Origin: a virus
Lineage: Duplodnaviria; Caudoviricetes
DNA length: 64,000 bases
Virus record (IMG/VR): IMGVR_UViG_3300037721_000031
Span: 64,001-128,000 of that record
Strand: one strand, 5' to 3'
Shown: positions 1 through 64,000 of the stretch, piece after piece
How positions within the stretch are numbered: position 1 is the first letter of the stretch
How the letters are laid out: each line of letters opens with the position of its first letter
Position numbers and translations under genes: made by a program
Notes under the pieces: model-generated
Seen by the model: the letters and a program-made list of their open reading frames with translations, nothing else
Told to the model about the DNA's origin: nothing
Databases searched by the model: none

Positions 1-581
1 ATCTCTACGTTATCTGTAATTGCTGATGTCCCAGCTAAGCGAGCTGAGCCACGTGCTCGTGAGTTCTCGTACATTTGGGCGTACTCACACACTACTGATA
101 AATCGCAGGCTTCAGAGTTATCAGCCATAACTGCATTATTGCGTATTACGGCATCTCCATATACTCTAACATTATCAGTAAGTAATGCGTCATCACATAT
201 ACAGGAATCACCAAAAGCATGAATGTTGCCAGAGAGTCTGGCTCGATCTCGGACAACACAACACCCGTACACCTGACAATTTCCACCTATGACAACATCG
301 TCACTAATGACTGCATCTTCACTTATTAGTGAGTTGCCTTGGACAATAGCTCTGTCTTTGACGACTGCATCATGCTCTACTCTAGAGTTCTGTGTAACCT
401 TGGCATCGTTAAATATCCAACAACTGCCTCTTTGGCTCAGGTTATCTTCGCACTCTATAAACCCACCAAAATCACCCAGCTTAACACCCGCTAAAGGTAT
501 ATCTCGAAGAGCCCTGATACGATAAAGTACAGTGTCATTATCTTTCGGAGCTTCAACTAATACTAGTTCGTATTTTTTCAT
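1..581 (-). CDS. Hexapeptide-repeat (left-handed beta-helix-like) protein, 3' end truncated by the window start; missing from the ORF track
   Basis: Manual translation from the ATG at 581-579, which overlaps the HNH stop (TAATG): MKKYELVLVEAPKDNDTVLYRIRALRDIPLAGVKLGDFGGFIECEDNLSQRGSCWIFNDAKVTQNSRVEHDAVVKDRAIVQGNSLISEDAVISDDVVIGGNCQVYG... with 6-residue periodicity; the frame is open to position 3. Confidence 0.75.
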   Translation of the reverse strand, partial: MKKYELVLVEAPKDNDTVLYRIRALRDIPLAGVKLGDFGGFIECEDNLSQRGSCWIFNDAKVTQNSRVEHDAVVKDRAIVQGNSLISEDAVISDDVVIGGNCQVYGCCVVRDRARLSGNIHAFGDSCICDDALLTDNVRVYGDAVIRNNAVMADNSEACDLSVVCEYAQMYENSRARGSARLAGTSAITDNVE

Positions 582-1168
582 TATTCACCTTCAACTGAGC
601 TATCTGTTGGGTCTAGTTTACCAAAGTACAACGACCACTCCGAAGCAGTTTTATTATTTTCAACTTCCTTTACTCTAGATCTAGACCTAGGCTTTTTATC
701 TGTAGGGTCTTTACGAGCAATCCATTGACAGTTATTTGGTTCGTAATTACCATTGGTATCACTTCTCTTTAATGCGTGCTTGCCTTCTGGTTTAGAACCT
801 ACATCAGTTATAAAATTCTCGAAAGAGTTTTTCCAGCGATCACATACCTTTATACCTCTACCACCATAATCTTCGTATTGAACGGACTTAGGGTTAGTAC
901 ATCGTTGAATCATTACTTTCCAGATTTTGTATTCTGGCGTATCGCTTTTTCCGTGTCTAGTATTAGCTTTTCGTGAAGCTTCTCTTTGTAGACAACCGCA
1001 GCTAGCGGTACTTCCTTTAACTAGATAATCCCCTCTAACCACAGTCTTATTACCGCAATCACAAACGCAGTTCCATTTGATACTACCGTGTGTAGTTCTT
1101 TCAGAAATCTCACTGATAACTTTCAGTCTTCCAAACTTTTTACCAGTTAACACTAGTGGTTTAAACAT
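581..1168 (-). CDS. Free-standing HNH homing endonuclease
   Basis: GKKFGRLKVI N-terminus, CVCDCG and SCGC zinc motifs, DYGGRGIKVCDRW, GNYEPNNCQW; typical of phage HNH endonucleases. Confidence 0.85.
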   Translation of the reverse strand: MFKPLVLTGKKFGRLKVISEISERTTHGSIKWNCVCDCGNKTVVRGDYLVKGSTASCGCLQREASRKANTRHGKSDTPEYKIWKVMIQRCTNPKSVQYEDYGGRGIKVCDRWKNSFENFITDVGSKPEGKHALKRSDTNGNYEPNNCQWIARKDPTDKKPRSRSRVKEVENNKTASEWSLYFGKLDPTDSSVEGE

Positions 1169-1204
1169 AGTTTCACTCTTATGAAACTTTCATCATTAGT
1201 GTTT

Positions 1205-1234
1205 AATCTAACGATAATAAGTCTCGTTTGTCAA
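1205..1234 (-). promoter_or_regulatory. Possible sigma70-type promoter for the HNH gene
   Basis: Minus strand TTGACA (1234-1229), 18-nt spacer, TAGATT (1210-1205). Confidence 0.35.
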
Positions 1235-1261
1235 ATAGTATAAAAAATGAATTAACCGTCA

Positions 1262-1299
1262 TAGGTAGAGATCACAGCTATAGCTGTGATCTCTACCTA
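1262..1299. terminator. Perfect 38-bp palindrome, probable terminator
   Basis: TAGGTAGAGATCACAGCTA-TAGCTGTGATCTCTACCTA just downstream of the 1323-1805 gene. Confidence 0.7.
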
Positions 1300-1322
1300 A
1301 TCAATAACGATGGGTAACCTGA

Positions 1323-1781
1323 TTAACCCAGCGCCTTCATGGCAAGCTCAGCCAAGTGACTCTTCACCTTAGCCATCTCACCACGAGGACGAGTAGAGTA
1401 CACGGTGAATCCAGCGGTTGCTGCACCATACACAGTACTATGTTCCTTGGTAGACGGGTTGATAACAGTCTTCTCACGCTTGATAGACACATCGAGTGCG
1501 TCCTTACCGACCATCGGGATGGACAGTTCGACTGAAGCCACACCCTTATTCTTCCTCATGTAAGGGACAGCAAGTTCACCAGTGGCCAGTGTAGCTGCAG
1601 CAGCGAGTTCACTGTGAAAACTCTGCAGTTGCTTGACGCTGTCTTCGCTGATGCCTTCCGGCAGCAAAGCGACGTAAGTACCAGGTTCAACAACGGCTAC
1701 ACCGTTCTCACCGATGGTGATCTTACCCTTCAGGGTCTTGGACAGGGACACGATGTCTGACTTGATTTCGGTTGCGCTCAT
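1323..1781 (-). CDS. Hypothetical protein, GC-rich gene
   Basis: ORF track 1323-1805; the more likely start is the ATG at 1781 (MSATEIK...); no recognisable motif. Confidence 0.7.
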   Translation of the reverse strand: MSATEIKSDIVSLSKTLKGKITIGENGVAVVEPGTYVALLPEGISEDSVKQLQSFHSELAAAATLATGELAVPYMRKNKGVASVELSIPMVGKDALDVSIKREKTVINPSTKEHSTVYGAATAGFTVYSTRPRGEMAKVKSHLAELAMKALG

Positions 1782-1843
1782 GATTGAAATTTCCTTTTTA
1801 CACACAGTTAACGAAAGTGATGATTAGAAAGAAGATGCGGACT

Positions 1844-2461
1844 TTAATGAAGTCTGTTGTTATTTAACTTTTCTTCAGTGAAATACTTGCCAAGAAGACT
1901 GGCATTATGACGGAGATCCTGTACCTTTTCAGAATCGTCTTGATTCAAAGCTTGGTGAGTAAAATCTACAGTTTGAGACTTCTCTTTAGAGACAGCGGTA
2001 GAGTCTGATTTCTTATCAGTTTCACTACCTAATGTTGCTCGATCCAAGTACATGACTTCTCGCGTCCCAACGGATACAACACACAAGTGTTGAGCTTGTT
2101 CTTTTACAACATCAGAATCAAACAGCTTAAAGATGTTTTCTTTATTTCCAGCGGCACCGATCAGAGACATCGAGCTGTCGAAAATACTTCCGTTATCTGG
2201 AACGTTTACCTTATACAGATAGAACAGGTGTTCGTTTGTAGGCCAGATATCGCAAGGTGCCAAAGCATTATCAAAGTTATTCAAGTAGTTTTGAACGGAC
2301 TGCTTGAACTCATTAACTGTGGCATTGTCTGGCGGTGACGGAAAGTAGTCCGAATAAAGGTTAACAAACCTCACATTCTTCACGATATTATTCAAGCTAA
2401 TATCGATACCGCAACTACTCTTTATATCGTCAATGACTTCTTGAATCGTGTACAGTTTCAT
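1844..2461 (-). CDS. Hypothetical protein, paralogue of 3115-3573
   Basis: 205-aa ORF sharing MKLxT..V..DIK, RF..LYS, CDI.P, MSL.G and CVV motifs with 3115-3573. Confidence 0.75.
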   Translation of the reverse strand: MKLYTIQEVIDDIKSSCGIDISLNNIVKNVRFVNLYSDYFPSPPDNATVNEFKQSVQNYLNNFDNALAPCDIWPTNEHLFYLYKVNVPDNGSIFDSSMSLIGAAGNKENIFKLFDSDVVKEQAQHLCVVSVGTREVMYLDRATLGSETDKKSDSTAVSKEKSQTVDFTHQALNQDDSEKVQDLRHNASLLGKYFTEEKLNNNRLH

Positions 2462-2512
2462 AGTGACTCCTTTTGAAATCTTCTATGTCAAAGCATCGAT
2501 AGTGTTTACGTA

Positions 2513-3028
2513 CTATCGATTTCGTTGATGGCTCTTCGAAGACTTCTGGTTGAAGTCGCTCTCTTCAAAATACCCCGCTCCGCGAACCACGCTGGGCCTA
2601 TCATTGTAACGGTCAACTTGATTGCGCCTTTGATAGGAGTCTCTGTCGCGATCTGGGAAGGTATCTATGATGAACTGCTTGGACAAGTTCGCCTGGTTAG
2701 GAAGAACTTCAATACGCTTCAGAGCATGCCTTGTAATCAGAACTCCAGGAATGAGTACCAGAGACTTATCTTCCACATGCGCATTGTCCCTTAGCGCATT
2801 CAAAACAGTATTCATCCCGAGCAAGACATAATACTTTCCGTCGTACTGATAGAAAGCTACCGGTTGCTTGGTATCATCGAAGTCGTTCGGCAGTGTTACC
2901 GAACTTTCAAAGTCAGAAGCAAGGTCTGTTACCCTGACATTAATCTCGAGACCGCTCTTAGCTGCGGTTTGAAGCCTGTCGAGATAGTACGACTTGTCCT
3001 TGAATGCGAAGGTCTGAGTTGACGACAT
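2513..3028 (-). CDS. Hypothetical protein
   Basis: 171-aa ORF in the co-directional minus-strand block. Confidence 0.7.
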   Translation of the reverse strand: MSSTQTFAFKDKSYYLDRLQTAAKSGLEINVRVTDLASDFESSVTLPNDFDDTKQPVAFYQYDGKYYVLLGMNTVLNALRDNAHVEDKSLVLIPGVLITRHALKRIEVLPNQANLSKQFIIDTFPDRDRDSYQRRNQVDRYNDRPSVVRGAGYFEESDFNQKSSKSHQRNR

Positions 3029-3114
3029 GAGAAAAAGATGTTCCTTAGATTAAAAAGATAATAGTGTTAAAACGCACTATTGCATGACATGTATCAGTAG
3101 TGTATTTTTATATA

Positions 3115-3573
3115 TTAATGCAACGACCTCTTAAAGAAGTTAACCTCAGAGATCTCTGAGTTTACGACACAGATAAGACAGGTAGTATCAATCTTACTAG
3201 AAGCTATATCCCTCACTTCTTCTTCAGAGTCTGATGTGCCTAGTAAAGACATATCTTCATCGACAAGCAATGTACCAGTCTCAGAGAGCTTAGCTTTGTA
3301 GGCCCAAAATTTAGACTTTGTATCAGGAAAGATATCGCATGAAGGAAGCATCACGTTATCAGCATGAATAAATTCATGCACACGTTTATTGAAACTATCA
3401 ACAGTCATTTCACCGTTCACTGGCTTATCATAAAACTCAGAATAGAGTTTCAGAAATCTTGCTCGCTGAATAGCGTCTGCGAATTGACAAGTGACTTGTT
3501 CAAAGCGTTTAATATCTTCTACGACGTCGTCAAATGTATGAAGCTTCATGATTTTATTAGATGTTGTAAACAA
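3115..3573 (-). CDS. Hypothetical protein, paralogue of 1844-2461
   Basis: 152-aa ORF; probable start at 3549 (MKLHTFDDVVEDIK). Confidence 0.75.
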   Translation of the reverse strand: MFTTSNKIMKLHTFDDVVEDIKRFEQVTCQFADAIQRARFLKLYSEFYDKPVNGEMTVDSFNKRVHEFIHADNVMLPSCDIFPDTKSKFWAYKAKLSETGTLLVDEDMSLLGTSDSEEEVRDIASSKIDTTCLICVVNSEISEVNFFKRSLH

Positions 3574-3579
3574 GACAAG

Positions 3580-3879
3580 TTAAGATTCTACGATGCTAAT
3601 GTATTCTTTCAACCTATTAATTCTAGTTTGAATTTCTAGAACGTTACCATCTCTATTGTGCTGTTTTAGATCAGATAAACAGCTTTTAACGCCAGACAGA
3701 AGACTCTCCGGAGAGCCGTTATACGCACACTCTACATGGTCTTTGTAAATAGAGAATCTTGAAGTACTATGGACTATCATCGACACTTCACGTACTAAAT
3801 CAAGACTAGCTTTTTCAGAAGTGACATACAAGTGACTCTCATCATGCAGTTGTGTACCGATAATAGTAAATTTATTCAT
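3580..3879 (-). CDS. Small hypothetical protein, paralogue family MN(K/Q)FT, copy 3
   Basis: MNKFTIIGT...F.IY..HVEC...PE.LLS..K..L...RI..L.EYI shared with the two upstream ORFs. Confidence 0.75.
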   Translation of the reverse strand: MNKFTIIGTQLHDESHLYVTSEKASLDLVREVSMIVHSTSRFSIYKDHVECAYNGSPESLLSGVKSCLSDLKQHNRDGNVLEIQTRINRLKEYISIVES

Positions 3880-3911
3880 TGATAGCTCTCAGTGAAATAA
3901 TAATTGTGAAA

Positions 3912-4220
3912 TTAAGTTTCAGTAACTTTCATATATTCACGTAACCTATTGAGGTTCCTATCCACTCTTTCTTTATTAGTACTGTAGATAAGCTTCTTAG
4001 CTAAAGATTCTTGAAATATCAAGTGATTACTGACAGTGCTACGAAGCAACCGTGTATCGCATTGATTAACAGGCTCAACATGCCCCTCAAAAATCATATT
4101 CGGTAAATCACCGAATATGATTTTGAAAACTTCTTTTACTAGGTCAAGATTAGCATTTTCAGAAGTAAAACGGGTAAAAGCTCCACCACTGTGTGTGCAG
4201 ACAATAGTGAATTTATTCAT
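3912..4220 (-). CDS. Small hypothetical protein, paralogue family MN(K/Q)FT, copy 2
   Basis: MNKFTIVCT...EGHVE...LNRLREYM. Confidence 0.75.
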   Translation of the reverse strand: MNKFTIVCTHSGGAFTRFTSENANLDLVKEVFKIIFGDLPNMIFEGHVEPVNQCDTRLLRSTVSNHLIFQESLAKKLIYSTNKERVDRNLNRLREYMKVTET

Positions 4221-4516
4221 TTAGTACTTTCAGCAATCTCAATATACTCTCGCAGCATGCGGATGCGTGCTTCAGCGTAAAAGGTATATGCATCCTCGTC
4301 CTTTAAATAGGAGGTGAGGCGCTCTTTAGCAGCTGATAATAGTTGTTCTGGTACAGCACCATTAATACACTTGACGTGACCTTCGCAGATTACGTACGTT
4401 ACATCACGGTACACAATTCTTAGAACATCGTCCATCAGTCCTGAATTTACTTTATCAGAAACCACGTACAATGTAGATTTATTTTTATGAGTACCAATAG
4501 CTGTAAATTGATTCAT
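4217..4516 (-). CDS. Small hypothetical protein, paralogue family MN(K/Q)FT, copy 1
   Basis: MNQFTAIGT...EGHVKC...PEQLLS...RIRMLREYI. Confidence 0.75.
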   Translation of the reverse strand: MNQFTAIGTHKNKSTLYVVSDKVNSGLMDDVLRIVYRDVTYVICEGHVKCINGAVPEQLLSAAKERLTSYLKDEDAYTFYAEARIRMLREYIEIAESTK

Positions 4517-4584
4517 GGAAAGCTTTCAGAAACATTAGTTAAAGAATATGAAGTTATGTTGATTACTCCATGTTGCTCAAGTAT

Positions 4585-4592
4585 GTGATATA
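4585..4592 (-). promoter_or_regulatory. phiKZ-type early (virion RNAP) promoter-like motif TATATCAC
   Basis: Minus-strand TATATCAC, one mismatch to the phiKZ early consensus TATATTAC, about 70 nt upstream of the small-gene block and downstream of a terminator. Confidence 0.5.
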
Positions 4593-4615
4593 TGGTTAAA
4601 AGATTTTAGATTACG

Positions 4616-4651
4616 GCATAAATAGCTAGGGATATCCCTAGCTATTTATGC
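4616..4651. terminator. Perfect 36-bp palindrome, terminator after the protease gene
   Basis: GCATAAATAGCTAGGGAT-ATCCCTAGCTATTTATGC. Confidence 0.75.
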
Positions 4652-4659
4652 TGTTGTTA

Positions 4660-5436
4660 TTACCAACCCTTCCAAGCAGGAGCTTTTGCAAAAGCATTAA
4701 TTGTCTCTTGATCAGCTTGCCATCCCATAGTCTGGAACAATTCAGAGGCAGATAAAGAAACAGATTCTTGAGCAATACTACTACCAGCGTTTACCTTTAC
4801 ACCGCGCCTAATCTGGCTACGAGTAAACACTACATCTGAACCTAAATCTTCCAGTGCAGGAGATTTAAATTTCTCAGCTACAGCAATGCCTGGTTCATTT
4901 ACATAGTCAAATGTAACGACTGTCTTCAAAGTTCTCTTCAGTACACCACGGTCCATAAAGTCGTCTGTAAACGAACGAATGGAGAAACACACATTCTCTC
5001 TAGGATTCTTTAAAGAACGCTCTAACACGTGTCCAAACGGCCCAGAAGGGGCAACCTTCGACACAATCGCAATCACGGGACTACCGTTGTTATCCTTAAC
5101 ACGCTCGAAGTCTAAAAACAACTCAGCGTGATGACAACAAACTTGTTCTTCGTGGATAGATAATACACGATGAGCAAAGTCATCCATAGACTGACTAATT
5201 TGTCGTTTAGGATGACCGTACTCTCCGCGCAATGCACCGCGTTTAACACGCCGCATTAATTGACTAGAGTTTTGAAAAAGTTCGCAGGACTTATCGTACA
5301 CGTAATACTGACCGGCAGAATTGTACATATTCAAAGCGCCGACAATGCATTCGTAGTAACCGTCTTTATCCTGCTTAAGATTGCCGGTTTTATTTATGCC
5401 GACAAGAGAAGTACAACCAAATCGGACAGAATTCAT
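4660..5436 (-). CDS. Prohead (head maturation) protease, phiKZ gp175 / SPN3US gp245-like
   Basis: GEYGHP motif (T4 gp21-like), FSIRS, TFDYVNEPG; syntenic with vRNAP genes as in phiKZ-like phages. Confidence 0.85.
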   Translation of the reverse strand: MNSVRFGCTSLVGINKTGNLKQDKDGYYECIVGALNMYNSAGQYYVYDKSCELFQNSSQLMRRVKRGALRGEYGHPKRQISQSMDDFAHRVLSIHEEQVCCHHAELFLDFERVKDNNGSPVIAIVSKVAPSGPFGHVLERSLKNPRENVCFSIRSFTDDFMDRGVLKRTLKTVVTFDYVNEPGIAVAEKFKSPALEDLGSDVVFTRSQIRRGVKVNAGSSIAQESVSLSASELFQTMGWQADQETINAFAKAPAWKGW

Positions 5437-5493
5437 GATATTTTTTTATACTAAGATAATTTATAAACGTACTGTGAGGTACTCAATAGTTAA

Positions 5494-6216
5494 TCATTTT
5501 AAAAGAGATTCGATTCTTTCAACTCTTTCGGAAGGATTTACTAAAGCTGAAACAATACCATCTTGCATGTATGATCCGGCAAGTTTGTTGGTAGTGTTAG
5601 TAGCAGAATAAGCCACACTCTTCAGAGGAATAAACGCAGGTTTCTTATTTTTGATATCATCTGGGCTATGTATGGACTGACGATAGTATTCTGCTCTATT
5701 ACTTTGATTTCTACAGATAATACTAACCAGTAACTCAGTTACTTCTCTTTCACTACCAATATTAACACCACCAAATTTCTTAGCGGTATCAAATATCTTA
5801 GCAAGATCTTCGTAACTTAGAAATGCAGGTATTCTACCCTTAGCAAAGAATTCACTATAGATTCTGTAAGGAATCTTGTTATTCTGAACCACATTCATAT
5901 TTGGTATAACTGTGCTTCCAGCTGGGAAAGTGAATTCGTAATACTCATCGCCATCAATTACAATGCGGTTTACAGATTCTGGAGTTATACGTAAGGTAGT
6001 ATTGACAAGGGATATTGCAGAGTACTTACCTTCCATAACTAACAGATAGATACCTACAATGTTAGTTTCAACACCTACTGAAGCCAGTCCGCATTCTGAG
6101 AAGCGGACTGGTAAGTAGATGGCACAGCTCTTAACAGTAACTAACCTATCGTCCGCTAACTCGCGGAGATGGGCACGAACGTACTGTGGGTCTCGGACTA
6201 GACCTTTAATATCCAT
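5494..6216 (-). CDS. Probable virion RNA polymerase beta'-C subunit (SPN3US gp244-like)
   Basis: 240 aa, directly upstream of the protease; C-terminal SATNTTNKLAGSYMQDGIVSAL resembles the beta' C-terminal region; mainly synteny. Confidence 0.6.
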   Translation of the reverse strand: MDIKGLVRDPQYVRAHLRELADDRLVTVKSCAIYLPVRFSECGLASVGVETNIVGIYLLVMEGKYSAISLVNTTLRITPESVNRIVIDGDEYYEFTFPAGSTVIPNMNVVQNNKIPYRIYSEFFAKGRIPAFLSYEDLAKIFDTAKKFGGVNIGSEREVTELLVSIICRNQSNRAEYYRQSIHSPDDIKNKKPAFIPLKSVAYSATNTTNKLAGSYMQDGIVSALVNPSERVERIESLLK

Positions 6217-6233
6217 GCCCTTTCTCCTTTACA

Positions 6234-7655
6234 TTATCGAATAGCGCTAGCTACCTTAAACTGAGTAGAGATCCAATAAGCAATGTATTCCAAAGTAGCA
6301 ACAGCGGCTGCTTCTTTGACATCGGCTTCAGGACTGTGTGCTTTGATACGATTAATTCCATCCAAGATCTGGAATGCATCAGTCTTATAGAACCAGCTAT
6401 CACACATGAGCCGCAGTGCCCAGCTATACAGATCTGTTACTTCAGACTCTTTAGTAATAGCTAGTGCTGCATCGAATCGCTGTTTACAGAATTCTCTGTC
6501 TTGAATAGGTAGTACGGCTTCATCAGCACTACGCACCATAGCAGAAAATTCAATTGCGACAATTTCTTTTGCTGTATTAAACTTCTTATTAGCTACAGAA
6601 GTCTTTTGTACCATGCAGTAGGTTTCCCAGATCTGCTTATACTTATCGGCATTTTTGTTGATTTCATCAACAGTAAGAGACGGCATGGTATTCATCACGC
6701 TGCCAAAAATGACAGAATGCTCGCCACCATCGCTCAACCACTTACGATAAACTACGTCATTGACTTCGACAGAATTACGAGTAAATGAGCGAATAAGTAC
6801 ACCGTGCTTTTCATCACGATTAACACGATCAAGTTCATAGCCAAGCCGTACAGCGCATTGGTTACGAATCACTACCATTTCATCTTCGTATACCTTAAGC
6901 GATGTCTCAGTACCTTCAGGAGGACTGTCCCATAACTTTCTAGAGATGAGGAAGCCAACAAGGGCCATGTTCAAGCCATCAGCACTATTGAACAATGTCC
7001 ACATGTCTGAGTGACTACTCTTAGTGGTGAACATTTCTTGATAGACACTAATGAGCTTACCAGGCTCCATGCTTTGCACATACTGGCTGACTGACTCATC
7101 CAGAGATGTATTCCCTGACTTCATCCATTCAGTGATCTGTGCTTCATCAGCATCAGTTGATAAATGTGCGCCGGCAAGCGTCTTTTCAGGACTAACGTCT
7201 TTTGCACGCATGAATGAATCAACTAAAGAATCATCATACATCGGTGCCGGCAAACGCCATACCATGATCTCTAACTGGTTCATATCAGAACGCATTGTCT
7301 GCTCGATAGAGGTACCAATACGTTGTACCAGGTCATCGATAGTCGGAGCTACGACAGTGCGAGCATATGACAGATGTTTGGAGACAGCGTCACTTACGAC
7401 ACTTACTAAATCACCCATCTCCAGGTCATGAATACATGCGCCAGTAACCGGATCTGTACGATTAGTATCACTAACCACATTTTCAATCATGATCTTACGA
7501 GTACCTTGATCACCCCAAACATGATCATCGCTTGTGCTTGACGCCTCACACAGCTTATACAAGTTAGTACCGAGAATCGGAGTAACGATTAAATTTCGTG
7601 CGTCGAGTACTGCTGCTAATGGAGCAGTACTATTGAGTGCTTGCAATGACAGCAT
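6234..7655 (-). CDS. Virion head protein (SPN3US gp243-like)
   Basis: 473-aa ORF at the conserved position between beta-N and beta'-C/protease. Confidence 0.55.
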   Translation of the reverse strand: MLSLQALNSTAPLAAVLDARNLIVTPILGTNLYKLCEASSTSDDHVWGDQGTRKIMIENVVSDTNRTDPVTGACIHDLEMGDLVSVVSDAVSKHLSYARTVVAPTIDDLVQRIGTSIEQTMRSDMNQLEIMVWRLPAPMYDDSLVDSFMRAKDVSPEKTLAGAHLSTDADEAQITEWMKSGNTSLDESVSQYVQSMEPGKLISVYQEMFTTKSSHSDMWTLFNSADGLNMALVGFLISRKLWDSPPEGTETSLKVYEDEMVVIRNQCAVRLGYELDRVNRDEKHGVLIRSFTRNSVEVNDVVYRKWLSDGGEHSVIFGSVMNTMPSLTVDEINKNADKYKQIWETYCMVQKTSVANKKFNTAKEIVAIEFSAMVRSADEAVLPIQDREFCKQRFDAALAITKESEVTDLYSWALRLMCDSWFYKTDAFQILDGINRIKAHSPEADVKEAAAVATLEYIAYWISTQFKVASAIR

Positions 7656-7659
7656 ATAT

Positions 7660-7854
7660 TTACTCCCCTAACTCTTTAGCAATCTTCTTTTGGAAGACGG
7701 ACTGCGACAGTTGATGAACCATGTCTTTAGACAAAGGTGATCCACAAAACGTATCCGCAACTTCTTTACCTAGTACTTTCTCAGCAACCTGCGCTACTAA
7801 CTCAGCCGCATTGCCGAGCGTGACGATAGTCGTGAGGGTCATTACGTTTTTCAC
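7660..7854 (-). CDS. Small hypothetical protein
   Basis: 64-aa ORF with upstream AGGAA, tightly packed with the next gene. Confidence 0.55.
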   Translation of the reverse strand: MKNVMTLTTIVTLGNAAELVAQVAEKVLGKEVADTFCGSPLSKDMVHQLSQSVFQKKIAKELGE

Positions 7855-7915
7855 GGCAATGTTCCTTTAATAAATCAAACTAATTTTACTACTGACTGCA
7901 AAAATAGAAAAAAAA

Positions 7916-7968
7916 GCGATAATGAAAATTACTCATAACATCTCTGTTTAGAGCATTCTCATTATCGC
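7916..7968 (-). terminator. Inverted repeat after vRNAP beta exon 2
   Basis: GCGATAATGA...TCATTATCGC arms, followed on the minus strand by a T-run (plus-strand A-run 7908-7915). Confidence 0.45.
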
Positions 7969-7976
7969 AATTCAAC

Positions 7977-9095
7977 TTACGATCGATATGCCTCAACAGC
8001 CAGCTTACCGATTTTATTTAGTAGCGTAGCTGTTGTGCCAATGATTAGAGCGCTAACCACAATGCGGTCATCAATAGATGATGCTGAGAATACTGCATCA
8101 ATATCTGTACCAGACTCTGTTCGAATGTTGTTTTCAAACACTCTACCAAATACAGTCTTCATCTGATTAGCGAAAACTCCCTTATCACCGACACCGGCAG
8201 ACACATCCGATGTAATGTAGACTTGAATAGCCGCAGTATCTAAAGCTAATGGTTCGTTTTCTATTCTGTAGTTATCATCAACAGAACCAGTAAAAGCAGT
8301 CTTATTAACTGCTTCATTACGCTTTACCATGATTTCATCAGACACGTCAGTCAAAGATCTTAAACTCTGACTCATGTCTTCTTTATCACCGTGGTAGAAT
8401 ACCTCAATTCGCTCAACCACTCCACGAACTTTAGCCTGAGGAGATTGCGCTCCTAGAACTCGCAAAGTATCGAGAGTCTCTTGATCCAATAGAGAACTAC
8501 TTACGCTGACGGCATCTTCAATTAAGCATAGAATACTCTCATATTCTAACTTATCTCCTACTTTTACCAAATTATGTATCTGCTGATTAAAGTTCACTAC
8601 AACAGCACGCATCGTAGTTGTTTTGGTTGTGAGCTTACTAGCCAGTCTACGAGACACTGCAGAAGAATCTTCAAACGTGTACGTTGATTCCATTAATACT
8701 GTCTTAGCATTAACGGATGATTTCCAAATTACTTGTTTTGGATTTAGTACATCACGCTCGAAGAAACCTGTATTGTACGCAATAGTATCACCTCTACTAA
8801 ATGCCAAACCATTAGTTAAATGAGTTACGATTTCATGAGGAATTACTAATCCAGCTGCTTTGCCATAACGTCTACCTAGCTCAACTCCAACACGAGAACC
8901 GTCAGCATACTCAACAACAATTCCATCGTCATTAAGCTTAATTACTTTACCATCTTGCTTTGCCATCACATGAAACAAGTCACTAGTGCGAGCACCTAAT
9001 ACTTGTTCGTAACCTGTTCTTACCTGGGCTTGATGATAACCTTCACACGAGATACCATGACCGTGTTGAATGCTGATAAAGTTAGTTCTCTTTGG
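7977..9095 (-). CDS. rpoB: Virion RNA polymerase beta-N subunit, exon 2
   Basis: Begins PKRTNFISIQHGHG; contains GVGDKGVFANQMK (beta GDK motif); joins exon 1 in frame as ...SDRDD|PKRTNF... Confidence 0.9.
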   Translation of the reverse strand, partial: PKRTNFISIQHGHGISCEGYHQAQVRTGYEQVLGARTSDLFHVMAKQDGKVIKLNDDGIVVEYADGSRVGVELGRRYGKAAGLVIPHEIVTHLTNGLAFSRGDTIAYNTGFFERDVLNPKQVIWKSSVNAKTVLMESTYTFEDSSAVSRRLASKLTTKTTTMRAVVVNFNQQIHNLVKVGDKLEYESILCLIEDAVSVSSSLLDQETLDTLRVLGAQSPQAKVRGVVERIEVFYHGDKEDMSQSLRSLTDVSDEIMVKRNEAVNKTAFTGSVDDNYRIENEPLALDTAAIQVYITSDVSAGVGDKGVFANQMKTVFGRVFENNIRTESGTDIDAVFSASSIDDRIVVSALIIGTTATLLNKIGKLAVEAYRS

Positions 9096-9388
9096 CTTTA
9101 TGTCCACTGAGTTCGTTATTTCTCAGTCGGTGTGCTATGACACCCGCATTGACTTTCATCAATGAACAGACTATATCTTCACCCTACAGATAGGGTGTTT
9201 CCTATTTCCACTCACTTGAGTGTACACCGTGATAAGCGGCTAGTCGTTGAACGTTCTTCCTAAGTTAATTAGGAGCTTCGCTGCGGATTACCCAATCCTT
9301 ATATCTTTTACCATACCCGGGTAGTTAGTCCGGCCATCAATGCATTGCTGTCATCGACTTGGTGTATAAGGCTCTTAGGGTGTCCCCG

Positions 9389-10426
9389 TCAGTTAAGGAA
9401 AATACCATCTGACCATTTCTGATCAGTGGGACCATATGGATAATAACCATATCGAAAGTTATCAGAAAAAACTTTACTTCCTTGAGTCTTCAGTCTGTAA
9501 TCCAAAGCAGTTGGTGATATTCCCATTGCTTTGGCACAATCTGAAGCAGAATGATAATAGCCGATGTTTCCGGTTTTCTCACATATCAGTTTAACAATTT
9601 TCTTTGCGTATCCAGAAGTATTAAATTCTAGCAAAGGGTCGTTAATCTGACACCAAGGTGTTTCATCTGAAGACCACTTAATTTGAAGTAGTCCGGGTAA
9701 AATTGACTGACTTTTCCTCGATAACCATTGAGAGACAGTAGATGGCAGAATATTTTCTTCTTCACAGAAGTCTGTTATTCTTGCATACTCTTTGACAGTA
9801 TTGTCAAAGACGTTCCTAACCAAGATACTCTTGGATGTACTGTTTTTCTTCAATTCGTGTTCGATGGAATTTGGAATGTACCACGGTTCTTCACTGTATT
9901 CTCTGTATTGTTTCTTTTCAGGGAATATACGTTTTTCACCGATTTTAACTCGATACCCAATAGCGTCTTTTGACATACTGTAATATCTTGCGCATTCGAT
10001 AATACTCGGAAAATGCATCACAATCCCAGTAACAGTATTTCTTACTGAAATTGGCACACATTTTTCAGTGAGTCCATTCTTACCAGCATGCTCTGCATTT
10101 CCTTGGTAAGTAGTCCATTCTAAATTGTCAAGGCGATCATCGCCTTTTATGCCATTTTTGTGATTTACAACAAGATCATCGTAAGAGCAATCCATGGGTT
10201 TGAATACCATGCAAAGCACTCTATGTCTACCCAACGTTGTGCGTTCACTACTATCTTTGTACAAGAAGTAGTTGTAGTACCCGTCAGGATTTCGATGATA
10301 ATGTCTGATCACATTGAGTTTCTGGTCTATAATAACACCTTCCGGCGAAATCACGTATCGTGAAAATCCAGAAATCTCATAAAACCCTTGATAACATTTC
10401 GATGCAGTTGGCTCGAATAAATTCAT
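9389..10426 (-). CDS. Intron-encoded HNH homing endonuclease with NUMOD-like C-terminal repeats
   Basis: HRVLC...VVNHKNGIKGDDRLDNLEWTTYQGNAEHA HNH motif; repeated 'V...F.SI.ECA' DNA-binding modules. Confidence 0.88.
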   Translation of the reverse strand: MNLFEPTASKCYQGFYEISGFSRYVISPEGVIIDQKLNVIRHYHRNPDGYYNYFLYKDSSERTTLGRHRVLCMVFKPMDCSYDDLVVNHKNGIKGDDRLDNLEWTTYQGNAEHAGKNGLTEKCVPISVRNTVTGIVMHFPSIIECARYYSMSKDAIGYRVKIGEKRIFPEKKQYREYSEEPWYIPNSIEHELKKNSTSKSILVRNVFDNTVKEYARITDFCEEENILPSTVSQWLSRKSQSILPGLLQIKWSSDETPWCQINDPLLEFNTSGYAKKIVKLICEKTGNIGYYHSASDCAKAMGISPTALDYRLKTQGSKVFSDNFRYGYYPYGPTDQKWSDGIFLN

Positions 10427-10451
10427 TTTCTACTCTGCGAAGTTATATCAC

Positions 10452-10480
10452 ATTATAGAGTTAATTTCATTCTAATTCAA
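10452..10480 (-). promoter_or_regulatory. Sigma70-like promoter inside the intron 5' region, upstream of the HNH ORF
   Basis: TTGAAT (10480-10475), 17-nt spacer, TATAAT (10457-10452), 26 nt before the ATG at 10426. Confidence 0.5.
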
Positions 10481-10494
10481 CTATATCCATTTTA

Positions 10495-13400
10495 ATCATC
10501 ACGATCTGACGCTACTGATAAGAGTGCTGCGGTAGAAAACAATGCAGTAGCTCCGGTTTTACCAATAACATATCTGTTAGATGTTCCACGTAAAGAATTA
10601 AATTGAGGATCTGCACTTGTGTATGTATTGATAGCTACATCTGAAGAATCCACTGTTGCCTCTGAAATAGTACCCATATCGTTTTTATGGTAAGCACGAT
10701 TACGTTTCACCATTGAACGACCAGTACGTCCACCAACACCTGAGAATGTTACAGCTTCAGATTCTTTCAAATTCTGAATTGGATTTATTTCAAGGTTTTG
10801 ATTTTTAGCAGAATCTTCATTGATAGCTATCCATACGGCGTACGGATTTAAATCGATGGCGGCAGTAGTCTTATTTGCTCGAGCCCCATGCATTCTAACT
10901 GATCTAACTAGTTCAGAATAAAGAATACCTGCAAAACGCTCATATCCCTTAACTCTCATAAATGCAGGGTCAAGTTCGTAAGGATGTTGATCGTCTGTCA
11001 ATAACTCACCACTACGCAGTAAGAGCTTTGTGAATTCTACTGGTTCATTCATCTGCTCTAAGAGATCCTTAGTAATTGGATCAACGAACATTTGATTTAG
11101 TAGATCCAACTCTCTCATGTACCTCACACCTAAGCCAGCATCTTCAAGTAAATTGAAGTATACATCTTTACGATTGAACTCATGTGCAGGATAGTTATAA
11201 GTACTATCTTCGTGATCTTGCCAACCAGCAAGGATCATTGTGGCTAAGACATCGTCTCTGGAGAATATCCAAGTTTCGTCTTGAAATACAATACTCCATT
11301 CATCAGCTGCTAAACTAGGTCTTTGACCAGCAGGAATGATGCGTGGGTTTACTTTCAGGATCTTAAGCAGGTTATCTAACCCAATCAAGTAACCAAGTAC
11401 AACGCCTAGAGAGATGGCCTTACCGAATACCTTTAACTCAGCGTGTTCGATTGGTGCCTTATTTAAACGCAGTCCTATGAGATCCTCTAATGATGATAAT
11501 GCATGAAGTCTATTACCATTAGGACTACCATCAACAGTATAGAGTGCACCATTTCGACCCATCACCATCAGATCACCATCTTCACTCATTCCGATTAGTG
11601 TATTACCACCTTCTTCAACATCTTTTAAACTAAGATCACCCATTATTAAGTGTCTACGGTTTATCTCAAAGTTGAGTTTCCAGTTCTTATCGTTTATACG
11701 TAATGTAAAACTACGAAAGTTCTTGGCGATCGTGGTGTATAACTTTGGAGCAGCCACGCTTGGTTGAAATGCATCTCCAGTAACAACATCTGTAATCAGA
11801 TCTTGATCACTAAGGCCGATCAGCATAATAGCATCAGTAAGCCAACGACCATAGTCGTTAACTTTCTTCTCACTACGAGCAACAAAGATCTTTCCATAGT
11901 AGCTAGTCAAGGCTACTTGATTTGGAGAAATCTTACGGATCGGAAGATCGCTCTTTTGTTTACGAGTTCTGTAGTTAACATTGTTAACACGGAAGCTGCC
12001 GTCTTCAGTTACTTTTGGAATTCTGAAACGCAGTGTCGATGTAGCTCCTTGTAATGGCTTTACTTTGACGGTGTAGCTGTTGTAAGCCATCGAGACATTT
12101 TCAACTTGTTCGACCTGATAATCTAGTACGATAATTCCAGCTTTCTGCAGGTTCATTACCATACCAGCAATATCTCGCTGCATTACTTTAGTAATGTATT
12201 TTTCATCGAATTCCATCAGTGACGATTTAAGCATGGTCTTATCGACTAAGGTGCTTTTATCAGGAATAGAAGGAGATTCTTTAATGTCGAGTAGGTCTCT
12301 AGGAATGTTAATAAACTGATCTAATGTGGTACCATCAGGAGCAGTAATACTCTTATATGTCCCAGCTAACTCTAGATACTTACGATAATCCGCAGCAGAT
12401 AATCCTCCAGAGTCAGCCAGAGCATTACATCTGGCAATGATGGAATCTTCAAGGGACTGTCCAGTAGGAATTACTGTAGCAATATCGAAAACTTCTTGAT
12501 CGTCAGTTAATTCGGTATCGTTAGAACTAACAGCAATATCTTCAAGTGTTTCTAAGTCAGCATCTACCTGTGCATCTATGTTTACGATGTCTTCTGGTGA
12601 CTGCACTTCTTGTTCGTCGTCTTCTTCAGGACTAACTACTTCGATGTCGTCATTATCCAGATTAGAAGTAAACGAATCATCAGTATTATCAGTTACACTA
12701 GTTGCTGTTTCTTGTACTTTACTTACAGCCGCAATAGTATCAGAGTTCTCTTCATCTTTACTCGGTTCATTAACAATACCGGCACGAGCCTCGAACAAAC
12801 TCATTGATAACCGAATGAACAGCTTCTGCATCCGATCAGCGGGATGACCGTGAGCGTTAAGAGTAGAATCTTTTTCTAACTCTTCTTTGGTTGCTTTACG
12901 CCAGACATTCAATTGTCCGAGATTAAGTACAAACCAGCGTCCTGACTCTCTAAATATTAGATTCACACGATCTAAGTTTTTAACAGGAATTTTAGAGATC
13001 GCTGATTCTTCTCTCTTAGTACCCAACCATTGCCATACTTGTAACAGAATGATTGATTCTGACGATGTGAATATCCGTGCTGACTTCTGATCGATAGCTC
13101 TCTCAGCCTGACGTAATTGTGTCAAGCTAGGTAACGTCTTAGGAATATCGAATTCGATGAACTGATGTCTATCAGTAGTCTCAGCTACCTCAGCTACTTT
13201 AGTAAATACAGTAGAAATTAAATTATTCCACCGGTAATACGACGTATAGTAATTACGCAGGTATTTGTATAACCTGTGTATGAAACTATAGTTATACACT
13301 AGTACAGACTGTGGATCACGAACAGCACTCTCTAAAGATTTGAAAGGTCTGAATCGTGGATTCTTAGCTCTGTGACTACGGATTACGCGGTTAACGTCTA

Positions 13401-13656
13401 TCAGTAAACGCCTTGGATTACCATCGGTGTGCTTAAGTTCTGTAACTGTGTCTATAGTAAATGGTCTAGCTGAACTCTTGATAGCATTCTCTGATTCAGT
13501 AGGTCCATCATCCAAAGGACCTGTACCTAAATAATGATAGATTGAATTGCGTGGTAAGTCTAACAATTCTAATCTAGACAGAGGAGGCTTGATTAGTTGA
13601 TCAATCTTACGAATACCGTATTTTCTATAAAAAACTGGATACTGTAGTGTGGTCAT
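10495..13656 (-). CDS. rpoB: Virion RNA polymerase beta-N subunit, exon 1 (phiKZ gp178-like)
   Basis: 1054-aa ORF with EAVTFSGVGGR and GTISEATVDSSDV beta motifs; ends SDRDD at the intron 5' splice site, where TAA is the first intron triplet. Confidence 0.9.
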
Positions 13657-13670
13657 ATTTCTATTAGTAC

Positions 13671-15296
13671 TTAATCATCACCCGTAAGATTACGACATAC
13701 GAGTTCGACAGTGTGTACTCCTGTACGATTAATAAACTGTCCGTCAGTACCTACGTAGGCACGACGACTGTTGAAAAACTCTTCACATTCTTCTATAGCC
13801 TCTTGAGAGTACGCTACAGTATAGCTGGAAGTGTCGCCATCGAAGTCGGCACCCATACGGGCGAGTTTATTGACAGCAGGAATAAGAGAGTTTACAAATG
13901 CTGCTCCTTTTACAGGGAACTCATAAGCCATTGCATCATCACTCATTGGCTGCCATTGCTCATTAAGCTGCATTCGTCTTTCAGATGTAAGAGTTACTCG
14001 AAGATAAGTTCTACTAGGATAAATAGAACCAATGCCCGTAATGGGATATCGAGTAACCATTGCTGGATATGTATTAGCCTTCTTATAAACAGCAATGTAG
14101 AACAGTTCAGCTAGTGAAATTGGTCTCACATCCTTCTTACTACGAGAAGAAGGTAGTTCAGAAATATCATGCATAATCCTGAATGTATTGTCAGGACCTA
14201 GGTACAGTAATGCTATATAACGGCCGTCAATTTCTAAAGGTACGTCGCGAATACTTTCTTCCTTGAAAGAAGAAATAATTCTTTCAATACCTTCGTTTGT
14301 AGCCCATTGATTATAATAGCGACTATGTAATAGTACCTCTTCTGACTCTAGTGTTTCTTTATTTACTAGACGAGCTGGCTGGTTTACATCAGGAAAGATA
14401 GATTCCAATAACCTACGAATTTGAAATACTGTTACCGGCAATGTAGCCTTCATGAACTGATATAACCCTACAATTGTAGAGTTGACATCAGGATTACCTT
14501 TTCTACCAAGATATGGTACAGAGGTATCCATAGCAGTAATCACGTTTCTAGTACCATTGAATACTCTGCGAGATGCCCACTTTCCTAGCAACAGTTTCTT
14601 CTTACCTTCAATTAGTGAGAAGATCATGTCGTAGATAGTGTTGAAAATTATCTGCATCTGATATCTCGGAGTGTCTAGCGCATCGACCTGAGTTTTTACA
14701 GTAGACTCATTAATAGTGTTTGAAATAGATATCAGTTGACGATAAGGCTTATTAATTTCATCTTCACTAATTCTGTTGTAGTTATCTATTTCAATATCAC
14801 GTAGTCCAGCAGGTAAAACAGCTACTTTGTCTGTTAGCGCTCTATTACCATATTTCTTAATAAGTAATACAGCTTGCTCTCTGTTAATTGAACTGGTAGT
14901 ATCGAAATGAATCTTTAACCAATGCTCAATAAAAAAAGCATACCCTGTAGAGCCATCGATGGCGCTAGCTTTAACAAAGTCTCTCAGTTCTTCATCAAAG
15001 CGACCATATCCTTTACCGGATAAGATGTCGCCATAGAGATGTTTCATTTTGACTAATACGTTAAAAATAGCCGGATGCAAAATAGGTACTTTTATATCAA
15101 TGTATGCGAAGCGAAGGCTACGTCGTTCATCACCTACTCTTCCAAAGATAGATGTTGAAAATAGACCTTCTTCTGAAAAATCAGAAGATCCACCTTCAAA
15201 GATATCTAGCTTTGATATTTTCTTTAAACCACGTAACTTCTCAGGAGTTAGGTTTAAAAGGTCAACGTTAAACGGGACATCGGATGGTTTTGACAT
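13671..15296 (-). CDS. rpoC: Virion RNA polymerase beta'-N subunit (phiKZ gp180-like)
   Basis: Catalytic GADFDGD motif, GLFSTSIFG, LPAGLRD, RVFNGTRNV, RYP motifs. Confidence 0.92.
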   Translation of the reverse strand: MSKPSDVPFNVDLLNLTPEKLRGLKKISKLDIFEGGSSDFSEEGLFSTSIFGRVGDERRSLRFAYIDIKVPILHPAIFNVLVKMKHLYGDILSGKGYGRFDEELRDFVKASAIDGSTGYAFFIEHWLKIHFDTTSSINREQAVLLIKKYGNRALTDKVAVLPAGLRDIEIDNYNRISEDEINKPYRQLISISNTINESTVKTQVDALDTPRYQMQIIFNTIYDMIFSLIEGKKKLLLGKWASRRVFNGTRNVITAMDTSVPYLGRKGNPDVNSTIVGLYQFMKATLPVTVFQIRRLLESIFPDVNQPARLVNKETLESEEVLLHSRYYNQWATNEGIERIISSFKEESIRDVPLEIDGRYIALLYLGPDNTFRIMHDISELPSSRSKKDVRPISLAELFYIAVYKKANTYPAMVTRYPITGIGSIYPSRTYLRVTLTSERRMQLNEQWQPMSDDAMAYEFPVKGAAFVNSLIPAVNKLARMGADFDGDTSSYTVAYSQEAIEECEEFFNSRRAYVGTDGQFINRTGVHTVELVCRNLTGDD

Positions 15297-15505
15297 GATG
15301 ACTTTCAGGAAATCAGTAATAGTTATATTTTCTCTTATAACGAGAAATGAGGTTTTGTATAAGGTTACTGTATGATTAAAATATCTTTATACAAAACCTA
15401 TGAAGCATACCGTGAAAGAATAGGCATTGTATTAGTAACATTGTTTATTTTCTATTACTTGGATAGGCTATAATTTCTAAATACTTCATAAGCTAGGACT
15501 AACCC

Positions 15506-18500
15506 ATGGCAACGAAGAATAATTCAAAGACAAAGTACGAATCGAATGATTTTAATATAGATTCTAGTCTTGACTTACCAGATTTTGATTTTGATGCTAC
15601 TGATATTAAAGAAGATCGTAACCCAGTTATTTCAGCCGCGAAGTCCGCAGCACAAGGTGTTGCAGATTCTGTATTCAATACTGGTGTGATTCGTTCTACT
15701 ATTAATAAAACTCTACCAAAAGAGTATGGTAGTATTTTAAATATCACAGATCATACAACTGACTCCATACGTTCACTATACGATACCGCGGCTAAGGAAT
15801 TTAAACCAGCTAAGAATGACCTTAAGAGAATAGCTGGGCGTGTAGCGCCAGCAGTAGAAGGTGTTCTTGGTAAGAAGATTGCTGACAAGCTTAGAGCAAT
15901 GTCTAAGTCAGGTGAATCGGTAGGTATTGACCTTAGTATTGAAAGGCAGCGGGACGACAGTCTCGTTATGGAGCTTGGTAATATATTTAAGGCTCAGGCA
16001 GATGTTGCTGATCAAAAAGAAGCTACTGATGAAAGTAGAGAGCAATTTAGAGACAGTATTGATCAAGTAAGGCATCGTAACGAGATTAGTCAGCTAGACA
16101 GTATTCGAGTAGGTATTGAGCAGCTTACTAGTTACCAAGATAATGTCTTATCTAATTATCAGAAGAAATCTCTTGAGTTACAATTCAGACAGTACTTTGT
16201 CACTGCTGACTTACTAGAGATTACTAAGAAATCAGCTGCTGAACAAGATACGAAATTGCAAGGTATCTTGAAGAATACTGGATTACCTGAATTTGTTAAA
16301 ATTAATGAGTCTGAAAGATTCTCAGAATTAGCTCGTAATAAATTCTATTCAGATATCCGCGACAGTCTCTTCGGAGAGATGGATGGTACTGAATACATAA
16401 AGAAATTTGTTAATAATGTTAAGAAATCATTAACGGCAAATATCCAAGAATGGGCACAATCAGCCAGTCAAATTACGTTCATGGCTGATATGGCTACAGG
16501 GGCCATAAGTGACGGTGAAGGTCCTAGTAAAGCTCAACTGCTAGGAGGTGTTGCTGGCGGGCTAGTTGGTGATTATGCTGTAGGTAAAGGGCAGGAGAAG
16601 CTTAAGAAACTTCTTGAAGGTAATAAGGAATTAGCTAAAGGTGCCGAGAATGTAGCTTACAGAGTTAACAATTCTGCACAACTAGCTGATGACTACATGG
16701 CTGAAGCTGACTGGGGTGGATTCGAAGGACTTCGTCAGTTCTTAGATGATAACCGTCCACAGATTATGGCAGACACGGCAATGGATGCAGATTCTCTGTC
16801 GGAGATGCATAAGCCAATGCCGTTTAGTCGCGCTGCTAGTAAATCTATCATTGAAATCATTCCAGGTTACTTGGCTCGTATTCATCAAGAAATACAAATT
16901 CTTAGAACAGGTAATGAGTCTATAGGTTTGTCAGCGTACGACTATAATACTAACAAGTTCACTACTCAGAAGAATTTGAGTAAAAAGATAGTTAACGACC
17001 TTATAGTTAAAGATGATGGTAATGGTTCTAACAGTGTTAGTGAAATTAAGAAACGTCAAAACGATATCTTAAAGATAGTTGACCCTGAAGAGAAGCTTAC
17101 AGGTACTCAGCGTAAGGCTATTAGTGACACGCTACTTCGTACGTCTGTTACTCGTAGATCTACAGATGCTAAGCATTTATCTAATAAACATTTCTGGCGT
17201 AAAGCTGGTAGCGAAGCAGATGGTATTGCTAATGTTTTTGCGAAGATGCTTGAAACTGATAAAAACGGTAAGCGTGCTGACACGTTACCAGCTATTAGAA
17301 ATCAGAATATTATTTCTAATGCGGTACGCGGATTGACAAAGGGTATAGATGATCCTAGGGCTAAAATACAAGAGATGATCAACACTGGACAGTACAGTGT
17401 TCTTAGAGATTCTGGTCTTATTGACGACGATAACAGAATTTCAATTGACAATCTTGTAAAGATACTTAGCGGTGATTCAGATAAGGTACAAACAGAAAGC
17501 GATAGAGCGCTTGGTACTGTTAAAAATAAGAGTGTAAATATTGGTAAAAATGTTCAACGTGACAAACCAGTAAGAGCTTTTAGTACGACAGTTTCTAAAG
17601 TTGAAGCGATAGCGCGCATTGATCCAGAAGCTTTTGAACCATTATCTAAAGCAATATATTCGCTACAAGACAGTTTTAAAGTATCTTCCACGCTGAAGCC
17701 TGTTGAGACCTTAGTAGAGTTGGTTACTTCAATAGACAAGCGTCTTAGCGAGGGATTAGCAGTTTATGGCGATACAACTGGCCGCATACTCACTGGCGAT
17801 AGGAATCAGCCAGGTTGGTTCTCTGAAAAAGTAAAAGAAACTCGTAAGAAGTGGTCAGAAATTTCAATAGGTGAACTAGGTGCTAAAGCTAAAGAAGTTG
17901 GCGCTAAAGGCTTTACTTATGTAAAAGACCACATGAGTAAGCTCGCTAGTACTGCTGGAAATATTGCAGTTAAGGCACGTGATCTTGTTCAGACTACTTT
18001 ACAAAGAGCTGCTGACAGGATGGGTGATATCTACGTAGGTAGTGAGTTAAAGCCACGGTTGACACGTGCTAAAATGCTAGCTGGAGAATACATTGACCAG
18101 GCTACTGGTAAGGTACTATCTTCTCTCGATGATATTAAAGGCACTGTTATAGATAGAGATGGTAACATCATCTTGAGCATTGAGGATTTAAAAATAGCTC
18201 AATTGCGCGGTAAGACGATCGAGTATCTGAAAGATAAAATTCAAGGACTTGGTGGTTTGCTAGCGAAAGCAGCATTACAAGGTAGTACCATGTTGGGCGG
18301 GCTGTACGGTAGAATGTTCTCTATCGGTATGGTTGGCTTACATAAAGCAAAGCTACTGCTGCCACCATTCGATGTGTATGTTAACGGTAGTATGGAAAAA
18401 CCATTACTATACGCGTCTCAGTTTAAACTTGGATCATACTTCTCTAAGAAAACAGGTAATGTAGTTAAGCATCCTAGAGATATCGACGGACCTGTTCTTG

Positions 18501-21500
18501 ATAAAGATGGTAATATCATTGTCACAGAAGAACAAGTAAATAAGGGCTTAGTTGATAGGAACGGAATCGCTATATCTAACATACTTGGTCGTGGTCTGAA
18601 CAAAGTTAAAGAACTTGGCCTTGCAGGCTTTTCTTTAATTAAGAAATTTGGCATGTCTGTTAAGAATTTCGCCACAGATGCATTTGGTGCATTAGGTGAA
18701 ATGGTCAAAGGCTTATTCAACGGCTTTTCTTACTTTGGTGAGAAGTATGTTGAGATTAATAAAGACCAACTTGACGTTCAGTTAGAAATCTTGAAATTGT
18801 TACAGGAACGTTTACCTAAGAAAGTTACTGGTGATTCAGACGGAGACGGTGTTAGAGAAGGATCCGTTCAAGACATCATTAACCGTAGAAAAGAAGAGAA
18901 AAGTAAGAAGGAAGAAAAGCTGTCTGATAAAGCTAAGACCACTGGTACTGGTGGATCTAGTCTCTACGGAGCTATTGCTGGTCTCTTCAAAGGTAAGAAG
19001 AAAGATGAGGGTGAAGAAGGTGGTAAAGATAGTAGTCTTTTATCTGACGCTGCTGATGCTGCCGATATCTATGATTCCGTAAGAAGTGACAAGAGTGGTA
19101 TTCCTGATTCTAAAGACACTGTCAAAGGCAAGGGTGTTGGTAAAGTTACTGCAAGAGCGACAACTAAGGTAGGTCGTTTACTCCAAGGCGCTAAAGGGCT
19201 AGCAGGTAAAGCCGCTGGTACAATTGGTAAAGTTGGTGGAACAGCAGTAGGTGCCGCAGCGTCATTCTTTGGTTTAGGAAGTGTTCTAGGTAAAGCCGGC
19301 GGTGCTCTGGGTAAGATTGCTACAGTTGGTGGTTCAGCCATTGGCAAAGTGGGTATGGGTCTTGGTCGGTTAGGCTTAGCAGCATTAACTAGTGGTGGTA
19401 CTATAGCTGTAGCGCGCGCGGCTTTAATGGGTTTGACTGGCGCACTGTTCTCACCGATAGGCTTAGCAGCATTAGGACTTACTGCCGCTTACTACGGATA
19501 TAAATATCTAACTCGTAAGAAATTGGAAGTACTGAATAAAGTTCGCTATGTTCAGTATGGTTTCAATGCTAATGACGAAGATCACTTTAAAGCAGTGTTT
19601 GAACTGGAAGATTCTTTAGAAGAGCATGTTAAACTTGATAACGGAACTGCTAGTTTAGATGATAAGAAAATCGATCTTAACGAATTAGCTGAACCGTTTG
19701 GTATTAAAGCTACAGATAAAGAATCTGTTCGTAAATGGGCGTACTGGTTTAATGATCGTTTCAAGCCAATCTTCTTAGCTCATAAGTCAGCGTTGCGAGC
19801 AATTAAACCTGATCTGAAGATTGCAAATGTAGATGGGTCAAAACTCACGCCGCAGGAAAAGTTAAACTACTTAGGTGCGACAGAATTACCTGGGGCTAAT
19901 TATAGTCTAACTACATCACCATTTGTAGATTTAGAAAGATTGTCTTCAGATAGTCGTGCAGTTCAGGCTCAGATTGAAATTGCTAGAACTACAATTCAGC
20001 AAGAAGTAAAGACTGGTAGTACTTCTAAAAATACAGTCGCTACAGCTACAGCTATGGCTACATTGTCTGCTAGTGGTCTTAATAAAGATGGTTCTGTTAA
20101 TAACAATAATCAACTGAATACTAGTAATGCTAAATCACTAGGGTTAAGCTCATTAGTTAACGGACTGAATAAAAGAGAAACTATCAAAGACGCTAGTAAC
20201 AGTATTTCTGCACAAAGTACGTTATCCTCTGATTACCTGTTTACAGGCGATAAAGGTCAGATGGATGCTTTAACTGTTATCCGTTTTAAAGCTTACGGCT
20301 TAATAACAATGGATGCGGAAAAAGTAAAAGCGTTACGTTACTTGGAAGTTTATGTTGCACGCAGAACAAACTTTAGTAAAGACGGTGCTGAATACGCTCA
20401 AGATGTAGAGGCTCTGTTAGAAGATGTAAAGGTTTATTTCGGTATTAGCGGGGCTCGTTCACCACGCGGCTATAAGTGGATAACTTGGTTCCGTTCACGA
20501 TTCTTACCTGTATTCTTGAACTTTTCTACAGCTGTAGAAAAAGCAACAAGAAAAGCAGACGTTGTCCAAGCTGAGAGAACACTTACATCTGAACAAGCTG
20601 TGGCTGTAGCATCGGCTGTCTATACAACTACTTCTATCTATGACGGTAGAAAGATGTCTGTTTGGAAAATAACAGATTGCTCACCGTGGGACAACTATCC
20701 TCTTAACGGTAATGACTCTTCAATTGAATTAAATTTAGAAGCTTTGAAAGAAGCAACTAAGGCTGTAATTCGTGGGGAACATAAGTCAGACAGTATTCGT
20801 CAGAAGACAGCCGATAATCGCAACAGAGCTGTTAATGAAGGTAGTACTTCTGATAACAAGACCCGTTCAGAATTAGGTAGTGGTGCAGTTGTGATGTATG
20901 CTAAGCCAACTAGTATTACTGAAAAGCAACGTGGTGAATCGTCCGTTTATGGTAATAACCAACCAGAGCTATTGCGGCAAGATGGGCGCAATGTTCGTGC
21001 TGTTGGTGAGTACCTGACTGGAGTAAAGATAAACCATCCAGGGGCCGGTACTGGCGGTGATATTAACTCATTACCTGATCCAGGAACAGCTACTGGTGCA
21101 GAAGCCATAGTTCCGTTGTTACGCGAAGTAGCAAAGATGACCGGTGTGGATCCGAAAATCTTGATAGACATGTGTGCGATTGAATCTAAATTTGATCCAC
21201 AAGCAAGACCATTTGATCCACGTACTGGTAAATATCTGTCTAGTGCAGTAGGCTTGCTACAATTCCTGAAAGGAACATGGGCAGACCAACTTCGTGCGAA
21301 TGGGTCTAAGTATGGTATTGCAATAGGGACACCACCAACAGATGCTAGAGCGAATGCATTAATGGGTGCCGAGTTCATTAAGAGCAATATGAATTACTTA
21401 AAGAGCAAAGTCAAACGAGATCTGACAGAAACTGATGTTTACTTGGCTCATTTCTTAGGAGCGGAAGGAGCTTCTAAATTCTTGCAGATGGATCGTAATA

Positions 21501-22345
21501 CGCCAGCAGCTACAACAATGCCAGATGAGGCGCAAGCTAATCCAGGTGTGTTCTTTGATAAAACTGGTAGGACTCGTACAGCTGGTGAGATTTACGAACA
21601 TTTTACTAAGAAAATATCTAATCAGGCTAGAGATCTCGGTGTAACTGATTCAATGTTTACAGAAGTGCAGCAAAGTACTAATAAGAAATCTAAAGTACAA
21701 GATTCATCACAAAGTACTACAGCAGCGGTTCCAGTAAGCAACTCGGTGTCAGGTAATCAAAAGTCTCAGGCTACATCTAGTGCAACATTAGGTACTAGTT
21801 CCAAGACAAACATGATGAGTACCCCGACTGTTGATAGTGGTACTACTACATCTAGTCAACCTAGTAAGTCAAACGCGGTCAATGCTGTTAAGAGTATTAT
21901 TGATTCACCTGCAAAGACTTCCGCAGTCATTAAAGAGCAATCTAGTAAATTGCCAACAAATGCAGGTATTGATAGTTCTAATGAAACTGTTATTGAGACG
22001 CAGTCAAAGAAGCAAGAAGCTTCAGCAGCACAGGTGATTCGTAAACCAGAAGGCTTTATGGGTTTCCAACCTAGGATACGTCCTAGCCCACAAGAAATCC
22101 AGGCCATCGAACTTGCTAATCGTCCTAATATGGAGAAAGGTATTAATGATGTTAATCGAACGTTACTGCAATCATTGGGTGTGCATGAGGAATCACGTGA
22201 CCTGTTACGCAGGATTGTAGATAATTTATCATCAGTACCTGTAACGAATGATGTCAAAGCTCCCGCGACATTACCACAAGCAGTACAACCTCGTATTCCA
22301 AAAGAAGCGACTAAGGTCCCTATCAACATGGGTCGTAGAGGTTAG
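15506..22345 (+). CDS. Giant tail protein with C-terminal lytic transglycosylase (phiKZ gp181-like, tape-measure-like)
   Basis: 2279 aa; SLT motifs MCAIESKF, SSAVGLLQF..GTW, ANALMGAEF, YLAHFLG at about 21170-21480; Gly/Ala-rich central segment; divergent from beta'-N as in phiKZ. Confidence 0.88.
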   Translation: MATKNNSKTKYESNDFNIDSSLDLPDFDFDATDIKEDRNPVISAAKSAAQGVADSVFNTGVIRSTINKTLPKEYGSILNITDHTTDSIRSLYDTAAKEFKPAKNDLKRIAGRVAPAVEGVLGKKIADKLRAMSKSGESVGIDLSIERQRDDSLVMELGNIFKAQADVADQKEATDESREQFRDSIDQVRHRNEISQLDSIRVGIEQLTSYQDNVLSNYQKKSLELQFRQYFVTADLLEITKKSAAEQDTKLQGILKNTGLPEFVKINESERFSELARNKFYSDIRDSLFGEMDGTEYIKKFVNNVKKSLTANIQEWAQSASQITFMADMATGAISDGEGPSKAQLLGGVAGGLVGDYAVGKGQEKLKKLLEGNKELAKGAENVAYRVNNSAQLADDYMAEADWGGFEGLRQFLDDNRPQIMADTAMDADSLSEMHKPMPFSRAASKSIIEIIPGYLARIHQEIQILRTGNESIGLSAYDYNTNKFTTQKNLSKKIVNDLIVKDDGNGSNSVSEIKKRQNDILKIVDPEEKLTGTQRKAISDTLLRTSVTRRSTDAKHLSNKHFWRKAGSEADGIANVFAKMLETDKNGKRADTLPAIRNQNIISNAVRGLTKGIDDPRAKIQEMINTGQYSVLRDSGLIDDDNRISIDNLVKILSGDSDKVQTESDRALGTVKNKSVNIGKNVQRDKPVRAFSTTVSKVEAIARIDPEAFEPLSKAIYSLQDSFKVSSTLKPVETLVELVTSIDKRLSEGLAVYGDTTGRILTGDRNQPGWFSEKVKETRKKWSEISIGELGAKAKEVGAKGFTYVKDHMSKLASTAGNIAVKARDLVQTTLQRAADRMGDIYVGSELKPRLTRAKMLAGEYIDQATGKVLSSLDDIKGTVIDRDGNIILSIEDLKIAQLRGKTIEYLKDKIQGLGGLLAKAALQGSTMLGGLYGRMFSIGMVGLHKAKLLLPPFDVYVNGSMEKPLLYASQFKLGSYFSKKTGNVVKHPRDIDGPVLDKDGNIIVTEEQVNKGLVDRNGIAISNILGRGLNKVKELGLAGFSLIKKFGMSVKNFATDAFGALGEMVKGLFNGFSYFGEKYVEINKDQLDVQLEILKLLQERLPKKVTGDSDGDGVREGSVQDIINRRKEEKSKKEEKLSDKAKTTGTGGSSLYGAIAGLFKGKKKDEGEEGGKDSSLLSDAADAADIYDSVRSDKSGIPDSKDTVKGKGVGKVTARATTKVGRLLQGAKGLAGKAAGTIGKVGGTAVGAAASFFGLGSVLGKAGGALGKIATVGGSAIGKVGMGLGRLGLAALTSGGTIAVARAALMGLTGALFSPIGLAALGLTAAYYGYKYLTRKKLEVLNKVRYVQYGFNANDEDHFKAVFELEDSLEEHVKLDNGTASLDDKKIDLNELAEPFGIKATDKESVRKWAYWFNDRFKPIFLAHKSALRAIKPDLKIANVDGSKLTPQEKLNYLGATELPGANYSLTTSPFVDLERLSSDSRAVQAQIEIARTTIQQEVKTGSTSKNTVATATAMATLSASGLNKDGSVNNNNQLNTSNAKSLGLSSLVNGLNKRETIKDASNSISAQSTLSSDYLFTGDKGQMDALTVIRFKAYGLITMDAEKVKALRYLEVYVARRTNFSKDGAEYAQDVEALLEDVKVYFGISGARSPRGYKWITWFRSRFLPVFLNFSTAVEKATRKADVVQAERTLTSEQAVAVASAVYTTTSIYDGRKMSVWKITDCSPWDNYPLNGNDSSIELNLEALKEATKAVIRGEHKSDSIRQKTADNRNRAVNEGSTSDNKTRSELGSGAVVMYAKPTSITEKQRGESSVYGNNQPELLRQDGRNVRAVGEYLTGVKINHPGAGTGGDINSLPDPGTATGAEAIVPLLREVAKMTGVDPKILIDMCAIESKFDPQARPFDPRTGKYLSSAVGLLQFLKGTWADQLRANGSKYGIAIGTPPTDARANALMGAEFIKSNMNYLKSKVKRDLTETDVYLAHFLGAEGASKFLQMDRNTPAATTMPDEAQANPGVFFDKTGRTRTAGEIYEHFTKKISNQARDLGVTDSMFTEVQQSTNKKSKVQDSSQSTTAAVPVSNSVSGNQKSQATSSATLGTSSKTNMMSTPTVDSGTTTSSQPSKSNAVNAVKSIIDSPAKTSAVIKEQSSKLPTNAGIDSSNETVIETQSKKQEASAAQVIRKPEGFMGFQPRIRPSPQEIQAIELANRPNMEKGINDVNRTLLQSLGVHEESRDLLRRIVDNLSSVPVTNDVKAPATLPQAVQPRIPKEATKVPINMGRRG

Positions 22346-22357
22346 TACTTTATGTTT

Positions 22358-22385
22358 CAGGAGAGGGGGAGTTCCCCCTCTCCTG
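22358..22385 (+). terminator. GC-rich hairpin between co-directional tail genes
   Basis: CAGGAGAGGGGG-AGTT-CCCCCTCTCCTG, no downstream U-run. Confidence 0.5.
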
Positions 22386-22410
22386 AGTATTTTCGAAGAG
22401 GAACAAAAAC

Positions 22411-24420
22411 GTGTCTCTCCGTCGACAAGTCAGGGATACCCAATGGGTACGCCAATCATTTCTAGTATCTCTTGATGCTAAGAACAAACCGCAACTCGAC
22501 AATATCGAATTGCGCAATAGAACGTTTACTACCGCTAGATTTAAGTTTGTAGATACTACTCCTGGCGGTAACTTATGTATTAATCCGCCACCGCAGTTTA
22601 CACGGAATGCAGACCCAAAGGTAAATAACATTTTTACCCCACGTACACAGACTGGTCGCACTGTACAGACTACGGCTTCTCGTGGTCTTGGACGTTACTA
22701 TAGCGAGGCTATGGATGACAACATGCGTATAATCAGCATGCGTATGGGAGTACCTCAGTTTAATTCCTTGACGACATTCTTTACCGGATTCTATAATGCA
22801 GATGCAGGTTCTCTTGCCAGAACAGGTAGAGCTTCTAGTTGGATTTATACATTCTTTAGGGCAGCTGCGTTTATAGTACCATTACTGTCATTACCTATCT
22901 TATTCATTACTTGGGCAGGTAATACGTGGCGTTTTCTGAATGGTAATCCAAGTTCCAAGTATTACTATTTAAAACCAACAATGCCTTTATACTGGAATGC
23001 AGTTAATTCAATTGTGAATTTAATTGCTGTCAATAAAGGCATCATACCTCGTTTTTTTGATGAAGATACAAAGAACAAGATTGGTGATAATAGGTTTGCA
23101 TTTACTGGTGCCGATCTGCAACGATTCAGTCAGTTAATGCCTGACATTATGCGCCCAGATGGTGGTATTGATGTTTATGCTTTATCTACACGAGCCCAGC
23201 GTATAGCTCGTAGAGTTTATAAGCAAATGGATGTTGTTTATAGTCAGTTACATGCTTCTGGTGGAGGTCCGGATCAAATAGCTGAATATCTTGACAGAGT
23301 AGATAGACTCGGCATGCAAATAGATCCAGAGGATCGCGCACGTACATTCTCTCGTTATTTATCGGATTGGTTTGCAGCTACTCGCTCTCAAGTTAAGGCA
23401 CCTACAGCTCCTCCTTCAGCAGGCGCACAGGCGGCTAATAGTAACGGAAGCAGCGGTGTAGAGTCATTACCTACTGAACAAAGCGATGTAGATTCTTGGG
23501 ATAAGTTCCTAGAAGCCGAACTAGATGACGGTTCGTCTTTTATCTCCTTCCGTGTAGACTCTGACGGACCAGCTAGTGAAAGCTTTAGTAATACAGTAGG
23601 ACAATCAGACATTGCTAGTAGGTTTAACTCAATGTCGGGTAGTTCGCGTTCTACTGCGTTTAGTTTTGCTGGAGGTAACGTATCAGGAGATACCTTGGTT
23701 GGTGGTGCTGTGCAGGCTGTATTGGGTGCTGCTGCGGATGCTGTGCGTGGTGTTAGAGATGGTTTGCAACTTACAGGCCTGGCTGCTCTTGGTGGCGCTG
23801 CATTTGTTGATATTCCAGAGCACTGGCAATCATCTACCGCTAACTTACCAACAATGAGTTACTCATTCACACTGACTTCTCCTTATGGTAATAAGATGTC
23901 ACAGCTTACGAATATTTATATTCCACTAGCAATGATACTGGCATGTGCTTTACCATTATCTACAGGACGTCAATCATACACAAGTCCGTTTCTAATAGAA
24001 CTTTATGATCGTGGTCGAGCGCAAACTCGTTTAGGCATTATTGACTCTTTAAATATATCACGAGGTACTTCTAATCTGGCGTTCAATACTGCTGGAGAAC
24101 CAATGGCTATTGATGTATCATTCACTGTTAAAGACTTATCAACAGTAATGCATATGCCAATTATCCAAGGCTTCTCACTGACCAACCCGACAGCTAGTGT
24201 ATTCGACGATGATAATACATTTACAGATTACATGTCGGTACTTGGTTCACTTACTCTTCAAGAACAGATCTATACTGGTGATAAGCTTAAGTTAGCTTTT
24301 ACTAGATTAGGAGCTCAGTTCAGGTCATGGAAAAGCACAGCACGATGGATGCAATTAATCGGTGACCTACCTCCTGCAAGACTTGCAAGTATATTTTATA
24401 CGGGTATTAATAACAGATAG
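22411..24420 (+). CDS. Tail/baseplate structural protein (phiKZ gp182-like)
   Basis: 669 aa following the gp181-like gene; C-terminal YTSPF...GIIDSLNISRG...IDVSFTVKDL resembles tube-initiator-like folds. Confidence 0.65.
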   Translation: MSLRRQVRDTQWVRQSFLVSLDAKNKPQLDNIELRNRTFTTARFKFVDTTPGGNLCINPPPQFTRNADPKVNNIFTPRTQTGRTVQTTASRGLGRYYSEAMDDNMRIISMRMGVPQFNSLTTFFTGFYNADAGSLARTGRASSWIYTFFRAAAFIVPLLSLPILFITWAGNTWRFLNGNPSSKYYYLKPTMPLYWNAVNSIVNLIAVNKGIIPRFFDEDTKNKIGDNRFAFTGADLQRFSQLMPDIMRPDGGIDVYALSTRAQRIARRVYKQMDVVYSQLHASGGGPDQIAEYLDRVDRLGMQIDPEDRARTFSRYLSDWFAATRSQVKAPTAPPSAGAQAANSNGSSGVESLPTEQSDVDSWDKFLEAELDDGSSFISFRVDSDGPASESFSNTVGQSDIASRFNSMSGSSRSTAFSFAGGNVSGDTLVGGAVQAVLGAAADAVRGVRDGLQLTGLAALGGAAFVDIPEHWQSSTANLPTMSYSFTLTSPYGNKMSQLTNIYIPLAMILACALPLSTGRQSYTSPFLIELYDRGRAQTRLGIIDSLNISRGTSNLAFNTAGEPMAIDVSFTVKDLSTVMHMPIIQGFSLTNPTASVFDDDNTFTDYMSVLGSLTLQEQIYTGDKLKLAFTRLGAQFRSWKSTARWMQLIGDLPPARLASIFYTGINNR

Positions 24421-24478
24421 TTTATACCTTATGTTAAAATAGATACTATTTACAGTAGTACAGTTGAAAAAAAAGAAG

Positions 24479-24525
24479 ACGGCATAATAGCTAGAACCTT
24501 ACTGGGTTCTAGCTATTTATGCCGT
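24479..24525. terminator. Bidirectional terminator between convergent genes
   Basis: ACGGCATAATAGCTAGAACC-TTACTG-GGTTCTAGCTATTTATGCCGT with flanking A and T runs. Confidence 0.8.
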
Positions 24526-24528
24526 ATT

Positions 24529-25641
24529 TTAATTAGAAGCTAGAATACCGACAACAGATACTATTTTCAGTAGAGTTCTCGGATCAATGGTATTTGTTTT
24601 CTTAACACTTTTAGGTGAGCTTTGAGAAATCAGTACTACTCTTGGAAAGAAGCGTTTAACTTCAGCTTCAACAGTAGTTTCTTTGTATAGTCCATGAAGT
24701 AAGTAATTCTTTCTGGGATCATCATCTAGCAGGAATTTTACACCATCAATAATTAAGTCTTGGAAAGCCGCGGAGCTACCAAGTAATCTTAAGATGTTGA
24801 TACCAGCTGAATCACCATTTGAACTAAACTTATCCCAATCTTTAAAAGCATTATCCATAGTAGCAAGGTACTTATTAAAAATACCTACCTTGTTACGAGA
24901 ATCTCTTGACATCTTAGTGCCATACGCCTTGCTTAGGTCCTGTCCTAGATTTGGATAAAGCATACCCATACTCTTTCCTACAGGAGAGCTAGATATCTCA
25001 AATATAGAGTCTAGATCACCATTAGAAAGAAGTTTAGGAAGTGATTTTTGAGCAGCTCTAGTAAGCACTGGTATCTCTTGAATACCAGAAGTTAGCTTAG
25101 TCCATACTCCACTCATTCCTAAATCAGAACTCTCACCAACTAATCCACCGACTACACCACCAACTGCATCAAAGTCGTCTATCTTGCAGACATTTTTATC
25201 ACCAGTGTAATCTGCTAGGAATGATCCTAAACCTGTAAGATCTTGAATATTTGCACTGTCTACTTTTGACTTTACACCACTAATATCTACTTCTAATTTC
25301 TCATTCATGTTCATACTGCCGAACATGTTACCTTTAGCATCATTTCCTAATGTTCTAAAAGAAGAGTTAGTTTTTGAATTAGTGGCCAGTAGTCTTTGAG
25401 TAAGAACATCTTTATCTACTTCTAGTTTCTCACCGCTAATTACTTTTATAGCAGTACCTAATTCAGGCTTGCTACTACTGTTTCCTATAACGCTAGATAC
25501 ATCAAATTCAGACGTATTAGATAATGACTGAATACTATTAACTGTTTTTTCACCAGGCTTACTTTTATAAGTATCTATGGCTGCTAAGTCATCTTTAGCA
25601 CCAGTTGAGAAAACAGTCTTTACTAAAGGCTGACTGGCCAT
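24529..25641 (-). CDS. Probable virion structural protein
   Basis: 370-aa ORF; context only. Confidence 0.55.
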   Translation of the reverse strand: MASQPLVKTVFSTGAKDDLAAIDTYKSKPGEKTVNSIQSLSNTSEFDVSSVIGNSSSKPELGTAIKVISGEKLEVDKDVLTQRLLATNSKTNSSFRTLGNDAKGNMFGSMNMNEKLEVDISGVKSKVDSANIQDLTGLGSFLADYTGDKNVCKIDDFDAVGGVVGGLVGESSDLGMSGVWTKLTSGIQEIPVLTRAAQKSLPKLLSNGDLDSIFEISSSPVGKSMGMLYPNLGQDLSKAYGTKMSRDSRNKVGIFNKYLATMDNAFKDWDKFSSNGDSAGINILRLLGSSAAFQDLIIDGVKFLLDDDPRKNYLLHGLYKETTVEAEVKRFFPRVVLISQSSPKSVKKTNTIDPRTLLKIVSVVGILASN

Positions 25642-25671
25642 AATTGATATCCTAAATTTGGCAAAAAAAAA

Positions 25672-25697
25672 TATAGAGAGGGCGAACCCTCTCCTTT
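25672..25697 (-). terminator. Short hairpin terminator candidate
   Basis: GAGAGGG-CGAA-CCCTCTC next to a long plus-strand A-run (U-tract on the minus strand). Confidence 0.45.
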
Positions 25698-25712
25698 TGA
25701 AACCGTTATGAT

Positions 25713-26288
25713 TTATTGATCAGTAGAGTCAGACACATAACGCATTGCAGCATTAGTCCAACACTGTGGTACATTACCTTCTTTTAAAGCAGTTCGTATA
25801 TCTTCCATTCCATCGATCAACCAATCGGAATTCTTTGGAAATATTACAATACGTCCGAGCACTGCTTCTGTATCACCTTTTTGACGAAATAAATAAAAGT
25901 GAGTCAGGGGTAGAGAAGATGCTATAAATGATTTCATCAAACCTTCATCCTGTATGATCTTTTGGTAGTTACCTGCCAAAATATCTTCCTGGAAGTTAGG
26001 ATTGTGAACCATTGGAAGTTCTTTACCAGCAACCTTAGCTCGAATACCGTACAGATAGCGTAGAGAATCTTGGCACTTTCCAGTTCTCATGTAGAACCAA
26101 AAACCTTCCATAGATTTGAAAGGTCCAAAGTAAGGATGTACGAACGGTGTAAGTGAAAAGTGTGAAAGCTTCTTTCCTAATCGCGTCACACAATTGCTGT
26201 ACATATTCAAGTACTCGATACCGTCCTTTGAAGGATCAATATCACTAGCCTTACGAAACATCTTCTTGGCTTGAATAGGTTTGTTCAT
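25713..26288 (-). CDS. Conserved phage protein, NADAR / T4 gp30.3-like
   Basis: LSHFSLTPFVHPYFGPFKSMEGFWFY resembles the NADAR-type SNF...PF...F.S.E..(F/W) motif. Confidence 0.45.
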   Translation of the reverse strand: MNKPIQAKKMFRKASDIDPSKDGIEYLNMYSNCVTRLGKKLSHFSLTPFVHPYFGPFKSMEGFWFYMRTGKCQDSLRYLYGIRAKVAGKELPMVHNPNFQEDILAGNYQKIIQDEGLMKSFIASSLPLTHFYLFRQKGDTEAVLGRIVIFPKNSDWLIDGMEDIRTALKEGNVPQCWTNAAMRYVSDSTDQ

Positions 26289-26803
26289 ACGCTAGCTTCT
26301 CTCTGATTATACTTGCTAATGTTACCCAGCTTAATGTCTTCTACAACATCTCTAAATGACTGATCGTCGCTCGGGGGAGAATCAGCTGTCGACATATCAA
26401 CAATTGTTGAGTGCGCGGACTTTTTACCATTTTCATGCTCGGCGATAATTACGATCCCAAACCTACGAATCTTGAGCAACATCATACCGCGACAGAACAC
26501 TTTCCATGTCATTCTACCACGAATGAATTCCTTATTTAGATTACCACGTATACTGGTGCGGTCACGTCTGTTATTTTTGTTGTGGACTTCTGATTCTACT
26601 TGTACATATTCGTCCATGAGATGACTCCATCTCATTCCGTTAATATTCAAGTCCAACAACATTTTCCTGAACAGTCCAGCAAGTACACCAGTGATACCTG
26701 AAGTGGCACCTACGCCTCTATCAGGACGGGAAAGTAAGTCCCGTATCTTGTCTTTCTTTTGAATCATATATAACCTCTTTTCAAAGGTGTTACTAATTAA
26801 CAA
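26285..26803 (-). CDS. Conserved hypothetical jumbo-phage protein
   Basis: 172-aa ORF overlapping the next gene (ATGA). Confidence 0.7.
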   Translation of the reverse strand: MLISNTFEKRLYMIQKKDKIRDLLSRPDRGVGATSGITGVLAGLFRKMLLDLNINGMRWSHLMDEYVQVESEVHNKNNRRDRTSIRGNLNKEFIRGRMTWKVFCRGMMLLKIRRFGIVIIAEHENGKKSAHSTIVDMSTADSPPSDDQSFRDVVEDIKLGNISKYNQREASV

Positions 26804-26817
26804 TACTCAGGTCACTA

Positions 26818-27327
26818 TCAGTCCTTGTATGTAAGGACATCTAGTAGACCGGCATTGACATCTTTTAAACTCGAGAACACTTTTGTAAGCATTCTGTTGT
26901 TATGCTCATGAACACCAACTGTTGCTTTTTCACAAACTTCAGTCAGAGTGTAAAACTCTTTGATTGCCTTACAATAATCAAGGATCTTAGAGTGACTAAT
27001 ATAATAACCATCTCGTTCAAAGAAGTTATTAATGGTAGTAGGTTCATCAGTAAAGTAGCACCTACTCATACTTAAAGCAGTGTTATCTTTCAAAACACTA
27101 TTCAATTCTATTACCAATTCAGTTAAAGAAATTAGATTGGGCTTAATACATTTGAAATGTACTAGTCCGCCAGCTACTGCTTTAAATGAGTAATTGGTGT
27201 AATTACTTAATTCTAAATGTAAAAGACGACCTTGCTCTCTCACACTTTTCTCATTAATCGGAATACTATCTTCACTAGGCTTAAGACCTAATTTCAGTAA
27301 TATTCTTTTCCACCATAGAGTTATCAT
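26818..27327 (-). CDS. Hypothetical protein
   Basis: 169-aa ORF. Confidence 0.7.
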   Translation of the reverse strand: MITLWWKRILLKLGLKPSEDSIPINEKSVREQGRLLHLELSNYTNYSFKAVAGGLVHFKCIKPNLISLTELVIELNSVLKDNTALSMSRCYFTDEPTTINNFFERDGYYISHSKILDYCKAIKEFYTLTEVCEKATVGVHEHNNRMLTKVFSSLKDVNAGLLDVLTYKD

Positions 27328-27478
27328 GAGAATTTTTTAACTCGAAGACAACAGTTATGAACTGTTGAATTTACTAATTTATAAGACAAATAACAATACT
27401 CCTGTCAGTTATACCACAAATATGATATGTGTCTGAAAGAATCCTGACTTCATCTTTTTATAATGAAAGTAACTCGTT

Positions 27479-27913
27479 ATGAGTCAACCTACCGTTCCGC
27501 CTGAAATGTCTGAAGATCAAGTATTGGCGTATACTCAGAGTAAACGCCGCCATATTGTTGAGAAGCTTACCATTGACGGTAAGGTACCAGACGAGAAAAC
27601 AGAAGTCTCTCTACTTATAAGTGCCCTGGACGGGATGGATCGTGCAGCACTTACTAACAAGAGAATAAAAGCTGACGAGAAAGCTTCACAGGGTATTGCA
27701 GGTGCAGCCAGTGTGATTGCTAAACTTCTTACCCAAGTGAATTCTAAAGGTAAGAGTACTGACTTAGAAATCATATCGGGTGCACCACTCACACTAGGTA
27801 CCGATATTCCTGCCCCTGATTTAGTTCCTGGAGAAATAGAAATTACCCCAGGTCAAATGGATTTCGATTCATTTACTGCTAGTTTTCAAAATGCAACAAA
27901 TCCATCGTCATGA
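27479..27913 (+). CDS. Hypothetical protein
   Basis: 144-aa ORF with an ATG start, convergent with 27886-28746. Confidence 0.7.
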   Translation: MSQPTVPPEMSEDQVLAYTQSKRRHIVEKLTIDGKVPDEKTEVSLLISALDGMDRAALTNKRIKADEKASQGIAGAASVIAKLLTQVNSKGKSTDLEIISGAPLTLGTDIPAPDLVPGEIEITPGQMDFDSFTASFQNATNPSS

Positions 27914-28746
27914 TCAGTAACTGATTCTGAGTGATTTACATTGATAACGCTAGGGTCGGGGAGCTTAGGCTCTTCGGCTTCTATGCCGTCTTTATTTTTA
28001 GCTTCTAGAATTTCTTTACTAATGCAGAATACTGAGACATCAGTTAATCTCAATGTAAAGAACGGGGACATAGTCAATTCTACAGCTGCAAACGGATGCA
28101 CATTCATCTCTTTGAGTTCAGCTAATTCCTGCTCACTAGGGTATCTTTGATATAAAGCTGGTGATATTACAGATACTTCAGGCATCTTCACTTTTTCAAA
28201 CGCATGACTATCGTGATGAATCTTTAACCATGATTGGTAGTCGTACCGAATCATCATCGTGTATGTATCTTTACAGTATTGAGGCGTAAGGAAAGCATCA
28301 CTAATGTTCACGACATTAACATCAGCCATCTCTTTTAATCTGCTCCAGACTGCTACTGATATTTCCGCCATTTCTTCTTCATTTAAATCGTAAGGATATA
28401 CGTTCACTTGAATCTGAAGAGGCTTAGTATTTACATTAGTAGCAGCTGCTTCAAATGTACTCTTTATACATGAATGTAATAAAATAAAGACATCAGTAAA
28501 TGTAGATAAGATCAACGTATCTACATTTCTTTTCTCATATGCCTTTTTAAATATCTCATACGGAGCATCTTGAAAATCATCTATGTTGCGAGACGTATAT
28601 CCATTCATTAAAGCATTGACTGCGTATTCGTTTTTAAGAAGTGCCAATGTTCCTAATCGCGTATCCAGTAATGAGTCAATATCGACATAGACAATATCTG
28701 CGTCTAGTACTTTCTTAGTATCGGATGGTAATGTCTTTGTCGTCAT
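27886..28746 (-). CDS. Conserved hypothetical protein, possibly HAD-like
   Basis: 286 aa; N-terminal VYVDIDSLLDTRLGT resembles a HAD motif I (DxD). Confidence 0.6.
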   Translation of the reverse strand: MTTKTLPSDTKKVLDADIVYVDIDSLLDTRLGTLALLKNEYAVNALMNGYTSRNIDDFQDAPYEIFKKAYEKRNVDTLILSTFTDVFILLHSCIKSTFEAAATNVNTKPLQIQVNVYPYDLNEEEMAEISVAVWSRLKEMADVNVVNISDAFLTPQYCKDTYTMMIRYDYQSWLKIHHDSHAFEKVKMPEVSVISPALYQRYPSEQELAELKEMNVHPFAAVELTMSPFFTLRLTDVSVFCISKEILEAKNKDGIEAEEPKLPDPSVINVNHSESVTDHDDGFVAF

Positions 28747-28749
28747 AGT

Positions 28750-29247
28750 TTACTTCTTTTTAGCTTCTTCGATCTCGATACGTAAATATAAAGATATCAT
28801 AGCTACTGTAACTAACCACTTGTTTGTAAGCAGAAGAGTCTTGATGTCGTCATACTCCGGTAGACGTAACTTCAACTCTTCTGGAACAGCTACGGTCTCA
28901 GAAGACACATCTGCATTTTTAATAGATGGCGTTGGGAATACACATAGTGCAGAGGCAAGTACCTCAGGTAACTCGTTATTATCTTGCTCAGACATACCCA
29001 GTCTTGTAAAGAATGCACCAGTAAGTCTTAGAACAAAATCTCTAACAGTATCGTTACTAAAGACGTCTTTCATCATCCTACTAAGACCGTCACTTGTAAA
29101 TGCAAGATAGAGTGAGTACTGCATCGTAATACCGCTTACAAACTTAAGCACTACGTTACGACGAGTCGGATCAGGAAAGTGACTAAGTGTATGTTCATAA
29201 GCATCGCGAAAGGCAATCTCATTTGCGTTCATCTTCTTAATAGACAT
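28750..29247 (-). CDS. Hypothetical protein
   Basis: 165-aa ORF in an operon with the vRNAP beta-C gene. Confidence 0.7.
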   Translation of the reverse strand: MSIKKMNANEIAFRDAYEHTLSHFPDPTRRNVVLKFVSGITMQYSLYLAFTSDGLSRMMKDVFSNDTVRDFVLRLTGAFFTRLGMSEQDNNELPEVLASALCVFPTPSIKNADVSSETVAVPEELKLRLPEYDDIKTLLLTNKWLVTVAMISLYLRIEIEEAKKK

Positions 29248-29256
29248 AATTTATCC

Positions 29257-29928
29257 TTAGATTCCACTTGGTGACAAGTGCATGGCTACTAGGTATGTGC
29301 GTAACGCATCACTGGACTTAACACGAGTTCCTAAAGCAGCGATAGCGTCCTGACTTACACCACCAGTCTTAGCGATAGATTCATTCATTGCATTAAATCC
29401 TTGTGTGTCGCCACCACGGTATTTAATAAGTTCAGTTAAAGTTTTATCGAGATTAAGCGCTGCAAGAATCTGTACTTCAGGATAACTAATTTTAGATCCC
29501 TTAGATTCACCTGTAGGTTGACCAGTAAGATTATCTACAGAACGATTATGTTCAGGAATAGAGATCTTAGAAATCAACAGCTGAGCTTGTCGACGTAAAG
29601 GTAAGTCTATAACAAGATACGGAATTGGAGACAAGTACGGAGCTGATCCTTCCTTACTCTCCATCCAAATATGTTCAAAGAACTCGTGACCAATTTCTTT
29701 AGCTAATGCTAAGTTTCTCTCAACAGTCAAAGAGGTGTCATTCATAATTGGAGAGATAATGGCTAGTTTAATTGAACCATTATCTAATCCATTGATGAAG
29801 TTTTCAAACTGTTCATCATCCATCTCTTTAAATGCATCTTGATACATCTGTGGATTACTGGATCCTGGCAGTAACTTATCGACAAGCTTAATAATTACAG
29901 CCTCAGCAGCTGATCTATTTCCTGGCAT
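29257..29928 (-). CDS. Virion RNA polymerase beta-C subunit (phiKZ gp149-like)
   Basis: LPLRRQAQ...RSVDNLTGQPTGESKGSKISYPE corresponds to the beta C-terminal R...Y...TQQP..GK..G.R.GEME region; ELIKYRGGD. Confidence 0.82.
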   Translation of the reverse strand: MPGNRSAAEAVIIKLVDKLLPGSSNPQMYQDAFKEMDDEQFENFINGLDNGSIKLAIISPIMNDTSLTVERNLALAKEIGHEFFEHIWMESKEGSAPYLSPIPYLVIDLPLRRQAQLLISKISIPEHNRSVDNLTGQPTGESKGSKISYPEVQILAALNLDKTLTELIKYRGGDTQGFNAMNESIAKTGGVSQDAIAALGTRVKSSDALRTYLVAMHLSPSGI

Positions 29929-29931
29929 GAT

Positions 29932-30633
29932 TTATTCCTGGTTTATGGTGTCTGGCTGAACTTTAAATACAAGTGTAGGTATCTCTTTACTAAGAGCTAG
30001 CTCAATCATATTTTTTGTTCCGTTACTGTTCATATCGAAAAATGCTATTAAATGCGTAGCTACTTCAGCCATCTCAGCATTACGTACAAACCCTGCACGC
30101 TTACCAAGATTATCCCAATCAGCTGTAAATGGTACCCAACGTACACCGTTGCTTTCAGCCCACTTAATAGCCATGGCGTCAGCTCCACGACTTGCATTTC
30201 CAGATACGATCACAAAATTAGAAACACCAAGCATCTTTATCGCTTTTTCTAAGCGATCACAGAAATCCGTATAGTTATTCCAATTACGAGATCCAGCTAC
30301 TACAATCATAGCTGGAGGGTTGACTATATTGTCTGGTTGATGATGTAGATTACGGTTTGGTTTAGTTAATTTTCTACGACAATACTTCTTGACTCTAGAT
30401 TGGGAAATGTCTTTAGCAGTATACATCATTGATGATGCTGCGTGTACATCTCCCAATTCCATCTCTAGATCTCTACGATTAGTCTGTACTGGATCAAGAG
30501 GGTTATAGCTTTCATAACCATGTCGTAAGATCTTACCAACAGCCTTTACTGACTCACCGAGTTCCTCTACCAGGATCGAGAGTCTCTCTAGCTCAGCAGC
30601 ATTAAGTTGATTGGCATTATCCATAGTTACCAA
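29932..30633 (-). CDS. MazG-like NTP pyrophosphohydrolase fused to a SLOG (YspA/DUF2493-like) domain
   Basis: N-half LVEELGE..KAVGKILRHG...LEMELGDV (MazG EExxE/ExGD); C-half IVVAGSRNW...IVSGNASRGADAMA...AGFVRNAEMA...LIAFFD...GTKNMI (SLOG). Confidence 0.8.
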   Translation of the reverse strand: MVTMDNANQLNAAELERLSILVEELGESVKAVGKILRHGYESYNPLDPVQTNRRDLEMELGDVHAASSMMYTAKDISQSRVKKYCRRKLTKPNRNLHHQPDNIVNPPAMIVVAGSRNWNNYTDFCDRLEKAIKMLGVSNFVIVSGNASRGADAMAIKWAESNGVRWVPFTADWDNLGKRAGFVRNAEMAEVATHLIAFFDMNSNGTKNMIELALSKEIPTLVFKVQPDTINQE

Positions 30634-31040
30634 CTAAGGTTCGGAAGTTGATGCTTAACAATTACAGGTACTACACTTTCTTTAAACAACAGTAACCAGG
30701 TATACATAGGACCTTCATCCATAATGCAGTACCGTGCAACAGTGGTGTCTTCATCGACCATACCCAGAACAGGCCGCCAATACCTATTAACTAAAAACCT
30801 CTTAGCCATCTGAGGAGTACTGGGATCAGAGGCTACAGGATCTAAACCAATAGTCCACTTACTAGGCTCAGAGTGTCCGGCTTCAATCAGCAGCTCAGTA
30901 ATCGCTTGTACAGGATCAATTGCTTCTTCGGTAGGGTACTTATCCCTAAGTAATTGATTTGTACTTTTTTGGTCATTAGACATTATGTAACTTTCTAGAA
31001 AAAAAAAAGAATGATTGTTACAGAATACTGCTTGCATCAC
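30627..31040 (-). CDS. Hypothetical protein
   Basis: ORF track 137 aa; the real start is probably MSNDQK at about 30983. Confidence 0.65.
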   Translation of the reverse strand: MMQAVFCNNHSFFFLESYIMSNDQKSTNQLLRDKYPTEEAIDPVQAITELLIEAGHSEPSKWTIGLDPVASDPSTPQMAKRFLVNRYWRPVLGMVDEDTTVARYCIMDEGPMYTWLLLFKESVVPVIVKHQLPNLSW

Positions 31041-31055
31041 CGCAAGCAGTATTCT
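31022..31055. terminator. Hairpin terminator
   Basis: AGAATACTGCTTGC-ATCACC-GCAAGCAGTATTCT with a nearby A-run on the plus strand. Confidence 0.65.
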
Positions 31056-31084
31056 TTTATTAAATTAAGCTAACGAAAATATAT

Positions 31085-31573
31085 CTAGTCATCTCGTCCA
31101 TAATAGTGTAAATATCCTGGATAACTGACGTAATCGTGATATGATTGTTCTACAGTCTGATGAATGACAGTTAAGCCAACAGCTTTCTTATTTAAAGCAG
31201 TTACGTTGGTCTTTCCAAATTTCAACATTAACCTATCAATAATCGATAGTCGATAAACCACACCCATTGATGTAAACAGAATCGGTTTACCAGTTATAGG
31301 GTCAGACCACATAAATGGATTGACCCTACCTTTTTTCTTAATCTTATTAGCTAATGTTGCCCTTGTGATATCGTAGCGTGCAATTCTAGTTTGTTTGCGA
31401 TCTATTGTCTTTATAGAAAGCAGTCGGTATTTTACTAGAAATGCTTCTAGCTTTGTTAGATAGTAATGCTTACAAGTACAGGTTACAAGATAAGGTTTAC
31501 CGTTATTGTAGTGAAAATACTCACTTATAATCTTCTCTTGCGAAGGCTTCGGATCGAACATCTTAATGGACAT
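31085..31573 (-). CDS. Hypothetical protein
   Basis: 162-aa basic ORF with upstream AGGAG. Confidence 0.65.
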   Translation of the reverse strand: MSIKMFDPKPSQEKIISEYFHYNNGKPYLVTCTCKHYYLTKLEAFLVKYRLLSIKTIDRKQTRIARYDITRATLANKIKKKGRVNPFMWSDPITGKPILFTSMGVVYRLSIIDRLMLKFGKTNVTALNKKAVGLTVIHQTVEQSYHDYVSYPGYLHYYGRDD

Positions 31574-31661
31574 ATAACTCCTTTGTTAGGTCGACTACAT
31601 AACAGTCTTTAAAATATCTACTTCAATTGAGTTATATGTGTTTAATTTATTTCACATTTAA

Positions 31662-33128
31662 TTATCTACGAGTCCACGGACTATCATTTTTACTATTGTA
31701 AAAATCAATAGCTTTCTGAGGAGGATTTTCCATCCAATACGGAATGTATTTTCCAACACAGCACAGAATCAAGTCCATTGTAGATAAGAATGGGATATCC
31801 TCAAACTCGCCTTCAGGAGCCCACCAGCCGCGTGTATTGAGTAGTACGTTCCAATCGTAGCCTAAAGCAATAAGGCCGTCATAGAGCTGCTTTGGTGTAA
31901 GCTTTAGCTCAGGACTGATATGATGCCACAGTTCATTAATCTGTAGTAGTTCTGAAGCAATATTCAAACCACGACGCAATTCAGGATGTCGATCAATCTT
32001 ACCACGTATCGTAGTACGACTAAGCTTGATATCCGGACAGAAAACCAGATTATAGTTAATCAAACTACCATCCAAACCCCATCGCTCACTCTCTTTGATG
32101 TAGTGGAATTCAGTGAGAGAAGGCAATACTCCTTCTTGCTGCGATACTAGAATTTCCATAGCCATTCCAGAAGGCCCGGACTTACTACGTAATTGACGCA
32201 GTCGTACTACAGATAGGTCCGTATCAAGGTGCAGATTGTCTTCACCGTCACGAGGATATTCAGGGGCTTTAGTTGTTTGATTAATCAGCGGAATAGTACC
32301 GTAGCAGTGCCAACAGTTATTCATGATAAACGTAAACTTCTCAGGAACACCCTTGATCTTAACATCACCTTTCAGATGAGCTAGTTTATTAGGCTTTGGG
32401 TTGTTAGGATCCATCTCAAACTTATCGCCAATTTGAGCAACCATAAGTACATACGTACCTGACCCACCGGCCAACGCAGGAATCTCGGCAAGGAAACGAT
32501 TCTTCTGTAACCCTTGACGCATGAAAACTGTATTTGCACCTTTTTCACCAAGACTGTTATCATTCTGCATCTTGATTACGTCTTGAGTAACGAACTCGCT
32601 TAAAGAGTCAACTTCATTAAACGTAGGCAGAATAGTTTCAAGGTTACCAGTTCTCTCTCTATTAGGAAATGGTAATTTAATAAGAATGCTTCGTGCGTTC
32701 TTCTTCTTATTTTCCATGAACTCTTTGAAAATATCGTACCATTGATCGCCATGGTAAACTGTTTTATCAGTAATGACCCAGCGACCAGTATCCAGTATAT
32801 CTTCTCCGTAGAATTCACCGATAGCATCCATTAGTATTTTCAGGTGAGTCTCATGGACATTAATTTCAGTATCATAGGTACTAGCGGATGTCCTAGTACC
32901 AATACGACTCATAGCTGACAGCATACTGTAATGCATTAGCGTCGATTTGAATGAGTTACCCATTCCTACGAAGCCAGTTAATGTACCCAATCCACCGTTA
33001 AGGATATGCTCACCCTTTAGGCCTTTAATATATGTACCTGTCGGAATATCCATCAGACAGCCAATATTTATCATCACTTTGGTATTAGGTGCTGATGTAA
33101 AAACGTTTTGTTTTAAGTCCATATTCAT
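31662..33128 (-). CDS. uvsX: UvsX/RecA-like recombinase (phiKZ gp152-like)
   Basis: Walker A GMGNSFKST, YDTE, EVDSLSEF (Walker B), QLRSKSGPSG. Confidence 0.85.
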   Translation of the reverse strand: MNMDLKQNVFTSAPNTKVMINIGCLMDIPTGTYIKGLKGEHILNGGLGTLTGFVGMGNSFKSTLMHYSMLSAMSRIGTRTSASTYDTEINVHETHLKILMDAIGEFYGEDILDTGRWVITDKTVYHGDQWYDIFKEFMENKKKNARSILIKLPFPNRERTGNLETILPTFNEVDSLSEFVTQDVIKMQNDNSLGEKGANTVFMRQGLQKNRFLAEIPALAGGSGTYVLMVAQIGDKFEMDPNNPKPNKLAHLKGDVKIKGVPEKFTFIMNNCWHCYGTIPLINQTTKAPEYPRDGEDNLHLDTDLSVVRLRQLRSKSGPSGMAMEILVSQQEGVLPSLTEFHYIKESERWGLDGSLINYNLVFCPDIKLSRTTIRGKIDRHPELRRGLNIASELLQINELWHHISPELKLTPKQLYDGLIALGYDWNVLLNTRGWWAPEGEFEDIPFLSTMDLILCCVGKYIPYWMENPPQKAIDFYNSKNDSPWTRR

Positions 33129-33217
33129 CCTTAGTTCGAAGTCATATCTCTCAATAAATAAAGACGATCCGTATTTTTATGACATACTTGTGAATAACAC
33201 ACCAATTACTTATTATT

Positions 33218-34081
33218 TTGGAATCTATGACTACTACTAAATTTCAGACGGCCATAGAGGGCCACATGGAACTTGCCAGCCGTATCGATAGAAGAATCGC
33301 TATGGAAGCAGGCTTCCTTTCTAATCTCAGTACTACGGTTCGTGAAGCTATTCCGTCTATGATGGCTTCCATCAATGGTGCTTTAAGTTCTATGAAGTTT
33401 TTCTCAAATGAGAAAAATTCTATTAATGGAAGTTCTCTTTTTTTGAACTTGCTAGAAAAAAGCAACTTTGTAGAAATCAGTGATTTAAAGGTATATACGC
33501 CTGAGGGGTTTGTAGGAAATCTTCCCGCATACGCCGACGTTTTGAAGTCATGCAGTGTGCATGCTAGTGAAGTAATAAATGATGTACTGGTACCCTATAA
33601 TACATTTCTGTCGCAGCTTCTTAGCTCAAACAGTGCACGTTTATCTAGCTTTGGCCAGTTAAACTACATGTTGAAGAAAGACGAACAACGTGAGAAACTT
33701 AATGAGCTTGTTGGTAGCTTTATCGTACCAGGTTCTACTCAAGTAAAGCAATCAATTGGTAAAGCCTTTAATAGAAACTCTGAATGGAGAGACATGCTGA
33801 TTAGTCAGAATGAATCTACTCAGGCTATCAATAAGGTAGATGTTAAGACAGTGTTATCAACTGTAGATGAGTGTGTTCAATTAATTGACACTATCAGGAC
33901 AGCATCTAACGCTGGTGAATTGGATGGTTTATCAGGACCAATGCTCAAGCAGCTTTCTAACACCACGTTAACAGCTGCTAATGAAGTAACCTTTTACTCG
34001 ATAACATCGTATCGAGTAAGTGTGTTGAGTAAAGCAATTAATGACTCAATTGAGGCTCTTACTAAAGAACTAAAGAAGTGA
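33218..34081 (+). CDS. Probable virion head protein
   Basis: 287 aa; N-terminal AIE and AME motifs match the A/S/G-x-E cleavage pattern of phiKZ-type prohead proteases. Confidence 0.5.
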   Translation: MESMTTTKFQTAIEGHMELASRIDRRIAMEAGFLSNLSTTVREAIPSMMASINGALSSMKFFSNEKNSINGSSLFLNLLEKSNFVEISDLKVYTPEGFVGNLPAYADVLKSCSVHASEVINDVLVPYNTFLSQLLSSNSARLSSFGQLNYMLKKDEQREKLNELVGSFIVPGSTQVKQSIGKAFNRNSEWRDMLISQNESTQAINKVDVKTVLSTVDECVQLIDTIRTASNAGELDGLSGPMLKQLSNTTLTAANEVTFYSITSYRVSVLSKAINDSIEALTKELKK

Positions 34082-34088
34082 GTAAAAT

Positions 34089-34124
34089 CATAAATGACCA
34101 GGGGAACTCCCCTGGTCATTTATG
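34089..34124. terminator. Bidirectional terminator
   Basis: CATAAATGACCAGGGGA-AC-TCCCCTGGTCATTTATG between convergent genes. Confidence 0.8.
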
Positions 34125-34141
34125 CCAGAAAGTAAATGACA

Positions 34142-36616
34142 TTACGATATTACTACATGTTCATTAAACTTGTCAGGCACAACAATATTAGATGCGCTAA
34201 GTACGCAACACTCTGTATTTGAGAGGGCTGTAAATTGTACGTAATCATGCGATATCATGTATAGTTGTGAAAATGCGCAGTAGTCTAGTAGGTACTTAAT
34301 TAGATTCACAGTACACGCTTTATGCTCAGCATCCATTCTCTGACCTAATTCGTCAGCAAATAACGGTGCGGAAGATAGATCTAAGTACTGCATGGCTACG
34401 ACTTTAAATGCAAGATCTATAATCTCACACATACCGCCGCTACCTTTAGAGATATCCGGCACAGGTGAATTACCATCACCAACAATCATTGGAAACTTAT
34501 AATCAAGTTCTGTATTACCAGATTCAGAATCTAAGCTGCAGTCCTGTACTTCTAATCGGTATGTCCAGATCTTACTTATCAGTAAGTTCATCTTGCGAAT
34601 AAAACTTCTGATGAATCCGAGCAATCCCTCAGCAATCAGTCCGTCATGAGGAGACAGACATTCCACTAATGTACTTAAAGCTTTCTCTTCTGATTCTAAA
34701 CGTTCTATATTTACTTCAATATCAGCAATGATACCGCGTTGTACGTTTATTTCATTTAAAGCATTTTGCTTCTGAGCTAGCTGGATTTGTAATTCATTCA
34801 AGCATTTATTAATGAATTCATTACGCATTGCTCGCAATAAGTCTACGGTATTATGTTCTAGCTTCTCAACAGACGACGACAGCATCTCACTTAATTTTAT
34901 AATCTCTTGTGTACGCAGTAGCTCTTGTTGCTTGTCTTGTAATAAGCGTTGTTTTTCACGTATAGATCGTGCTAAGCCGCCGAGTTCAACTTCTATTACT
35001 TTTAAAGCATCACTCATTTTACCAACGTCAGCATTATTAGCCTTTATAGCGAGATCAATCAGTGCGTTGTTATTTATCTGTTCAGTATTTAACTTTATGC
35101 ACTTTATGTCATATTCTAAATCTGTCTTAAGCTTTTCCATGTCTCGATATACCTGCATTGGGGAGGTATAGATTGTATCTTTAACAATACTCCAGAATGG
35201 ATTAAGAACAGGTATAGTGCGAACACAACGCATGTATTCGCGCATTAGTTCACCATACTTAACATTTTCCTCTATAGCTTTTTGAATCTCTAGTAGCTTT
35301 TTATTATGCTCTTCTAGAAACTTAGTACCTGAGTTAATGTCGTGATTTATTTTGTTTAGGTTATCTAGAGTATAGCCTGGTATCCACCTGTGTCTGCAAT
35401 TAGGACATTCAGTAGACTCACCATTACGTAAATCTTCCATATGTTTAAGTTGATGCTGTAGATGACTAACTGCGGATACTGCTCGCTGAATCTTATCTTT
35501 TAATTGATATTCTTTATCTTTAAGTGCCTGTAATGACTCAAAGCTCAGACTGCGATCTTCGTTAGGGGATATCTCATGAGTGATTCGCTCTACTAGGTCA
35601 AATATAGATAAGAGGGCTGCTTGAGCTGTAGAGGGATCATCAAAAACCAAATTAAGTTGTTTACGGCTTTGTATTTCATTTCTTTGAATGATTAACTCAT
35701 TATACTTACACCGCAAGTCATCCAGCCCAGAAATATCAGCTTTACTGTACGTGTCGTATTTTTCTTTTAACTCACCGTATGTTTTAAAGCGTATACTAGA
35801 TTCGGTATTGGTTCTTGTAATATCATGCTTGAGTTCATCAATGTAAGTACTTAACTCATCCAGTTTATTTGTTGTCTTTCCTTTTGTTAAAGAAATGACT
35901 CTATTACTAGATTTTAGTATTTCAGATTCAAGTCGGTTCTGATCAGCAATTATTTCAGATACACTAGATTTATCTTCTTTACGTGAATTGTATAGTAAAT
36001 TGATTTCTCTTAACAGGTTCTCTATATCCTGCTGTATTCGATTTGTTTCTTCAGAACTGATGATCTTAGCTGTTTCAACTACTAAACGCCTACGAGCTAG
36101 TTTTAGAGCACCTGATGTATCCCTACTGCGCTCGGAGACTTTATTATAAACGCCGATCGCATAATCATAACTAGTTTCACATAGCTCAGTAAACCATTTA
36201 CGACGAAGTGCCGGACTCATTGAAGAGAATTTCTCAACACCAGTAAGTAAGTCATGAATATCTTGCCTGTACCCGAAGATAGTTTTAACTAAGTCTTTTT
36301 GTACAGTGACAGTTCCACCAGTATTGAGCTCTTCTATTCCATTCTTAATGATAGAGTGTTTTTGAGTAGGATGGAACTTACTTGTCAAAGTGTACTCATC
36401 GTTCAGATGAGTAATCGATATGGCTTTATACCCATCTTTTTCATAATGGATAGGTGTAGCTGGGAGTGGAGATAGCTCACTCACAAGTGAAGACTTACCG
36501 CTGCCATTAGTTCCAAGTATGAGCTGAATACGTTCGGTTGGTGTAATCTTAAAGAAATTAATGTGATTCAAAGCCATGCGCTTGAATCCTTTTAATTCGA
36601 TCCAGTTTATTCTCAC
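34142..36616 (-). CDS. sbcC: SbcC/Rad50-like SMC ATPase (phiKZ gp165-like)
   Basis: Walker A GTNGSGKSS, coiled coils with a CPNC zinc hook, signature SKGSGG, Walker B LFADE, ISHD. Confidence 0.92.
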   Translation of the reverse strand: MRINWIELKGFKRMALNHINFFKITPTERIQLILGTNGSGKSSLVSELSPLPATPIHYEKDGYKAISITHLNDEYTLTSKFHPTQKHSIIKNGIEELNTGGTVTVQKDLVKTIFGYRQDIHDLLTGVEKFSSMSPALRRKWFTELCETSYDYAIGVYNKVSERSRDTSGALKLARRRLVVETAKIISSEETNRIQQDIENLLREINLLYNSRKEDKSSVSEIIADQNRLESEILKSSNRVISLTKGKTTNKLDELSTYIDELKHDITRTNTESSIRFKTYGELKEKYDTYSKADISGLDDLRCKYNELIIQRNEIQSRKQLNLVFDDPSTAQAALLSIFDLVERITHEISPNEDRSLSFESLQALKDKEYQLKDKIQRAVSAVSHLQHQLKHMEDLRNGESTECPNCRHRWIPGYTLDNLNKINHDINSGTKFLEEHNKKLLEIQKAIEENVKYGELMREYMRCVRTIPVLNPFWSIVKDTIYTSPMQVYRDMEKLKTDLEYDIKCIKLNTEQINNNALIDLAIKANNADVGKMSDALKVIEVELGGLARSIREKQRLLQDKQQELLRTQEIIKLSEMLSSSVEKLEHNTVDLLRAMRNEFINKCLNELQIQLAQKQNALNEINVQRGIIADIEVNIERLESEEKALSTLVECLSPHDGLIAEGLLGFIRSFIRKMNLLISKIWTYRLEVQDCSLDSESGNTELDYKFPMIVGDGNSPVPDISKGSGGMCEIIDLAFKVVAMQYLDLSSAPLFADELGQRMDAEHKACTVNLIKYLLDYCAFSQLYMISHDYVQFTALSNTECCVLSASNIVVPDKFNEHVVIS

Positions 36617-36692
36617 TTTAAGTTTCCTTCTTGTGATTTATTATAATGCATGAGACCCAGTACAATATAACGTAACAAAGTAGAATCTTACC

Positions 36693-37694
36693 ATGAGTAT
36701 AACTCCACCAACCACAGGCAGTAAGTTGCACATTTACGGTCTTGGAATTGTTGCCGCTAATAAAGAACTTCATTCTAAATTCATTGAAGTGGTACCTATA
36801 GAAGCAACCCCAATGTTAGATGGTGAAATTACAGATAACATGGAGACAATCGTAACAAAAGGAAAAGATGCTAGCGGTAGTGTGTATGAGAATAGCGTCA
36901 ACACTACTGCCTCAATTCAGGCTGAGTGGCTCCCTATAGGCGGGTCTAATAGGGCTACTGCTCCAGATGTGCGCCGTGGTGAGCATGTAGTCTTATATAA
37001 GTTCGGAGATACTGATAAGTATTATTGGGTTACTCTTATCTATGACATGAAGTTGCGTAAGTTAGAAACAGCTATCTGGGTTTTTAGTAATACTAGAAAT
37101 GAAGATGTCGATGGTACTGCAGATACAACTTACTTTTTAGAAATATCTACGCACAGGAAATTAGTACATCTCCACACCAGTAAATCAGATGGTGAACCGT
37201 TTGTGTACGATATTCAGCTTAACACCAAAGATGGAGTTTTTACGTTTCAAGACGATATTGGAAATTATATTCAGTTAGATTCTAAGAATGTTAGAATAGA
37301 AGCCAAGAATGCTGATGGTTCGTGGATCGATATGAATCGGCGCGTCATCAACATGTACGCCCCTGAAGATATCAATCTCCGTGCTGATAATAATATCAAT
37401 ATCAGTGCCGGTAATAGTATTAATTCTGACGCTGGATCATCTATAAATGATAAGACTCCAGTGATAACTACAGAAGCAGATAGTACAACTAACACTGTAC
37501 CTGTAACTACATTCACAGGTCAAGTAATAATTGGTGGTGGAATGGCTGTGAGTGGTGGTAGTGGAGCCAGCGCTACCGTTCAAGGGACTGTTGAAGTTAC
37601 AGGCGGTGATGTCATCGTTGAAGGTATTAGTTTCCTTCCGCATGGTCACATTGAACAAGGTGACGGTAACCGTGTTGGTCCGCCAATCGCTTAA
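36693..37694 (+). CDS. Baseplate central spike (gp5/gpV-like)
   Basis: N-terminal OB-fold-like AEWLP...APDVRRGE.V, beta-helix-like repeats, C-terminal FLPHGH (HxH metal-binding tip). Confidence 0.75.
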   Translation: MSITPPTTGSKLHIYGLGIVAANKELHSKFIEVVPIEATPMLDGEITDNMETIVTKGKDASGSVYENSVNTTASIQAEWLPIGGSNRATAPDVRRGEHVVLYKFGDTDKYYWVTLIYDMKLRKLETAIWVFSNTRNEDVDGTADTTYFLEISTHRKLVHLHTSKSDGEPFVYDIQLNTKDGVFTFQDDIGNYIQLDSKNVRIEAKNADGSWIDMNRRVINMYAPEDINLRADNNINISAGNSINSDAGSSINDKTPVITTEADSTTNTVPVTTFTGQVIIGGGMAVSGGSGASATVQGTVEVTGGDVIVEGISFLPHGHIEQGDGNRVGPPIA

Positions 37695-37709
37695 AGTATT
37701 AGTATGTTT

Positions 37710-37758
37710 TACGGCATAAAAGCTCCAGCGGATTATACCCTGGAGCTTTTATGCCGTA
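37710..37758. terminator. Bidirectional terminator
   Basis: TACGGCATAAAAGCTCCAG-N11-CTGGAGCTTTTATGCCGTA. Confidence 0.8.
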
Positions 37759-37778
37759 TTTATTGTATTTAGTTATTA

Positions 37779-38282
37779 TTAGAGATACGAGTCTCTTTCA
37801 TAATAGACTTCCGGAGAGCCAGAATCAGGCACGAGTATGAAATACTTAACAATAACATAATCACCATCGCTAACAGAAGCACTTCCTTTAATTCTATTAA
37901 AACTAGGAGATGCACCATTTACAGTAGTTATTTGTGGAACAGTAGTCGAGCCTGAAGGATTATAAATCAATGTAAACGGTACTAATACCTTATTGCTTGA
38001 TGATGGACCAACATATGGTACATTCGTAAGAACGACAGCCGTAATGTTTCCATAGCCAGTCATTCGTACAATATTACCCTGACGATAGTCGTGAGTCAAT
38101 GTAGATGGATCAGGTAACGTTACATCCTTACTTACATTACCAGCAGAATATGTATAGAAACCACCAGGAAATGCTGCAGCTACGCTGTTTGTCCCTTTAT
38201 TTAACTTATTCCCAACTGCAGTGGTTGTATTGGAAGCTGCATTAGAAATGGCAGCTTGAAGAGCAGTATAACTTATTGTCAC
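37779..38282 (-). CDS. Hypothetical protein, possibly structural
   Basis: 167-aa ORF. Confidence 0.6.
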   Translation of the reverse strand: MTISYTALQAAISNAASNTTTAVGNKLNKGTNSVAAAFPGGFYTYSAGNVSKDVTLPDPSTLTHDYRQGNIVRMTGYGNITAVVLTNVPYVGPSSSNKVLVPFTLIYNPSGSTTVPQITTVNGASPSFNRIKGSASVSDGDYVIVKYFILVPDSGSPEVYYERDSYL

Positions 38283-38301
38283 GGCGTATTCCTATTAATC
38301 A

Positions 38302-38916
38302 TCAAGGTGGTAAGTTAGCCGCAATATATGCTTCTAACTCTTGAATTTGCAATGTAAGTGCGTCTCGTTGGGTAACAGCTTCTAAGTAGAGTGCTCTATC
38401 TGTTCTAGTAGCCGTTATGTTAGCTACGCGGTTGGCCTCAACAGCGTTATGATCGGATTGAGGTAGATTCTTTGTAGGTGAAATAGCTACTTGAGTTACA
38501 GTTGACGTAACTCCTATGGTTTCTCTTACAAGATCAACGACTCGTTGCTTTATAACAGATAGATCTAAATAGTTAGGAACCGCACCTATGTTAATTCCAA
38601 GAACAATAGCGGTATATGGAATACCACCCATGTTTGGATAACCAAGCACGTATGAGGTTGGTACGTATACCCAGTGACCACCATTAGAGCGAAGAGATAC
38701 AATACACTCACCGTTCTGCAAGTCGTTCTGATATTGTTGGTAAGTTAACCCGTGTTCGGAATAAAATTCTGCATGCGGGTCTATTCCCAGTACAATGATA
38801 TCAGTCATCTTACGTACAGCATCGCATGTGTACGATACATTAGACTGTAACAGAGCTGCGTACGGGCCACTTAACCTAAATATACCAGATGCCCCAATAG
38901 GGGGTGTTAAAGACAT
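38302..38916 (-). CDS. Probable virion structural protein
   Basis: 204 aa (MSLTPPIGASGIFRLSGPY...), C-terminal coiled coil. Confidence 0.6.
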   Translation of the reverse strand: MSLTPPIGASGIFRLSGPYAALLQSNVSYTCDAVRKMTDIIVLGIDPHAEFYSEHGLTYQQYQNDLQNGECIVSLRSNGGHWVYVPTSYVLGYPNMGGIPYTAIVLGINIGAVPNYLDLSVIKQRVVDLVRETIGVTSTVTQVAISPTKNLPQSDHNAVEANRVANITATRTDRALYLEAVTQRDALTLQIQELEAYIAANLPP

Positions 38917-38935
38917 ATTTAGCCTTTCTTACCTA

Positions 38936-40267
38936 TTACGGTGTATTGTAGTCTAAACCTAATTTGTCGTAAACTGAACGTTTAGACGCCACCAAATATT
39001 GAATATTTTGATAAGTCTTTACGACATACCAGATTTCACTACGTTGCATTTTCATCATACCTTGAGGTACAGTGGAAAACTCAGTCATAGTCTCAGCCAC
39101 AATGATCATTTCAGAAAGCATCAGTACCCATGCTTGCGTGACAGGATTCATCCGGTTGAATTCAATAGAACTGGTAGTGACGTTAATGTAATCTTCAAAT
39201 ACTTGATCAATACCAAACAAACTATCTCTGTTCTCAGACGATCCAATAGTGGATACTGTCAATGATCGGTATGGGTGCCCCATTACCACTGTATTAGCAT
39301 CAATATGTGTGTTACCATAATCTACAGCAATTTGCTTTACGAATGCTATGGCATTAACAGGACGACTCAGAGGAGAATAAATTCCTTGCTGAAGAGTCAT
39401 GTTAGGAATACCATATTTATGCCAATGAGGAATAATAACAAATTCAGTACGCTTGAAGATGTCTGGAAAAATTACTGTCCATTCAGCACGATTATGCGAA
39501 CTGTGAGTAAGAATCCAATCCACTAGTGCATCTTTAATAGCATCGATGTTATTACCTGACGGGCCATAGATTAGTACAGGCCAATTCACAGGTACTCGAT
39601 GAGCGCTATTGATTGGATCTACATAATCGTAAATGTCTGAACGGATAATTGTCTCAGGATTACCACCCTTAAACTGTTGGATTCTATCCATTGTTTGAGG
39701 AACAGTAATTGCAGAGATTAGGCTCTCAACATTGGCACCTGATGTAAAGAAGTTATCTAAATTATCTAACGGTGTTACAACGGTGATGTTAAAATCAGTG
39801 TATTGAGTAATAAACCCATTAATTGTAAACCATACTGTATTTTCGTTATCTTCTACGAGTAAGTCAGAAGACCATTTAACCCAGTCAGGAAACCACTTTC
39901 CGTCGTGAGAATTCATTGGCCCTAGTGTGAAAGTACCAGCATCGTTGGTCAATCCCCACGTAAATAAATCGTCAAGAAGTTCGTCAGAGAATATCTCGCC
40001 GCTAGTAGTCTGACCTTTATCAATTATAAGATGAGAAATAGCGATAGCTTGAGTAACTAGTTGAAAGTCCATAGTTGCAGGACCATCAACATCTGAGCTA
40101 CTTACGAAATTCATTAATGTATAACCTGGTCGATCGTGATCGACATACACTCCAAGATCTCTGGTAAATGTTTGACCATAAGTTGACAATTCACCAACGC
40201 TCGAGTTTTCACCAGGAACATTAGTTATCAACGCATCAACGTTGCAAAAGCTTTTCGATGAGTACAT
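38936..40267 (-). CDS. Probable virion structural protein
   Basis: 443-aa ORF in the baseplate/tail region. Confidence 0.6.
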   Translation of the reverse strand: MYSSKSFCNVDALITNVPGENSSVGELSTYGQTFTRDLGVYVDHDRPGYTLMNFVSSSDVDGPATMDFQLVTQAIAISHLIIDKGQTTSGEIFSDELLDDLFTWGLTNDAGTFTLGPMNSHDGKWFPDWVKWSSDLLVEDNENTVWFTINGFITQYTDFNITVVTPLDNLDNFFTSGANVESLISAITVPQTMDRIQQFKGGNPETIIRSDIYDYVDPINSAHRVPVNWPVLIYGPSGNNIDAIKDALVDWILTHSSHNRAEWTVIFPDIFKRTEFVIIPHWHKYGIPNMTLQQGIYSPLSRPVNAIAFVKQIAVDYGNTHIDANTVVMGHPYRSLTVSTIGSSENRDSLFGIDQVFEDYINVTTSSIEFNRMNPVTQAWVLMLSEMIIVAETMTEFSTVPQGMMKMQRSEIWYVVKTYQNIQYLVASKRSVYDKLGLDYNTP

Positions 40268-40436
40268 GAATTATTTCCTAGAAGCAAAGCTTAAATGTTA
40301 GAATAGTGCTAGGTTTATTATAGTAGACAGCTATTCTTAAATATAGAAGAACGGAACTAGTGCTAATAAATTGTATAGTAATACATGTTTTAGCGTTTAT
40401 TTAAGTTCCGAACATACACAGGATTAAGGAGCCCGA

Positions 40437-40817
40437 ATGTCTGGATTTACAATCCTTGCGTCGGTTTTCAAAGCACTGAAGTTTATATGGCCTTTTATTG
40501 CAGAGATGTTTTTTGCTGGTAAGAATATAAAGCAAATACTAGTTGAGAATAAATTCGCAATAATTTTACTTGTCTTACTCTTATTTTCTATTTTTCTTAA
40601 TTATGCTAGCTTTAGCAAGGTTTATGAACTTGCCATTGCTCGTAGAGAAAATGATCCTCAAAAGAAAATACTAAAAGACAGAGTCGAAAAAGACAAGTCA
40701 GTAGCTGAAGAACCGTACCCACCTACCTCCTCTTTACCATCATCTGCTCCATCAGAAGGAATTGACTCACACGAGGCCGTGCGTCAAAGACTAGAGCATA
40801 TTTATAAGAGTCACTAA
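40437..40817 (+). CDS. Membrane protein, probable i-spanin or holin
   Basis: Hydrophobic segment FAIILLVLLLFSIFLNYASF followed by a charged C-terminus; abuts a lipoprotein gene. Confidence 0.5.
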   Translation: MSGFTILASVFKALKFIWPFIAEMFFAGKNIKQILVENKFAIILLVLLLFSIFLNYASFSKVYELAIARRENDPQKKILKDRVEKDKSVAEEPYPPTSSLPSSAPSEGIDSHEAVRQRLEHIYKSH

Positions 40818-41309
40818 ATGAATACCCGTTATGTTTTACTTGCTGTAGTAGTTCAATTTATTTGCTTATCAAGTTGTTCTATTATGGTGGAGTATCCGCC
40901 TAAATCTAAAAACTCTATCCCATTATTACTGGAGGCTAGTGAAAAAGAAACTGCGACAGCGGCTAACCGACCATCAGAAGATGGTCGGAAGCAATTTGAT
41001 ACATCTATTGCAGCTATTACAGATAAAATTAATAAGCTAGAACAACGGAATGAATCACTAAATAAATCTATTGTGAAAGTGACACTTTGTTCCGCATTCG
41101 TACCACCAGTAATGCCTGAGGCACCACGAGTAGACTTTTCAAAGTTAAGGGCCATACCAAGTAATGATCATACAGCGGTGAAAAATCTATTAATAGATAA
41201 CATACAGGCAATGAATGATCATGCTAAGAAAGTAGAGGATTCTTTGAAATTAGCCATGATCATTCATCGTAGAACATGTGGTGTTCGTGATGTTATCAAT
41301 AAGAAATAA
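40818..41309 (+). CDS. Lipoprotein, probable o-spanin
   Basis: Signal peptide with lipobox LSSC; coiled coil, Pro-rich segment and two further Cys. Confidence 0.55.
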   Translation: MNTRYVLLAVVVQFICLSSCSIMVEYPPKSKNSIPLLLEASEKETATAANRPSEDGRKQFDTSIAAITDKINKLEQRNESLNKSIVKVTLCSAFVPPVMPEAPRVDFSKLRAIPSNDHTAVKNLLIDNIQAMNDHAKKVEDSLKLAMIIHRRTCGVRDVINKK

Positions 41310-41405
41310 CACACGTTGCTGATGATGTGTTCTATAGATATTAGTTAGCTCTATATCTGTTAAAGAGAATAATCATTAAATACACTATTCGCAAGAGGAC
41401 TTTAA

Positions 41406-42941
41406 ATGAATGCTGATTCTATTATTAAAGGAATGGTACTGTACTGCGACGGTGGAACAAGACCCAACCCAGGATTTGGTGGATATGGAATTCACGGATA
41501 CATTTACAGCGCTGTAAGTCCAAGTAAAGGCATTGGCCGTAACTTCATCACTACGTCTCAAGGGTATTTAGAGCGTGGTAAGGATAATGAAGTAATTACT
41601 GTAAGTCAAACTGACTCTGTAGAAAAGTATTTGAATGACTCAGAATCTGTCTTAGTGACTCCTGTAACCTATGTCGATATTACAGGATCTATTCCTGGGA
41701 CAGCGACTAACAATACAGCTGAAGTCATGGCTATGACACAGGCATTACAATACGCATCAAAGCAACCTGATATTAAGTTTCTTCAGATTTTTACAGATTC
41801 TGAGTACACTAAAAATGGTGTAAATGAATGGGTAGACAATTGGGCCCGTAACAATTGGTTTAAATCTGACGGTAACCCAGTAGTTAATAAAGAATTGTGG
41901 ATGAGTTTGAAGACGATTCGTGACATCGTACTAGCCACAGGCATCTCTGTAAGTGTTGAGTGGATTCGTGGTCACGATGGCGCTGTTGGTAACGAGAAAG
42001 CAGACATGCTTGCGTCGATGGGTGTCTTTGATGCTCAGAGAAGTGTTATTGGGGAAACTGTAAAAGAAACAGAAGCAGAAGGTTACTGGAAGAATACGGT
42101 AACGCGTCATCCGTTTATTACTCATCGCAGGTGTTACTTTAGTTCACAATCTGAAATCGCGCCAGGTGTTTATCACTTAGGAGACCACGGTAAAGATGAC
42201 GAACTTTTGGGTAAGAAATCTAGTGAGGGGTGTTACTCGGTGGTTCAGTTGTTGGAACCTGACAGTGTTTTAGATTTGATTCGCAGATATCAAGCTAGTC
42301 TTACAGGATATTCTGATTCTATTTTTGCCATGCATTTGGATCAAATCTATAATGCGGATCTCTACAAGTCTCTCATGCTTTTTGGAGAGAAGGGTCTGGA
42401 ACCTCCAAGTGGATATCGTTTAGATATTAAACATGCGGATAAGACACCCCTTACACGAGAATTTAAGCCGGCACGGTTAGCATCACGCTCAATACAAGAA
42501 CTGTTAGAGTTAGAAATCTTACTGGAAAAATTTAAAACAAACTCTCCAGATTTGATAGTCAACGATATTACAGAAAACTTCTACGATACAGTTGAGAAAA
42601 AGATTCCCCCTAAGAAGGGTAAAAGTGAAGGTACTGTAGAGGTTAGTACAAAATTAAAGAGTGATATCGTTGTTGGTTGCAGTGAGATAACTGTGAAGTG
42701 TAAGCTGGTATCATCAGGGCAAGATATCTCTGAAGATTTGAAACTAACACTAGGGATAGATGTTTTAGATAGAAACGCTCTTAAACGGTTAGAAACGTTA
42801 TCTCCTAAGATATATGTAATAACTTGGAGCGTAAGTGATGTAGCCTATCGCTATGCTACAATTGTCAAGACATGTGACGACATTGGTATATGGTGCGGAG
42901 TATATAGTAACTTACGTATACTCGGAGCGGTAACTAAGTAA
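41406..42941 (+). CDS. rnhA: Ribonuclease HI with a phage-specific C-terminal extension (phiKZ gp155-like)
   Basis: YCDGG..PNPG, TNNTAEVMA, IFTDSEY, W..NNW...DG.PV.N.ELW, EWIRGHDG..GNEKAD.LA. Confidence 0.9.
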   Translation: MNADSIIKGMVLYCDGGTRPNPGFGGYGIHGYIYSAVSPSKGIGRNFITTSQGYLERGKDNEVITVSQTDSVEKYLNDSESVLVTPVTYVDITGSIPGTATNNTAEVMAMTQALQYASKQPDIKFLQIFTDSEYTKNGVNEWVDNWARNNWFKSDGNPVVNKELWMSLKTIRDIVLATGISVSVEWIRGHDGAVGNEKADMLASMGVFDAQRSVIGETVKETEAEGYWKNTVTRHPFITHRRCYFSSQSEIAPGVYHLGDHGKDDELLGKKSSEGCYSVVQLLEPDSVLDLIRRYQASLTGYSDSIFAMHLDQIYNADLYKSLMLFGEKGLEPPSGYRLDIKHADKTPLTREFKPARLASRSIQELLELEILLEKFKTNSPDLIVNDITENFYDTVEKKIPPKKGKSEGTVEVSTKLKSDIVVGCSEITVKCKLVSSGQDISEDLKLTLGIDVLDRNALKRLETLSPKIYVITWSVSDVAYRYATIVKTCDDIGIWCGVYSNLRILGAVTK

Positions 42942-43038
42942 CTCTTAAAGTAGATCTCATTTTCTTATTTTTATAGTTTTGGATATATATTCTTTGAGAG
43001 CTAAATTAGTTCTCGCTCCTTAGCTATGAAATATTTAA

Positions 43039-43431
43039 ATGAGATCCTTAATACACAAACTCCTATCTGCACTTTTATCAAAGCTCCTGCCAGATAGAAC
43101 AAAGCGATTGGTCATGCTATCATCACTGTACGCATTAGTGTATGGTATCACTTCATTTGATAGTAAAATGGTCAATAAACTGAATCAAATCATGAATTTA
43201 AGTAGCGCTGATAAAGCATTGGAATTTCCAATGCAGTTATCGTCCGTGATTTGGCGTGGGGTGGATGGTAAGACAATAACTTATCCTAATGTTAATACAT
43301 ATGGAATAGATGAGATTATACTGAAGATAATGGATAAAATTCCACAATGTTTAGTTTACTCTGATAGACAAAGTATTCTCACAGACATCTCTAAACTTTT
43401 TACAGAAAGAAGTAATCTAATTCCTAACTAA
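43039..43431 (+). CDS. Hypothetical protein
   Basis: 130-aa ORF. Confidence 0.6.
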   Translation: MRSLIHKLLSALLSKLLPDRTKRLVMLSSLYALVYGITSFDSKMVNKLNQIMNLSSADKALEFPMQLSSVIWRGVDGKTITYPNVNTYGIDEIILKIMDKIPQCLVYSDRQSILTDISKLFTERSNLIPN

Positions 43432-43453
43432 GGGAAAAGATGATGTATCACGT

Positions 43454-43497
43454 CATAAACGCCCTACCACTGGTGATCCCGGTGGTAGGGCTTTATG
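43454..43497. terminator. Bidirectional terminator
   Basis: CATAAACGCCCTACCACTGG-TGAT-CCCGGTGGTAGGGCTTTATG between convergent genes. Confidence 0.75.
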
Positions 43498-43514
43498 CTG
43501 CCTAGTATGTTAAG

Positions 43515-44054
43515 TTAAGCGGACCAAACATTAAAACCATCTAGAAATCTATTTTCTACCAAGATAAAATTACTACTATTTGGAGGAGGTATAGCTACAT
43601 CTGCGGATCCACACCAAAATAAAGAATGTTCTGCTGCGCGAATAACAATGTTATTCGTATCTTCATCCGTAATTTGATAATCTACGAAATCTTCAGCGCG
43701 TAATGGATACCGTAGTTGCGGATTAATTTGATCTAGAATGACTTGATGTAATGTGGTTGGCCAATCTGTAAACTCTATGTCTAAGTCCACACCAGAAAGG
43801 TGATCGAATAAGCTACGACGACGATACATGAATCCGCGGTGCGGACCAAATAGCCGTACATCGTAGACTCCAGAAACCTTAATAGGTATAAATGTATTAG
43901 GATCTGTCAGTACATCTGGTCTAGCATCTAGCTCAGAAGGGTGACCGTACTCAATAGAGTTTAAAGGTATACGTTGGCCAGTTGATTCGTAAATCAAGTC
44001 TGTTAGTAACTGATACTTTGTTTTACCAATATCATGCTCATCGATAATTACCAT
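43515..44054 (-). CDS. Probable virion structural protein
   Basis: 179 aa; YRRRSL, I.A.EHSLFWCGS pattern seen in jumbo-phage structural modules. Confidence 0.55.
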   Translation of the reverse strand: MVIIDEHDIGKTKYQLLTDLIYESTGQRIPLNSIEYGHPSELDARPDVLTDPNTFIPIKVSGVYDVRLFGPHRGFMYRRRSLFDHLSGVDLDIEFTDWPTTLHQVILDQINPQLRYPLRAEDFVDYQITDEDTNNIVIRAAEHSLFWCGSADVAIPPPNSSNFILVENRFLDGFNVWSA

Positions 44055-44076
44055 TTATTCACCATACTTGTTAGCT

Positions 44077-45324
44077 TTATATTGCGGTAAGAATATCTGA
44101 TCCAATTCTCATGAACTGACATCTACTATTCTCAATAGGATCTCCAGGAGATACTGAATTATCGTACGAAACTAAGTCTTGCTCAGGTACAGTGTTGAAT
44201 ATATAGTTCCACTTTAAACTATCCTGGACAGTGACTGACCATTGATCGTGCTCTTTAGTACTCCAGTAATCTCCTAAAATACCATAACCTAAAGATAATG
44301 GATATTTTGGTTCTGTAAAGCTAGTATACATGTTAGGCAGCTTTGAACGCCGTAGTGTGTCGTACTCAATGAATAAATCTGGGTTATCTATAAATACTAA
44401 GAATGATTGACTTAAAGTAAACATCTTAGTAATGTTAATATCAGAATACAATTCACTTTCAACAACTTGATTTTCATTATGTATAAATTCTTCTAATTCT
44501 AAAGAACTCAAATCGATTATCTTACGTGATTCAAAGAAGCGTTCTCTCCAAGGAACATTAAGTATGTTGAATCCGTAGACAGTGTCCGAGATTTGGAAGA
44601 AGTTACGTTCGTCTAAAATATATAAATAGCCACCTACAACTAACATTGGATACTTTCCAGGCTTAGCTGTACCGATATCAATGTATACACGTTGTTTAAG
44701 TGGTTCATCTACATATCTACGATGAATCATTTGTTGAGTTATGGAAGTGAATTCTAATTCACCTAGATTCATGAAACTTGTAATACCCATTTGGTTCTCA
44801 CCAGAGATACGGCATGATTTCATTCCATCTAAGACATACACTCTATCACCATCAGTATCTGTTCTATGAAATAAACCATTTACAGACACTAGACAACTTT
44901 TAAAAAATAAATTATAATCTGTATTCGGCCTAGTGATAGACAGCCAGGTTCGTTCAGACAAAGGAATTGTTGAATCAACGTGACCGTTGGATGGGGTAGG
45001 TCTTATTTTATATCTAGCTTTAACAGCATCATTATAGTGAACCCATTTTGTTTCAACTTGATAAAGCTGATCTACAACAGGTAATGAAGCATTGCCAATT
45101 GATTGGAGATACTGTGGTAATGTTGAGGTTACAGCTATTACACTGTTTTTAATACTGCTAAGTAACAGTGTGCGATTTCCAGTGTAAAATGAATTACTTA
45201 AAACAGCATACACTTCTTGATAGTCGTGATATACGTCATTCAAAGCTATGCTTGAAATATCAATACTAACCCAGCGACTCCCAGCTGCTTTACGCTTACC
45301 GATCGCAGAAACTAGTGTGTACAT
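44077..45324 (-). CDS. Probable virion structural protein
   Basis: 415 aa (CLVSVNGLFH.TD); divergent from the tail fibre genes. Confidence 0.6.
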   Translation of the reverse strand: MYTLVSAIGKRKAAGSRWVSIDISSIALNDVYHDYQEVYAVLSNSFYTGNRTLLLSSIKNSVIAVTSTLPQYLQSIGNASLPVVDQLYQVETKWVHYNDAVKARYKIRPTPSNGHVDSTIPLSERTWLSITRPNTDYNLFFKSCLVSVNGLFHRTDTDGDRVYVLDGMKSCRISGENQMGITSFMNLGELEFTSITQQMIHRRYVDEPLKQRVYIDIGTAKPGKYPMLVVGGYLYILDERNFFQISDTVYGFNILNVPWRERFFESRKIIDLSSLELEEFIHNENQVVESELYSDINITKMFTLSQSFLVFIDNPDLFIEYDTLRRSKLPNMYTSFTEPKYPLSLGYGILGDYWSTKEHDQWSVTVQDSLKWNYIFNTVPEQDLVSYDNSVSPGDPIENSRCQFMRIGSDILTAI

Positions 45325-45506
45325 ATTGGAATTTTCTATAAAAAGTGAACATACGGGGTGATACTCTGCCTCAAATAATGTGATCGACTGAAGCCCTAAA
45401 AAGTCATAATCAGTGTATCGAATAATTGATTTACTTTTTATTGTGAAAATGAATATCGTCTTTACTGTAAAAAGTAAAATCTTTCCTTAATAGAAGGTGT
45501 CCGCAA

Positions 45507-48500
45507 ATGACTACTGTGACTTACCCTTTTGATCCGACGGGGAGTAATCCACTTTCTCGGGTTACTAACGAACAACACGTTCTCACGTCGCTTAACAATA
45601 CAGAACTATATCAGACGGTTATACCGTCAGCAGCACCTTTCTTTACAGATAACGTTATTATCTCGTTTACGAATCCGGATACTTCGATTCGGGTACTGAC
45701 AGAAGGTGTTGATTACTACTTCACACATATTTTTATTTCAGCTGGTAAAGCTACCGCTAAGCCGCTAGCTGGTTCAATTACGTTCCTTGATACCGATATT
45801 ACTGGGGTGCTTCGTGTAACGTACCAGACTATCGGTGGAGCATGGAACCTGGATGATAATGAGATTGCTGAGATTCTCGCTAACCTGATTAAGAATCCTC
45901 GTATCACTGCATGGGAACAAATAACTGACTTACCGTTCCAATTTCCGGTTATCGATCATGAGTGGAATTTATCCGACATGGTTGGTGCTACGGAGATCGT
46001 GGAAGGCATCAACGGTATTCGTGATGCGGTTCTGGCTGGTAATGCAGGCGGTATTGCGGCTCACGTAGGTAACACAAATAATCCTCATGAAACTACTAAG
46101 GCTCAAGTAGGTCTAGGTAGTGTTGAGAATTATCCTATTGCAACACAGACTCAGGCGCAGGTGGGTACTAACAACACGGCTTATATGACGCCGTTACGAG
46201 TAGCTCAAGCCATTAGTGAGTTTGGTGGTGGTGACTTAGCTACACACGTTACGCGTACTGATAATCCTCACGAAGTCACCAAGTCGCAAGTAGGTCTTGG
46301 CAGTGTTGAGAACTATGGTATCGCCAGTACTGGTGAAGCTACGTTAGGTACTTCAGATATTAAGTACATGACTCCGCTGAAGGTTAAGACAGTTGTTGAT
46401 GTAGTCAGCGCTTCTCTTGTATCACATACTGCGAATCAGTCAAATCCTCACAATACGACTAAGAGTCAGATTGGCCTGTTCAATGTTCAAAACTATGATG
46501 TAGCAACAGCAGTAGAGGCTCAAAACGGTACAGTCAACGATAAATACATGACTCCGTTGAGAGTGAAACAAGCTATTACTGCATTGGCATCTGTTGACTT
46601 AACAACTCACTTGATGGATACTGCTAATCCTCATAGTACGACCAAAGCACAAGTAGGTCTGGGCAGCGTCGATAACTTTCAGGTAGCGTCGCAGTTAGAA
46701 GCTGAAGCTGGATTGCTAACTAATCGCTTTATGACTCCCCAGAGAGTAGCGCAAGCGGTTACTGCACAAGTCGGTCAAAGTTTTGTAGATCACTTGAATG
46801 CGACAAATCCCCACGGAGTGACTAAGGATCAAGTAAATCTTGGTAATGTTGATAATTATGTTACTTCTTCACAAGTAGAAGCTGAAGCTGGTGATCTGAA
46901 CACTAGGTTCATGACTCCTTTGCGTACAAAGCAAGCTATCGCAGTTCTCGCTTCTGGAAGTATTGCTTCACATACGTCAGATACTAATAATCCTCACAAT
47001 ACGACTAAGAGTCAGATTGGGCTGGGTAACGTTAGCAATTATCTGACTGCTGATCAAGCTGAAGCTGAAGCTGGTAATGCCACAGATAAGTACATGACCC
47101 CATTGGGTACTTACCAAGCGATATCGTTTCAAGCAGTATCTCCTCTGAATACACACACTGCTGATATAGCTAATCCTCATGCGGTAACTAAATCTCAAGT
47201 AGGTCTAGGTAGTGTTGAGAATTATACAGTAGCTACGCAAGTTGAAGCTCAGGATGGCACTCTTAACGATAAGTACATGACTCCTCTGAGAGTGAAACAA
47301 GCTATTGTAGCTCTTGCATCTGGAGATATTGCGGCGCATACGTTGGATATGGGTAATCCCCATAACACAACCAAAACGCAGGTAGGTTTAGGGCTTGTAG
47401 AGAACTATACTGTAGCTTCACAAGCTGAAGCTGAAGCTGGTAATGCCACAGATAAGTACATGACACCATTACGTACTAATCAGGCAATCGCAACGCTGAT
47501 TAGTGGTACTGTTACAACACACATTAGTGATCATAACAACCCCCACGTAGTGACTAAGGCCCAGGTAGGCCTCGGTAATGTTAGTGATCTTTCTATAGCC
47601 AGTCAGGCGGAAGCTGAAGCAGGTAGCAGTAATGCCGCCTACATGACTCCTTTGCGCACATACCAGGCTATTGCAGTATTAGCATCAGGGAATATTGCTT
47701 CTCACTTGGCAGATACCAATAATCCTCATAGTACTACAAAAACACAGGTAGGTTTAGGTAATGTTGGTAACTTCGCTGTAGCTTCACAAGTTGAAGCTGA
47801 AGCTGGTAATGCCACAGATAAGTACATGACTCCGTTGAGTACTAATCAGGCAATTGCATTACAAGCAGTTACTCCGTTAAATACACACATTGCTGACCAG
47901 AGTAATCCGCATAACACTACAAAGACTCAGGTTGGTCTAGGTAATGTTAGTGATTTCGCTGTAGCTTCTCAGGCCGAAGCAGAAGCAGGTAGTAGCAGTA
48001 CTGTATACATGACGCCTCAGCGCACCGCACAGGCTATTTCGTCTCAGGTAGGATCGACATTATCTACGCACGTTAGTGATACTAATAATCCACACAACAC
48101 TACTGCATCACAGCTCGGTGTATACACAACATCGCAAGTAGACACTGCACTTGCAGGTAAACTTGGAACAGCTGCAACAGCGGCTAATTCCAGCCTGTTG
48201 GAAGGTAAATCTTCAGCAGTACTTTCTAGTGAAATAACACTTGCAGCTATTGCAGCTATAGAAACTTCGTTTGCGCCTCAATTGTTGGCAGCTAAGATGG
48301 ACTTTGACGCAGGTCTTGGTTCATTCTATACTTGGGTTCAATTAGGTGGATTATCTCTAGATGATACGGCTGGTAATGAAAATAGTCCACTGTGCTGGTT
48401 AATTAGTGGAATTGGTTACAATGCAAATGAAGATATAGTCGGACCTAATTATTCATTGAATTCTTATATCCTGACTGCAACTATCGCTGAAAATGCTGAG

Positions 48501-49367
48501 GCTGATGATATTATTGTAAACTCACAGTTGAAGTATTTAACTAGTGGCGGTAATATCGTTGTTGAGTTTAGACAGAAAATTGACGTTGCTTTGAAAGAAG
48601 TCACTTACTACATCAGACTTCCTAATGGTCATTCTCAGTTCTCTATTACAAACCTCAACCCTCACGGTTTCCAAGGTATTGACATTTTAGATGTTGGCGC
48701 TAGTACTCCTGCAAGCACTACAGAACTGTTACCTACAGGCGATGGTGACTTAACTGCTCACACATCAAATACCAGTAATCCTCATTCGACGACTAAAACT
48801 CAGGTGGGGTTAGGGTCTGTAGAAAACTATGCTATCGCCAGTCAAGCAGAAGCTGAGGCAGGTAGTAGTGATGTCAAGTATATGACACCACTTAAGACTG
48901 CACAAGCAATCACTATTCAGGCTGGCGCTGCACTGACTACGCATACTTCGAATACCAGTAATCCGCATAGCACTACAGCTACGCAGGTAGGTCTTGGTAG
49001 TGTTAGTAACTTTGCTGTAGCTTCACAAGCAGAAGCGGTAGCTGGTACAAGTGCTGTTAAATACATGACGCCTCAACGTACGCAACAAGCAATTGATGCG
49101 CAGGTTGGTACTGCCGCTAATACTCACTATAGCGATCAGAATAATCCTCACTTTGTGAATCAGAGTCAGGTTGGATTAGGTAATGTACAAAATTACGGTA
49201 TTGCTAGTCAGGCTCAAGCAGAAGCAGGTAGCGATAATGCCACCTACATGACTCCGTTACGCACAAAGCAAGCCATTACCTTACAGGTGGAAGCTATGCT
49301 GAATACATTACTTACGGAAGTTACAGCTGGCTTTACAGCTATCTCCAACGCAATGGCTTCAGTGTAA
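45507..49367 (+). CDS. Tail fibre protein 1 with 15 H-x5-NPH repeats
   Basis: N-terminal YPFDPTG...EQH...PSAAPFF anchor domain; about 61-aa repeats H..NPH..TK.QVGLG.V.N...A...EA.AG...YMTPLR..QAI. Confidence 0.85.
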   Translation: MTTVTYPFDPTGSNPLSRVTNEQHVLTSLNNTELYQTVIPSAAPFFTDNVIISFTNPDTSIRVLTEGVDYYFTHIFISAGKATAKPLAGSITFLDTDITGVLRVTYQTIGGAWNLDDNEIAEILANLIKNPRITAWEQITDLPFQFPVIDHEWNLSDMVGATEIVEGINGIRDAVLAGNAGGIAAHVGNTNNPHETTKAQVGLGSVENYPIATQTQAQVGTNNTAYMTPLRVAQAISEFGGGDLATHVTRTDNPHEVTKSQVGLGSVENYGIASTGEATLGTSDIKYMTPLKVKTVVDVVSASLVSHTANQSNPHNTTKSQIGLFNVQNYDVATAVEAQNGTVNDKYMTPLRVKQAITALASVDLTTHLMDTANPHSTTKAQVGLGSVDNFQVASQLEAEAGLLTNRFMTPQRVAQAVTAQVGQSFVDHLNATNPHGVTKDQVNLGNVDNYVTSSQVEAEAGDLNTRFMTPLRTKQAIAVLASGSIASHTSDTNNPHNTTKSQIGLGNVSNYLTADQAEAEAGNATDKYMTPLGTYQAISFQAVSPLNTHTADIANPHAVTKSQVGLGSVENYTVATQVEAQDGTLNDKYMTPLRVKQAIVALASGDIAAHTLDMGNPHNTTKTQVGLGLVENYTVASQAEAEAGNATDKYMTPLRTNQAIATLISGTVTTHISDHNNPHVVTKAQVGLGNVSDLSIASQAEAEAGSSNAAYMTPLRTYQAIAVLASGNIASHLADTNNPHSTTKTQVGLGNVGNFAVASQVEAEAGNATDKYMTPLSTNQAIALQAVTPLNTHIADQSNPHNTTKTQVGLGNVSDFAVASQAEAEAGSSSTVYMTPQRTAQAISSQVGSTLSTHVSDTNNPHNTTASQLGVYTTSQVDTALAGKLGTAATAANSSLLEGKSSAVLSSEITLAAIAAIETSFAPQLLAAKMDFDAGLGSFYTWVQLGGLSLDDTAGNENSPLCWLISGIGYNANEDIVGPNYSLNSYILTATIAENAEADDIIVNSQLKYLTSGGNIVVEFRQKIDVALKEVTYYIRLPNGHSQFSITNLNPHGFQGIDILDVGASTPASTTELLPTGDGDLTAHTSNTSNPHSTTKTQVGLGSVENYAIASQAEAEAGSSDVKYMTPLKTAQAITIQAGAALTTHTSNTSNPHSTTATQVGLGSVSNFAVASQAEAVAGTSAVKYMTPQRTQQAIDAQVGTAANTHYSDQNNPHFVNQSQVGLGNVQNYGIASQAQAEAGSDNATYMTPLRTKQAITLQVEAMLNTLLTEVTAGFTAISNAMASV
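46050..49290 (+). repeat. About 183-bp tandem coding repeats (15 units, interrupted by a unique domain at about 48120-48745)
   Basis: 15 NPH motifs counted in the translation. Confidence 0.85.
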
Positions 49368-49388
49368 GATAGTATTGTTAGTTTACGG

Positions 49389-49424
49389 TAAATCTACAGT
49401 CAGTAAAAAGACTTGTAGATTTAC
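49389..49424 (+). terminator. Hairpin terminator candidate
   Basis: TAAATCTACAGTC-AGTAAAAA-GACTTGTAGATTTA followed by CCTCTTTTTTC. Confidence 0.5.
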
Positions 49425-49460
49425 CTCTTTTTTCTTTAATAATCGAAACGGATATTAATT

Positions 49461-52013
49461 ATGGCGACCCAGCTACCTCGCTATCCTCTTGACTCCACCG
49501 GTACTAGTCCTGATAACTTGGTAGTCGGTGAACAACATACATTACCTAACAGAACTATACGCGCACTAGCACCTCTGTACGGTGCATTTTTTACAGAATC
49601 TGTTGTGGTAAGGGATAGATCTAATAATCAAGTTCTCCAAAGAAATGTACAATATACCGCAACAGAACTCTATGAATTTCCTACAGGTCGCTGGGGAAAA
49701 GAAATTTGTGGTATCATTTTAATTACTGATGAAGCAGTCAGTAATGAAGTCGAAGTTGACTATCAGGCTCTCGGTGGTGAGTACAGTACCAATGTCGATG
49801 CAATTGTTTCGATGTTTAATGAAGCGATGCTGGAGCGACCTGTATCTTGGCCTAACATCTTAGGTCAACCGGATGATTTTAATCCGGCTGCTCACTTCCA
49901 TGATGTCGGTGACATTTATGGATTCGAATATGTTGTCAATGCTTTAGAGCGGCTTCGTACAGCAGTATTAATTGGTGATGCGGCATCTCACGAAGAGATC
50001 CTGAAATACATAGATAGACAAGATGAAGATATACGTGCAGACACCGCTGTTGTCTCTGGTAATCTAAGTGAACATACTGCAAACGTAAACAATCCTCACA
50101 ATACGACTAAGAGTCAAGTGGGGTTAGGTAGTGTTGAGAACTACCCAATAGCGACAACTACAGAAGCTCAGACAGGTACGGGTAATGCGTACATGACTCC
50201 AGCTCTAGTCAAATTGTCTATCGCGCCAGAGTTAACTCCATTTCAATCACACATTGCTAATACCAGCAACCCTCACAGTACAACAGCTACTCAAGTGGGA
50301 TTAGGTAGTGTACAGAATTACGATGTATCGACTCAAGCTGAAGCTGAAGCCGGTACCAGTAATGTTAAGTACATGACTCCGTTACGCACGTCACAAGCTA
50401 TCACTACACTGGCATTAGGACCTTTAGCAGTACATGCTGGTAGATCAGATAATCCGCACAATACAACAGCTACACAGGTAGGCTTAGGCAGTGTCAGTAA
50501 CTTTGCTGTAGCTACTCAAGCAGAAGCCGAAGCTGGTGCTAGCGGTACTACTTACATGACTCCGGCTCGTACTGCGCAAGCGATTACAGTACAAGCGTTA
50601 GGGCCTCTTAATACACATACTGCTCGTGTAGATAATCCCCATAATACCTCTAAATCTCAAGTAGGTTTAGGTAATGTTAGTAATTATGGTAATGCCGGTA
50701 TTACTGAGGCTCAAGCCGGCACCAGTGACAGTCATTTCATGACTCCGTTGCGTGTATCTCAGGCTATTAGTGCGTTAGCATTAGTACCTCTGAATACTCA
50801 CACTGCTCGTACTGATAATCCACATAGTACGACTAAATCTCAGGTCGGGTTGGGTAGTGTTGATAATTTCGCGACAGCTAGCCAGGCCGAAGCAGAAGCT
50901 GGTGTAAACGCAATTACGTTTATGACACCTCAGCGTACAGCACAGGCTATCTCTTTACAAGCTGTGGCTCCTTTGAATGTGCATACGGCTAGACAAGATA
51001 ATCCTCACAATACGACTAAGAGTCAAGTGGGGTTAGGTAGTGTTGATAATTTCGCGACAGCTACTCAAGCTGAAGCCCAGGCCGGTGCGAGTAATGCAAC
51101 ATTTATGACTCCTTTGCGTACAGCACAGGCTATAAGTGTTCAAGCGGTAGCTCCACTAAATTCCCACATTACTAACACCAGCAATCCTCATAGTACGACT
51201 GCTTCTCAGGTAGGCTTGGGTAGTGTACAGAATTATCCAGTAGCAACACAAATAGAGGCGGAAGGTGGTGTCAGTACTGTAACATATATGACTCCGTTAC
51301 GTACTGCTCAGTTAATAAATGTACAGGCAATTGCTCCTCTGAATACTCACATTGGTCGTACAGATAATCCTCATAGTACGACTAAATCTCAGGTCGGGTT
51401 GGGTAGTGTCAGTAACTTTGATATTGCTACTCAAGCAGAAGCCCAGGCAGGCAGTAGTAATGTTAAGTACATGACTCCGTTGAGTACTGCGCAAGCGATC
51501 TCGACTCAAGCCATAGCTCCGTTAAATACTCATACTGCCAGAACGGATAACCCCCATAGTACGACAGCTACTCAGGTGGGTTTAGGTAATGTTCAAAATC
51601 TTGGTTTAGCAAATACTTCTGAAGCCCAGGCCGGTACAAGTCATGCATTATACATGACACCATTACTTACAGCTCAAGCAATTAGTGCGCAAGCTTTATC
51701 ACCTCTAAATACTCACGTTGCTAGAACTGATAATCCTCACAGTACTACAGCTACGCAGGTAGGTCTTGGTAGTGTGAGTAACTTCGCTGTAGCTTCACAA
51801 GCAGAGTCTGAAGCGGGTAGCAGTAATGCTAAATACATGACTCCGTTAGGTGTGAATCAACGTGTAGCTGTCCACGTTGCTAGTGGTGATCATGACTCAA
51901 GGTACCCGCGATTGAATGCTAACGTATCTGCAGCCGTTCGTGAATCAGGTGGACAATTTCAAGCATTTATTGGTGGAGCTTGGCGTATTGTGTGGCCTCC
52001 TCAGTGGCAATAA
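49461..52013 (+). CDS. Tail fibre protein 2 with 10 H-x5-NPH repeats
   Basis: N-terminal YPLDSTG...GEQH...APLYGAFF domain paralogous to fibre 1; 10 repeats; C-terminal WRIVWPPQWQ. Confidence 0.85.
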   Translation: MATQLPRYPLDSTGTSPDNLVVGEQHTLPNRTIRALAPLYGAFFTESVVVRDRSNNQVLQRNVQYTATELYEFPTGRWGKEICGIILITDEAVSNEVEVDYQALGGEYSTNVDAIVSMFNEAMLERPVSWPNILGQPDDFNPAAHFHDVGDIYGFEYVVNALERLRTAVLIGDAASHEEILKYIDRQDEDIRADTAVVSGNLSEHTANVNNPHNTTKSQVGLGSVENYPIATTTEAQTGTGNAYMTPALVKLSIAPELTPFQSHIANTSNPHSTTATQVGLGSVQNYDVSTQAEAEAGTSNVKYMTPLRTSQAITTLALGPLAVHAGRSDNPHNTTATQVGLGSVSNFAVATQAEAEAGASGTTYMTPARTAQAITVQALGPLNTHTARVDNPHNTSKSQVGLGNVSNYGNAGITEAQAGTSDSHFMTPLRVSQAISALALVPLNTHTARTDNPHSTTKSQVGLGSVDNFATASQAEAEAGVNAITFMTPQRTAQAISLQAVAPLNVHTARQDNPHNTTKSQVGLGSVDNFATATQAEAQAGASNATFMTPLRTAQAISVQAVAPLNSHITNTSNPHSTTASQVGLGSVQNYPVATQIEAEGGVSTVTYMTPLRTAQLINVQAIAPLNTHIGRTDNPHSTTKSQVGLGSVSNFDIATQAEAQAGSSNVKYMTPLSTAQAISTQAIAPLNTHTARTDNPHSTTATQVGLGNVQNLGLANTSEAQAGTSHALYMTPLLTAQAISAQALSPLNTHVARTDNPHSTTATQVGLGSVSNFAVASQAESEAGSSNAKYMTPLGVNQRVAVHVASGDHDSRYPRLNANVSAAVRESGGQFQAFIGGAWRIVWPPQWQ
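50070..51870 (+). repeat. About 183-bp tandem coding repeats (10 units)
   Basis: 10 NPH motifs with a 61-aa period. Confidence 0.85.
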
Positions 52014-52082
52014 CAGTGATAATTAAAGAGCTTAAAATTACACCTCGCCAATATTTCATGAGTTACATACGAGGAATTCGTA

Positions 52083-52595
52083 ATGACACATGTATTTATA
52101 GAGAAAATGAACCTTAATATAGTTAAGGAAGATCTATATATTGACGAGGTTCTTTTCAGTCCTTATACTTATCAGCAAGAACTTATAAAAATAATAGTAT
52201 CTCCAGACATCTGTATTAATGCTTTAAATGTAGCAGATACAGTAAGACACGCTGACAGGACTATCAAGATAGAGGGAATGGAGAAACTATCCAAAGTCCT
52301 CTATCGACTCTGTCGGCAGATTGCCGACAAAATGAGTCATGATGGTCCTGTCACGTGTCACCTTTTTTTATCTCGTTCTGGATCTGAGAGCTTTCCAGCC
52401 CATACAGATCCAGATAATGTTTTGATTTATATAGTTGATGGTGAGAAGACCATAGTGTTAGATAACGAAACAATTACTCTAACCACGGATCAAGCTTTAT
52501 TTATGCCGTATGGTACTAAGCATCAAGCTGTTAATCAAAAAGAATCAATCATGCTAAGTTTTGGCTTAGAACGGTTTATAGTGGAGAAACTCTAA
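52083..52595 (+). CDS. JmjC/cupin 2OG-Fe(II) oxygenase-like protein
   Basis: SFPAHTDPDNV (HxD), GEK, LFMPYGTKHQA (distal His); resembles RoxA/cupin_4-type hydroxylases. Confidence 0.78.
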   Translation: MTHVFIEKMNLNIVKEDLYIDEVLFSPYTYQQELIKIIVSPDICINALNVADTVRHADRTIKIEGMEKLSKVLYRLCRQIADKMSHDGPVTCHLFLSRSGSESFPAHTDPDNVLIYIVDGEKTIVLDNETITLTTDQALFMPYGTKHQAVNQKESIMLSFGLERFIVEKL

Positions 52596-52597
52596 TT

Positions 52598-53683
52598 ATG
52601 ATGCGCACCGTCTACGTCAAGACTACGGAATCATGTAATCTTGATTGCAAACATTGCTTTACTGGTGGTAATCGACCTCCTCGTACGTTTTTAGATTTAG
52701 CTAAGACTGAGGATTGGATATCTCGCTTTGCTAACTACATATCTCCTGAAGATGATGTGCATTTTGAGTTACATGGAGGAGAACCGTTTCTTGCTCCTGT
52801 AAGTACTCTGAAATCTATTGTAACTACAATACGAGCTACTGGTTTAAAACATATGTCTATTGGAGCTACTACTAATCTAGTATATAAACTCAAAGATGAT
52901 TTGTTAGATTTTATAGTTAATGATTTAGATGCAATTGGTACAAGCTGGGATGCAGGTATTCGTTTCGCTAATGAAAAGCAAGAAGAGTTATGGCGTAAGA
53001 ATCTTCAAACACTAACAGATAAGAACATAAAAGTTGTACTGAATATTAGTGTCTCTCGCGCTGTTGTCGAAATGGATTGCGAAAAATTAATTACATTTAT
53101 TAGAGATACTAAATGTTATAAAGTCTTATTTGACCGTATAACACTTAATGGCAACGCTAATAATCATTTAAAATTATTTCCATCTAATGCTGAAATAAAT
53201 GACTGGTATTTGCGCATGCATGAGGCAACTACTAGACTAGATGCTCGTAAATGGTTTCATAATTCCATGCTAGAAGATGTTTACGCCAAGTTCGAGAATT
53301 CATTCTCAGCATGCGGTACATTCTGCAGAGATTGTGAAGAACGAAATATCACTCTAAATGCAAATGGTTCTATTGGTGGTTGTCCAAATTCTGCTCCTGA
53401 AGAGTTCTTTGGTCACATCGATATGGATATTGCAGAAATGTTCGGTACATCTAAAAGAATAGATGTAATGGTGAAAGAGCGCACACGTAACGATCACTGT
53501 TATACTTGTCCTGTCTTCAGTTACTGTGGATCAGATTGTCATCGTTTGGCGTGGGATGGTGATGTATGTGCTTCACCGAGGCGGTTAATGATGCGGTTAG
53601 CAGGCGTAGATGACTCTCTAGAACAACGACCGGCGACTACCACTCGTGTGTATAAAAACATTATTCCAATCTTTTCATCTTAA
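52598..53683 (+). CDS. Radical SAM/SPASM enzyme 1
   Basis: CNLDCKHC, HGGEPF, TTNL; C-terminal CGTFCRDC, GGCP, CYTCPVFSYCGSDC. Confidence 0.93.
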   Translation: MMRTVYVKTTESCNLDCKHCFTGGNRPPRTFLDLAKTEDWISRFANYISPEDDVHFELHGGEPFLAPVSTLKSIVTTIRATGLKHMSIGATTNLVYKLKDDLLDFIVNDLDAIGTSWDAGIRFANEKQEELWRKNLQTLTDKNIKVVLNISVSRAVVEMDCEKLITFIRDTKCYKVLFDRITLNGNANNHLKLFPSNAEINDWYLRMHEATTRLDARKWFHNSMLEDVYAKFENSFSACGTFCRDCEERNITLNANGSIGGCPNSAPEEFFGHIDMDIAEMFGTSKRIDVMVKERTRNDHCYTCPVFSYCGSDCHRLAWDGDVCASPRRLMMRLAGVDDSLEQRPATTTRVYKNIIPIFSS

Positions 53684-53698
53684 ATTTGAGAATTAAAT

Positions 53699-54274
53699 AT
53701 GCCAGATATTCTTAAAAGTAATGTACAGACCGATGCATATTCGGCTATTGTTGATAACATAAATAGTGTTGCAACCGACTATGGTCCTGCACCTATTGGG
53801 TCAGAACGCGGTTTGTCGTATTGTAATACTGCGATGTTGGAGTATTACAGTTTTGATCCCTCTGAGGCATGGCTTGCTAGCTATTTAAGTGGAAGCATTA
53901 CCCGTAGTGGACTCGTTGCTAGAGTAGGTATACTAGGTGGTTGGTACGCCCGTACTACTTGGGCAATACACGGTTTGACTGGTACTACATCTAGTGGTGC
54001 TTGGGATGGTTTTACTGTTCCATTTAGTGAACTTGATATTTTCTTTGTAAAGCCAGAATATCATCAAAGTCATTATGATGCCACGATAGCGGCTATTGCA
54101 GCTGCCGATACATCTGAATTATTTAATGACATTACTAGAACTGCAGTCGTCTCTTACTTAGTTAGAATTAAAAATGTTGTGCTTAATAATGCCACAACTG
54201 GTGATGTTGTAGATCTAAGAGTATGTCATAGCTCGTGTCACTCTAACTGTCACGGTTCGCGTGGTCGTCGCTAA
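53699..54274 (+). CDS. Protein with C-terminal CHSSCHSNCHGSRGRR motif, candidate radical SAM substrate/precursor
   Basis: Triple C-H-x-x repeat at 54224-54259 followed by RGRR-stop; lies between two radical SAM genes. Confidence 0.7.
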   Translation: MPDILKSNVQTDAYSAIVDNINSVATDYGPAPIGSERGLSYCNTAMLEYYSFDPSEAWLASYLSGSITRSGLVARVGILGGWYARTTWAIHGLTGTTSSGAWDGFTVPFSELDIFFVKPEYHQSHYDATIAAIAAADTSELFNDITRTAVVSYLVRIKNVVLNNATTGDVVDLRVCHSSCHSNCHGSRGRR

Positions 54275-54287
54275 AATAGGTAATAAC

Positions 54288-55355
54288 ATGAAAAATCTTA
54301 TTAACCGTGTTTACATTAAGCACGACAACAATATAACACCAAGTAGCTATCAGTCAAGAATAATTGTTACTGATCGTGAAATGAGATATCCTATTTCAGA
54401 AGAGAGAGAAGTGCTTGATAAGGTGTTTATTAAACACTATGTTAAGTCTCTTGATGAACTGGATACACTGTATGGCGATAGAGAAGGGTTTTGGTCGGCG
54501 ATGCTTCTCTCTACTGAGAAACTGCTGATTATTGCTTCTCCGGCATTTACAGCTGAATTACTAATCCAGTACTGGAAGTCTGTCTTTAAGGATCCGAGTA
54601 GGTCCTTTATTAAGCTAATGTACGATTTGTTTACAGCACAGGAAAATCTACTCGGTTGCCGTGAAAAAGAAAGACAAATATCTAAAGAAGATGTTAACGT
54701 TATTGACAGAAAGTGTGTACCTGTTAGTGATGATTTGTTTAATGCTTTATTTGATAAAGTAGAACATTCGCAGATTGTCTCCGAAGCTCCAGTGACCAAG
54801 TTACCTTTCGAATACCTGCTGATTGGTCACCTGACTAAATCTGGTGGAAAGGGTTTAAATACTGAGTTCTATCGGCGTGCATCAAGTATTGTGCTGTTAA
54901 ACATTGTAAGGGCTATTGTTAATGCTAAAGAAGATTTCTTTAGTGAGACACATAACTACTACTTACTCGATGACGAAACTAGTCTTGGTGAATTGCGTAC
55001 AAATCCGATAGGATATCTTTCTAAGCACAAACGTTTAGCTTGGGTAGTTGATGAAGAGTTTGTATACGGTAATGAGGATGTCATCCTCAAAAAGTATTCT
55101 TTAGATAAGCTTAAAGATATTTTTAAAGTTTATACCACACTCTTTAAGTTTGAATATGATGAAGAGAAAGCTCTTGATTTCATCATAGCCAAAGATTATG
55201 CTGGTATGATTAGATATGATATTGCTGATCAAAAGGGTAATTTCTTTGGCGCAGATAGTTTCACAGCCAAAATAAACGGATTACTTATATCTCACCTTTA
55301 CGAGCTAGTTCGTAATAGTAAGGCTCAAGAATTGGATTGCTTTTCATTGAAGTAA
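54288..55355 (+). CDS. Hypothetical protein of the radical SAM cluster
   Basis: ORF track 54261-55355; the ATG at 54288 after AGGT is the more likely start; no motif recognised. Confidence 0.75.
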   Translation: MKNLINRVYIKHDNNITPSSYQSRIIVTDREMRYPISEEREVLDKVFIKHYVKSLDELDTLYGDREGFWSAMLLSTEKLLIIASPAFTAELLIQYWKSVFKDPSRSFIKLMYDLFTAQENLLGCREKERQISKEDVNVIDRKCVPVSDDLFNALFDKVEHSQIVSEAPVTKLPFEYLLIGHLTKSGGKGLNTEFYRRASSIVLLNIVRAIVNAKEDFFSETHNYYLLDDETSLGELRTNPIGYLSKHKRLAWVVDEEFVYGNEDVILKKYSLDKLKDIFKVYTTLFKFEYDEEKALDFIIAKDYAGMIRYDIADQKGNFFGADSFTAKINGLLISHLYELVRNSKAQELDCFSLK

Positions 55356-56455
55356 CTATGTTCGACAAAAGTAACGTTGTGATTTTTGTAAGAGTTGTGC
55401 AAGGTTGTAATCTTAACTGCACACACTGCTTCACTCTTGGGAACCAAGATAAGGTATTGACAACACCTTTCGAATATATCGATCAGTTTCTTACATCAAT
55501 TAAGAAAAATGTCGATCCACGTCGAGGTGTTGTCTATTTACATGGTGGCGAGACATTCTTAGCTAAGTTATCATATCTTCGCAAAGTAACACAAAGAGCA
55601 CGAGAATTGTTCTCAGAAAAAGACTTTAAGATTATTCCACAGACTAACCTTGTTTATAAGCTTACTGATGACTTTCTAGATTTTATCCGCACAGAGTGTA
55701 ACGGGCATATTGGCGTATCTTGGGATGCCAAGATACGCTTTGGGTCAATTAAGACGGAACATCAAGAACGTCAAGAAGCAATGTATTTTCGTAATTTAAA
55801 AACATTACTAGATAATGGCTTTAAAGTGCATATTACAATTACAGCACAAAGACACTTACTAAACGTTAATCCATTGAACATAGCTAAGATGTTTGCAGGA
55901 GTAGCTTCAATAGACTTTGAACATCTAACAACATTCGATGAGAAGACTAGGGATTTACGTGTTAACTTACTGAAGTGGTCTAATTGGTTAGATAAGCTAG
56001 TTGATTATTATCAGCATAATGACGTAAGCTGGTGCCTGCCTCAGGTTGATCTTTTTACAAAGTCTATTGAGGATGGAGAAATTTATGCTTGTAAATGTAA
56101 CTGCTGTGATAGAAAAACGTTTACTCTAAATCCAAACGGCACTACTGGGTTTTGTCCGGACAATTCTTACATCTCACCTATATCTCATGTAAAAGAGATG
56201 ACTGAATCTTGGTCTACGTATGAAGAGAAAGCTCATAACGCTCACATTGAGCGATTAGCTACTTTGAGTACAGAGAACTGCTATACTTGTGAACATTATG
56301 CTGAGTGTGGCGGTAACTGTGAAGATACTTTCTTTGATGATTCTGGTGAATGTCCATTATCTAAGAAGGTGATCTCACGTATCAAGGAAAACAAGGTAAC
56401 ATTCATTAAATTACTTAATGAGCGTTCGAGTAAGAATTTAGCCGAAATGCAATAA
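55337..56455 (+). CDS. Radical SAM/SPASM enzyme 2
   Basis: CNLNCTHC, HGGETF, QTNL, VSWDA; CKCNCC, GFCP, CYTCEHYAECGGNC; paralogue of enzyme 1; probable start at the ATG at 55358. Confidence 0.93.
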   Translation: MLFIEVTMFDKSNVVIFVRVVQGCNLNCTHCFTLGNQDKVLTTPFEYIDQFLTSIKKNVDPRRGVVYLHGGETFLAKLSYLRKVTQRARELFSEKDFKIIPQTNLVYKLTDDFLDFIRTECNGHIGVSWDAKIRFGSIKTEHQERQEAMYFRNLKTLLDNGFKVHITITAQRHLLNVNPLNIAKMFAGVASIDFEHLTTFDEKTRDLRVNLLKWSNWLDKLVDYYQHNDVSWCLPQVDLFTKSIEDGEIYACKCNCCDRKTFTLNPNGTTGFCPDNSYISPISHVKEMTESWSTYEEKAHNAHIERLATLSTENCYTCEHYAECGGNCEDTFFDDSGECPLSKKVISRIKENKVTFIKLLNERSSKNLAEMQ

Positions 56456-56467
56456 AAGGAATCTGAC

Positions 56468-57307
56468 GTGTCTGACGAAACAACTCAACAACCAGCTAGC
56501 GACGTACCTGTAGTTCCAGAATACCGTGAGGTAACTGCACCTATTGGTACTGAATTTATTAGAGAATTCTTTAAGAATAAGAATATTACATTCCTAGTAA
56601 ATCACTCTCAGTCTAGGTTAAAGGGAGCAGTGTTCCTTACGTACTTGGCTAACTTAGCAGTGCCATCAGATATTAGGTTTGACCAACCCTTATCTGAAGA
56701 CGAGTATGTAACTATCATGAGTGCATACCTGGTACAGCGCACGATTAGTAAAGCTAAGACGTTACAGCTGATGATGGCGCAGGTAATTCTCTGGGCTAAA
56801 GGATTGAGCTTCGACAAGATTCCGTATAAGACTGGTGTACCAGAGAGCCACGTCTTAGCATTTGCTAAGAAGAACGGTCCAACTATCATGAGGTGGTTGC
56901 ACTTTGTTGACTCATCTCATGTCTTCGCAATGTCATCTATCGAAGCACTGAAAAAGGAACATGATCCTTTACAGCATGGCGTTAGCGTCATTGATGATAA
57001 AGAGTATATTGGTCATAACGCAGTATTACTCTACGATGTACCGCTCTTTACAGAGTTCTACTTCTCTATTCCTAATGCAGGTTATCGTTCTTCGTATTTT
57101 GTACGACAGTATGAGGACTACATGTTCGGTAATGAGAAGTTCGCAAAGTTCTTTGCTGTAAAGAATAACTTTTTAGCAAACATATACGAAGGTGTAGCCT
57201 CAGGCTATATTGATCTGAATAAGCCAGAAGAGTGTATGCTACTTGAAGGAAATAATGATGTCGGAAGTATCGCAACTGACAGTACCGAAACACCTCAAAA
57301 CGGATAA
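56468..57307 (+). CDS. Hypothetical protein of the radical SAM cluster
   Basis: 279-aa ORF with upstream AAGGA. Confidence 0.75.
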   Translation: MSDETTQQPASDVPVVPEYREVTAPIGTEFIREFFKNKNITFLVNHSQSRLKGAVFLTYLANLAVPSDIRFDQPLSEDEYVTIMSAYLVQRTISKAKTLQLMMAQVILWAKGLSFDKIPYKTGVPESHVLAFAKKNGPTIMRWLHFVDSSHVFAMSSIEALKKEHDPLQHGVSVIDDKEYIGHNAVLLYDVPLFTEFYFSIPNAGYRSSYFVRQYEDYMFGNEKFAKFFAVKNNFLANIYEGVASGYIDLNKPEECMLLEGNNDVGSIATDSTETPQNG

Positions 57308-58394
57308 CTTCCTGACTTCTGTAGAGCGCGAAAGCGCCACTGGTTATCATCTCAGCTTAAACCTGGAATTACTACGCGGATGCCAGTTTAGCTGTAAGGG
57401 TTGTTTCGTAGATAAGTATGGTTCAGATCCAATGACTGACGAGCGAGGTGCGCAGCTTCTATCTTGGGTTACCAGTGCGCAAGAAGATGGTGGTTATCTA
57501 CCTACGGTAATATTTATCGGACCTACTGACTTCTTATCCTCTGGGAATACCATCGACGTACTGCGAGATCCACGTATTCAGCAAGTTGTCAGACGTTTTA
57601 AAAGACTATCTCTACAAACTACTTGTTTAGATATCAGTACAGCTCCAGAGATTGCTAAAGTGTTACGTGAACACTACAGTCATATGGAACTCGAGGTTAA
57701 CTTCTTAATGGAGCCAGAGCATGTTCTAACAGAGAAGTACCTTCGTACTGTTAAAGAGAATAGAGACAGTCTGTATGAGATAATTGACTGGCACATTCCC
57801 GTAAAAAGCTTCTGTATTATGAACGTCTATGAATACGAGAATGCAAAGAAAGATGACGTCATTAAGCTATTAAATGACTACAAAGAAATGCATTTGCGTA
57901 TCAAGGATATGTTTGATACTACAATTGACTTTAACTTCTCGATGTCAAGAAAACACAATCAAAACAAGTCATCCGAAGTTAAAGAAGCAATCATCAGAGT
58001 AACTAAGATGTTTGATAAAAGTGTTAATCACGATACATCTCAGTTTATTCGTTTCTCGTTTGGAAAATTAACTGATAGTCTGATCGAGAAACATTTTAAC
58101 TTTCTTAATGGTAAGTTTTACGTGTCACCATTACTTTACGATCGTTATGTAGCTTTTGTGCCAGAGTTGCAAATACCGTTTGTAAACTTTACTGTAGCTG
58201 AGTCTGAAGCATTTGAAGAACAGCTACAGCTAGAGCAATATCAGAATGCCGGCCAAAAAGACGAATGTGGTAGTTGTCGTTATCTTGGGTCGTGTACGGA
58301 TAGAAATATTCTTAAAGTTATGGATATCTATTCTATCAAGCACTGCATCATAGCGCGAGACGCCTTGGACAGTATTAACGTACGGCCAAATTAA
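57243..58394 (+). CDS. Radical SAM enzyme 3 (divergent, GPTD type)
   Basis: GCQFSCKGC, FIGPTDFL, C-terminal CGSCRYLGSC; probable start at about 57255-57258. Confidence 0.85.
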   Translation: MKEIMMSEVSQLTVPKHLKTDNFLTSVERESATGYHLSLNLELLRGCQFSCKGCFVDKYGSDPMTDERGAQLLSWVTSAQEDGGYLPTVIFIGPTDFLSSGNTIDVLRDPRIQQVVRRFKRLSLQTTCLDISTAPEIAKVLREHYSHMELEVNFLMEPEHVLTEKYLRTVKENRDSLYEIIDWHIPVKSFCIMNVYEYENAKKDDVIKLLNDYKEMHLRIKDMFDTTIDFNFSMSRKHNQNKSSEVKEAIIRVTKMFDKSVNHDTSQFIRFSFGKLTDSLIEKHFNFLNGKFYVSPLLYDRYVAFVPELQIPFVNFTVAESEAFEEQLQLEQYQNAGQKDECGSCRYLGSCTDRNILKVMDIYSIKHCIIARDALDSINVRPN

Positions 58395-58404
58395 CCTAGT
58401 AACA

Positions 58405-58444
58405 GCATAAGAGAGACTAGAGCGTACGCTCTAGTCTCTTGTGC
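58405..58444 (+). terminator. Hairpin inside the radical SAM cluster
   Basis: GCATAAGAGAGACTAGAGCGT-ACGCTCTAGTCTCTTGTGC. Confidence 0.65.
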
Positions 58445-58469
58445 CATAATTTAATAAAAGGTACTTGAC

Positions 58470-59531
58470 ATGCAAAATGCTGAAGAACAGTTACTTAAAC
58501 AGTTACTCGCTTCCAAAGTACAAGATTCCTCAGAAATAGAACACCATTTATTCGAATTGTGCAATCTTAATTGCTCCTTCTGCGGACAGGATCATGATTC
58601 GAAAGAAGGTATTGATACAATCTTAGAGAAAGCTCATCAGACTGTGGAGTTCATGCGTAACTCTCCATTGAAGAGCCATACAGTCAATGTGATGGGTGGC
58701 GAGATCTTTAATGATTTGGTACCAGATTCTGTATTTGATGACTATTATGCTTTTTATAAAGTTATTAATGACTATGCAGTTTCAAACGACCTTACAGTTA
58801 GAATTAACTTTGTAACCAATTTAATATTTTCTAAGAATACTTCTAGTGTTCAGAAATTACTTGAGATATGTGGTGACAATGTTTGGATTTCTACGTCTTA
58901 CGACTTTGCTGGTAGGGGGCTTGATATAAATCGCATGATGATGTTCAAACGTAATCTAGAGATCTTTAAGCCTCGTATCGGAGTAGTTGGTTTTGTACTG
59001 GCTAAGCCATCTATTCGTAAGTTGATTGCTGATAAAGATAAGTTCTTTAAAGAAGTTCTATACGCTAACTACCCGTTGTACTTTGATTGGTATGTACCTG
59101 AAAATAGTGCAGATAAGATGATGCCTTCAGAGCAAGAGATGCTTGACGGTCTTCTATTCGTTGCTGATCGTTATCCTAAGATAGAGCCAGTTAGAAGCAT
59201 GTTAGAAAATGAAGAAAATAAGATGACATGCTTTTCACTTAATAAGACAACTATCTTACCAGATGGTCGTGAAGTTAAGTGTAGGTATATGGAGTATGAA
59301 GCTGAACAGTTTGAGACTCCAATCGATTATTCTACTAATAGTGGAATCATCAATGCGCATCTCGAACGTAATGAATGTTTTAGTTGCGAGTGGTATAAAA
59401 GGTGTCCATTAGTATGCTTCGTACAATCAGACTGGACAAAAAGAGAAAGACTACCTGTCTGTTTTATGAAAACATTCTTTAACACAGCAGTCGGAAAAAA
59501 TAATGCCACCAACGATACAGATGAAAGATAA
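58470..59531 (+). CDS. Radical SAM enzyme 4
   Basis: CNLNCSFC, MGGEIF, VTNL, STSYD; C-terminal CFSCEWYKRCPLVC. Confidence 0.92.
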   Translation: MQNAEEQLLKQLLASKVQDSSEIEHHLFELCNLNCSFCGQDHDSKEGIDTILEKAHQTVEFMRNSPLKSHTVNVMGGEIFNDLVPDSVFDDYYAFYKVINDYAVSNDLTVRINFVTNLIFSKNTSSVQKLLEICGDNVWISTSYDFAGRGLDINRMMMFKRNLEIFKPRIGVVGFVLAKPSIRKLIADKDKFFKEVLYANYPLYFDWYVPENSADKMMPSEQEMLDGLLFVADRYPKIEPVRSMLENEENKMTCFSLNKTTILPDGREVKCRYMEYEAEQFETPIDYSTNSGIINAHLERNECFSCEWYKRCPLVCFVQSDWTKRERLPVCFMKTFFNTAVGKNNATNDTDER

Positions 59532-60270
59532 AAGATTCGGTAGATTAACAGTTATTGATAATGGTACAAGGTTACCTAACCGTACTCGTGTTTATGAGTG
59601 TCTATGTGAGTGCGGAGTTGTTAAAAAAGTAGACGGTGGTAATCTGAGGCATGGAGTAATAAAAAGTTGCGGATGCTTACGTCGTGAGATTGTTAGTCAA
59701 AGCAATAACAATCTCACTCACGGGATGCGCTATACACCGGAATATCAAGCTTGGATTAACATGCGTAGACGATGTGATGCGGGTCCAGATACGAGGGAGT
59801 ATGCGTATTACGGTGCTAAAGGGATTACTGTTTGCGAAAGATGGCTGAACAGCTTCGAAGCTTTTTATGAAGATATGGGTCCTAGACCATCGCCAGACCA
59901 TTCTATCGATAGAAGAGAAAATGATAAAGGCTACTACAAAAATAATTGTAGATGGGCTACCTGGGAAGAGCAGCAGAATAACAGAAGTAATAATTCAGTT
60001 AATACTGTTGATGGAGTTGTATATTCCTCTATTGCAAAGCTGGCTCGTGAAAAAAATATATCAGAAGCTACTGTAAAAGCAAGAATCTATAAACAAAATA
60101 TGTCTGTAGAAGAAGCTGTTTCTAAAGGAACAAATCGCTATTCACTTATGGTAAACGGTGAAAGTAAATCTGTTAATGAGTTAAGTGAAATAACAAATAA
60201 AACATCTGCTACAATTCGATATCATCTTAGAAGAGGTAGGACTGTAGAAGACATACTTAAAGATAGGTAG
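59503..60270 (+). CDS. Free-standing HNH homing endonuclease overlapping the rSAM-4 3' end
   Basis: RFGRLTVI, CLCECG, SCGC, YGAKGITVCERW, HSIDRRENDKGYYKNNCRWAT; C-terminal HTH repeats. Confidence 0.88.
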   Translation: MPPTIQMKDKRFGRLTVIDNGTRLPNRTRVYECLCECGVVKKVDGGNLRHGVIKSCGCLRREIVSQSNNNLTHGMRYTPEYQAWINMRRRCDAGPDTREYAYYGAKGITVCERWLNSFEAFYEDMGPRPSPDHSIDRRENDKGYYKNNCRWATWEEQQNNRSNNSVNTVDGVVYSSIAKLAREKNISEATVKARIYKQNMSVEEAVSKGTNRYSLMVNGESKSVNELSEITNKTSATIRYHLRRGRTVEDILKDR

Positions 60271-60387
60271 CTTAGATGTTTCGTGAATGCAGATTGGACA
60301 AAGCTAGAGAGACTACCAACTTGCTTTTTAAAGACATTTTTTAATGAAACAGTTGGAAAGAAGAATCATGTTCAGACGACTACTTGA
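60271..60387 (+). pseudogene. Orphan diverged duplicate of the rSAM-4 3' end
   Basis: Translates LRCFVNADWTKLERLPTCFLKTFFNETVGKKNHVQTTT*, versus the rSAM-4 tail LVCFVQSDWTKRERLPVCFMKTFFNTAVGKNNAT... Confidence 0.9.
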
Positions 60388-60526
60388 TGTGTTTATGAAA
60401 GTTACCGGTAATAGTCAATATGGCTGGTGGGCTAAGTATTTATGGGAGGATAAATATGTTTGGTCAGCCACTAAAGAGGCAGCTATACTTGGCTGTCGTC
60501 AAAGAGCAATGGAGAGTAAGAAATGA
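60368..60526 (+). CDS. Small hypothetical protein (52 aa)
   Basis: ATG at 60368 after GGAAAGAAGAATC; MFRRLLDVFMKVTGNSQYGWW...; overlaps the next gene (ATGA). Confidence 0.5.
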   Translation: MFRRLLDVFMKVTGNSQYGWWAKYLWEDKYVWSATKEAAILGCRQRAMESKK

Positions 60527-60849
60527 TTAAAACATTTACTCTGTTCTTTATAACTGCTTACTTTGAGATTCTTGGCTGTTACTCAGTATTGCAATATGTC
60601 AAAACATTTCGGCAAAGTGGCTCCTCTGCCATAGCTCTTATTACTGCAATTATATCTCTCAGTATATTTGCGTGGCTACTTACATTACACCCAACAGAAT
60701 CTGGGAGAGTGTATGCTGCTTATGGCGGCGTATATGTACTTACATCTCTTTTATGGTTGTGGCTTATTGATGGAGTTCATCCGACTGTATCGGATATCTC
60801 AGGAGTAGTGTTAATATTACTAGGCTCACTATTGATAATGAAGCAATAA
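60523..60849 (+). CDS. ynfA: YnfA/UPF0060 family small membrane protein (SMR-like)
   Basis: FEILGCY, LTLHP..SGRVYAAYGGVYV..SLLWLWLIDGVHP; four hydrophobic helices. Confidence 0.88.
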   Translation: MIKTFTLFFITAYFEILGCYSVLQYVKTFRQSGSSAIALITAIISLSIFAWLLTLHPTESGRVYAAYGGVYVLTSLLWLWLIDGVHPTVSDISGVVLILLGSLLIMKQ

Positions 60850-60867
60850 CCTCTCTGGAGAACTATC

Positions 60868-61113
60868 TTGACTTTTGAAGAACTGTTAGAATTGCGTAGA
60901 ACACAAGGTCCAGAAGCTGCAAATGAAGTTTTAAAGACAATGTCTCTAGAACAGATGAGGGACATTACCATTGAAGCTAATAAACAAATTATAAATTTGG
61001 CTAACTTATTTGTTGCGACTTATATGGATTATGCTGTTGAAGCGAACCTACCATCTGCACAAAAAGCAAAACAAGATGTAGATTTTCTCATTAAAAAGGT
61101 AAATGGGAAATGA
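60868..61113 (+). CDS. Hypothetical protein
   Basis: 81 aa, TTG start after GGAG. Confidence 0.6.
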   Translation: MTFEELLELRRTQGPEAANEVLKTMSLEQMRDITIEANKQIINLANLFVATYMDYAVEANLPSAQKAKQDVDFLIKKVNGK

Positions 61114-61553
61114 AGTACGTCGTAGGTCTTTTATTCAGTAAGAAATTGGATCAAGTTCTACTTTTAAAAAAGGTAAAAGGTCCAGAAGGCGTTGTAGGTA
61201 AGTGGAACGGTCATGGTGGTAAAATTGAGCCAACGGAATATGCACTAGATGCTATTGTAAGAGAAACAATTGAAGAGACTGGATTAGTTATACCTGCAAA
61301 AGACTGGTTACTATTTCATCACTTTATTCGAGCCGATGGTAATGAAGTTTATTTCTATACATCTACTATACCAGATAGTCAAACGTACAGTCAGATAGAA
61401 GAAGAAACTATTGAACTAAAATATGTTAATGATGTCATACTGTCTTTTCTTGGAGACGGTAGTTTAAACAATCCACATGTTTATAACTTGTCATACCTTA
61501 TTCCGATGGCGTTGTCTTATTGTAAGTTTCCACAGTTTCGTTACGCTGAGTAA
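61110..61553 (+). CDS. Nudix hydrolase (MutT-like)
   Basis: GKWNGHGGKIEPTEYALDAIVRETIEETGL Nudix box. Confidence 0.9.
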   Translation: MKYVVGLLFSKKLDQVLLLKKVKGPEGVVGKWNGHGGKIEPTEYALDAIVRETIEETGLVIPAKDWLLFHHFIRADGNEVYFYTSTIPDSQTYSQIEEETIELKYVNDVILSFLGDGSLNNPHVYNLSYLIPMALSYCKFPQFRYAE

Positions 61554-61560
61554 ATCAGCT

Positions 61561-61737
61561 TCATTAAATAATGCGAATAGAGAGCTTTTATTATTTTATA
61601 ATAATAAAAATTGGACAGTTGGTGATCTATCTAAAGAATTTGGTATTAAGTATTAGACACTCTACGACCGTATCTTTACTAAAAGATGGAGTGCTGATAA
61701 GTCCATTAATACACCTGTTAATGTTAGGAGTACATAA
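61561..61737 (+). pseudogene. Remnant of an HNH endonuclease C-terminal HTH domain with an internal stop
   Basis: Frame from 61561: SLNNANRELLLFYNNKNWTVGDLSKEFGIKY*TLYDRIFTKRWSADKSINTPVNVRST*; TAG at 61654-61656. Confidence 0.65.
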
Positions 61738-62814
61738 ATGGATCTCATCCTGAAACCAACTTCCGCTTGCAATTTTCGCTGCACGTTTTGCAGTTCAACA
61801 GTTTTAAGTGAAAATGATTCGGATGTACTGGATCTATCTTACGTACGAGAGTTTCTCGTACGTTTCCCAAATACACGAACCATCATAGTCAATGGTGGTG
61901 ATCCGCTAATGATGAGACCAGAGTACTATTGGGAGATTATCAGTATACTTGAAGAACTGGGGCTGAAAGATACCACGATATCACTTACAACTAATCTATG
62001 GGCATTCTACAAAAAGCCTGAGATGTGGCAGGATCTTTTCAAACATCCTCAAGTTGGAGTAGCAACAAGTTTCCAGTATGGTAATGCACGCTTGAAAGGT
62101 GACTATAAGCCTTATACAGAAGAAGAGTTCTGGAAAGTATCTGATTTGTTTTTAGAACGTATTGGATACAGGCCTAGTTTCATTGCGGTCATTACAAAAG
62201 AAAACGAAGACTCAGCAATACAGACTGTTGAATTGGCTAAGAAGATGGGTGTAGTGTGTAAGGTCAATTATGCAGTAGCTTCTGGCCCTAAGAAAACCAC
62301 ATTCAAAGGTATCACAATTGGTAATGCTGGTAGTACGTATGTGCTGTCTGACATTTACGAAATGTATATCAAGATCCATGAAGCAGGATTGACGCAGTGG
62401 GAACATAACACTTCACAAATGGCTGTACGTTTGCGTGGTGAGAACACTACATGCCCACAAGCTCGTGATTGCGACAGCGCTATTAGAACTTTACAGCCTG
62501 GAGGTAAATACTACTCCTGTGGGGCTTTTGGTGATGATGGTCTGTACCCCATCGACTTTAAAAAAGAAATGACTGGAGAGCTCGCTAGGCCCCTGCAAAC
62601 GCATGAGCTAATGTCATTGAAAACTGCGTGCTTCGAATGCCCGATGTTTGATATCTGTAATGGGTGTAGGAAAACTACTCACGATTTGAAGACACTAGGT
62701 TTAGTAGAAACACATTGCAAGAAAATGAAGACTCTTGCATCCAAGATCATTGAGATCAACGGTATGTCTGATGTGCTTAAACCTACTCCTTACATTAAGG
62801 AATATGAAGAATGA
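61738..62814 (+). CDS. Radical SAM/SPASM enzyme 5
   Basis: CNFRCTFC, NGGDPL, TTNL; CPQARDC, YSCG, CFECPMFDICNGC. Confidence 0.93.
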   Translation: MDLILKPTSACNFRCTFCSSTVLSENDSDVLDLSYVREFLVRFPNTRTIIVNGGDPLMMRPEYYWEIISILEELGLKDTTISLTTNLWAFYKKPEMWQDLFKHPQVGVATSFQYGNARLKGDYKPYTEEEFWKVSDLFLERIGYRPSFIAVITKENEDSAIQTVELAKKMGVVCKVNYAVASGPKKTTFKGITIGNAGSTYVLSDIYEMYIKIHEAGLTQWEHNTSQMAVRLRGENTTCPQARDCDSAIRTLQPGGKYYSCGAFGDDGLYPIDFKKEMTGELARPLQTHELMSLKTACFECPMFDICNGCRKTTHDLKTLGLVETHCKKMKTLASKIIEINGMSDVLKPTPYIKEYEE

Positions 62815-63866
62815 GCTACAGTAACTCAGTATCTCTTATACTTGAAGGGAGTCAGGGTTGCCAAATGAATTGTACTGGGTGCCGTATAAACAAAGCATCG
62901 TCATACTTTCCTTCTGAAAGAGAACAGTACGATATAGACGCATTCCTAGACAGTGTTGTAGCTGATGGTTTAGAGCTGGATGAGGTGGAGCTTGGACCTA
63001 CTGATTTATTGTCTGCAAGTAATCGAGTAGAGTTTTTTAGTCCCTATTTGAAGGTATTAATTGAGCGCTTTAAACTAGCAGCTTTTCAAGTATCTCTTAT
63101 TCATCCGAGAGAATCTGTGGAAGGTTTTGTAGCTGATATTAACAAAGTAGCTAACTCAAATTCTAAGATTAATCTTACAACACCGCTTGAAGTGAAGCAT
63201 GTCTTTAATGATAAGTATATTCAGCGTATTAAAGATAATGTTGAAATTATTCGGCAAGGCTCTATTTCTCGTGTAGATGAAGTGGTCTTGAGTGTCGTCT
63301 TCGATATTGATATACTGTCTAATATTGGTTCTAAATATAACTACGAAGAACTCTTTTGCAGAGTGCGTAACTTATCTATAGGTCCTGACACATTAGTAGA
63401 TTTTGTTTTTCATCACGGTCGTGGTGATCTAACTGATCCTGTCGTAGGTAAGAACTTTATAAAATCATTTAAAGAAGTAAATCGCTTCTTTACTAATGAT
63501 TTTGAACGTAATGCAGATATGCCTACAGTAAGAAAAATGCCTTCTCAGCTAGTGGTGCCAAATGACCGTCCAGTGGAAGTTGTTTGGAGAGCAGGTAAGT
63601 TATTCATCAGACCAATCTTAAATGAAGGTTTTGTAATTGAAGACTCTCGTTTTGAGATTTCTAAGCCTTGGGATGCATCGACATATCGTACAAAGTTGAT
63701 TGAAGACATAACTCGCAATCTGGAATATTCGGAACAGATAGATGATTGTCAAAGCTGTCAACACGTGATGCTGTGTGCCTCACGTTCCATGCATGACGTA
63801 TTACAAATGGTTGGTAGTAAGCATTGTTTCTACTTGCTTAAAGACTATAAACCAATTGAATTGTAA
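62811..63866 (+). CDS. Radical SAM enzyme 6 (divergent, GPTD type)
   Basis: GCQMNCTGC, ELGPTDLL, C-terminal CQSCQHVMLC; paralogue of enzyme 3. Confidence 0.85.
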   Translation: MSYSNSVSLILEGSQGCQMNCTGCRINKASSYFPSEREQYDIDAFLDSVVADGLELDEVELGPTDLLSASNRVEFFSPYLKVLIERFKLAAFQVSLIHPRESVEGFVADINKVANSNSKINLTTPLEVKHVFNDKYIQRIKDNVEIIRQGSISRVDEVVLSVVFDIDILSNIGSKYNYEELFCRVRNLSIGPDTLVDFVFHHGRGDLTDPVVGKNFIKSFKEVNRFFTNDFERNADMPTVRKMPSQLVVPNDRPVEVVWRAGKLFIRPILNEGFVIEDSRFEISKPWDASTYRTKLIEDITRNLEYSEQIDDCQSCQHVMLCASRSMHDVLQMVGSKHCFYLLKDYKPIEL

Positions 63867-63913
63867 AGTAACAATATCTACGTTTCAATTCTACTGTTGA
63901 ATGGAGAAAAAAT

Positions 63914-64000
63914 ATGGCATTCAACGAGAAGGCTGCTGCATTAATTTTCGAAGTCACTCATGGTTGTCAGTATAGCTGTACAGGCTGTACTGTAAATAAA
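63914..64000 (+). CDS. Radical SAM enzyme 7, N-terminal fragment cut by the window end; missing from the ORF track
   Basis: ATG at 63914 after GGAG: MAFNEKAAALIFEVTHGCQYSCTGCTVNK, containing CxxxCxxC. Confidence 0.8.
   Translation, partial: MAFNEKAAALIFEVTHGCQYSCTGCTVNK

Follow-up and report, generated by a model that had tools for sequence, protein, structure and literature searches.

The closest described counterparts of the element analysed here lie in the virion RNA polymerase genes of other large phages. In PhiPA3, likewise a nucleus-forming phage, the gp210 intron sits between gp211 and gp209, right after two conserved aspartates, and its HNH endonuclease nicks phiKZ gp178 at this DD site; mutation of gp210 His-82 abolished nicking, and phiKZ progeny were 3.7-fold lower in co-infection (Birkholz et al., Science 2024, PMC11620839). 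Phage 201phi2-1 (gp273/274) has an intron at the same site, for which two spliced reads have been reported (PMC11512511). Introns at this site are also found in the beta genes of Serratia phage 2050HW/Haymo and Vibrio phage C-ZP2022, where the beta parts are annotated only as separate genes. The related enzyme I-HmuI of Bacillus phage SPO1, of 174 residues, is encoded by an intron that resides in a DNA polymerase gene. For the T4 td intron, which encodes I-TevI, a hairpin protects splicing and a promoter inside that hairpin frees translation (PMC2988022).

The window, a 64,000-nucleotide stretch of the 266.6-kb genome of an uncultured phage, had been predicted from its letters to hold a group I intron with an HNH endonuclease gene within the virion RNA polymerase beta gene. 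The intron is real and correctly placed, and it is a new example of the PhiPA3 gp210-type element. The features of the locus are as follows.

10495 to 13656, minus strand: exon 1 of the virion RNA polymerase beta gene (phiKZ gp178 / PhiPA3 gp211 homologue), 1054 codons, ending SDRDD
9096 to 10494, minus strand: group I intron, 1399 nt, phase 0, IA2-like, with its terminal G at 9096
9389 to 10426, minus strand: HNH homing endonuclease ORF, 345 aa, with N88-H89, N101 and N110, looped out of P1
7977 to 9095, minus strand: exon 2 of the beta gene (PhiPA3 gp209 homologue), 372 codons, starting PKRTNF

The 5' exon ends in GATGAT, with the expected U at 10495, exon 2 starts with CCAAAG, and the first bases of the intron, TAA at 10494, form the stop codon of the 1054-aa ORF. 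Joining the exons (3162 + 1119 nt) gives 1426 aa in frame, with no internal stops and the junction SDRDD/PKRTNF, and a single PHROG profile for the beta subunit (phrog_3148, length 1424) spans both pieces at consecutive positions, 2–1050 and 1051–1421. The ORF list does show the beta parts as two genes, as the original prediction had remarked (minus strand: 1054 codons at 13656–10492, 345 codons at 10426–9389 and 376 codons at 9107–7977), and the first 4 codons of the 376-aa ORF come from the intron tail; the correct annotation is one 1426-aa subunit rather than two genes. A search with the Rfam group I model RF00028, which the original prediction had proposed as a check, matched 9147–9452 on the minus strand with 78.8 bits (E 2.4e-18; cut-off 50 bits), the only such match in the genome, and bears out the complete P/Q/R/S core that had been claimed. 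Both boundaries are exact: two natural, near-identical intron-plus and intron-minus pairs break at exactly this nucleotide, with identities of 99.3% and 100% for L055/L054 and of 99.6% and 99.9% for L176/L164. An intron-skipping joint was not seen in the contigs of two DNA runs, which, being contigs, cannot show absence.

Judged from gene content alone, the host is a nucleus-forming jumbo phage. The genome encodes homologues of phiKZ chimallin (gp054, E 7e-29), PicA (gp069, 1e-28) and PhuZ (gp039, 8e-28) together with a non-virion RNA polymerase homologue, which places it among the chimalliviruses. Next to the beta gene lie those for the head protease and the 541-aa beta-prime subunit, in the same order as in phiKZ, PhiPA3 and 201phi2-1, and among isolates the phage is closest to Burkholderia phage FLC9 and Ralstonia phages RP12, RP31 and FLC1-1B (beta 59–69%). 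The run from which it derives is probably a sediment metagenome. Several neighbouring features were recorded. The beta-prime gene of the window (13671–15296) is continuous, unlike the gp180-like beta-prime gene of contig L111, whose end carries a group I intron (6216–6523). At 15506–22345, on the plus strand, a 2279-aa ORF points away from the RNA polymerase genes and lies where phiKZ has gp181, a tail-associated lytic transglycosylase; the corresponding ORF of L111 gives a weak SLT match. Contig L016 carries a GIY-YIG gene (3675–4571, minus) on the opposite strand directly after its intron-split beta gene.

The original prediction had also called for a comparison of the insertion site with known introns. 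The junction aligns base for base with those of the introns of PhiPA3 (gp210), 201phi2-1, 2050HW and C-ZP2022. The PhiPA3 intron interrupts the same gene at the same nucleotide after the DD codons, with a 3' exon that starts MKR rather than PKR; the 201phi2-1 intron shares the site and a group I core (87.4 bits) but is only 336 nt long and lacks an endonuclease gene. The 2050HW/Haymo and C-ZP2022 introns encode HNH proteins 46% and 35% identical to the one described here, in host genes that are distant (36% over the last 300 residues of exon 1). The site is empty in phiKZ (gp178), FLC9, RP12 and RTH11. Among viral contigs found with an exon query, 9 of 53 distinct alleles carry an intron at the DD site and 44 are empty; we counted occupancy solely on these loci because intron-bearing rows had partly been found through an HNH query. 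In all nine occupied alleles the intron directly follows a U; at this position 17 of the 44 empty ones have a C. Full, shortened and ORF-less copies are all present at the DD site, the shortened or ORF-less ones including those of 201phi2-1, L060, L074, L078, L089 and L142; the L142 insertion, of 659 nt, retains only a remnant of the HNH gene, and further short ORF-less versions were seen in L126, L153, L161, L169 and L173. Other insertions, of 297–1962 nt, lie about 10–17 nt downstream of the DD site in the same motif (L006, at about 4944–6378, L067, L080, L086, L097, L100, L148, L149 and L155), and one of these downstream insertions, in phiKp_32, is itself an Rfam group I match. With these further insertions so close by, the DDPKRVN codons resemble a hot spot with several insertion sites.

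The ribozyme was delimited by the RF00028 match, folding and alignment, and its elements, all on the minus strand, are these.

10484 to 10497, minus strand: P1 5' strand, with exon GAU (10497–10495) at the splice site and intron 10490–10484 forming the P1 extension
9430 to 9442, minus strand: internal guide sequence GUC (9432–9430) and 3' strand of the P1 extension (9442–9436)
9147 to 9429, minus strand: ribozyme core
9426–9409, minus strand: P2
9401–9396 with 9203–9198, minus strand: P3
9392–9386 with 9286–9281, minus strand: P4
9381–9290, minus strand: extended P5
9274–9258, minus strand: P6a
9247–9241 with 9173–9168, minus strand: P7
9240–9226, minus strand: P7.1
9222–9209, minus strand: P7.2
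9197–9180, minus strand: P8
9164–9147, minus strand: P9
9096 to 9146, minus strand: 3' domain, with P9.1 (9146–9128), P9.2 (9127–9106), a possible short P9.0 and the terminal G (9096)

The P3, P7, P8 and P9 pairings named in the original prediction all form in this sequence, as does P4. The G of the guide pairs with U10495 to give a U-G pair at the 5' splice site, and the P1 extension (10490–10484 with 9442–9436) implies that the endonuclease gene is looped out of P1. A guide GUC before P2 recurs in the same-site introns wherever it can be located, while their own, differing 5' ends pair just upstream of it. An alternative guide, GUUAUUAU (9447–9440), could pair with the exon and was rejected because, unlike the GUC before P2, it is not conserved. 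P10 amounts to at most 1–2 bp, and its register is not consistent. All 24 same-site introns examined have a terminal G and a preceding exon that ends in U.

Covariation was assessed in an alignment of this intron with 23 same-site relatives. Paired cells numbered 148/150 in P2, 137/138 in P3, 136/138 in P4, 132/132 in P7, 89/92 in P7.1, 107/114 in P7.2, 134/161 in P8 and 77/108 in P9.2, so that P2, P3, P4, P7, P7.1 and P7.2 are 94–100% paired and P8 83%. Two-sided changes, whose counts are inflated by the kinship of the sequences, were found in P2 (62), P3 (37), P7.1 (55), P7.2 (47), P8 (36) and P9.2 (31). P9 and P9.0 align poorly across the relatives (31% and 37% paired) and hence rest on this sequence alone. 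Introns of the phage-type subgroup IA2 have P7.1 and P7.2 hairpins between P7 and P3 and a bulged C in P7. Here P7.1 and P7.2 are paired with two-sided changes and C9246 is unpaired in P7, and we take these features to group the intron with the IA2 phage introns.

Relative to the PhiPA3 ribozyme, with which it shares the GUC guide, that of the window is about 60% identical (192/318), belongs to another clade and has a longer P5. The nearest ribozymes are those of same-site introns, and derivation specifically from the DNA polymerase intron of Pseudomonas phage HPP-Temi is unsupported. That intron (L003, about 5975–6325) lies in a different gene, falls in the same ribozyme clade and is 77.5% identical over 160 nt, extended P5 included. 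The next-nearest ribozyme, in L056, is 76% identical, but its HNH protein is only 41% identical. An identical 20-nt P9.1 stretch is shared with the phiKp_32 intron.

The HNH ORF that had been proposed is intact and of the I-HmuI type, with an I-HmuI-like N-terminal half followed by NUMOD/I-TevI-type DNA-binding modules; Pfam HNH_3 at residues 68–111 and an I-TevI-type DNA-binding module at 291–314 both scored above their cut-offs. N88, H89, N101 and N110 are invariant in 29 homologues. The protein is 46% identical to PhiPA3 gp210 over 317 aa (E 2e-103), and H89 aligns with the catalytic histidine, H82, of gp210. In both phages the ORF lies in the P1 loop and runs into the ribozyme, further here, to the P element, its final ~19 codons being shared with the guide sequence, P2 and P3; the 3' end of the I-TevI ORF likewise overlaps ribozyme structure. 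A dN/dS of about 0.09 against four close homologues indicates purifying selection, as expected of a working enzyme. The structure model (pLDDT 87.7) gave I-HmuI (PDB 1u3e) as its only significant structural match (E 8.4e-11), and I-HmuI was also the sole significant match by sequence (E 1.9e-5). The two share the HNH nuclease fold and motif at 22% identity, and the difference in length (345 aa against 174) points to extra DNA-binding modules in the protein of the window. A single-sequence HNH scan of viral contigs gave no match, whereas a scan with an HNH alignment did find matches. A weak second HNH-like match (G000:C1:165131–165340, minus; L013; 34% over 70 aa, E 0.005) belongs to an open frame of 149 aa that has no group I match in its vicinity. 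The protein cluster of the intron-encoded enzyme also includes a 268-aa product of a JGI contig, probably the same gene with a later start called. The coding stretch 9746–10100 (minus) folds more stably than shuffled sequences (z −4.4; ribozyme z −3.1).

Upstream of the HNH gene lie a hairpin that resembles the one of I-TevI and a promoter-like site.

10429 to 10459, minus strand: hairpin over the HNH ribosome-binding region, −10.1 kcal/mol, z −2.7
10452 to 10480, minus strand: promoter-like site TTGAAT-17-TATAAT

Similar hairpins are present in most same-site introns, and the leader z is below −1.5 in 14 of 20; PhiPA3 too has a hairpin over the ribosome-binding site, and in the td intron such a hairpin masks it on long transcripts. 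I-TevI differs in belonging to the GIY-YIG family and in having a T4 late promoter that has been mapped, compared with the promoter-like site here. Sites of this sigma70-like type were found 7 times against 5.4 expected, alone within chance, but 14 of 19 same-site introns have a TTGAA within their initial 60 nt. The leader lacks the phiKZ late TATG motif and matches the middle motif only in part, and a search of this genome for the leader motif indicated that it is not a common promoter motif there. By analogy with T4 I-TevI, a short transcript that begins within the hairpin is the probable source of the enzyme.

To follow the history of the intron we compared the window with L111, its sister row in the beta tree. 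The HNH is 94% identical and exon 1 74%; at the DNA level, identity is 59–78% over ~9 kb of flank (about 70%), 82% just upstream of the site and 87–94% in the intron. When only codons coding for the same amino acid in both sequences were considered, synonymous differences fell from 253/437 (0.58) in the upstream exon to 40/109 (0.37) in the last 120 codons of exon 1 and 58/312 (0.19) in the HNH gene (Fisher tests, p 1e-4 and 4e-28). The intron-less L117, at a similar distance, has no dip in the last 120 codons (64/102, 0.63, p 0.64). A gradient with L111 that is flat in L117 fits an intron gained laterally together with co-converted upstream sequence, the probable tract being the following.

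10495 to 10854, minus strand: last 120 codons of exon 1, probable co-conversion tract, limit approximate

As far as sequence comparison goes, the divergence dip shows lateral transfer and is compatible with any driver and with either direction; what the comparisons show is lateral gain of the intron between quite different phages. Between L055 and L054, the 109 nt immediately upstream of the site hold six mismatches, and the 3.2 kb on the downstream side are free of them; the nearest HNH lineage, L014 (SH-aLRT 100), resides in a beta gene of just 41% identity. On a host tree of 73 rows (a quick IQ-TREE run, no bootstrap) intron presence and absence needs 19 changes, and presence is not more clustered than in shuffles; the change count used the corrected label for L100 and the shuffle test the label before correction. 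The series of filled, ORF-less and empty sites suggests that intron acquisition is common over evolutionary time. Contigs L111 and L112, from different metagenome runs, both end inside the intron, so the comparison spans the 5' flank and intron: there are 2 internal differences in 9.9 kb of flank and 47 in 1.33 kb of intron (L111 9939–11270), with an HNH dS of 0.12. The contrast suggests that one intron allele replaced another, or an assembly mosaic; both are short-read contigs, which weakens the replacement reading, and either could, with low probability, be a chimeric assembly. In run X2, a few short pieces are 99–100% identical to the intron near exon pieces at ~80%; they are suggestive, but being small and unlinked they carry no weight in this reading.

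Taken together, these data make it very probable that this nucleus-forming jumbo phage carries a mobile self-splicing IA2-like group I intron of the type known from PhiPA3 gp210. We infer splicing from group I chemistry: the beta pre-mRNA would fold P1 with exon GAU on guide GUC and the ~1-kb endonuclease gene looped out, and guanosine attack followed by joining at the terminal G would yield the mRNA for the 1426-aa subunit. [quoted passage not shown] By analogy with gp210, the enzyme would enter the phage nucleus and nick uninterrupted DD/PKR alleles. Where a co-infecting relative is similar enough to recombine, repair would copy the intron with a few hundred upstream exon bases (homing); where repair fails, the nick would plausibly harm the rival, as gp210 harms phiKZ.

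Other readings of the locus were weighed against this one. That splicing is absent, with beta made as two separate proteins and a free-standing HNH gene between them, is extremely unlikely. Both halves do appear as ORFs, and long-read RNA of phiKZ revealed no splicing of predicted introns under the conditions tested (PMC10914365), but the ribozyme is complete and covarying, the exons join exactly in frame, the start of the second ORF falls within the folded intron, an intron at precisely this point is what sets near-identical relatives apart and the same-site 201phi2-1 intron has reported spliced reads (PMC11512511). We also give little credence to vertical inheritance of an intron that has lost mobility, its similarity to relatives reflecting slow evolution or general recombination over the region. 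The window and L111 are indeed sister rows that both carry the intron; however, HNH synonymous sites are about three times less diverged than those of the host genes, the dip in the last exon codons is missing from the intron-less control and L111 and L112 differ almost solely within the intron. The synonymous-site contrast largely refutes this reading.

A more serious contender, though one we hold to be doubtful as the main explanation, is that the element is kept chiefly as a weapon, its endonuclease killing, to the benefit of the host phage, intron-less co-infecting relatives that are unable to use this genome for repair; this is in line with what the original prediction suggested. Site and enzyme family are those of gp210, with its 3.7-fold effect on phiKZ progeny (PMC11620839), the host belongs to the chimalliviruses, purifying selection acts on the enzyme, and there are relatives that lack the intron and keep the site intact (L117; 44 of the 53 alleles sampled are empty). 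Homing alone also predicts purifying selection, however; the intron has spread laterally among phages ~70% identical, and the common ORF-less or shortened same-site copies fit a selfish cycle of invasion, decay and loss. A weapon and a homing intron are not mutually exclusive, and both explanations may hold. Since the comparative data show lateral acquisition, ordinary homing is at least part of the role of this intron, and interference by it against intron-less relatives is plausible from the gp210 precedent.

The report of PhiPA3 gp210 interfering with phiKZ that the original prediction referred to is real (Birkholz et al., PMC11620839), and with the same insertion site and endonuclease family the link is closer than had been stated. 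Site, enzyme family and proposed role were already known, and comparative signs of lateral homing are added here. Birkholz et al. propose that divergence and separate nuclei stop the victim gaining the intron, in work that covered one round of infection only (PMC11620839). We see no conflict with their findings because PhiPA3 and phiKZ, with 60% DNA identity in exon 1, are more diverged than the window and L111. These comparisons suggest homing between phages that are closely related and, if it occurs at all, interference between those further apart. The balance of evidence leans slightly towards DD-site introns homing between nucleus-forming phages ~70% identical in flank, taking a few hundred bases of upstream exon along and maybe replacing resident introns (L111 against L112). 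If true, the barrier of nuclear shell and divergence in the interference model would be leaky, and the divergence at which homing gives way to killing could be measured. Occupied, ORF-less and empty alleles form a natural series of graded targets for finding where homing turns into interference.

What the first reader, a model, noticed from the sequence alone, without database searches (positions are those of the whole stretch)
29932..30633. MazG-like pyrophosphohydrolase fused to a SLOG nucleotide-binding domain
Seen: a single ORF with a MazG-type helical domain ending ...NLHHQ, a short linker PDNIVNPPAM, then a complete YspA/DUF2493-like SLOG domain, inserted just upstream of the vRNAP beta-C gene. 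Established: phage MazG-like enzymes hydrolyse (d)NTPs or alarmones and some counter nucleotide-signalling defences; SLOG domains bind nucleotide ligands, for example the ADPR-derived signal sensed by ThsA in Thoeris. Inference: a sensor/sponge plus hydrolase against nucleotide second messengers, i.e. a candidate anti-defence protein.
Basis: partly seen in the sequence, partly recalled or inferred. Interest (0 to 1): 0.62.

Follow-up and report, generated by a model that had tools for sequence, protein, structure and literature searches.

The report
MazG–SLOG fusion gene in jumbo phage
An uncultivated giant (phiKZ-like) phage really does encode one protein that joins a nucleotide-cutting MazG enzyme to a SLOG nucleotide-binding domain; the pairing is rare, conserved and undescribed in the papers I could read, but nothing yet shows that it fights bacterial immunity and not simply manages nucleotides for phage DNA synthesis.

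Summary
Window 29932-30633, minus strand, is one open frame of 230 aa from ATG 30624 (233 aa from TTG 30633).

- **N-terminal half:** residues 1-96 are a small MazG-type all-alpha NTP pyrophosphohydrolase. Both acidic metal-binding motifs are invariant.
- **C-terminal half:** residues 106-230 are a canonical YAcAr/DUF2493 SLOG domain. It keeps every residue that is invariant across that family.
- **Not an artefact:** 13 further metagenome proteins (49-83% identity) carry the same uninterrupted fusion.
- **Rare:** in 1.84 billion cluster representatives, only one representative (this clade) matches both halves. No reference viral structure (BFVD) shows both domains, and no ESM Atlas cluster of 50 or more members shows both.
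- **Probable origin:** a stand-alone phage MazG gene read through into the SLOG gene that phiKZ-like phages keep between a UvsX-like recombinase gene and a virion RNA polymerase gene.

- The SLOG half is closer to DprA, YpsA and ShosA than to the ThsA sensor.
- Both parent families sit in replication and recombination modules.
- The genome has ThyA and ribonucleotide reductase but no trimeric dUTPase.

My best reading is a nucleotide-clearing enzyme with an attached nucleotide or ssDNA-binding module. The target nucleotide is unknown. It is a new domain architecture built from known families. An earlier scan note covers this same stretch; the scan holds no case of this fusion on other DNA.

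The parts
29932..30624 (-). MazG-SLOG fusion CDS (230 aa from ATG 30624; stop codon 29932-29934; an upstream in-frame TTG at 30633 would give 233 aa)
   Evidence: identical 230-aa protein P0001 in the protein collection. The ATG lies 2 nt after the TAA stop of the upstream ORF, read from the sequence.
30337..30624 (-). MazG-type all-alpha NTP pyrophosphohydrolase domain (res 1-96). Motifs: E20-E21-x-G-E24 and E54-x-E56-x-G-D59. Family-specific motifs: K31, R34-H35-G36-Y37, N49-R50, D72, K85, L93-H94-H95-Q96.
   Evidence: phrog_4856 E 9e-15; profile against 5ie9 and 2gta; N-domain model pLDDT 92.5 with MazG-family top Foldseek hits; invariant columns.
30310..30336 (-). Linker (res 97-105, PDNIVNPPA), probably the former intergenic stretch
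   Evidence: Lowest pLDDT of the model, 62-75. Stand-alone MazG relatives end at or just after LHHQP. Stand-alone SLOG proteins start at the Met before the first strand.
29935..30309 (-). YAcAr/DUF2493 SLOG domain (res 106-230). Motifs: G111-S-R113; S141-G-x-A-x-x-G147-A-D149; A168-D-W170; A177-G-x-x-R181-N182; D197; S200-x-G-T203-x-x-M206.
   Evidence: Pfam PF10686 E 6.6e-15; phrog_289; VIA-align Z 11.8 to ShosA and YpsA; the same residues are 84-100% conserved in 132 non-fusion SLOG segments and in alignment A4.
30627..30983 (-). Upstream ORF 'X' (118 aa from ATG 30983; phrog_37831). It is the homologue of the gene that precedes the SLOG gene in phage Goslar (Goslar_00242) and of FLC4-3B gp58.
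   Evidence: BLASTP E 1e-11 to Goslar_00242.
31022..31055 (-). 14-bp-stem hairpin followed on the minus strand by a T10 run. It probably marks the boundary of the unit X, MazG-SLOG, vRNAP beta piece.
   Evidence: consensus scan and direct reading; function not shown.
29257..29928 (-). Downstream gene: virion RNA polymerase beta-subunit piece, starting 3 nt after the fusion's stop codon
   Evidence: phrog_3233 E 2e-79; same neighbour in RSL2, FLC4-3B and Goslar.
31662..33128 (-). UvsX-like recombinase heading the conserved block
   Evidence: phrog_97 E 8e-39; syntenic with FLC4-3B gp59 'putative UvsX'.
25713..26288 (-). 191-aa ORF whose family is fused to a SLOG domain in other phages; possibly a divergent NADAR-like protein
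   Evidence: It matches positions 10-129 of phrog_11222 (E 1e-23), while the SLOG half matches positions 161-278 of the same profile. hhalign to NADAR-SLOG proteins: probability 39%, E 3e-4. No Pfam NADAR hit.

Best explanation
This is a genuine, conserved, lineage-specific gene fusion in a clade of uncultivated phiKZ-like jumbo phages. A stand-alone phage MazG-family gene landed between gene X and the resident SLOG gene. It lost its stop codon and now reads into the SLOG gene's old start (M106).

Shown: the N-terminal half has the fold and all four acidic metal ligands of small MazG enzymes, and the C-terminal half is a full YAcAr SLOG domain with the family's whole conserved pocket.

Inferred: the MazG half cuts a nucleoside triphosphate-type substrate between the alpha and beta phosphates, giving NMP plus pyrophosphate. 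The SLOG half binds the same nucleotide, its product or single-stranded DNA, and so captures, regulates or localises the hydrolase. The protein is probably an oligomer, as its parent families are.

The most likely role is clearing one unwanted nucleotide during phage DNA replication and recombination. I cannot decide from sequence whether that nucleotide is a pool contaminant, a canonical dNTP such as dUTP, or a host immune nucleotide.
For: - Fusion real and conserved: 14 proteins of 49-100% identity, all open across the join. Six of their contigs appear (by matching longest-contig lengths) to also hold homologues of the neighbouring 191-aa ORF, so they are likely syntenic relatives.
- MazG half likely active: E20/E21, E24, E54/E56 and D59 are invariant or nearly so in 26 family sequences and align to the motifs of 5ie9 and 2gta. 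Fold matches are MazG, DCTPP1, YpjD, iMazG and DR2231.
- SLOG half canonical: it keeps every family-wide invariant and has the SLOG fold at Z up to 11.8.
- Origin: LHHQP is the natural C-terminus of the stand-alone MazG family. The SLOG gene occupies the same site (UvsX, X, SLOG, vRNAP beta) in RSL2, FLC4-3B and Goslar. In an unfinished tree the fusion SLOGs group with the FLC4-3B SLOG (support 94).
- Replication-linked context: stand-alone MazG relatives lie between exonuclease and Gp2.5-type SSB, near primase and DNA polymerase. The window gene lies in a block with SbcC-like and UvsX-like genes. The genome has ThyA and RNR but no trimeric dUTPase or ThyX.
- Theme: YAcAr domains are repeatedly fused to enzymes that act on nucleotide phosphates or ADP-ribose: NADAR, PTP-type phosphatases and DUF4326; guanylate kinase (PMC9503650).
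Against: - No activity, ligand, localisation or expression data exist for this protein or for any YAcAr member (literature).
- The Pfam MazG score of the protein itself is below the cut-off.
- Outside this clade the two families are not neighbours: 85 stand-alone MazG-type loci, 32 of them at least 5 kb, have no SLOG gene nearby. The pairing could therefore be a neutral accident.
- A recombination-block position is weak evidence in a phage whose gene order is broadly conserved.
- Iyer et al. 2022 argue from other fusions that viral SLOG domains counter ADP-ribose-derived immune signals (PMC9503650), which favours the anti-defence rival.
Confidence: 0.5

Rival explanations
1. One reading: a counter-defence protein. 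The SLOG domain senses or sequesters a host immune nucleotide (an ADP-ribose-derived signal, an alarmone or a noncanonical NTP), and the MazG domain destroys it or a linked alarmone such as (p)ppGpp.
For: - Phage MazG Atd1 depletes (p)ppGpp and protects against TIR-STING toxicity (bioRxiv 10.1101/2022.06.09.495361).
- Iyer et al. predict that viral YpsA-like SLOG domains degrade or sense cADPR-type signals (PMC9503650; PMC7824862).
- The ThsA SLOG is a structural match at Z 8.9.
- NADAR-SLOG fusions are recurrent.
- A possible NADAR-like gene lies 3.6 kb away.
Against: - No sequence match to ThsA models in PADLOC; the only hit is ShosA at E 0.007.
- ThsA ranks below ShosA, YpsA, DprA and LOG-like folds.
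- MazG enzymes are not known to cut the ADP-ribose pyrophosphate (my own knowledge).
- The gene is not in an early or accessory island. It sits in a conserved core block next to a virion RNAP gene.
- The genome has no Pfam Macro, NADAR or DUF4326 gene.
Confidence: 0.3
2. Two-step nucleotide destroyer. MazG converts a (d)NTP to (d)NMP, and the SLOG domain is itself an enzyme that cleaves the N-glycosidic bond of that (d)NMP to give base plus (deoxy)ribose 5-phosphate. This removes the nucleotide irreversibly. It would resemble the DCTPP1 plus DNPH1 route in human cells and the LOG and PpnN enzymes (analogy from my own knowledge). This rival overlaps with both readings above.
For: - All catalytically active members of the TIR-DrHyd-SLOG class cleave or transfer N-glycosidic bonds of nucleotides (PMC9503650).
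- LOG and PpnN-type enzymes are structural matches at Z 8-8.5.
- YAcAr keeps many invariant polar residues (R113, D149, W170, R181, N182, D197, S200, T203).
- The MazG product (NMP) is the substrate class of LOG enzymes.
Against: - The position of the LOG catalytic Glu (PGGxGTxxE) is an invariant Met (M206) here. The motif is recalled from my own knowledge; the residue is read.
- By sequence the domain is nearest to non-catalytic DprA.
- No YAcAr enzyme activity has been reported.
Confidence: 0.2
3. DprA-like reading. The SLOG half binds single-stranded DNA and works with the neighbouring UvsX-like recombinase, or tethers partner enzymes to replicating DNA. The MazG half then sanitises dNTPs at that site.
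For: - The best sequence relatives among solved structures are DprA proteins (3uqz E 0.013; 4ljr), which share the GSR, SGxAxGxD and RN motifs.
- The position two genes from UvsX is conserved in four phage genera.
- YAcAr is fused to helicase (ICP1 HelB) and to NERD nuclease.
- Earlier scan notes report fusions to DNA polymerases and to an SNF2 helicase (not checked here).
Against: - DprA's flanking SAM and winged-helix domains are absent.
- The Pfam DprA score is below the cut-off (19.9 against 29.6 bits).
- A fusion to a free-nucleotide hydrolase fits a nucleotide ligand better than DNA.
Confidence: 0.15
4. Neutral accident. Two adjacent genes were merged by loss of a stop codon, and each half keeps its own unrelated job with no functional coupling.
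For: - The fusion is confined to one clade: a single 50%-identity representative out of 1.84 billion.
- No neighbourhood link between the two families elsewhere.
- The linker is short, of low confidence and variable.
Against: - The fusion has persisted down to 49% identity with both halves under strong constraint.
- The relic start Met is decaying in the most divergent members (K or R in P0013 and P0014), so there the SLOG half is unlikely to be translated on its own.
Confidence: 0.1

Closest known systems
Stand-alone phage MazG-like NTP pyrophosphohydrolases of phrog_4856 (e.g. Xanthomonas phage Bosa gp70, YP_009997072.1; Pseudomonas phage phiH2 gp14)
   Same: 36-54% identity over res 1-96. 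Same EExGE and ExELGD motifs, and the same family signature KILRHGYES ... YLHHQP.
   Different: They are about 90-140 aa proteins without a SLOG domain, in mid-size phages of Proteobacteria, inside replication modules. None is characterised.
Stand-alone YAcAr/DUF2493 SLOG proteins at the same locus of phiKZ-like phages (RSL2 ORF049 BAQ02577.2; FLC4-3B gp55; Goslar_00241)
   Same: Same family and same position between the UvsX/X genes and the vRNAP beta gene; 34-46% identity.
   Different: They have no MazG domain. RSL2 has an unrelated N-terminal extension of about 40 aa. In Goslar the SLOG frame has no start codon of its own (earlier notes).
NADAR-, Macro-, DUF4326- and phosphatase-SLOG fusions of phages and giant viruses (Iyer, Burroughs, Anand, de Souza, Aravind 2022, PMC9503650)
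   Same: A YAcAr SLOG domain joined to an enzyme that acts on a nucleotide or ADP-ribose derivative. I saw such fusions myself in P0098, P0100, P0129, P0130 and P0154.
   Different: The partner here is an all-alpha NTP pyrophosphohydrolase. That partner is not among those listed in that survey's text as I read it, nor in the jumbo-phage survey PMC7824862.
Atd1, the MazG-like anti-TIR-defence protein of Pectobacterium phage PcCB7V (Ho et al., bioRxiv 10.1101/2022.06.09.495361)
   Same: A small phage MazG catalytic domain. It shows that such enzymes can act as counter-defence by depleting (p)ppGpp.
   Different: No SLOG domain. I could not compare sequences because no Atd1 sequence was at hand. 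The two Pectobacterium phage hits of the N-domain are Arno162 and Arno18, not PcCB7V.
ThsA SLOG sensor domain of type I Thoeris (PDB 7uxs, 7uxt)
   Same: Same SLOG fold (Z 8.9 and 7.8).
   Different: Weaker match than ShosA, YpsA or DprA. No PADLOC ThsA hit. ThsA's SLOG controls a Sir2 NADase in a host defence protein, not a phage hydrolase.
DprA Rossmann-fold domain (PDB 3uqz, 4ljk, 4ljr)
   Same: Best sequence relative among solved structures, with shared GSR, SGxAxGxD and RN motifs; Z 10-11.
   Different: DprA has extra SAM and winged-helix domains and loads RecA on ssDNA. The Pfam DprA score here is below the cut-off.

Membership tests
MazG / all-alpha NTP pyrophosphohydrolase superfamily (Pfam PF03819) | Two acidic metal-binding motifs, EExxE then ExxD, on consecutive long helices | tested here: met
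   E20-E21-L-G-E24 and E54-M-E56-L-G-D59. They are invariant or nearly so in 26 family sequences and align to the same motifs of 5ie9 and 2gta.
MazG / all-alpha NTP pyrophosphohydrolase superfamily (Pfam PF03819) | All-alpha MazG fold | tested here: met
   N-domain model pLDDT 92.5. The top-ranked Foldseek rows are all MazG-family chains (5ie9, DCTPP1/RS21-C6, YpjD, iMazG) with probability 0.9-1.0, but E-values are weak (0.09-1) and TM is about 0.5.
MazG / all-alpha NTP pyrophosphohydrolase superfamily (Pfam PF03819) | Profile score above the curated family threshold | tested here: inconclusive
   The protein itself scores 17 bits, below 22. 12 of 14 fusion members hit the family below the cut-off. 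Five stand-alone relatives (about 38-54% identical) score 22.9-25.6 bits. phrog_4856 gives E 9e-15. NCBIfam gives nothing.
MazG / all-alpha NTP pyrophosphohydrolase superfamily (Pfam PF03819) | Hydrolysis of (d)NTP to (d)NMP plus pyrophosphate; dimer or tetramer assembly | not testable with these tools
   Needs enzyme assays and oligomer analysis.
YAcAr / DUF2493 SLOG family (Pfam PF10686) | Profile score above the curated threshold | tested here: met
   55.1 bits against 28.2, E 6.6e-15. All 14 fusion members hit the family.
YAcAr / DUF2493 SLOG family (Pfam PF10686) | SLOG-type Rossmannoid fold | tested here: met
   Five-strand alpha/beta domain with pLDDT 87-96 across residues 101-220. VIA-align Z 11.8 to ShosA and YpsA, 11.1 to DprA, 10.3 to MCP.
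YAcAr / DUF2493 SLOG family (Pfam PF10686) | Family-wide conserved pocket residues (GSR; SGxAxGAD; ADW; AGxxRN; D; SxGTxxM) | tested here: met
   All are present, and the same residues are 84-100% conserved in 132 non-fusion SLOG segments and in alignment A4.
ThsA-type SLOG sensor of Thoeris | Sequence membership in ThsA models | tested here: not met
   PADLOC scan at E up to 1 gives only ShosA at E 0.007 and no ThsA.
ThsA-type SLOG sensor of Thoeris | SLOG fold | tested here: met
   7uxs Z 8.9, 7uxt Z 7.8. Both rank below DprA, YpsA and ShosA.
ThsA-type SLOG sensor of Thoeris | Binding of gcADPR | not testable with these tools
   Needs binding assays or a ligand-bound structure.
LOG-type nucleotide phosphoribohydrolases | Catalytic Glu of the PGGxGTxxE motif | tested here: not met
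   The equivalent stretch is S200-N-G-T-K-N-M206, with Met 91% conserved family-wide. The LOG motif is recalled from my own knowledge and was not aligned residue by residue here.
DprA recombination mediator | Rossmann-fold domain flanked by SAM and winged-helix domains; Pfam PF02481 above threshold | tested here: not met
   PF02481 gives 19.9 bits, below 29.6. The SLOG half is only 125 aa, with no flanking DprA domains. Shared motifs exist.

The most novel reading that the evidence does not exclude
The fusion acts as a 'Rosetta stone' for the large, never-tested YAcAr SLOG family, which occurs in 958 of 50,697 phage records. It would show that these domains act on nucleoside 5'-phosphates. The protein would be a new kind of counter-defence enzyme that captures an NTP-type host immune or toxic nucleotide and destroys it in two steps: pyrophosphate release by MazG, then base removal or sequestration by SLOG.
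Probability: 0.15. Interest if true: 0.75.

Novelty: new variant of a known kind. Interest (0 to 1): 0.42.

Why it matters
YAcAr/DUF2493 SLOG domains are among the commonest uncharacterised domains of large phages. The SLOG half matches 958 phage records, and Iyer et al. 2022 report SLOG domains in 31% of jumbo phages (PMC9503650). I found no reported ligand or activity for any of them.

A natural fusion to a small, easily assayed MazG enzyme gives a concrete handle. The substrate range of the MazG half and the ligand of the SLOG half can be measured on one 230-aa protein. The result would separate three current ideas about the family: ADP-ribose signal processing, nucleotide sensing, and DprA-like DNA binding.

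If the target turned out to be an immune nucleotide, this would add a new enzyme type to phage counter-defence. If it is dUTP or another pool nucleotide, the finding is a modest piece of phage nucleotide metabolism.

Tried and rejected
- **Assembly artefact or frameshift at the linker:** rejected, because 13 independent open homologues exist.
- **Apparent full-length tblastn hits in cultured phages:** in Variovorax phage V45v66 (85% coverage) and Salmonella phage TR2 the match runs through stop codons of separate small ORFs into a stand-alone SLOG gene. These are not fusions.
- **P0053 (271 aa, two matched stretches):** it is a SLOG-SLOG tandem, not MazG-SLOG.
- **P0162, P0104, P0144, P0169, P0021:** these are MazG-type domains with other C-terminal tails and no SLOG.
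- **Gene-neighbourhood link between the two families:** none in 5 viral and 80 metagenome loci of the MazG-type family, and no MazG-type match in the six stand-alone SLOG loci L001-L006.
- **A hidden MazG upstream of the Goslar SLOG gene:** rejected. hhalign probability is 0.02. That gene is instead the homologue of window ORF X.
- **RSL2 ORF049 N-terminal extension as a MazG remnant:** no convincing alignment.
- **Single-sequence and fusion-profile searches of PDB sequences:** nothing useful. NCBIfam gave nothing.
- **Whole-model Foldseek:** only the SLOG half is seen.
- **ESM Atlas:** no feature hits.
- **Sigma-70 promoter scan:** fewer sites than in shuffles, so not informative.
- **Pfam NADAR, Macro and DUF4326 in the genome:** none found.
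- **ORF 25713-26288:** PDB sequence search gave nothing, and BLASTP against NADAR-SLOG proteins was not significant.
- **Tools and papers not available:** Burroughs et al. 2015, which defined the SLOG clades, is not held.
- **SLOG tree:** the search did not finish in the time allowed, so its topology is provisional.
Full report
**1. Is it there?**

Window 29932..30633 holds one ORF on the minus strand. From the first possible start (TTG 30633) it has 233 aa. From the ATG at 30624 it has 230 aa, and that form is stored in the protein collection as P0001 on a 266,566-nt contig. The ATG lies two bases after the TAA stop of the upstream ORF (sequence), so the two genes are probably translationally coupled.

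**2. The two domains**

C-terminal half:
- Pfam YAcAr (PF10686) scores 55 bits against a cut-off of 28.2, E 6.6e-15. phrog_289 gives E 1.6e-29.
- An AlphaFold2 model built on 14 sequences has mean pLDDT 88.7.
- Its C-terminal alpha/beta domain matches solved SLOG-superfamily structures: ShosA 8zva and YpsA 2nx2 (Z 11.8), TM1055 (11.2), DprA 3uqz (11.1), MCP (10.3), ThsA SLOG 7uxs (8.9), and LOG/PpnN-type enzymes (8.0-8.5).
- I compared it with 132 SLOG segments from proteins that are not fusions. Every residue that is at least 84% conserved family-wide is present: G111, R113, G142, G147, D149, A168, W170, A177, G178, R181, N182, M185, D197, S200, G202, T203, M206 (also alignment A4).
- It is therefore a normal, intact YAcAr domain.

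N-terminal half:
- Pfam MazG scores only 17 bits, below the cut-off of 22.
- phrog_4856 ('nucleoside triphosphate pyrophosphohydrolase') gives E 9e-15, and 12 of the 14 fusion proteins hit Pfam MazG.
- The domain belongs to a distinct family of small phage proteins with the signature EExGE ... KILRHGYES ... NR..LExELGD ... YLHHQP.
- Five stand-alone members of that family, about 38-54% identical to the window domain, pass the Pfam MazG cut-off.
- A profile of the family finds the solved MazG proteins 5ie9 (E 0.0025) and YpjD 2gta (E 0.01), with both acidic motifs in register.
- A model of the domain alone (pLDDT 92.5) has only MazG-family chains at the top of its Foldseek list: 5ie9, mouse and human DCTPP1, YpjD, iMazG, with DR2231 lower down. 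E-values are weak, as expected for a 97-residue helical hairpin.
- The four to six acidic residues that bind metal in MazG enzymes (E20/E21, E24, E54/E56, D59) are invariant or nearly so. I infer an active pyrophosphohydrolase.

**3. Real, conserved and rare**

- Thirteen other proteins from JGI, ENA and Logan assemblies (49-83% identity, 226-254 aa) have the same architecture with an open join. This excludes an assembly artefact.
- Six of their contigs appear (by matching longest-contig lengths) to also carry homologues of the 191-aa ORF that lies 3.6 kb away in the window. They are therefore likely syntenic relatives of this phage.
- A full phmmer search of 1.84 billion 50%-identity representatives found 16,423 proteins at E up to 0.001, but only one below 1e-30. 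That one (P0011) is the representative of this clade. All other top hits match one half only.
- Among the 198 proteins I collected, only P0001-P0014 contain both halves.
- Apparent full-length hits in two cultured phages were read-through of separate ORFs. P0053 is a SLOG tandem.
- BFVD has no viral structure that covers both domains (TM by query at most 0.52). The ESM Atlas has no cluster of 50 or more members with both.
- The two surveys of viral SLOG domains that I could read list these partners: Macro, NADAR, DUF4326, Nudix, HTH, HNH, exonuclease, SF1 helicase and guanylate kinase. Neither lists MazG (PMC7824862; PMC9503650).

**4. Genomic setting and origin**

- The genome is an IMG/VR virus record of 266.6 kb, estimated 98% complete. 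Other notes of this scan identify it as a phiKZ-like phage.
- The gene sits in a tight minus-strand block: SbcC-like (34142..36616), UvsX-like (31662..33128), a 162-aa ORF, a hairpin plus T10 run (31022..31055), ORF X (30627..30983), MazG-SLOG, the vRNAP beta piece and further conserved genes.
- In Ralstonia phages RSL2 and FLC4-3B and in Escherichia phage Goslar, the same block reads UvsX, X, SLOG, vRNAP beta, with a stand-alone SLOG gene. Window ORF X is homologous to Goslar_00242 (E 1e-11) and falls in the same PHROG as FLC4-3B gp58.
- So the SLOG gene is resident at this site in this phage group, and the MazG module is the newcomer.
- Stand-alone MazG-type proteins end at or just after LHHQP. 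Stand-alone SLOG proteins begin with a Met directly before the first strand. In the fusion a Met (M106) still stands there in 12 of 14 members but is K or R in the two most divergent.
- The simplest history is that a MazG gene inserted upstream of the SLOG gene, its stop codon was lost, and the nine-residue linker is the old spacer.
- A provisional tree places the fusion SLOGs in a clade (support 94) with the FLC4-3B SLOG (the search did not finish).

**5. What does it do?**

No YAcAr protein has been characterised. The library holds one paper that uses the name and five that mention DUF2493, none functional. The evidence is therefore contextual.

(a) The MazG family:
- It occurs in 60 phage records, mostly mid-size phages of Proteobacteria.
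- In Xanthomonas phage Bosa it lies between exonuclease and a Gp2.5-type SSB, near primase and DNA polymerase. In Pseudomonas phage phiH2 the same arrangement holds, with primase as the only named neighbour.
- Its solved relatives are house-cleaning (d)NTPases.

(b) The genome's nucleotide genes:
- It encodes ThyA and the ribonucleotide reductase large subunit, but no trimeric dUTPase and no ThyX. This ORF is its only MazG and its only SLOG.

(c) The SLOG half:
- By sequence it is nearest to the DprA Rossmann domain (3uqz E 0.013; shared GSR, SGxAxGxD and RN motifs) and to ShosA in PADLOC (E 0.007). It is not nearest to ThsA.
- The LOG catalytic Glu position is an invariant Met (motif recalled from my own knowledge).

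(d) Other partners of YAcAr domains:
- They are repeatedly fused to enzymes that work on nucleotide phosphates or ADP-ribose: NADAR (P0098, P0100, P0130, P0154), PTP-type phosphatases, DUF4326, DUF7831, NERD and helicase.
- The 191-aa ORF at 25713..26288 matches the N-terminal half of phrog_11222, whose C-terminal half is the SLOG domain. It is weakly NADAR-like (hhalign probability 39%, E 3e-4), although Pfam does not detect NADAR.

(e) No wider linkage:
- Outside the fusion clade the MazG-type and SLOG families are never neighbours in 85 loci.

My reading is that the MazG half hydrolyses an NTP-type nucleotide, and that the SLOG half binds that nucleotide, its product or ssDNA and so captures, regulates or localises the enzyme. 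Context favours a replication-linked clearing role, for example a dUTPase-like or other sanitising function.

The anti-defence model remains open. Atd1 shows that a phage MazG can act that way, and Iyer et al. predict that viral SLOG domains act on ADP-ribose signals. But I found nothing that points to it specifically, and the similarity to ThsA is the weakest of the SLOG matches. A catalytic SLOG (two-step destruction of a nucleotide), a DprA-like DNA-binding role, and a neutral fusion are further rivals.

**6. Verdict**

- This is a new domain architecture made of two known families, confined to one clade of uncultivated jumbo phages.
- Its main value is as a tractable entry point to the untested YAcAr family.
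- Interest is moderate (0.42).

Noticed in passing
window 25713-26288 (-): This 191-aa ORF matches positions 10-129 of phrog_11222, a two-domain phage family whose positions 161-278 are the SLOG domain. In other phages this domain and a SLOG domain therefore form one protein. Another first-reader note calls it NADAR-like. Pfam finds no NADAR, BLASTP to NADAR-SLOG proteins is not significant, and hhalign to NADAR-SLOG proteins gives probability 39%, E 3e-4. NADAR-likeness is therefore only weakly supported.
   Followed up: partly
window 30627-30983 (-) and L005:3684-4110 (phage Goslar): ORF X, directly upstream of the fusion, is the homologue of Goslar_00242 (E 1e-11). In Goslar the first SLOG strand and the GSR motif lie upstream of the annotated start, in the -1 frame relative to Goslar_00242. 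Earlier scan notes propose a -1 frameshift fusion there. In the window the MazG-SLOG frame is also -1 relative to X, but it has its own ATG two bases after X's stop and a TAG just upstream of the TTG, so no frameshift is needed.
   Followed up: partly
window 31022-31055: A perfect 14-bp-stem hairpin (loop GGTGAT on the minus strand) followed after about 13 nt by a T10 run. It lies between the 162-aa ORF and ORF X, and looks like a terminator or processing site inside the recombination block.
   Followed up: no
own genome G000:C1:229000-230172 (-), outside the window: The ThyA-type thymidylate synthase is a 409-aa open frame. The Pfam match is split into two pieces (profile 2-156 and 159-263) separated by about 85 extra residues, which suggests an insertion inside the enzyme. 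The genome has no trimeric dUTPase and no ThyX.
   Followed up: no
window 61122-61424 (+): The only Nudix hydrolase of the genome (E 1.7e-10, 152-aa frame) lies inside the radical-SAM gene region described in other notes.
   Followed up: no
L004 (Salmonella phage vB_SalP_TR2, MW544066.1 20689-29195): In this N4-like phage the stand-alone SLOG gene (annotated 'DNA binding protein') lies in an early-type region with two DUF4326 genes upstream and an 'ADP-ribose-binding protein' downstream. This is the ADP-ribose-processing neighbourhood described by Iyer et al. 2022.
   Followed up: no
L003:4790-5341 (Variovorax phage V45v66): The stand-alone SLOG gene is followed by a 183-aa P-loop protein (GTPGSGKST Walker A) that looks like a nucleotide or polynucleotide kinase. 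This is another SLOG neighbour that acts on phosphates.
   Followed up: no

Follow-up and report, generated by a model that had tools for sequence, protein, structure and literature searches.

A conserved phage cassette of radical-SAM genes as a candidate maturation system for a Cys/His-tailed virion protein

Directly downstream of the tail-fibre genes in a phage genome of 266.6 kb lies an uncharacterised cassette, present in hundreds of uncultured phages, that encodes multiple radical-SAM enzymes (rSAMs) together with a protein ending in an invariant Cys/His-rich tail (the CH protein), and that is probably a dedicated maturation system for a single virion protein of the phage fibre module. 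The evidence comprises the gene content of the cassette, the invariance of the tail motif, the synteny of the locus, and the presence of one CH orthologue in virions. Conservation and synteny point to the tail as the putative substrate; this phage's own CH protein would likewise be borne on the virion, and the chemistry involved may be radical cross-linking or oxidation.

The DNA analysed (the window, a stretch of 64,000 nucleotides) had previously been read, from its sequence alone, as containing a RiPP-like pathway of seven or more rSAM enzymes directly behind the tail-fibre genes. That position was borne out by PHROG matches with E-values down to 1e-302, and a sequence check of the window recovered every ORF listed in that reading, at the same coordinates and on the + strand. 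While CxxxCxxC motifs are encoded at all seven of the proposed rSAM starts, the count of seven was too low: retrieval of the sequence beyond position 64000 completed rSAM7 and added u161, rSAM8 (the eighth CxxxCxxC protein of the block), u143 and a 69-aa ORF. The 3' limit of the cassette was placed at approximately window-equivalent position 67124, some 3.1 kb past the window end, where the gene strand flips. The features are as follows, those outside the window being given in L001 coordinates.

45507..49367, + strand: tail-fibre-like virion structural protein, 1286 aa (PHROG virion structural/tail/tail fiber, E down to 6e-302)
49461..52013, + strand: tail-fibre protein, 850 aa, directly upstream of the cassette (PHROG tail/tail fiber, E down to 1e-257)
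52083..52595, + strand: Fe(II) oxygenase of the cupin/JmjC type, opening the cassette (Cupin_2, JmjC_2, HTD...H triad)
52598..53683, + strand: rSAM1, family A, radical SAM/SPASM (CNLDCKHC at residue 13, full 7-Cys SPASM)
53699..54274, + strand: CH-tail protein, 191 aa, proposed substrate and virion component (folded N-domain and invariant C-terminal tail)
54224..54271, + strand: codons of the 16-residue tail C-H-S-S-C-H-S-N-C-H-G-S-R-G-R-R
54261..55355, + strand: u364, uncharacterised protein (phrog_36207; 66 of 93 loci)
55337..56455, + strand: rSAM2, second family-A paralogue, radical SAM/SPASM (CNLNCTHC, full SPASM)
56468..57307, + strand: u279, uncharacterised protein (84 of 93 loci)
57243..58394, + strand: rSAM3, family C (CQFSCKGC; 4-Cys C-terminal cluster, CX2CX5C...C)
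58470..59531, + strand: rSAM4, family D, radical SAM/SPASM, core (CNLNCSFC, full SPASM)
59503..61553, + strand: variable insert (HNH-type homing endonuclease, 60-aa ORF, YnfA/UPF0060, 81-aa ORF, Nudix hydrolase)
59503-60270, + strand: HNH-type homing endonuclease of that insert (Pfam)
61738..62814, + strand: rSAM5, family E, radical SAM/SPASM (Radical_SAM 56.1 bits, full SPASM)
62811..63866, + strand: rSAM6, family C paralogue (CQMNCTGC, CX2CX5C...C)
63914..64000, + strand: rSAM7, family C paralogue, truncated where the window stops (full gene L001 13915-15033, 372 aa)
L001 15054-15539: u161, after rSAM7
L001 15547-16506 (window-equivalent 65547-66506): rSAM8, family H
L001 16503-16934: u143, after rSAM8 (56 of 93 loci)
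L001 16915-17124: 69-aa zinc-finger-like ORF

The 850-aa tail-fibre protein carries repeats of approximately 60 aa (NPH(S/N)TT..SQVGLG). The YnfA/UPF0060 and Nudix genes, which the sequence-only reading had included in its pathway, are indeed present (96.6 and 39 bits, Pfam), but they belong, along with an HNH endonuclease that it had not listed, to a lineage-specific variable insert outside the conserved cassette; the genes of this insert are absent from other loci of a 93-locus comparison, and the same junction in RSF1 is occupied by an HNH gene and two DHFR genes.

The CxxxCxxC motif lies near the N-terminus of all eight rSAM proteins, at residues 11-47, and none has an extension of RRE size ahead of it. 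Radical-SAM models of Pfam and NCBIfam match rSAM1, 2, 4, 5 and 8, and rSAM3 weakly; PF04055 is above its cut-off in rSAM5 only, with borderline scores for rSAM2 (29.3 versus 29.5) and rSAM8 (28.7) and weaker ones for rSAM1, 3 and 4 (rSAM3 reaching 21.6 bits). No Pfam or NCBIfam model matched rSAM6 or rSAM7, both of which are paralogues of rSAM3 (rSAM6 is 38% identical to rSAM7 and 24% to rSAM3). On the basis of motif plus family model or paralogy, all eight can be placed in the radical SAM superfamily. The SPASM- or twitch-like C-terminal clusters noted in most of them resolved into two sets of four: rSAM1, 2, 4 and 5 show all seven Cys of the SPASM signature (CX9-15GX4C ... CX2CX5CX2-3C ... 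C), rSAM5 in the variant CX2CX5CX2C, and rSAM3, 6, 7 and 8 carry only a 4-Cys, twitch-like CX2CX5C...C and lack the SPASM subgroup feature. Against the SPASM model TIGR04085 (cut-off 27), rSAM1 scores 28.1 bits, rSAM2 22 and rSAM5 21.5. The best-conserved enzyme is rSAM5, with 57-74% identity in RSF1, DT01 and Atu_ph07; rSAM8 is 50-55% identical in the same three, rSAM3 has an RSF1 orthologue of 49% identity, rSAM2 is 29% identical to rSAM1, and rSAM4 has orthologues in all four cultured lineages. Assignment to MoaA, NrdG or QueE, which would have run counter to the earlier reading, was considered and rejected, with NCBIfam scores of 38.3, 31.2 and 20.9 bits set against respective cut-offs of 284, 131 and 260.

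The nearest relatives of these enzymes in NCBIfam and PDB comparisons are protein and peptide modifiers (anSME, DynA, PapB, YhhB, CteB and YydG), such that the proposed RiPP-like, multi-rSAM pathway acting on the Cys/His-tailed protein stands in its central point, its enzyme count and insert having been corrected. The top NCBIfam matches of rSAM1, 2 and 5 are SPASM peptide maturases, all far below family cut-offs: DynA (2e-15), then anSME and PapB, for rSAM1, and anSME and YhhB for rSAM2. Characterised maturases akin to these three include DynA, PapB, YhhB and FxsB, formers of cyclophanes or thioethers that cross-link repeated short motifs containing a Cys or an aromatic/His residue, as well as QhpD/QhpC; QhpD places several thioethers into a protein subunit that is retained in a larger complex. 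The present system differs from all of them in its unrelated substrate family and in its many more enzymes per substrate. The best full-length structural relative of families A and E is anSME (TIGR03942; PDB 4K36-4K39), whose structure is aligned across its full length by the family A profile (4e-11) and also by that of family E in PDB profile searches; the best PDB match of the family H profile is the peptide epimerase YydG. Like anSME, which acts on protein Cys/Ser, these enzymes are approximately 360 aa in length, lack an N-terminal RRE-sized extension and possess a complete SPASM, but the sulfatase motif C/S-x-P/A-x-R does not occur here in that form and the cassette contains no sulfatase gene. 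Against TIGR03942, whose cut-off is 349, rSAM1, 2 and 5 score 45.0, 41.1 and 41.8 bits; their relation to anSME is one of resemblance and not of family membership.

The first gene of the cassette, previously read as a JmjC oxygenase, upholds that description: its product scores 37.8 bits against Cupin_2 (cut-off 27.2) and 29.7 bits against JmjC_2 (cut-off 22) in Pfam, and displays the HxD/E...H iron triad as H107-T-D109 and a distal His at ...GTKHQA. It is a putative member of the JmjC/cupin Fe(II)/2OG oxygenase class, with orthologues in RSF1, DT01 and Atu_ph07 and a presence in 66 of the 93 loci.

The protein at 53699, correctly singled out in the first reading for its Cys/His-rich ending, is 191 aa long and terminates in CHSSCHSNCHGSRGRR, a motif found in a single copy in the entire genome. 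Within a family of 799 clusters at 50% identity, 134 distinct tailed homologues were collected, and all 134 conform to the consensus C-H-x-S-C-H-x-S/N-C-H-G-S-R-G-R-R; the three Cys, the three His and the R-G-R-R are invariant, except that the Gly is found in 133 of the 134, and the Ser at position 4 is near-invariant as well. Since synonymous codons vary freely, selection acts on the tail peptide. The N-terminal domains, in contrast, evolve quickly and retain only 20-30% identity. An AF2 model (pLDDT 82, pTM 0.78) predicts, with confidence, a globular N-domain and not a disordered leader, for which structure comparison recognised no known fold; no Pfam or NCBIfam model matched the protein, and neither a peptidoglycan-binding domain nor a signal peptide is apparent in it. 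A fusion with a glycine-rich domain (PF21722) is seen in one member of the family. The CH gene is duplicated in 18 loci, and duplicate copies are a frequent trait of substrates. Its most common co-occurring partner is u279, for which AF2 modelling (pLDDT 80) revealed no known fold and sequence searches no PDB match; u364, for which no Pfam family matched in 24 members, probably starts at a conserved Met at 54288 (residue 10). Both evolve as rapidly as the CH N-domain.

The gene order cupin, rSAM-A, CH, u279, u364, rSAM-D, rSAM-E, rSAM-H, u143 recurs in approximately 90 loci, and because the same genes occur in the same order in that many independent loci, the cassette is not a chance assembly. 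Among 93 loci, the CH protein is encoded in 89 (homologous clusters thereby retaining the Cys/His-motif protein, as the first reading required), u279 in 84, family D in 82, family A in 74 and family E in 68. The carriers include phiKZ-like, Rak2/T4-like and marine T4-like phages, and among cultured phages Atu_ph07, RSF1/RSL2, FLC6 and pPa_SNUABM_DT01. The cassette usually follows immediately after a giant tail-fibre gene, with DUF4815 giants upstream in other loci: a same-strand ORF of at least 800 aa ends no more than 6 kb upstream in 33 of 45 non-redundant viral loci, and is missing in the other 12, seven of which have no such ORF longer than 220 aa. Some Bacteriovoracaceae MAGs also have chromosomal contigs with a full cassette, its flanking genes being FlhA, FeoB and SHMT, so that a virion is not strictly required. 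The 93-locus survey found no conserved or accessory protease or exporter family; related loci carry a YydG-like rSAM, B12-rSAM methyltransferases, 2OG oxygenases and a SAM methyltransferase.

Whether the product would be a modified virion protein or a modified peptide had been left as alternatives, and the first is favoured by the linkage to fibre genes and by the virion proteome of Agrobacterium phage Atu_ph07 (PMC6102473, Table S5). That proteome includes gp170 (8 unique peptides, 35% coverage), the listed mass of which (31.89 kDa) is that of the translated Atu_ph07 CH orthologue; gp164, 165, 168, 169, 171 and 172 (enzymes, u279 and cupin) are absent from the virion list (PMC6102473). This orthologue is a distant one (23% identity) and is the sole source of the virion evidence. 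In the gel, gp170 peaks in slice 1, the topmost, where mostly 75-139 kDa proteins peak, and is smeared across slices 1-9 (PMC6102473), which could represent an SDS-stable oligomer instead of a covalent product. In RSF1-type records, the CH orthologue is not flagged as structural.

In the proposed maturation, four core rSAMs (A, D and E of the SPASM type, H twitch-like) would install several covalent modifications on the tail, with further ones contributed by the family C paralogues and the JmjC-type cupin. At the three C-H-x-S units, the most plausible changes would be C-C or C-S cross-links formed by radical chemistry, or oxidation of Cys or Ser, and the Arg-rich end might be hydroxylated by the cupin. 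Once matured, the CH protein would be assembled into virions within the tail-fibre module, and the enzymes would remain in the cell.

It is fairly unlikely that the CH protein, instead, serves the enzymes as a scaffold, chaperone or adaptor whose Cys3His3 tail binds a metal or an Fe-S cluster, and that the true substrate is the neighbouring tail fibre or some other protein of the virion. An alternation of Cys and His is a classic arrangement for binding metal, the cassette is syntenic with giant fibre genes, and the rapid evolution that u279 and u364 share with the CH N-domain would be expected if they contact variable fibre parts. However, no neighbouring protein has a motif of similar invariance, a giant fibre gene is missing next to the cassette in some loci and in the Bacteriovoracaceae copies, metal binding alone does not explain the near-invariant Ser at position 4 and the RGRR, and gene duplication of the kind seen for CH in 18 loci is common for substrates.

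A released natural product is also an unlikely outcome of the pathway. The CH protein would then be a RiPP or cofactor precursor with an unusually large leader, from which the hypermodified 16-residue tail is cut free to serve, for example, as a metallophore, antibiotic, signal or redox cofactor (compare PQQ and mycofactocin). Cofactors derived from peptides show this same combination of an invariant core with an N-terminal region that varies, and the SPASM and YydG-like rSAMs resemble RiPP and proteusin enzyme sets. In the proteusin polytheonamide, one ribosomal substrate is processed by an rSAM epimerase, B12-rSAM methyltransferases, a 2OG hydroxylase and a SAM methyltransferase, and related cassette loci hold a comparable set; unlike that pathway, the cassette lacks a nitrile-hydratase-like leader and a protease, has a different core, and sits in a phage and virion context. 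The lack of a conserved protease or exporter, the predicted globular N-domain, the recovery of gp170 from virions and the tight linkage to fibre genes all argue against release.

The closest characterised analogue is an antiphage system of bacteria, HXS (HxsA/B/C/D, TIGR03976-03979; Li et al., Nat Commun 2026, PMC13128918), of which the cassette is not a member: rSAM1 scores 30.4 bits against HxsB (TIGR03978, cut-off 370) and rSAM5 27.3 against HxsC (TIGR03977, cut-off 267.9). Both systems, as proposed here, involve a protein effector in place of a small peptide, tandem His-x-Ser units, more than one rSAM and basic residues beside the repeats. HXS, however, is bacterial, periplasmic, composed of four genes and directed against phages, whereas the cassette is phage-encoded, with 4-8 rSAMs, a cupin and three orphan proteins, and its motif has an invariant Cys before each His and is strictly C-terminal, ending in RGRR. 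It is quite improbable that a matured, basic HxS-repeat tail acts as an HXS-like effector, binding DNA at genome entry or exit so as to exclude other phages from superinfection, help the phage to deliver its own DNA, or interfere with HXS defence in the host. The HxsA repeats are indeed matured by two rSAM enzymes, the modified motif S-H-R-S-S parallels C-H-x-S-C in its spacing, and DNA binding by HxsA needs basic residues (PMC13128918), as the RGRR end might provide; yet the CH protein, with its three H-x-S units, has neither an NCBIfam match nor the peptidoglycan-binding domain of an HxsA-type substrate, no signal peptide is apparent, and fibre linkage and virion presence favour another role.

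It is highly improbable that the cluster acts on a nucleotide, a DNA base, a lipid or a cofactor and that the CH protein is incidental. The genes that would suggest this, DHFR in RSF1 and the Nudix hydrolase here, occupy a site of variable insertions and lack conservation across loci. There is weak N-terminal similarity to MoaA, viperin and NrdG, but the MoaA, NrdG and QueE matches are far below cut-off and cover the generic rSAM core alone; the families matched over their full length are protein maturases.

The preferred reading is enzymatic maturation of a virion protein in the fibre module, with the cassette most probably modifying this protein chemically.

The radical-SAM (rSAM) genes of this phage, whose 266.6 kb, about 98% complete IMG/VR record contains the window as bases 64001-128000, lie in an unbroken run in which every gene from 45507 to the window-equivalent position 67124 is on the + strand; the gene strand flips after a 69-aa zinc-finger-like ORF on the continuation past the window (L001). 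A sequence-only reading had described seven or more rSAM enzymes directly behind the tail-fibre genes, and that reading proved largely right: the multi-rSAM block is real, and holds eight enzymes rather than seven, the eighth being encoded in the sequence past 64000.

Genes of the block and of the fibre region ahead of it (window position, strand, description)
45507-49367 and 49461-52013, +, two tail-fibre/virion-structural genes (PHROG tail-fibre families, E down to 1e-302)
from 52083, +, cupin/JmjC oxygenase with HxD...H triad, above the Cupin_2 and JmjC_2 cut-offs
from 52598, +, rSAM1, CxxxCxxC, complete 7-Cys SPASM signature
from 53699, +, 191-aa CH protein ending CHSSCHSNCHGSRGRR
from 54261, +, u364 (here and below, u plus length denotes a protein without assigned function)
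from 55337, +, rSAM2, CxxxCxxC, complete 7-Cys SPASM signature
from 56468, +, u279
from 57243, +, rSAM3, CxxxCxxC, CX2CX5C...C only
from 58470, +, rSAM4, CxxxCxxC, complete 7-Cys SPASM signature
59503-61553, +, HNH-type homing endonuclease, 60-aa ORF, YnfA, 81-aa ORF, Nudix hydrolase
from 61738, +, rSAM5, CxxxCxxC, complete 7-Cys SPASM signature
from 62811, +, rSAM6, CxxxCxxC, CX2CX5C...C only
from 63914, +, rSAM7, cut at the window end and completed on L001, CX2CX5C...C only
past the window, on L001, +, 161-aa protein, rSAM8 (319 aa; CX2CX5C...C only), conserved 143-aa protein (u143), 69-aa zinc-finger-like ORF

All eight rSAM proteins carry the CxxxCxxC motif at residues 11-47, with the complete SPASM signature in rSAM1, 2, 4 and 5 and the shorter cysteine pattern in rSAM3, 6, 7 and 8; they comprise families A (rSAM1 and 2), C (rSAM3, 6 and 7), D (rSAM4), E (rSAM5) and H (rSAM8). 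The nearest NCBIfam models to rSAM1, 2 and 5 were DynA, anSME, PapB, YhhB and FxsB, all far under their family cut-offs, and the A and E family profiles aligned full length with anSME crystal structures (4e-11 and 5e-7, respectively) and additionally matched ChlB, CteB and YydG. Family H was closest to the peptide epimerase YydG (1e-9), and a PDB profile search returned no solved relative of family D. Matches to MoaA, NrdG, QueE and viperin were of low score and confined to the generic N-terminal core, and the enzymes do not fall in the cofactor or DNA-modification rSAM families, in keeping with the earlier reading of them as peptide-modifying. Elsewhere in the same genome, outside the window and unlinked to the cassette, a weak Radical_SAM match (18.2 bits, in a 324-aa frame) was observed on the - strand at G000:C1:175595-175867. 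A promoter and terminator scan of 49000-64000 found fewer sites than in shuffled sequence. The fibre proteins encoded in 45507-52013 contain repeats of about 60 residues with the pattern NPH(S/N)TT(K/A)SQVGLG(S/N)V.N(F/Y), matched in roughly 14 stretches of the 1286-aa protein and 10 of the 850-aa protein.

The YnfA and Nudix genes, which the sequence-only reading had listed within the block, do not belong to the pathway: the HNH/YnfA/Nudix stretch is lineage-specific, and is not to be counted among the pathway members. In phage RSF1 the same junction is occupied by two DHFR genes together with an HNH gene, so that the interval between rSAM4 and rSAM5 looks like an insertion hot spot, and other loci carry 2OG oxygenases or B12-binding rSAMs at this place. 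PF13759 2OG oxygenases are common in related cassettes, and none was found in this genome. The stretch at 59503-61553 is itself mobile-looking, with an HNH-type homing endonuclease that ends in an HTH at its C-terminus, a membrane protein of the YnfA/UPF0060 family (96.6 bits; unusual in a phage) and the Nudix gene.

The CH protein, so called for its tail of three Cys-His-x-Ser units followed by RGRR, is the central element of the block. Its homologues in RSF1, pPa_SNUABM_DT01 (DT01) and Atu_ph07 share only 23-31% overall identity with it, and have in common the ending CH(S/T)SCH(S/T/A)(S/N)CH..R.RR. A word-indexed search recovered 58 relatives, every one with the same ending, and when 1.84 billion cluster representatives were searched with a profile, the family proved to occupy 799 clusters (defined at 50% identity) at E <=1e-3, and 505 at <=1e-10. 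Across 134 distinct sequences, the tail reads C134 H134 x S125 C134 H134 x S92/N38 C134 H134 G119 S128 R134 G133 R134 R134 and then stops. In 69 distinct coding versions TGT and TGC, CAT and CAC, both serine codon families, and AGR and CGN were all interchanged, and this free synonymous variation indicates that the constraint falls upon the peptide rather than upon a DNA or RNA element.

The body of the protein is confidently predicted as an alpha/beta domain (pLDDT 82, pTM 0.78), from which the tail extends flexibly in the model. Fold searches with the N-domain (PDB Foldseek; VIA wide, Z at most 4.6; AFDB; BFVD; ESM Atlas) found its own family only, Pfam and NCBIfam hold no model for it, and tblastn with a marine homologue gave no match. 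Weak structural matches to this domain were noted in three BFVD proteins of 504-660 aa from Myoviridae sp. ctijX18 (A0A8S5USJ7, A0A8S5USJ8 and A0A8S5USV2; E 4e-3 to 9e-2, TM 0.37-0.49), which may embed it in larger chains. A predicted complex of rSAM-A with the CH protein scored 0.02 in a run made without controls, a score that speaks neither way on binding.

Several natural variants of the CH protein were encountered. The gene is single-copy in this genome and present as two tandem copies in 18 other loci. In P0185, a metagenomic family member of 319 aa, an insert of about 135 aa splits the tail (YCHSS, then CHSSCHGSRSRR) precisely where the first C-H-x-S unit meets the second, and displays the hallmarks of an intein: a Cys start, a T-x-x-H block, VYDIEV...H, and an ...SN end followed by Cys. 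As a rule, inteins insert at functional sites that are strongly conserved. P0106 (L099 8001-9362 and L100 6019-7380) joins an N-terminal glycine-rich PF21722 domain (43 bits) to a normal CH domain and tail, within an otherwise canonical cassette (cupin, rSAM, CH, u279 and so on). P0129, P0139, P0143, P0176, P0187 and P0190 end in ...CHSSCH(S/G)SCHGS(I/L) without RGRR, and others add one or two residues before RGRR (CHSAGRGRR) or have two CH units only; such tail variants could help to map the residues needed by each enzyme.

The gene block as a whole is widely distributed. A megablast search against the phage collection gave no match; tblastn with rSAM5 and with rSAM8, the best-conserved enzymes, matched the same 15 phage records, namely Ralstonia phages RSL2, RSF1, RsoM3USA and the FLC4 phages, Burkholderia phages FLC6, FLC8 and S13, Pseudomonas phage DT01, Agrobacterium phage Atu_ph07 and Sinorhizobium phage Phosso. 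All-against-all BLAST of four lineages defined a universal core (cupin, rSAM-A, CH protein, u279, rSAM-D, rSAM-E and rSAM-H), to which C-type rSAMs, u364 and u143 are frequent accessories. Homologous clusters do, almost without exception, contain the Cys/His-motif protein that the sequence-only reading had proposed as a candidate substrate. Retrieval by a motif pattern yielded five contigs from bacterial MAGs and at least 87 from viruses, of which 80 were kept, and 93 loci were mapped using family HMMs made from the window's proteins. The main gene order is a giant protein of 1500-2200 aa, one of about 75 aa and one of 400-1000 aa, then cupin, A, CH, u279, u364, D, a variable position, E, a second variable position, H and u143; a second architecture comprises a giant of 2800-3200 aa, two CH genes, a protein of about 353 aa, u279, five C-type rSAMs and D, with u143, H and E on the opposite strand. 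The upstream giants are tail-fibre proteins (DUF4815, phrog_5342, phrog_19602), and a same-strand ORF of >=800 aa ends <=6 kb upstream of the cassette in 33 of the 45 non-redundant viral loci whose upstream sequence was long enough.

The CH family spans phiKZ-like, Rak2-like and marine T4-like phages, and all five bacterial matches are to Bacteriovoracaceae or Bdellovibrionota MAGs, with no other bacterial group carrying the motif among 185,579 species. Complete cassettes (L090-L098; G001:C3 and G002:C13) were seen in chromosomal contigs of Bacteriovoracaceae MAGs, and in two of the five MAGs the flanking FlhA, FeoB, SHMT and sulfatase genes show a chromosomal context. Next to one such cassette lies a fibre-like protein of 375 aa that carries an S74 intramolecular-chaperone domain, and a Mu-type transposase is encoded downstream. 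In a T4 gp23 capsid search of these MAGs, the control itself gave no match anywhere. Fold searches of u279 and an Atlas feature search gave no informative match, PDB profile searches with u279, u143 and rSAM-D returned nothing, and nor did a Pfam scan of 24 u364 members. The motif E-[ED]-[FY]-x-[YF]-G-N-E shared by u279 and u364 prompted their consideration as paralogues, and hhalign found them unrelated.

The virion proteomics of Atu_ph07 places the carrier, gp170, in the particle. In Table S5 of Attai et al. it is listed as a hypothetical protein of 31.89 kDa (8 unique peptides; coverage 35.16%) that extends over gel slices 1-9 with its maximum in slice 1, where, among the entries examined, the other proteins that peak are mostly of 75-139 kDa (PMC6102473). 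The translated orthologue is also 31.89 kDa, and the agreement of this mass and those of gp176 and gp177 with the table indicates that the gene numbering is the same. Its C-terminal tryptic peptide is NMWYQSANVTASIGVDFCHSSCHASCHNSR. That a 32-kDa protein peaks in slice 1 after SDS and heat suggests, short of proof, a very stable or covalent high-mass species. In the entries examined, the virion list includes gp176 and gp177, located between the giant gp180 and the cupin, and does not include gp164, 165, 168, 169, 171 or 172 (rSAM-H, E, D, u279, rSAM-A and cupin, respectively) (PMC6102473). In those entries, the 13,350-bp 'T4-like structural protein' gp180, just upstream of the cassette, is likewise not listed, its neighbours gp176, gp177, gp181 and gp182 are, and gp321 (36 kDa) also peaks in the top slice (PMC6102473).

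The simplest account, and one that is probably correct, is that the rSAM enzymes act upon the invariant CH tail and that the product is a virion protein of the fibre module. It is favoured by the pairing of an invariant tail with a folded carrier that varies, by the constant nearness of fibre genes, and by the finding of the carrier but not the enzymes in particles; that the CH protein is instead a metal-binding scaffold serving enzymes whose real target is the fibre, a reading that the neighbouring fibre genes would also accommodate, is unlikely. Maturation of the tail is further favoured by the fixed position of the CH gene between protein-modifying SPASM enzymes and by the lack of a protease or exporter, a gene content beside which a released peptide or cofactor appears improbable.

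Among characterised systems, the antiphage system HXS comes closest. Its effector HxsA has five HxS repeats, and two rSAM enzymes, HxsB and HxsC, together with HxsD mature it; HxsA bears a modification of +8 Da on S-H-R-S-S and, from the periplasm, keeps phage DNA from entering (PMC13128918). The phage C-H-x-S-C is spaced as is S-H-R-S-S of HxsA, but the cassette is unlike HXS in its genes, its context and the architecture of its substrate and fails every HXS membership test, and an HXS-like DNA-binding effector is quite improbable; chemistry on a small molecule, beside enzymes whose relatives modify proteins and peptides, is scarcely to be expected. QhpD/QhpC is a protein-maturing SPASM system, and by analogy with it and with anSME the cassette would work as a protein-maturing system to which tailoring by many enzymes, as in the proteusins, is added. 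The likeness to the HXS effector suggests that related HxS chemistry serves bacteria on one side of infection and phages on the other. Maturation of the CH tail could, judging from the enzymes' relatives, involve cyclophane-type C-C links at His-x-Ser, Cys thioethers, anSME-type Cys/Ser oxidation, epimerisation by the YydG-like enzyme, or Arg hydroxylation by the JmjC-type cupin. More tentatively, the Cys-His-x-Ser tail might become a cross-linked or metal-binding prosthetic structure that covalently locks the CH protein into the fibre tip, through an inter-protein radical cross-link, or that is itself the element contacting the host.

No paper describing the cassette was found in the literature, where genome papers give gene lists only ('radical SAM' or 'hypothetical'); one marine study noted a T4-like genome with 12 rSAM genes, and a jumbo-phage comparative review does not mention the cassette. 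The general view is that tailed-phage virion proteins mature through folding and proteolysis, and through autocatalytic cross-links in a few instances, HK97 among them. The cassette is widespread, and on balance we favour the view that it brings rSAM-mediated protein maturation newly into a virion context, a question rendered directly testable by cultured carriers (Atu_ph07, RSL2/RSF1, FLC6, S13 and DT01). If 4-9 oxygen-sensitive radical enzymes are indeed dedicated to a single tail of 16 residues, virus-particle biochemistry would gain a new layer with a bearing on host recognition, and peptide chemistry a new source built on the Cys-His-x-Ser scaffold. Were the tail to form a prosthetic structure, it would be a new enzyme-built chemical organ of the virus particle, common to phages from the environment in their hundreds and taken over by the predatory Bacteriovoracaceae.
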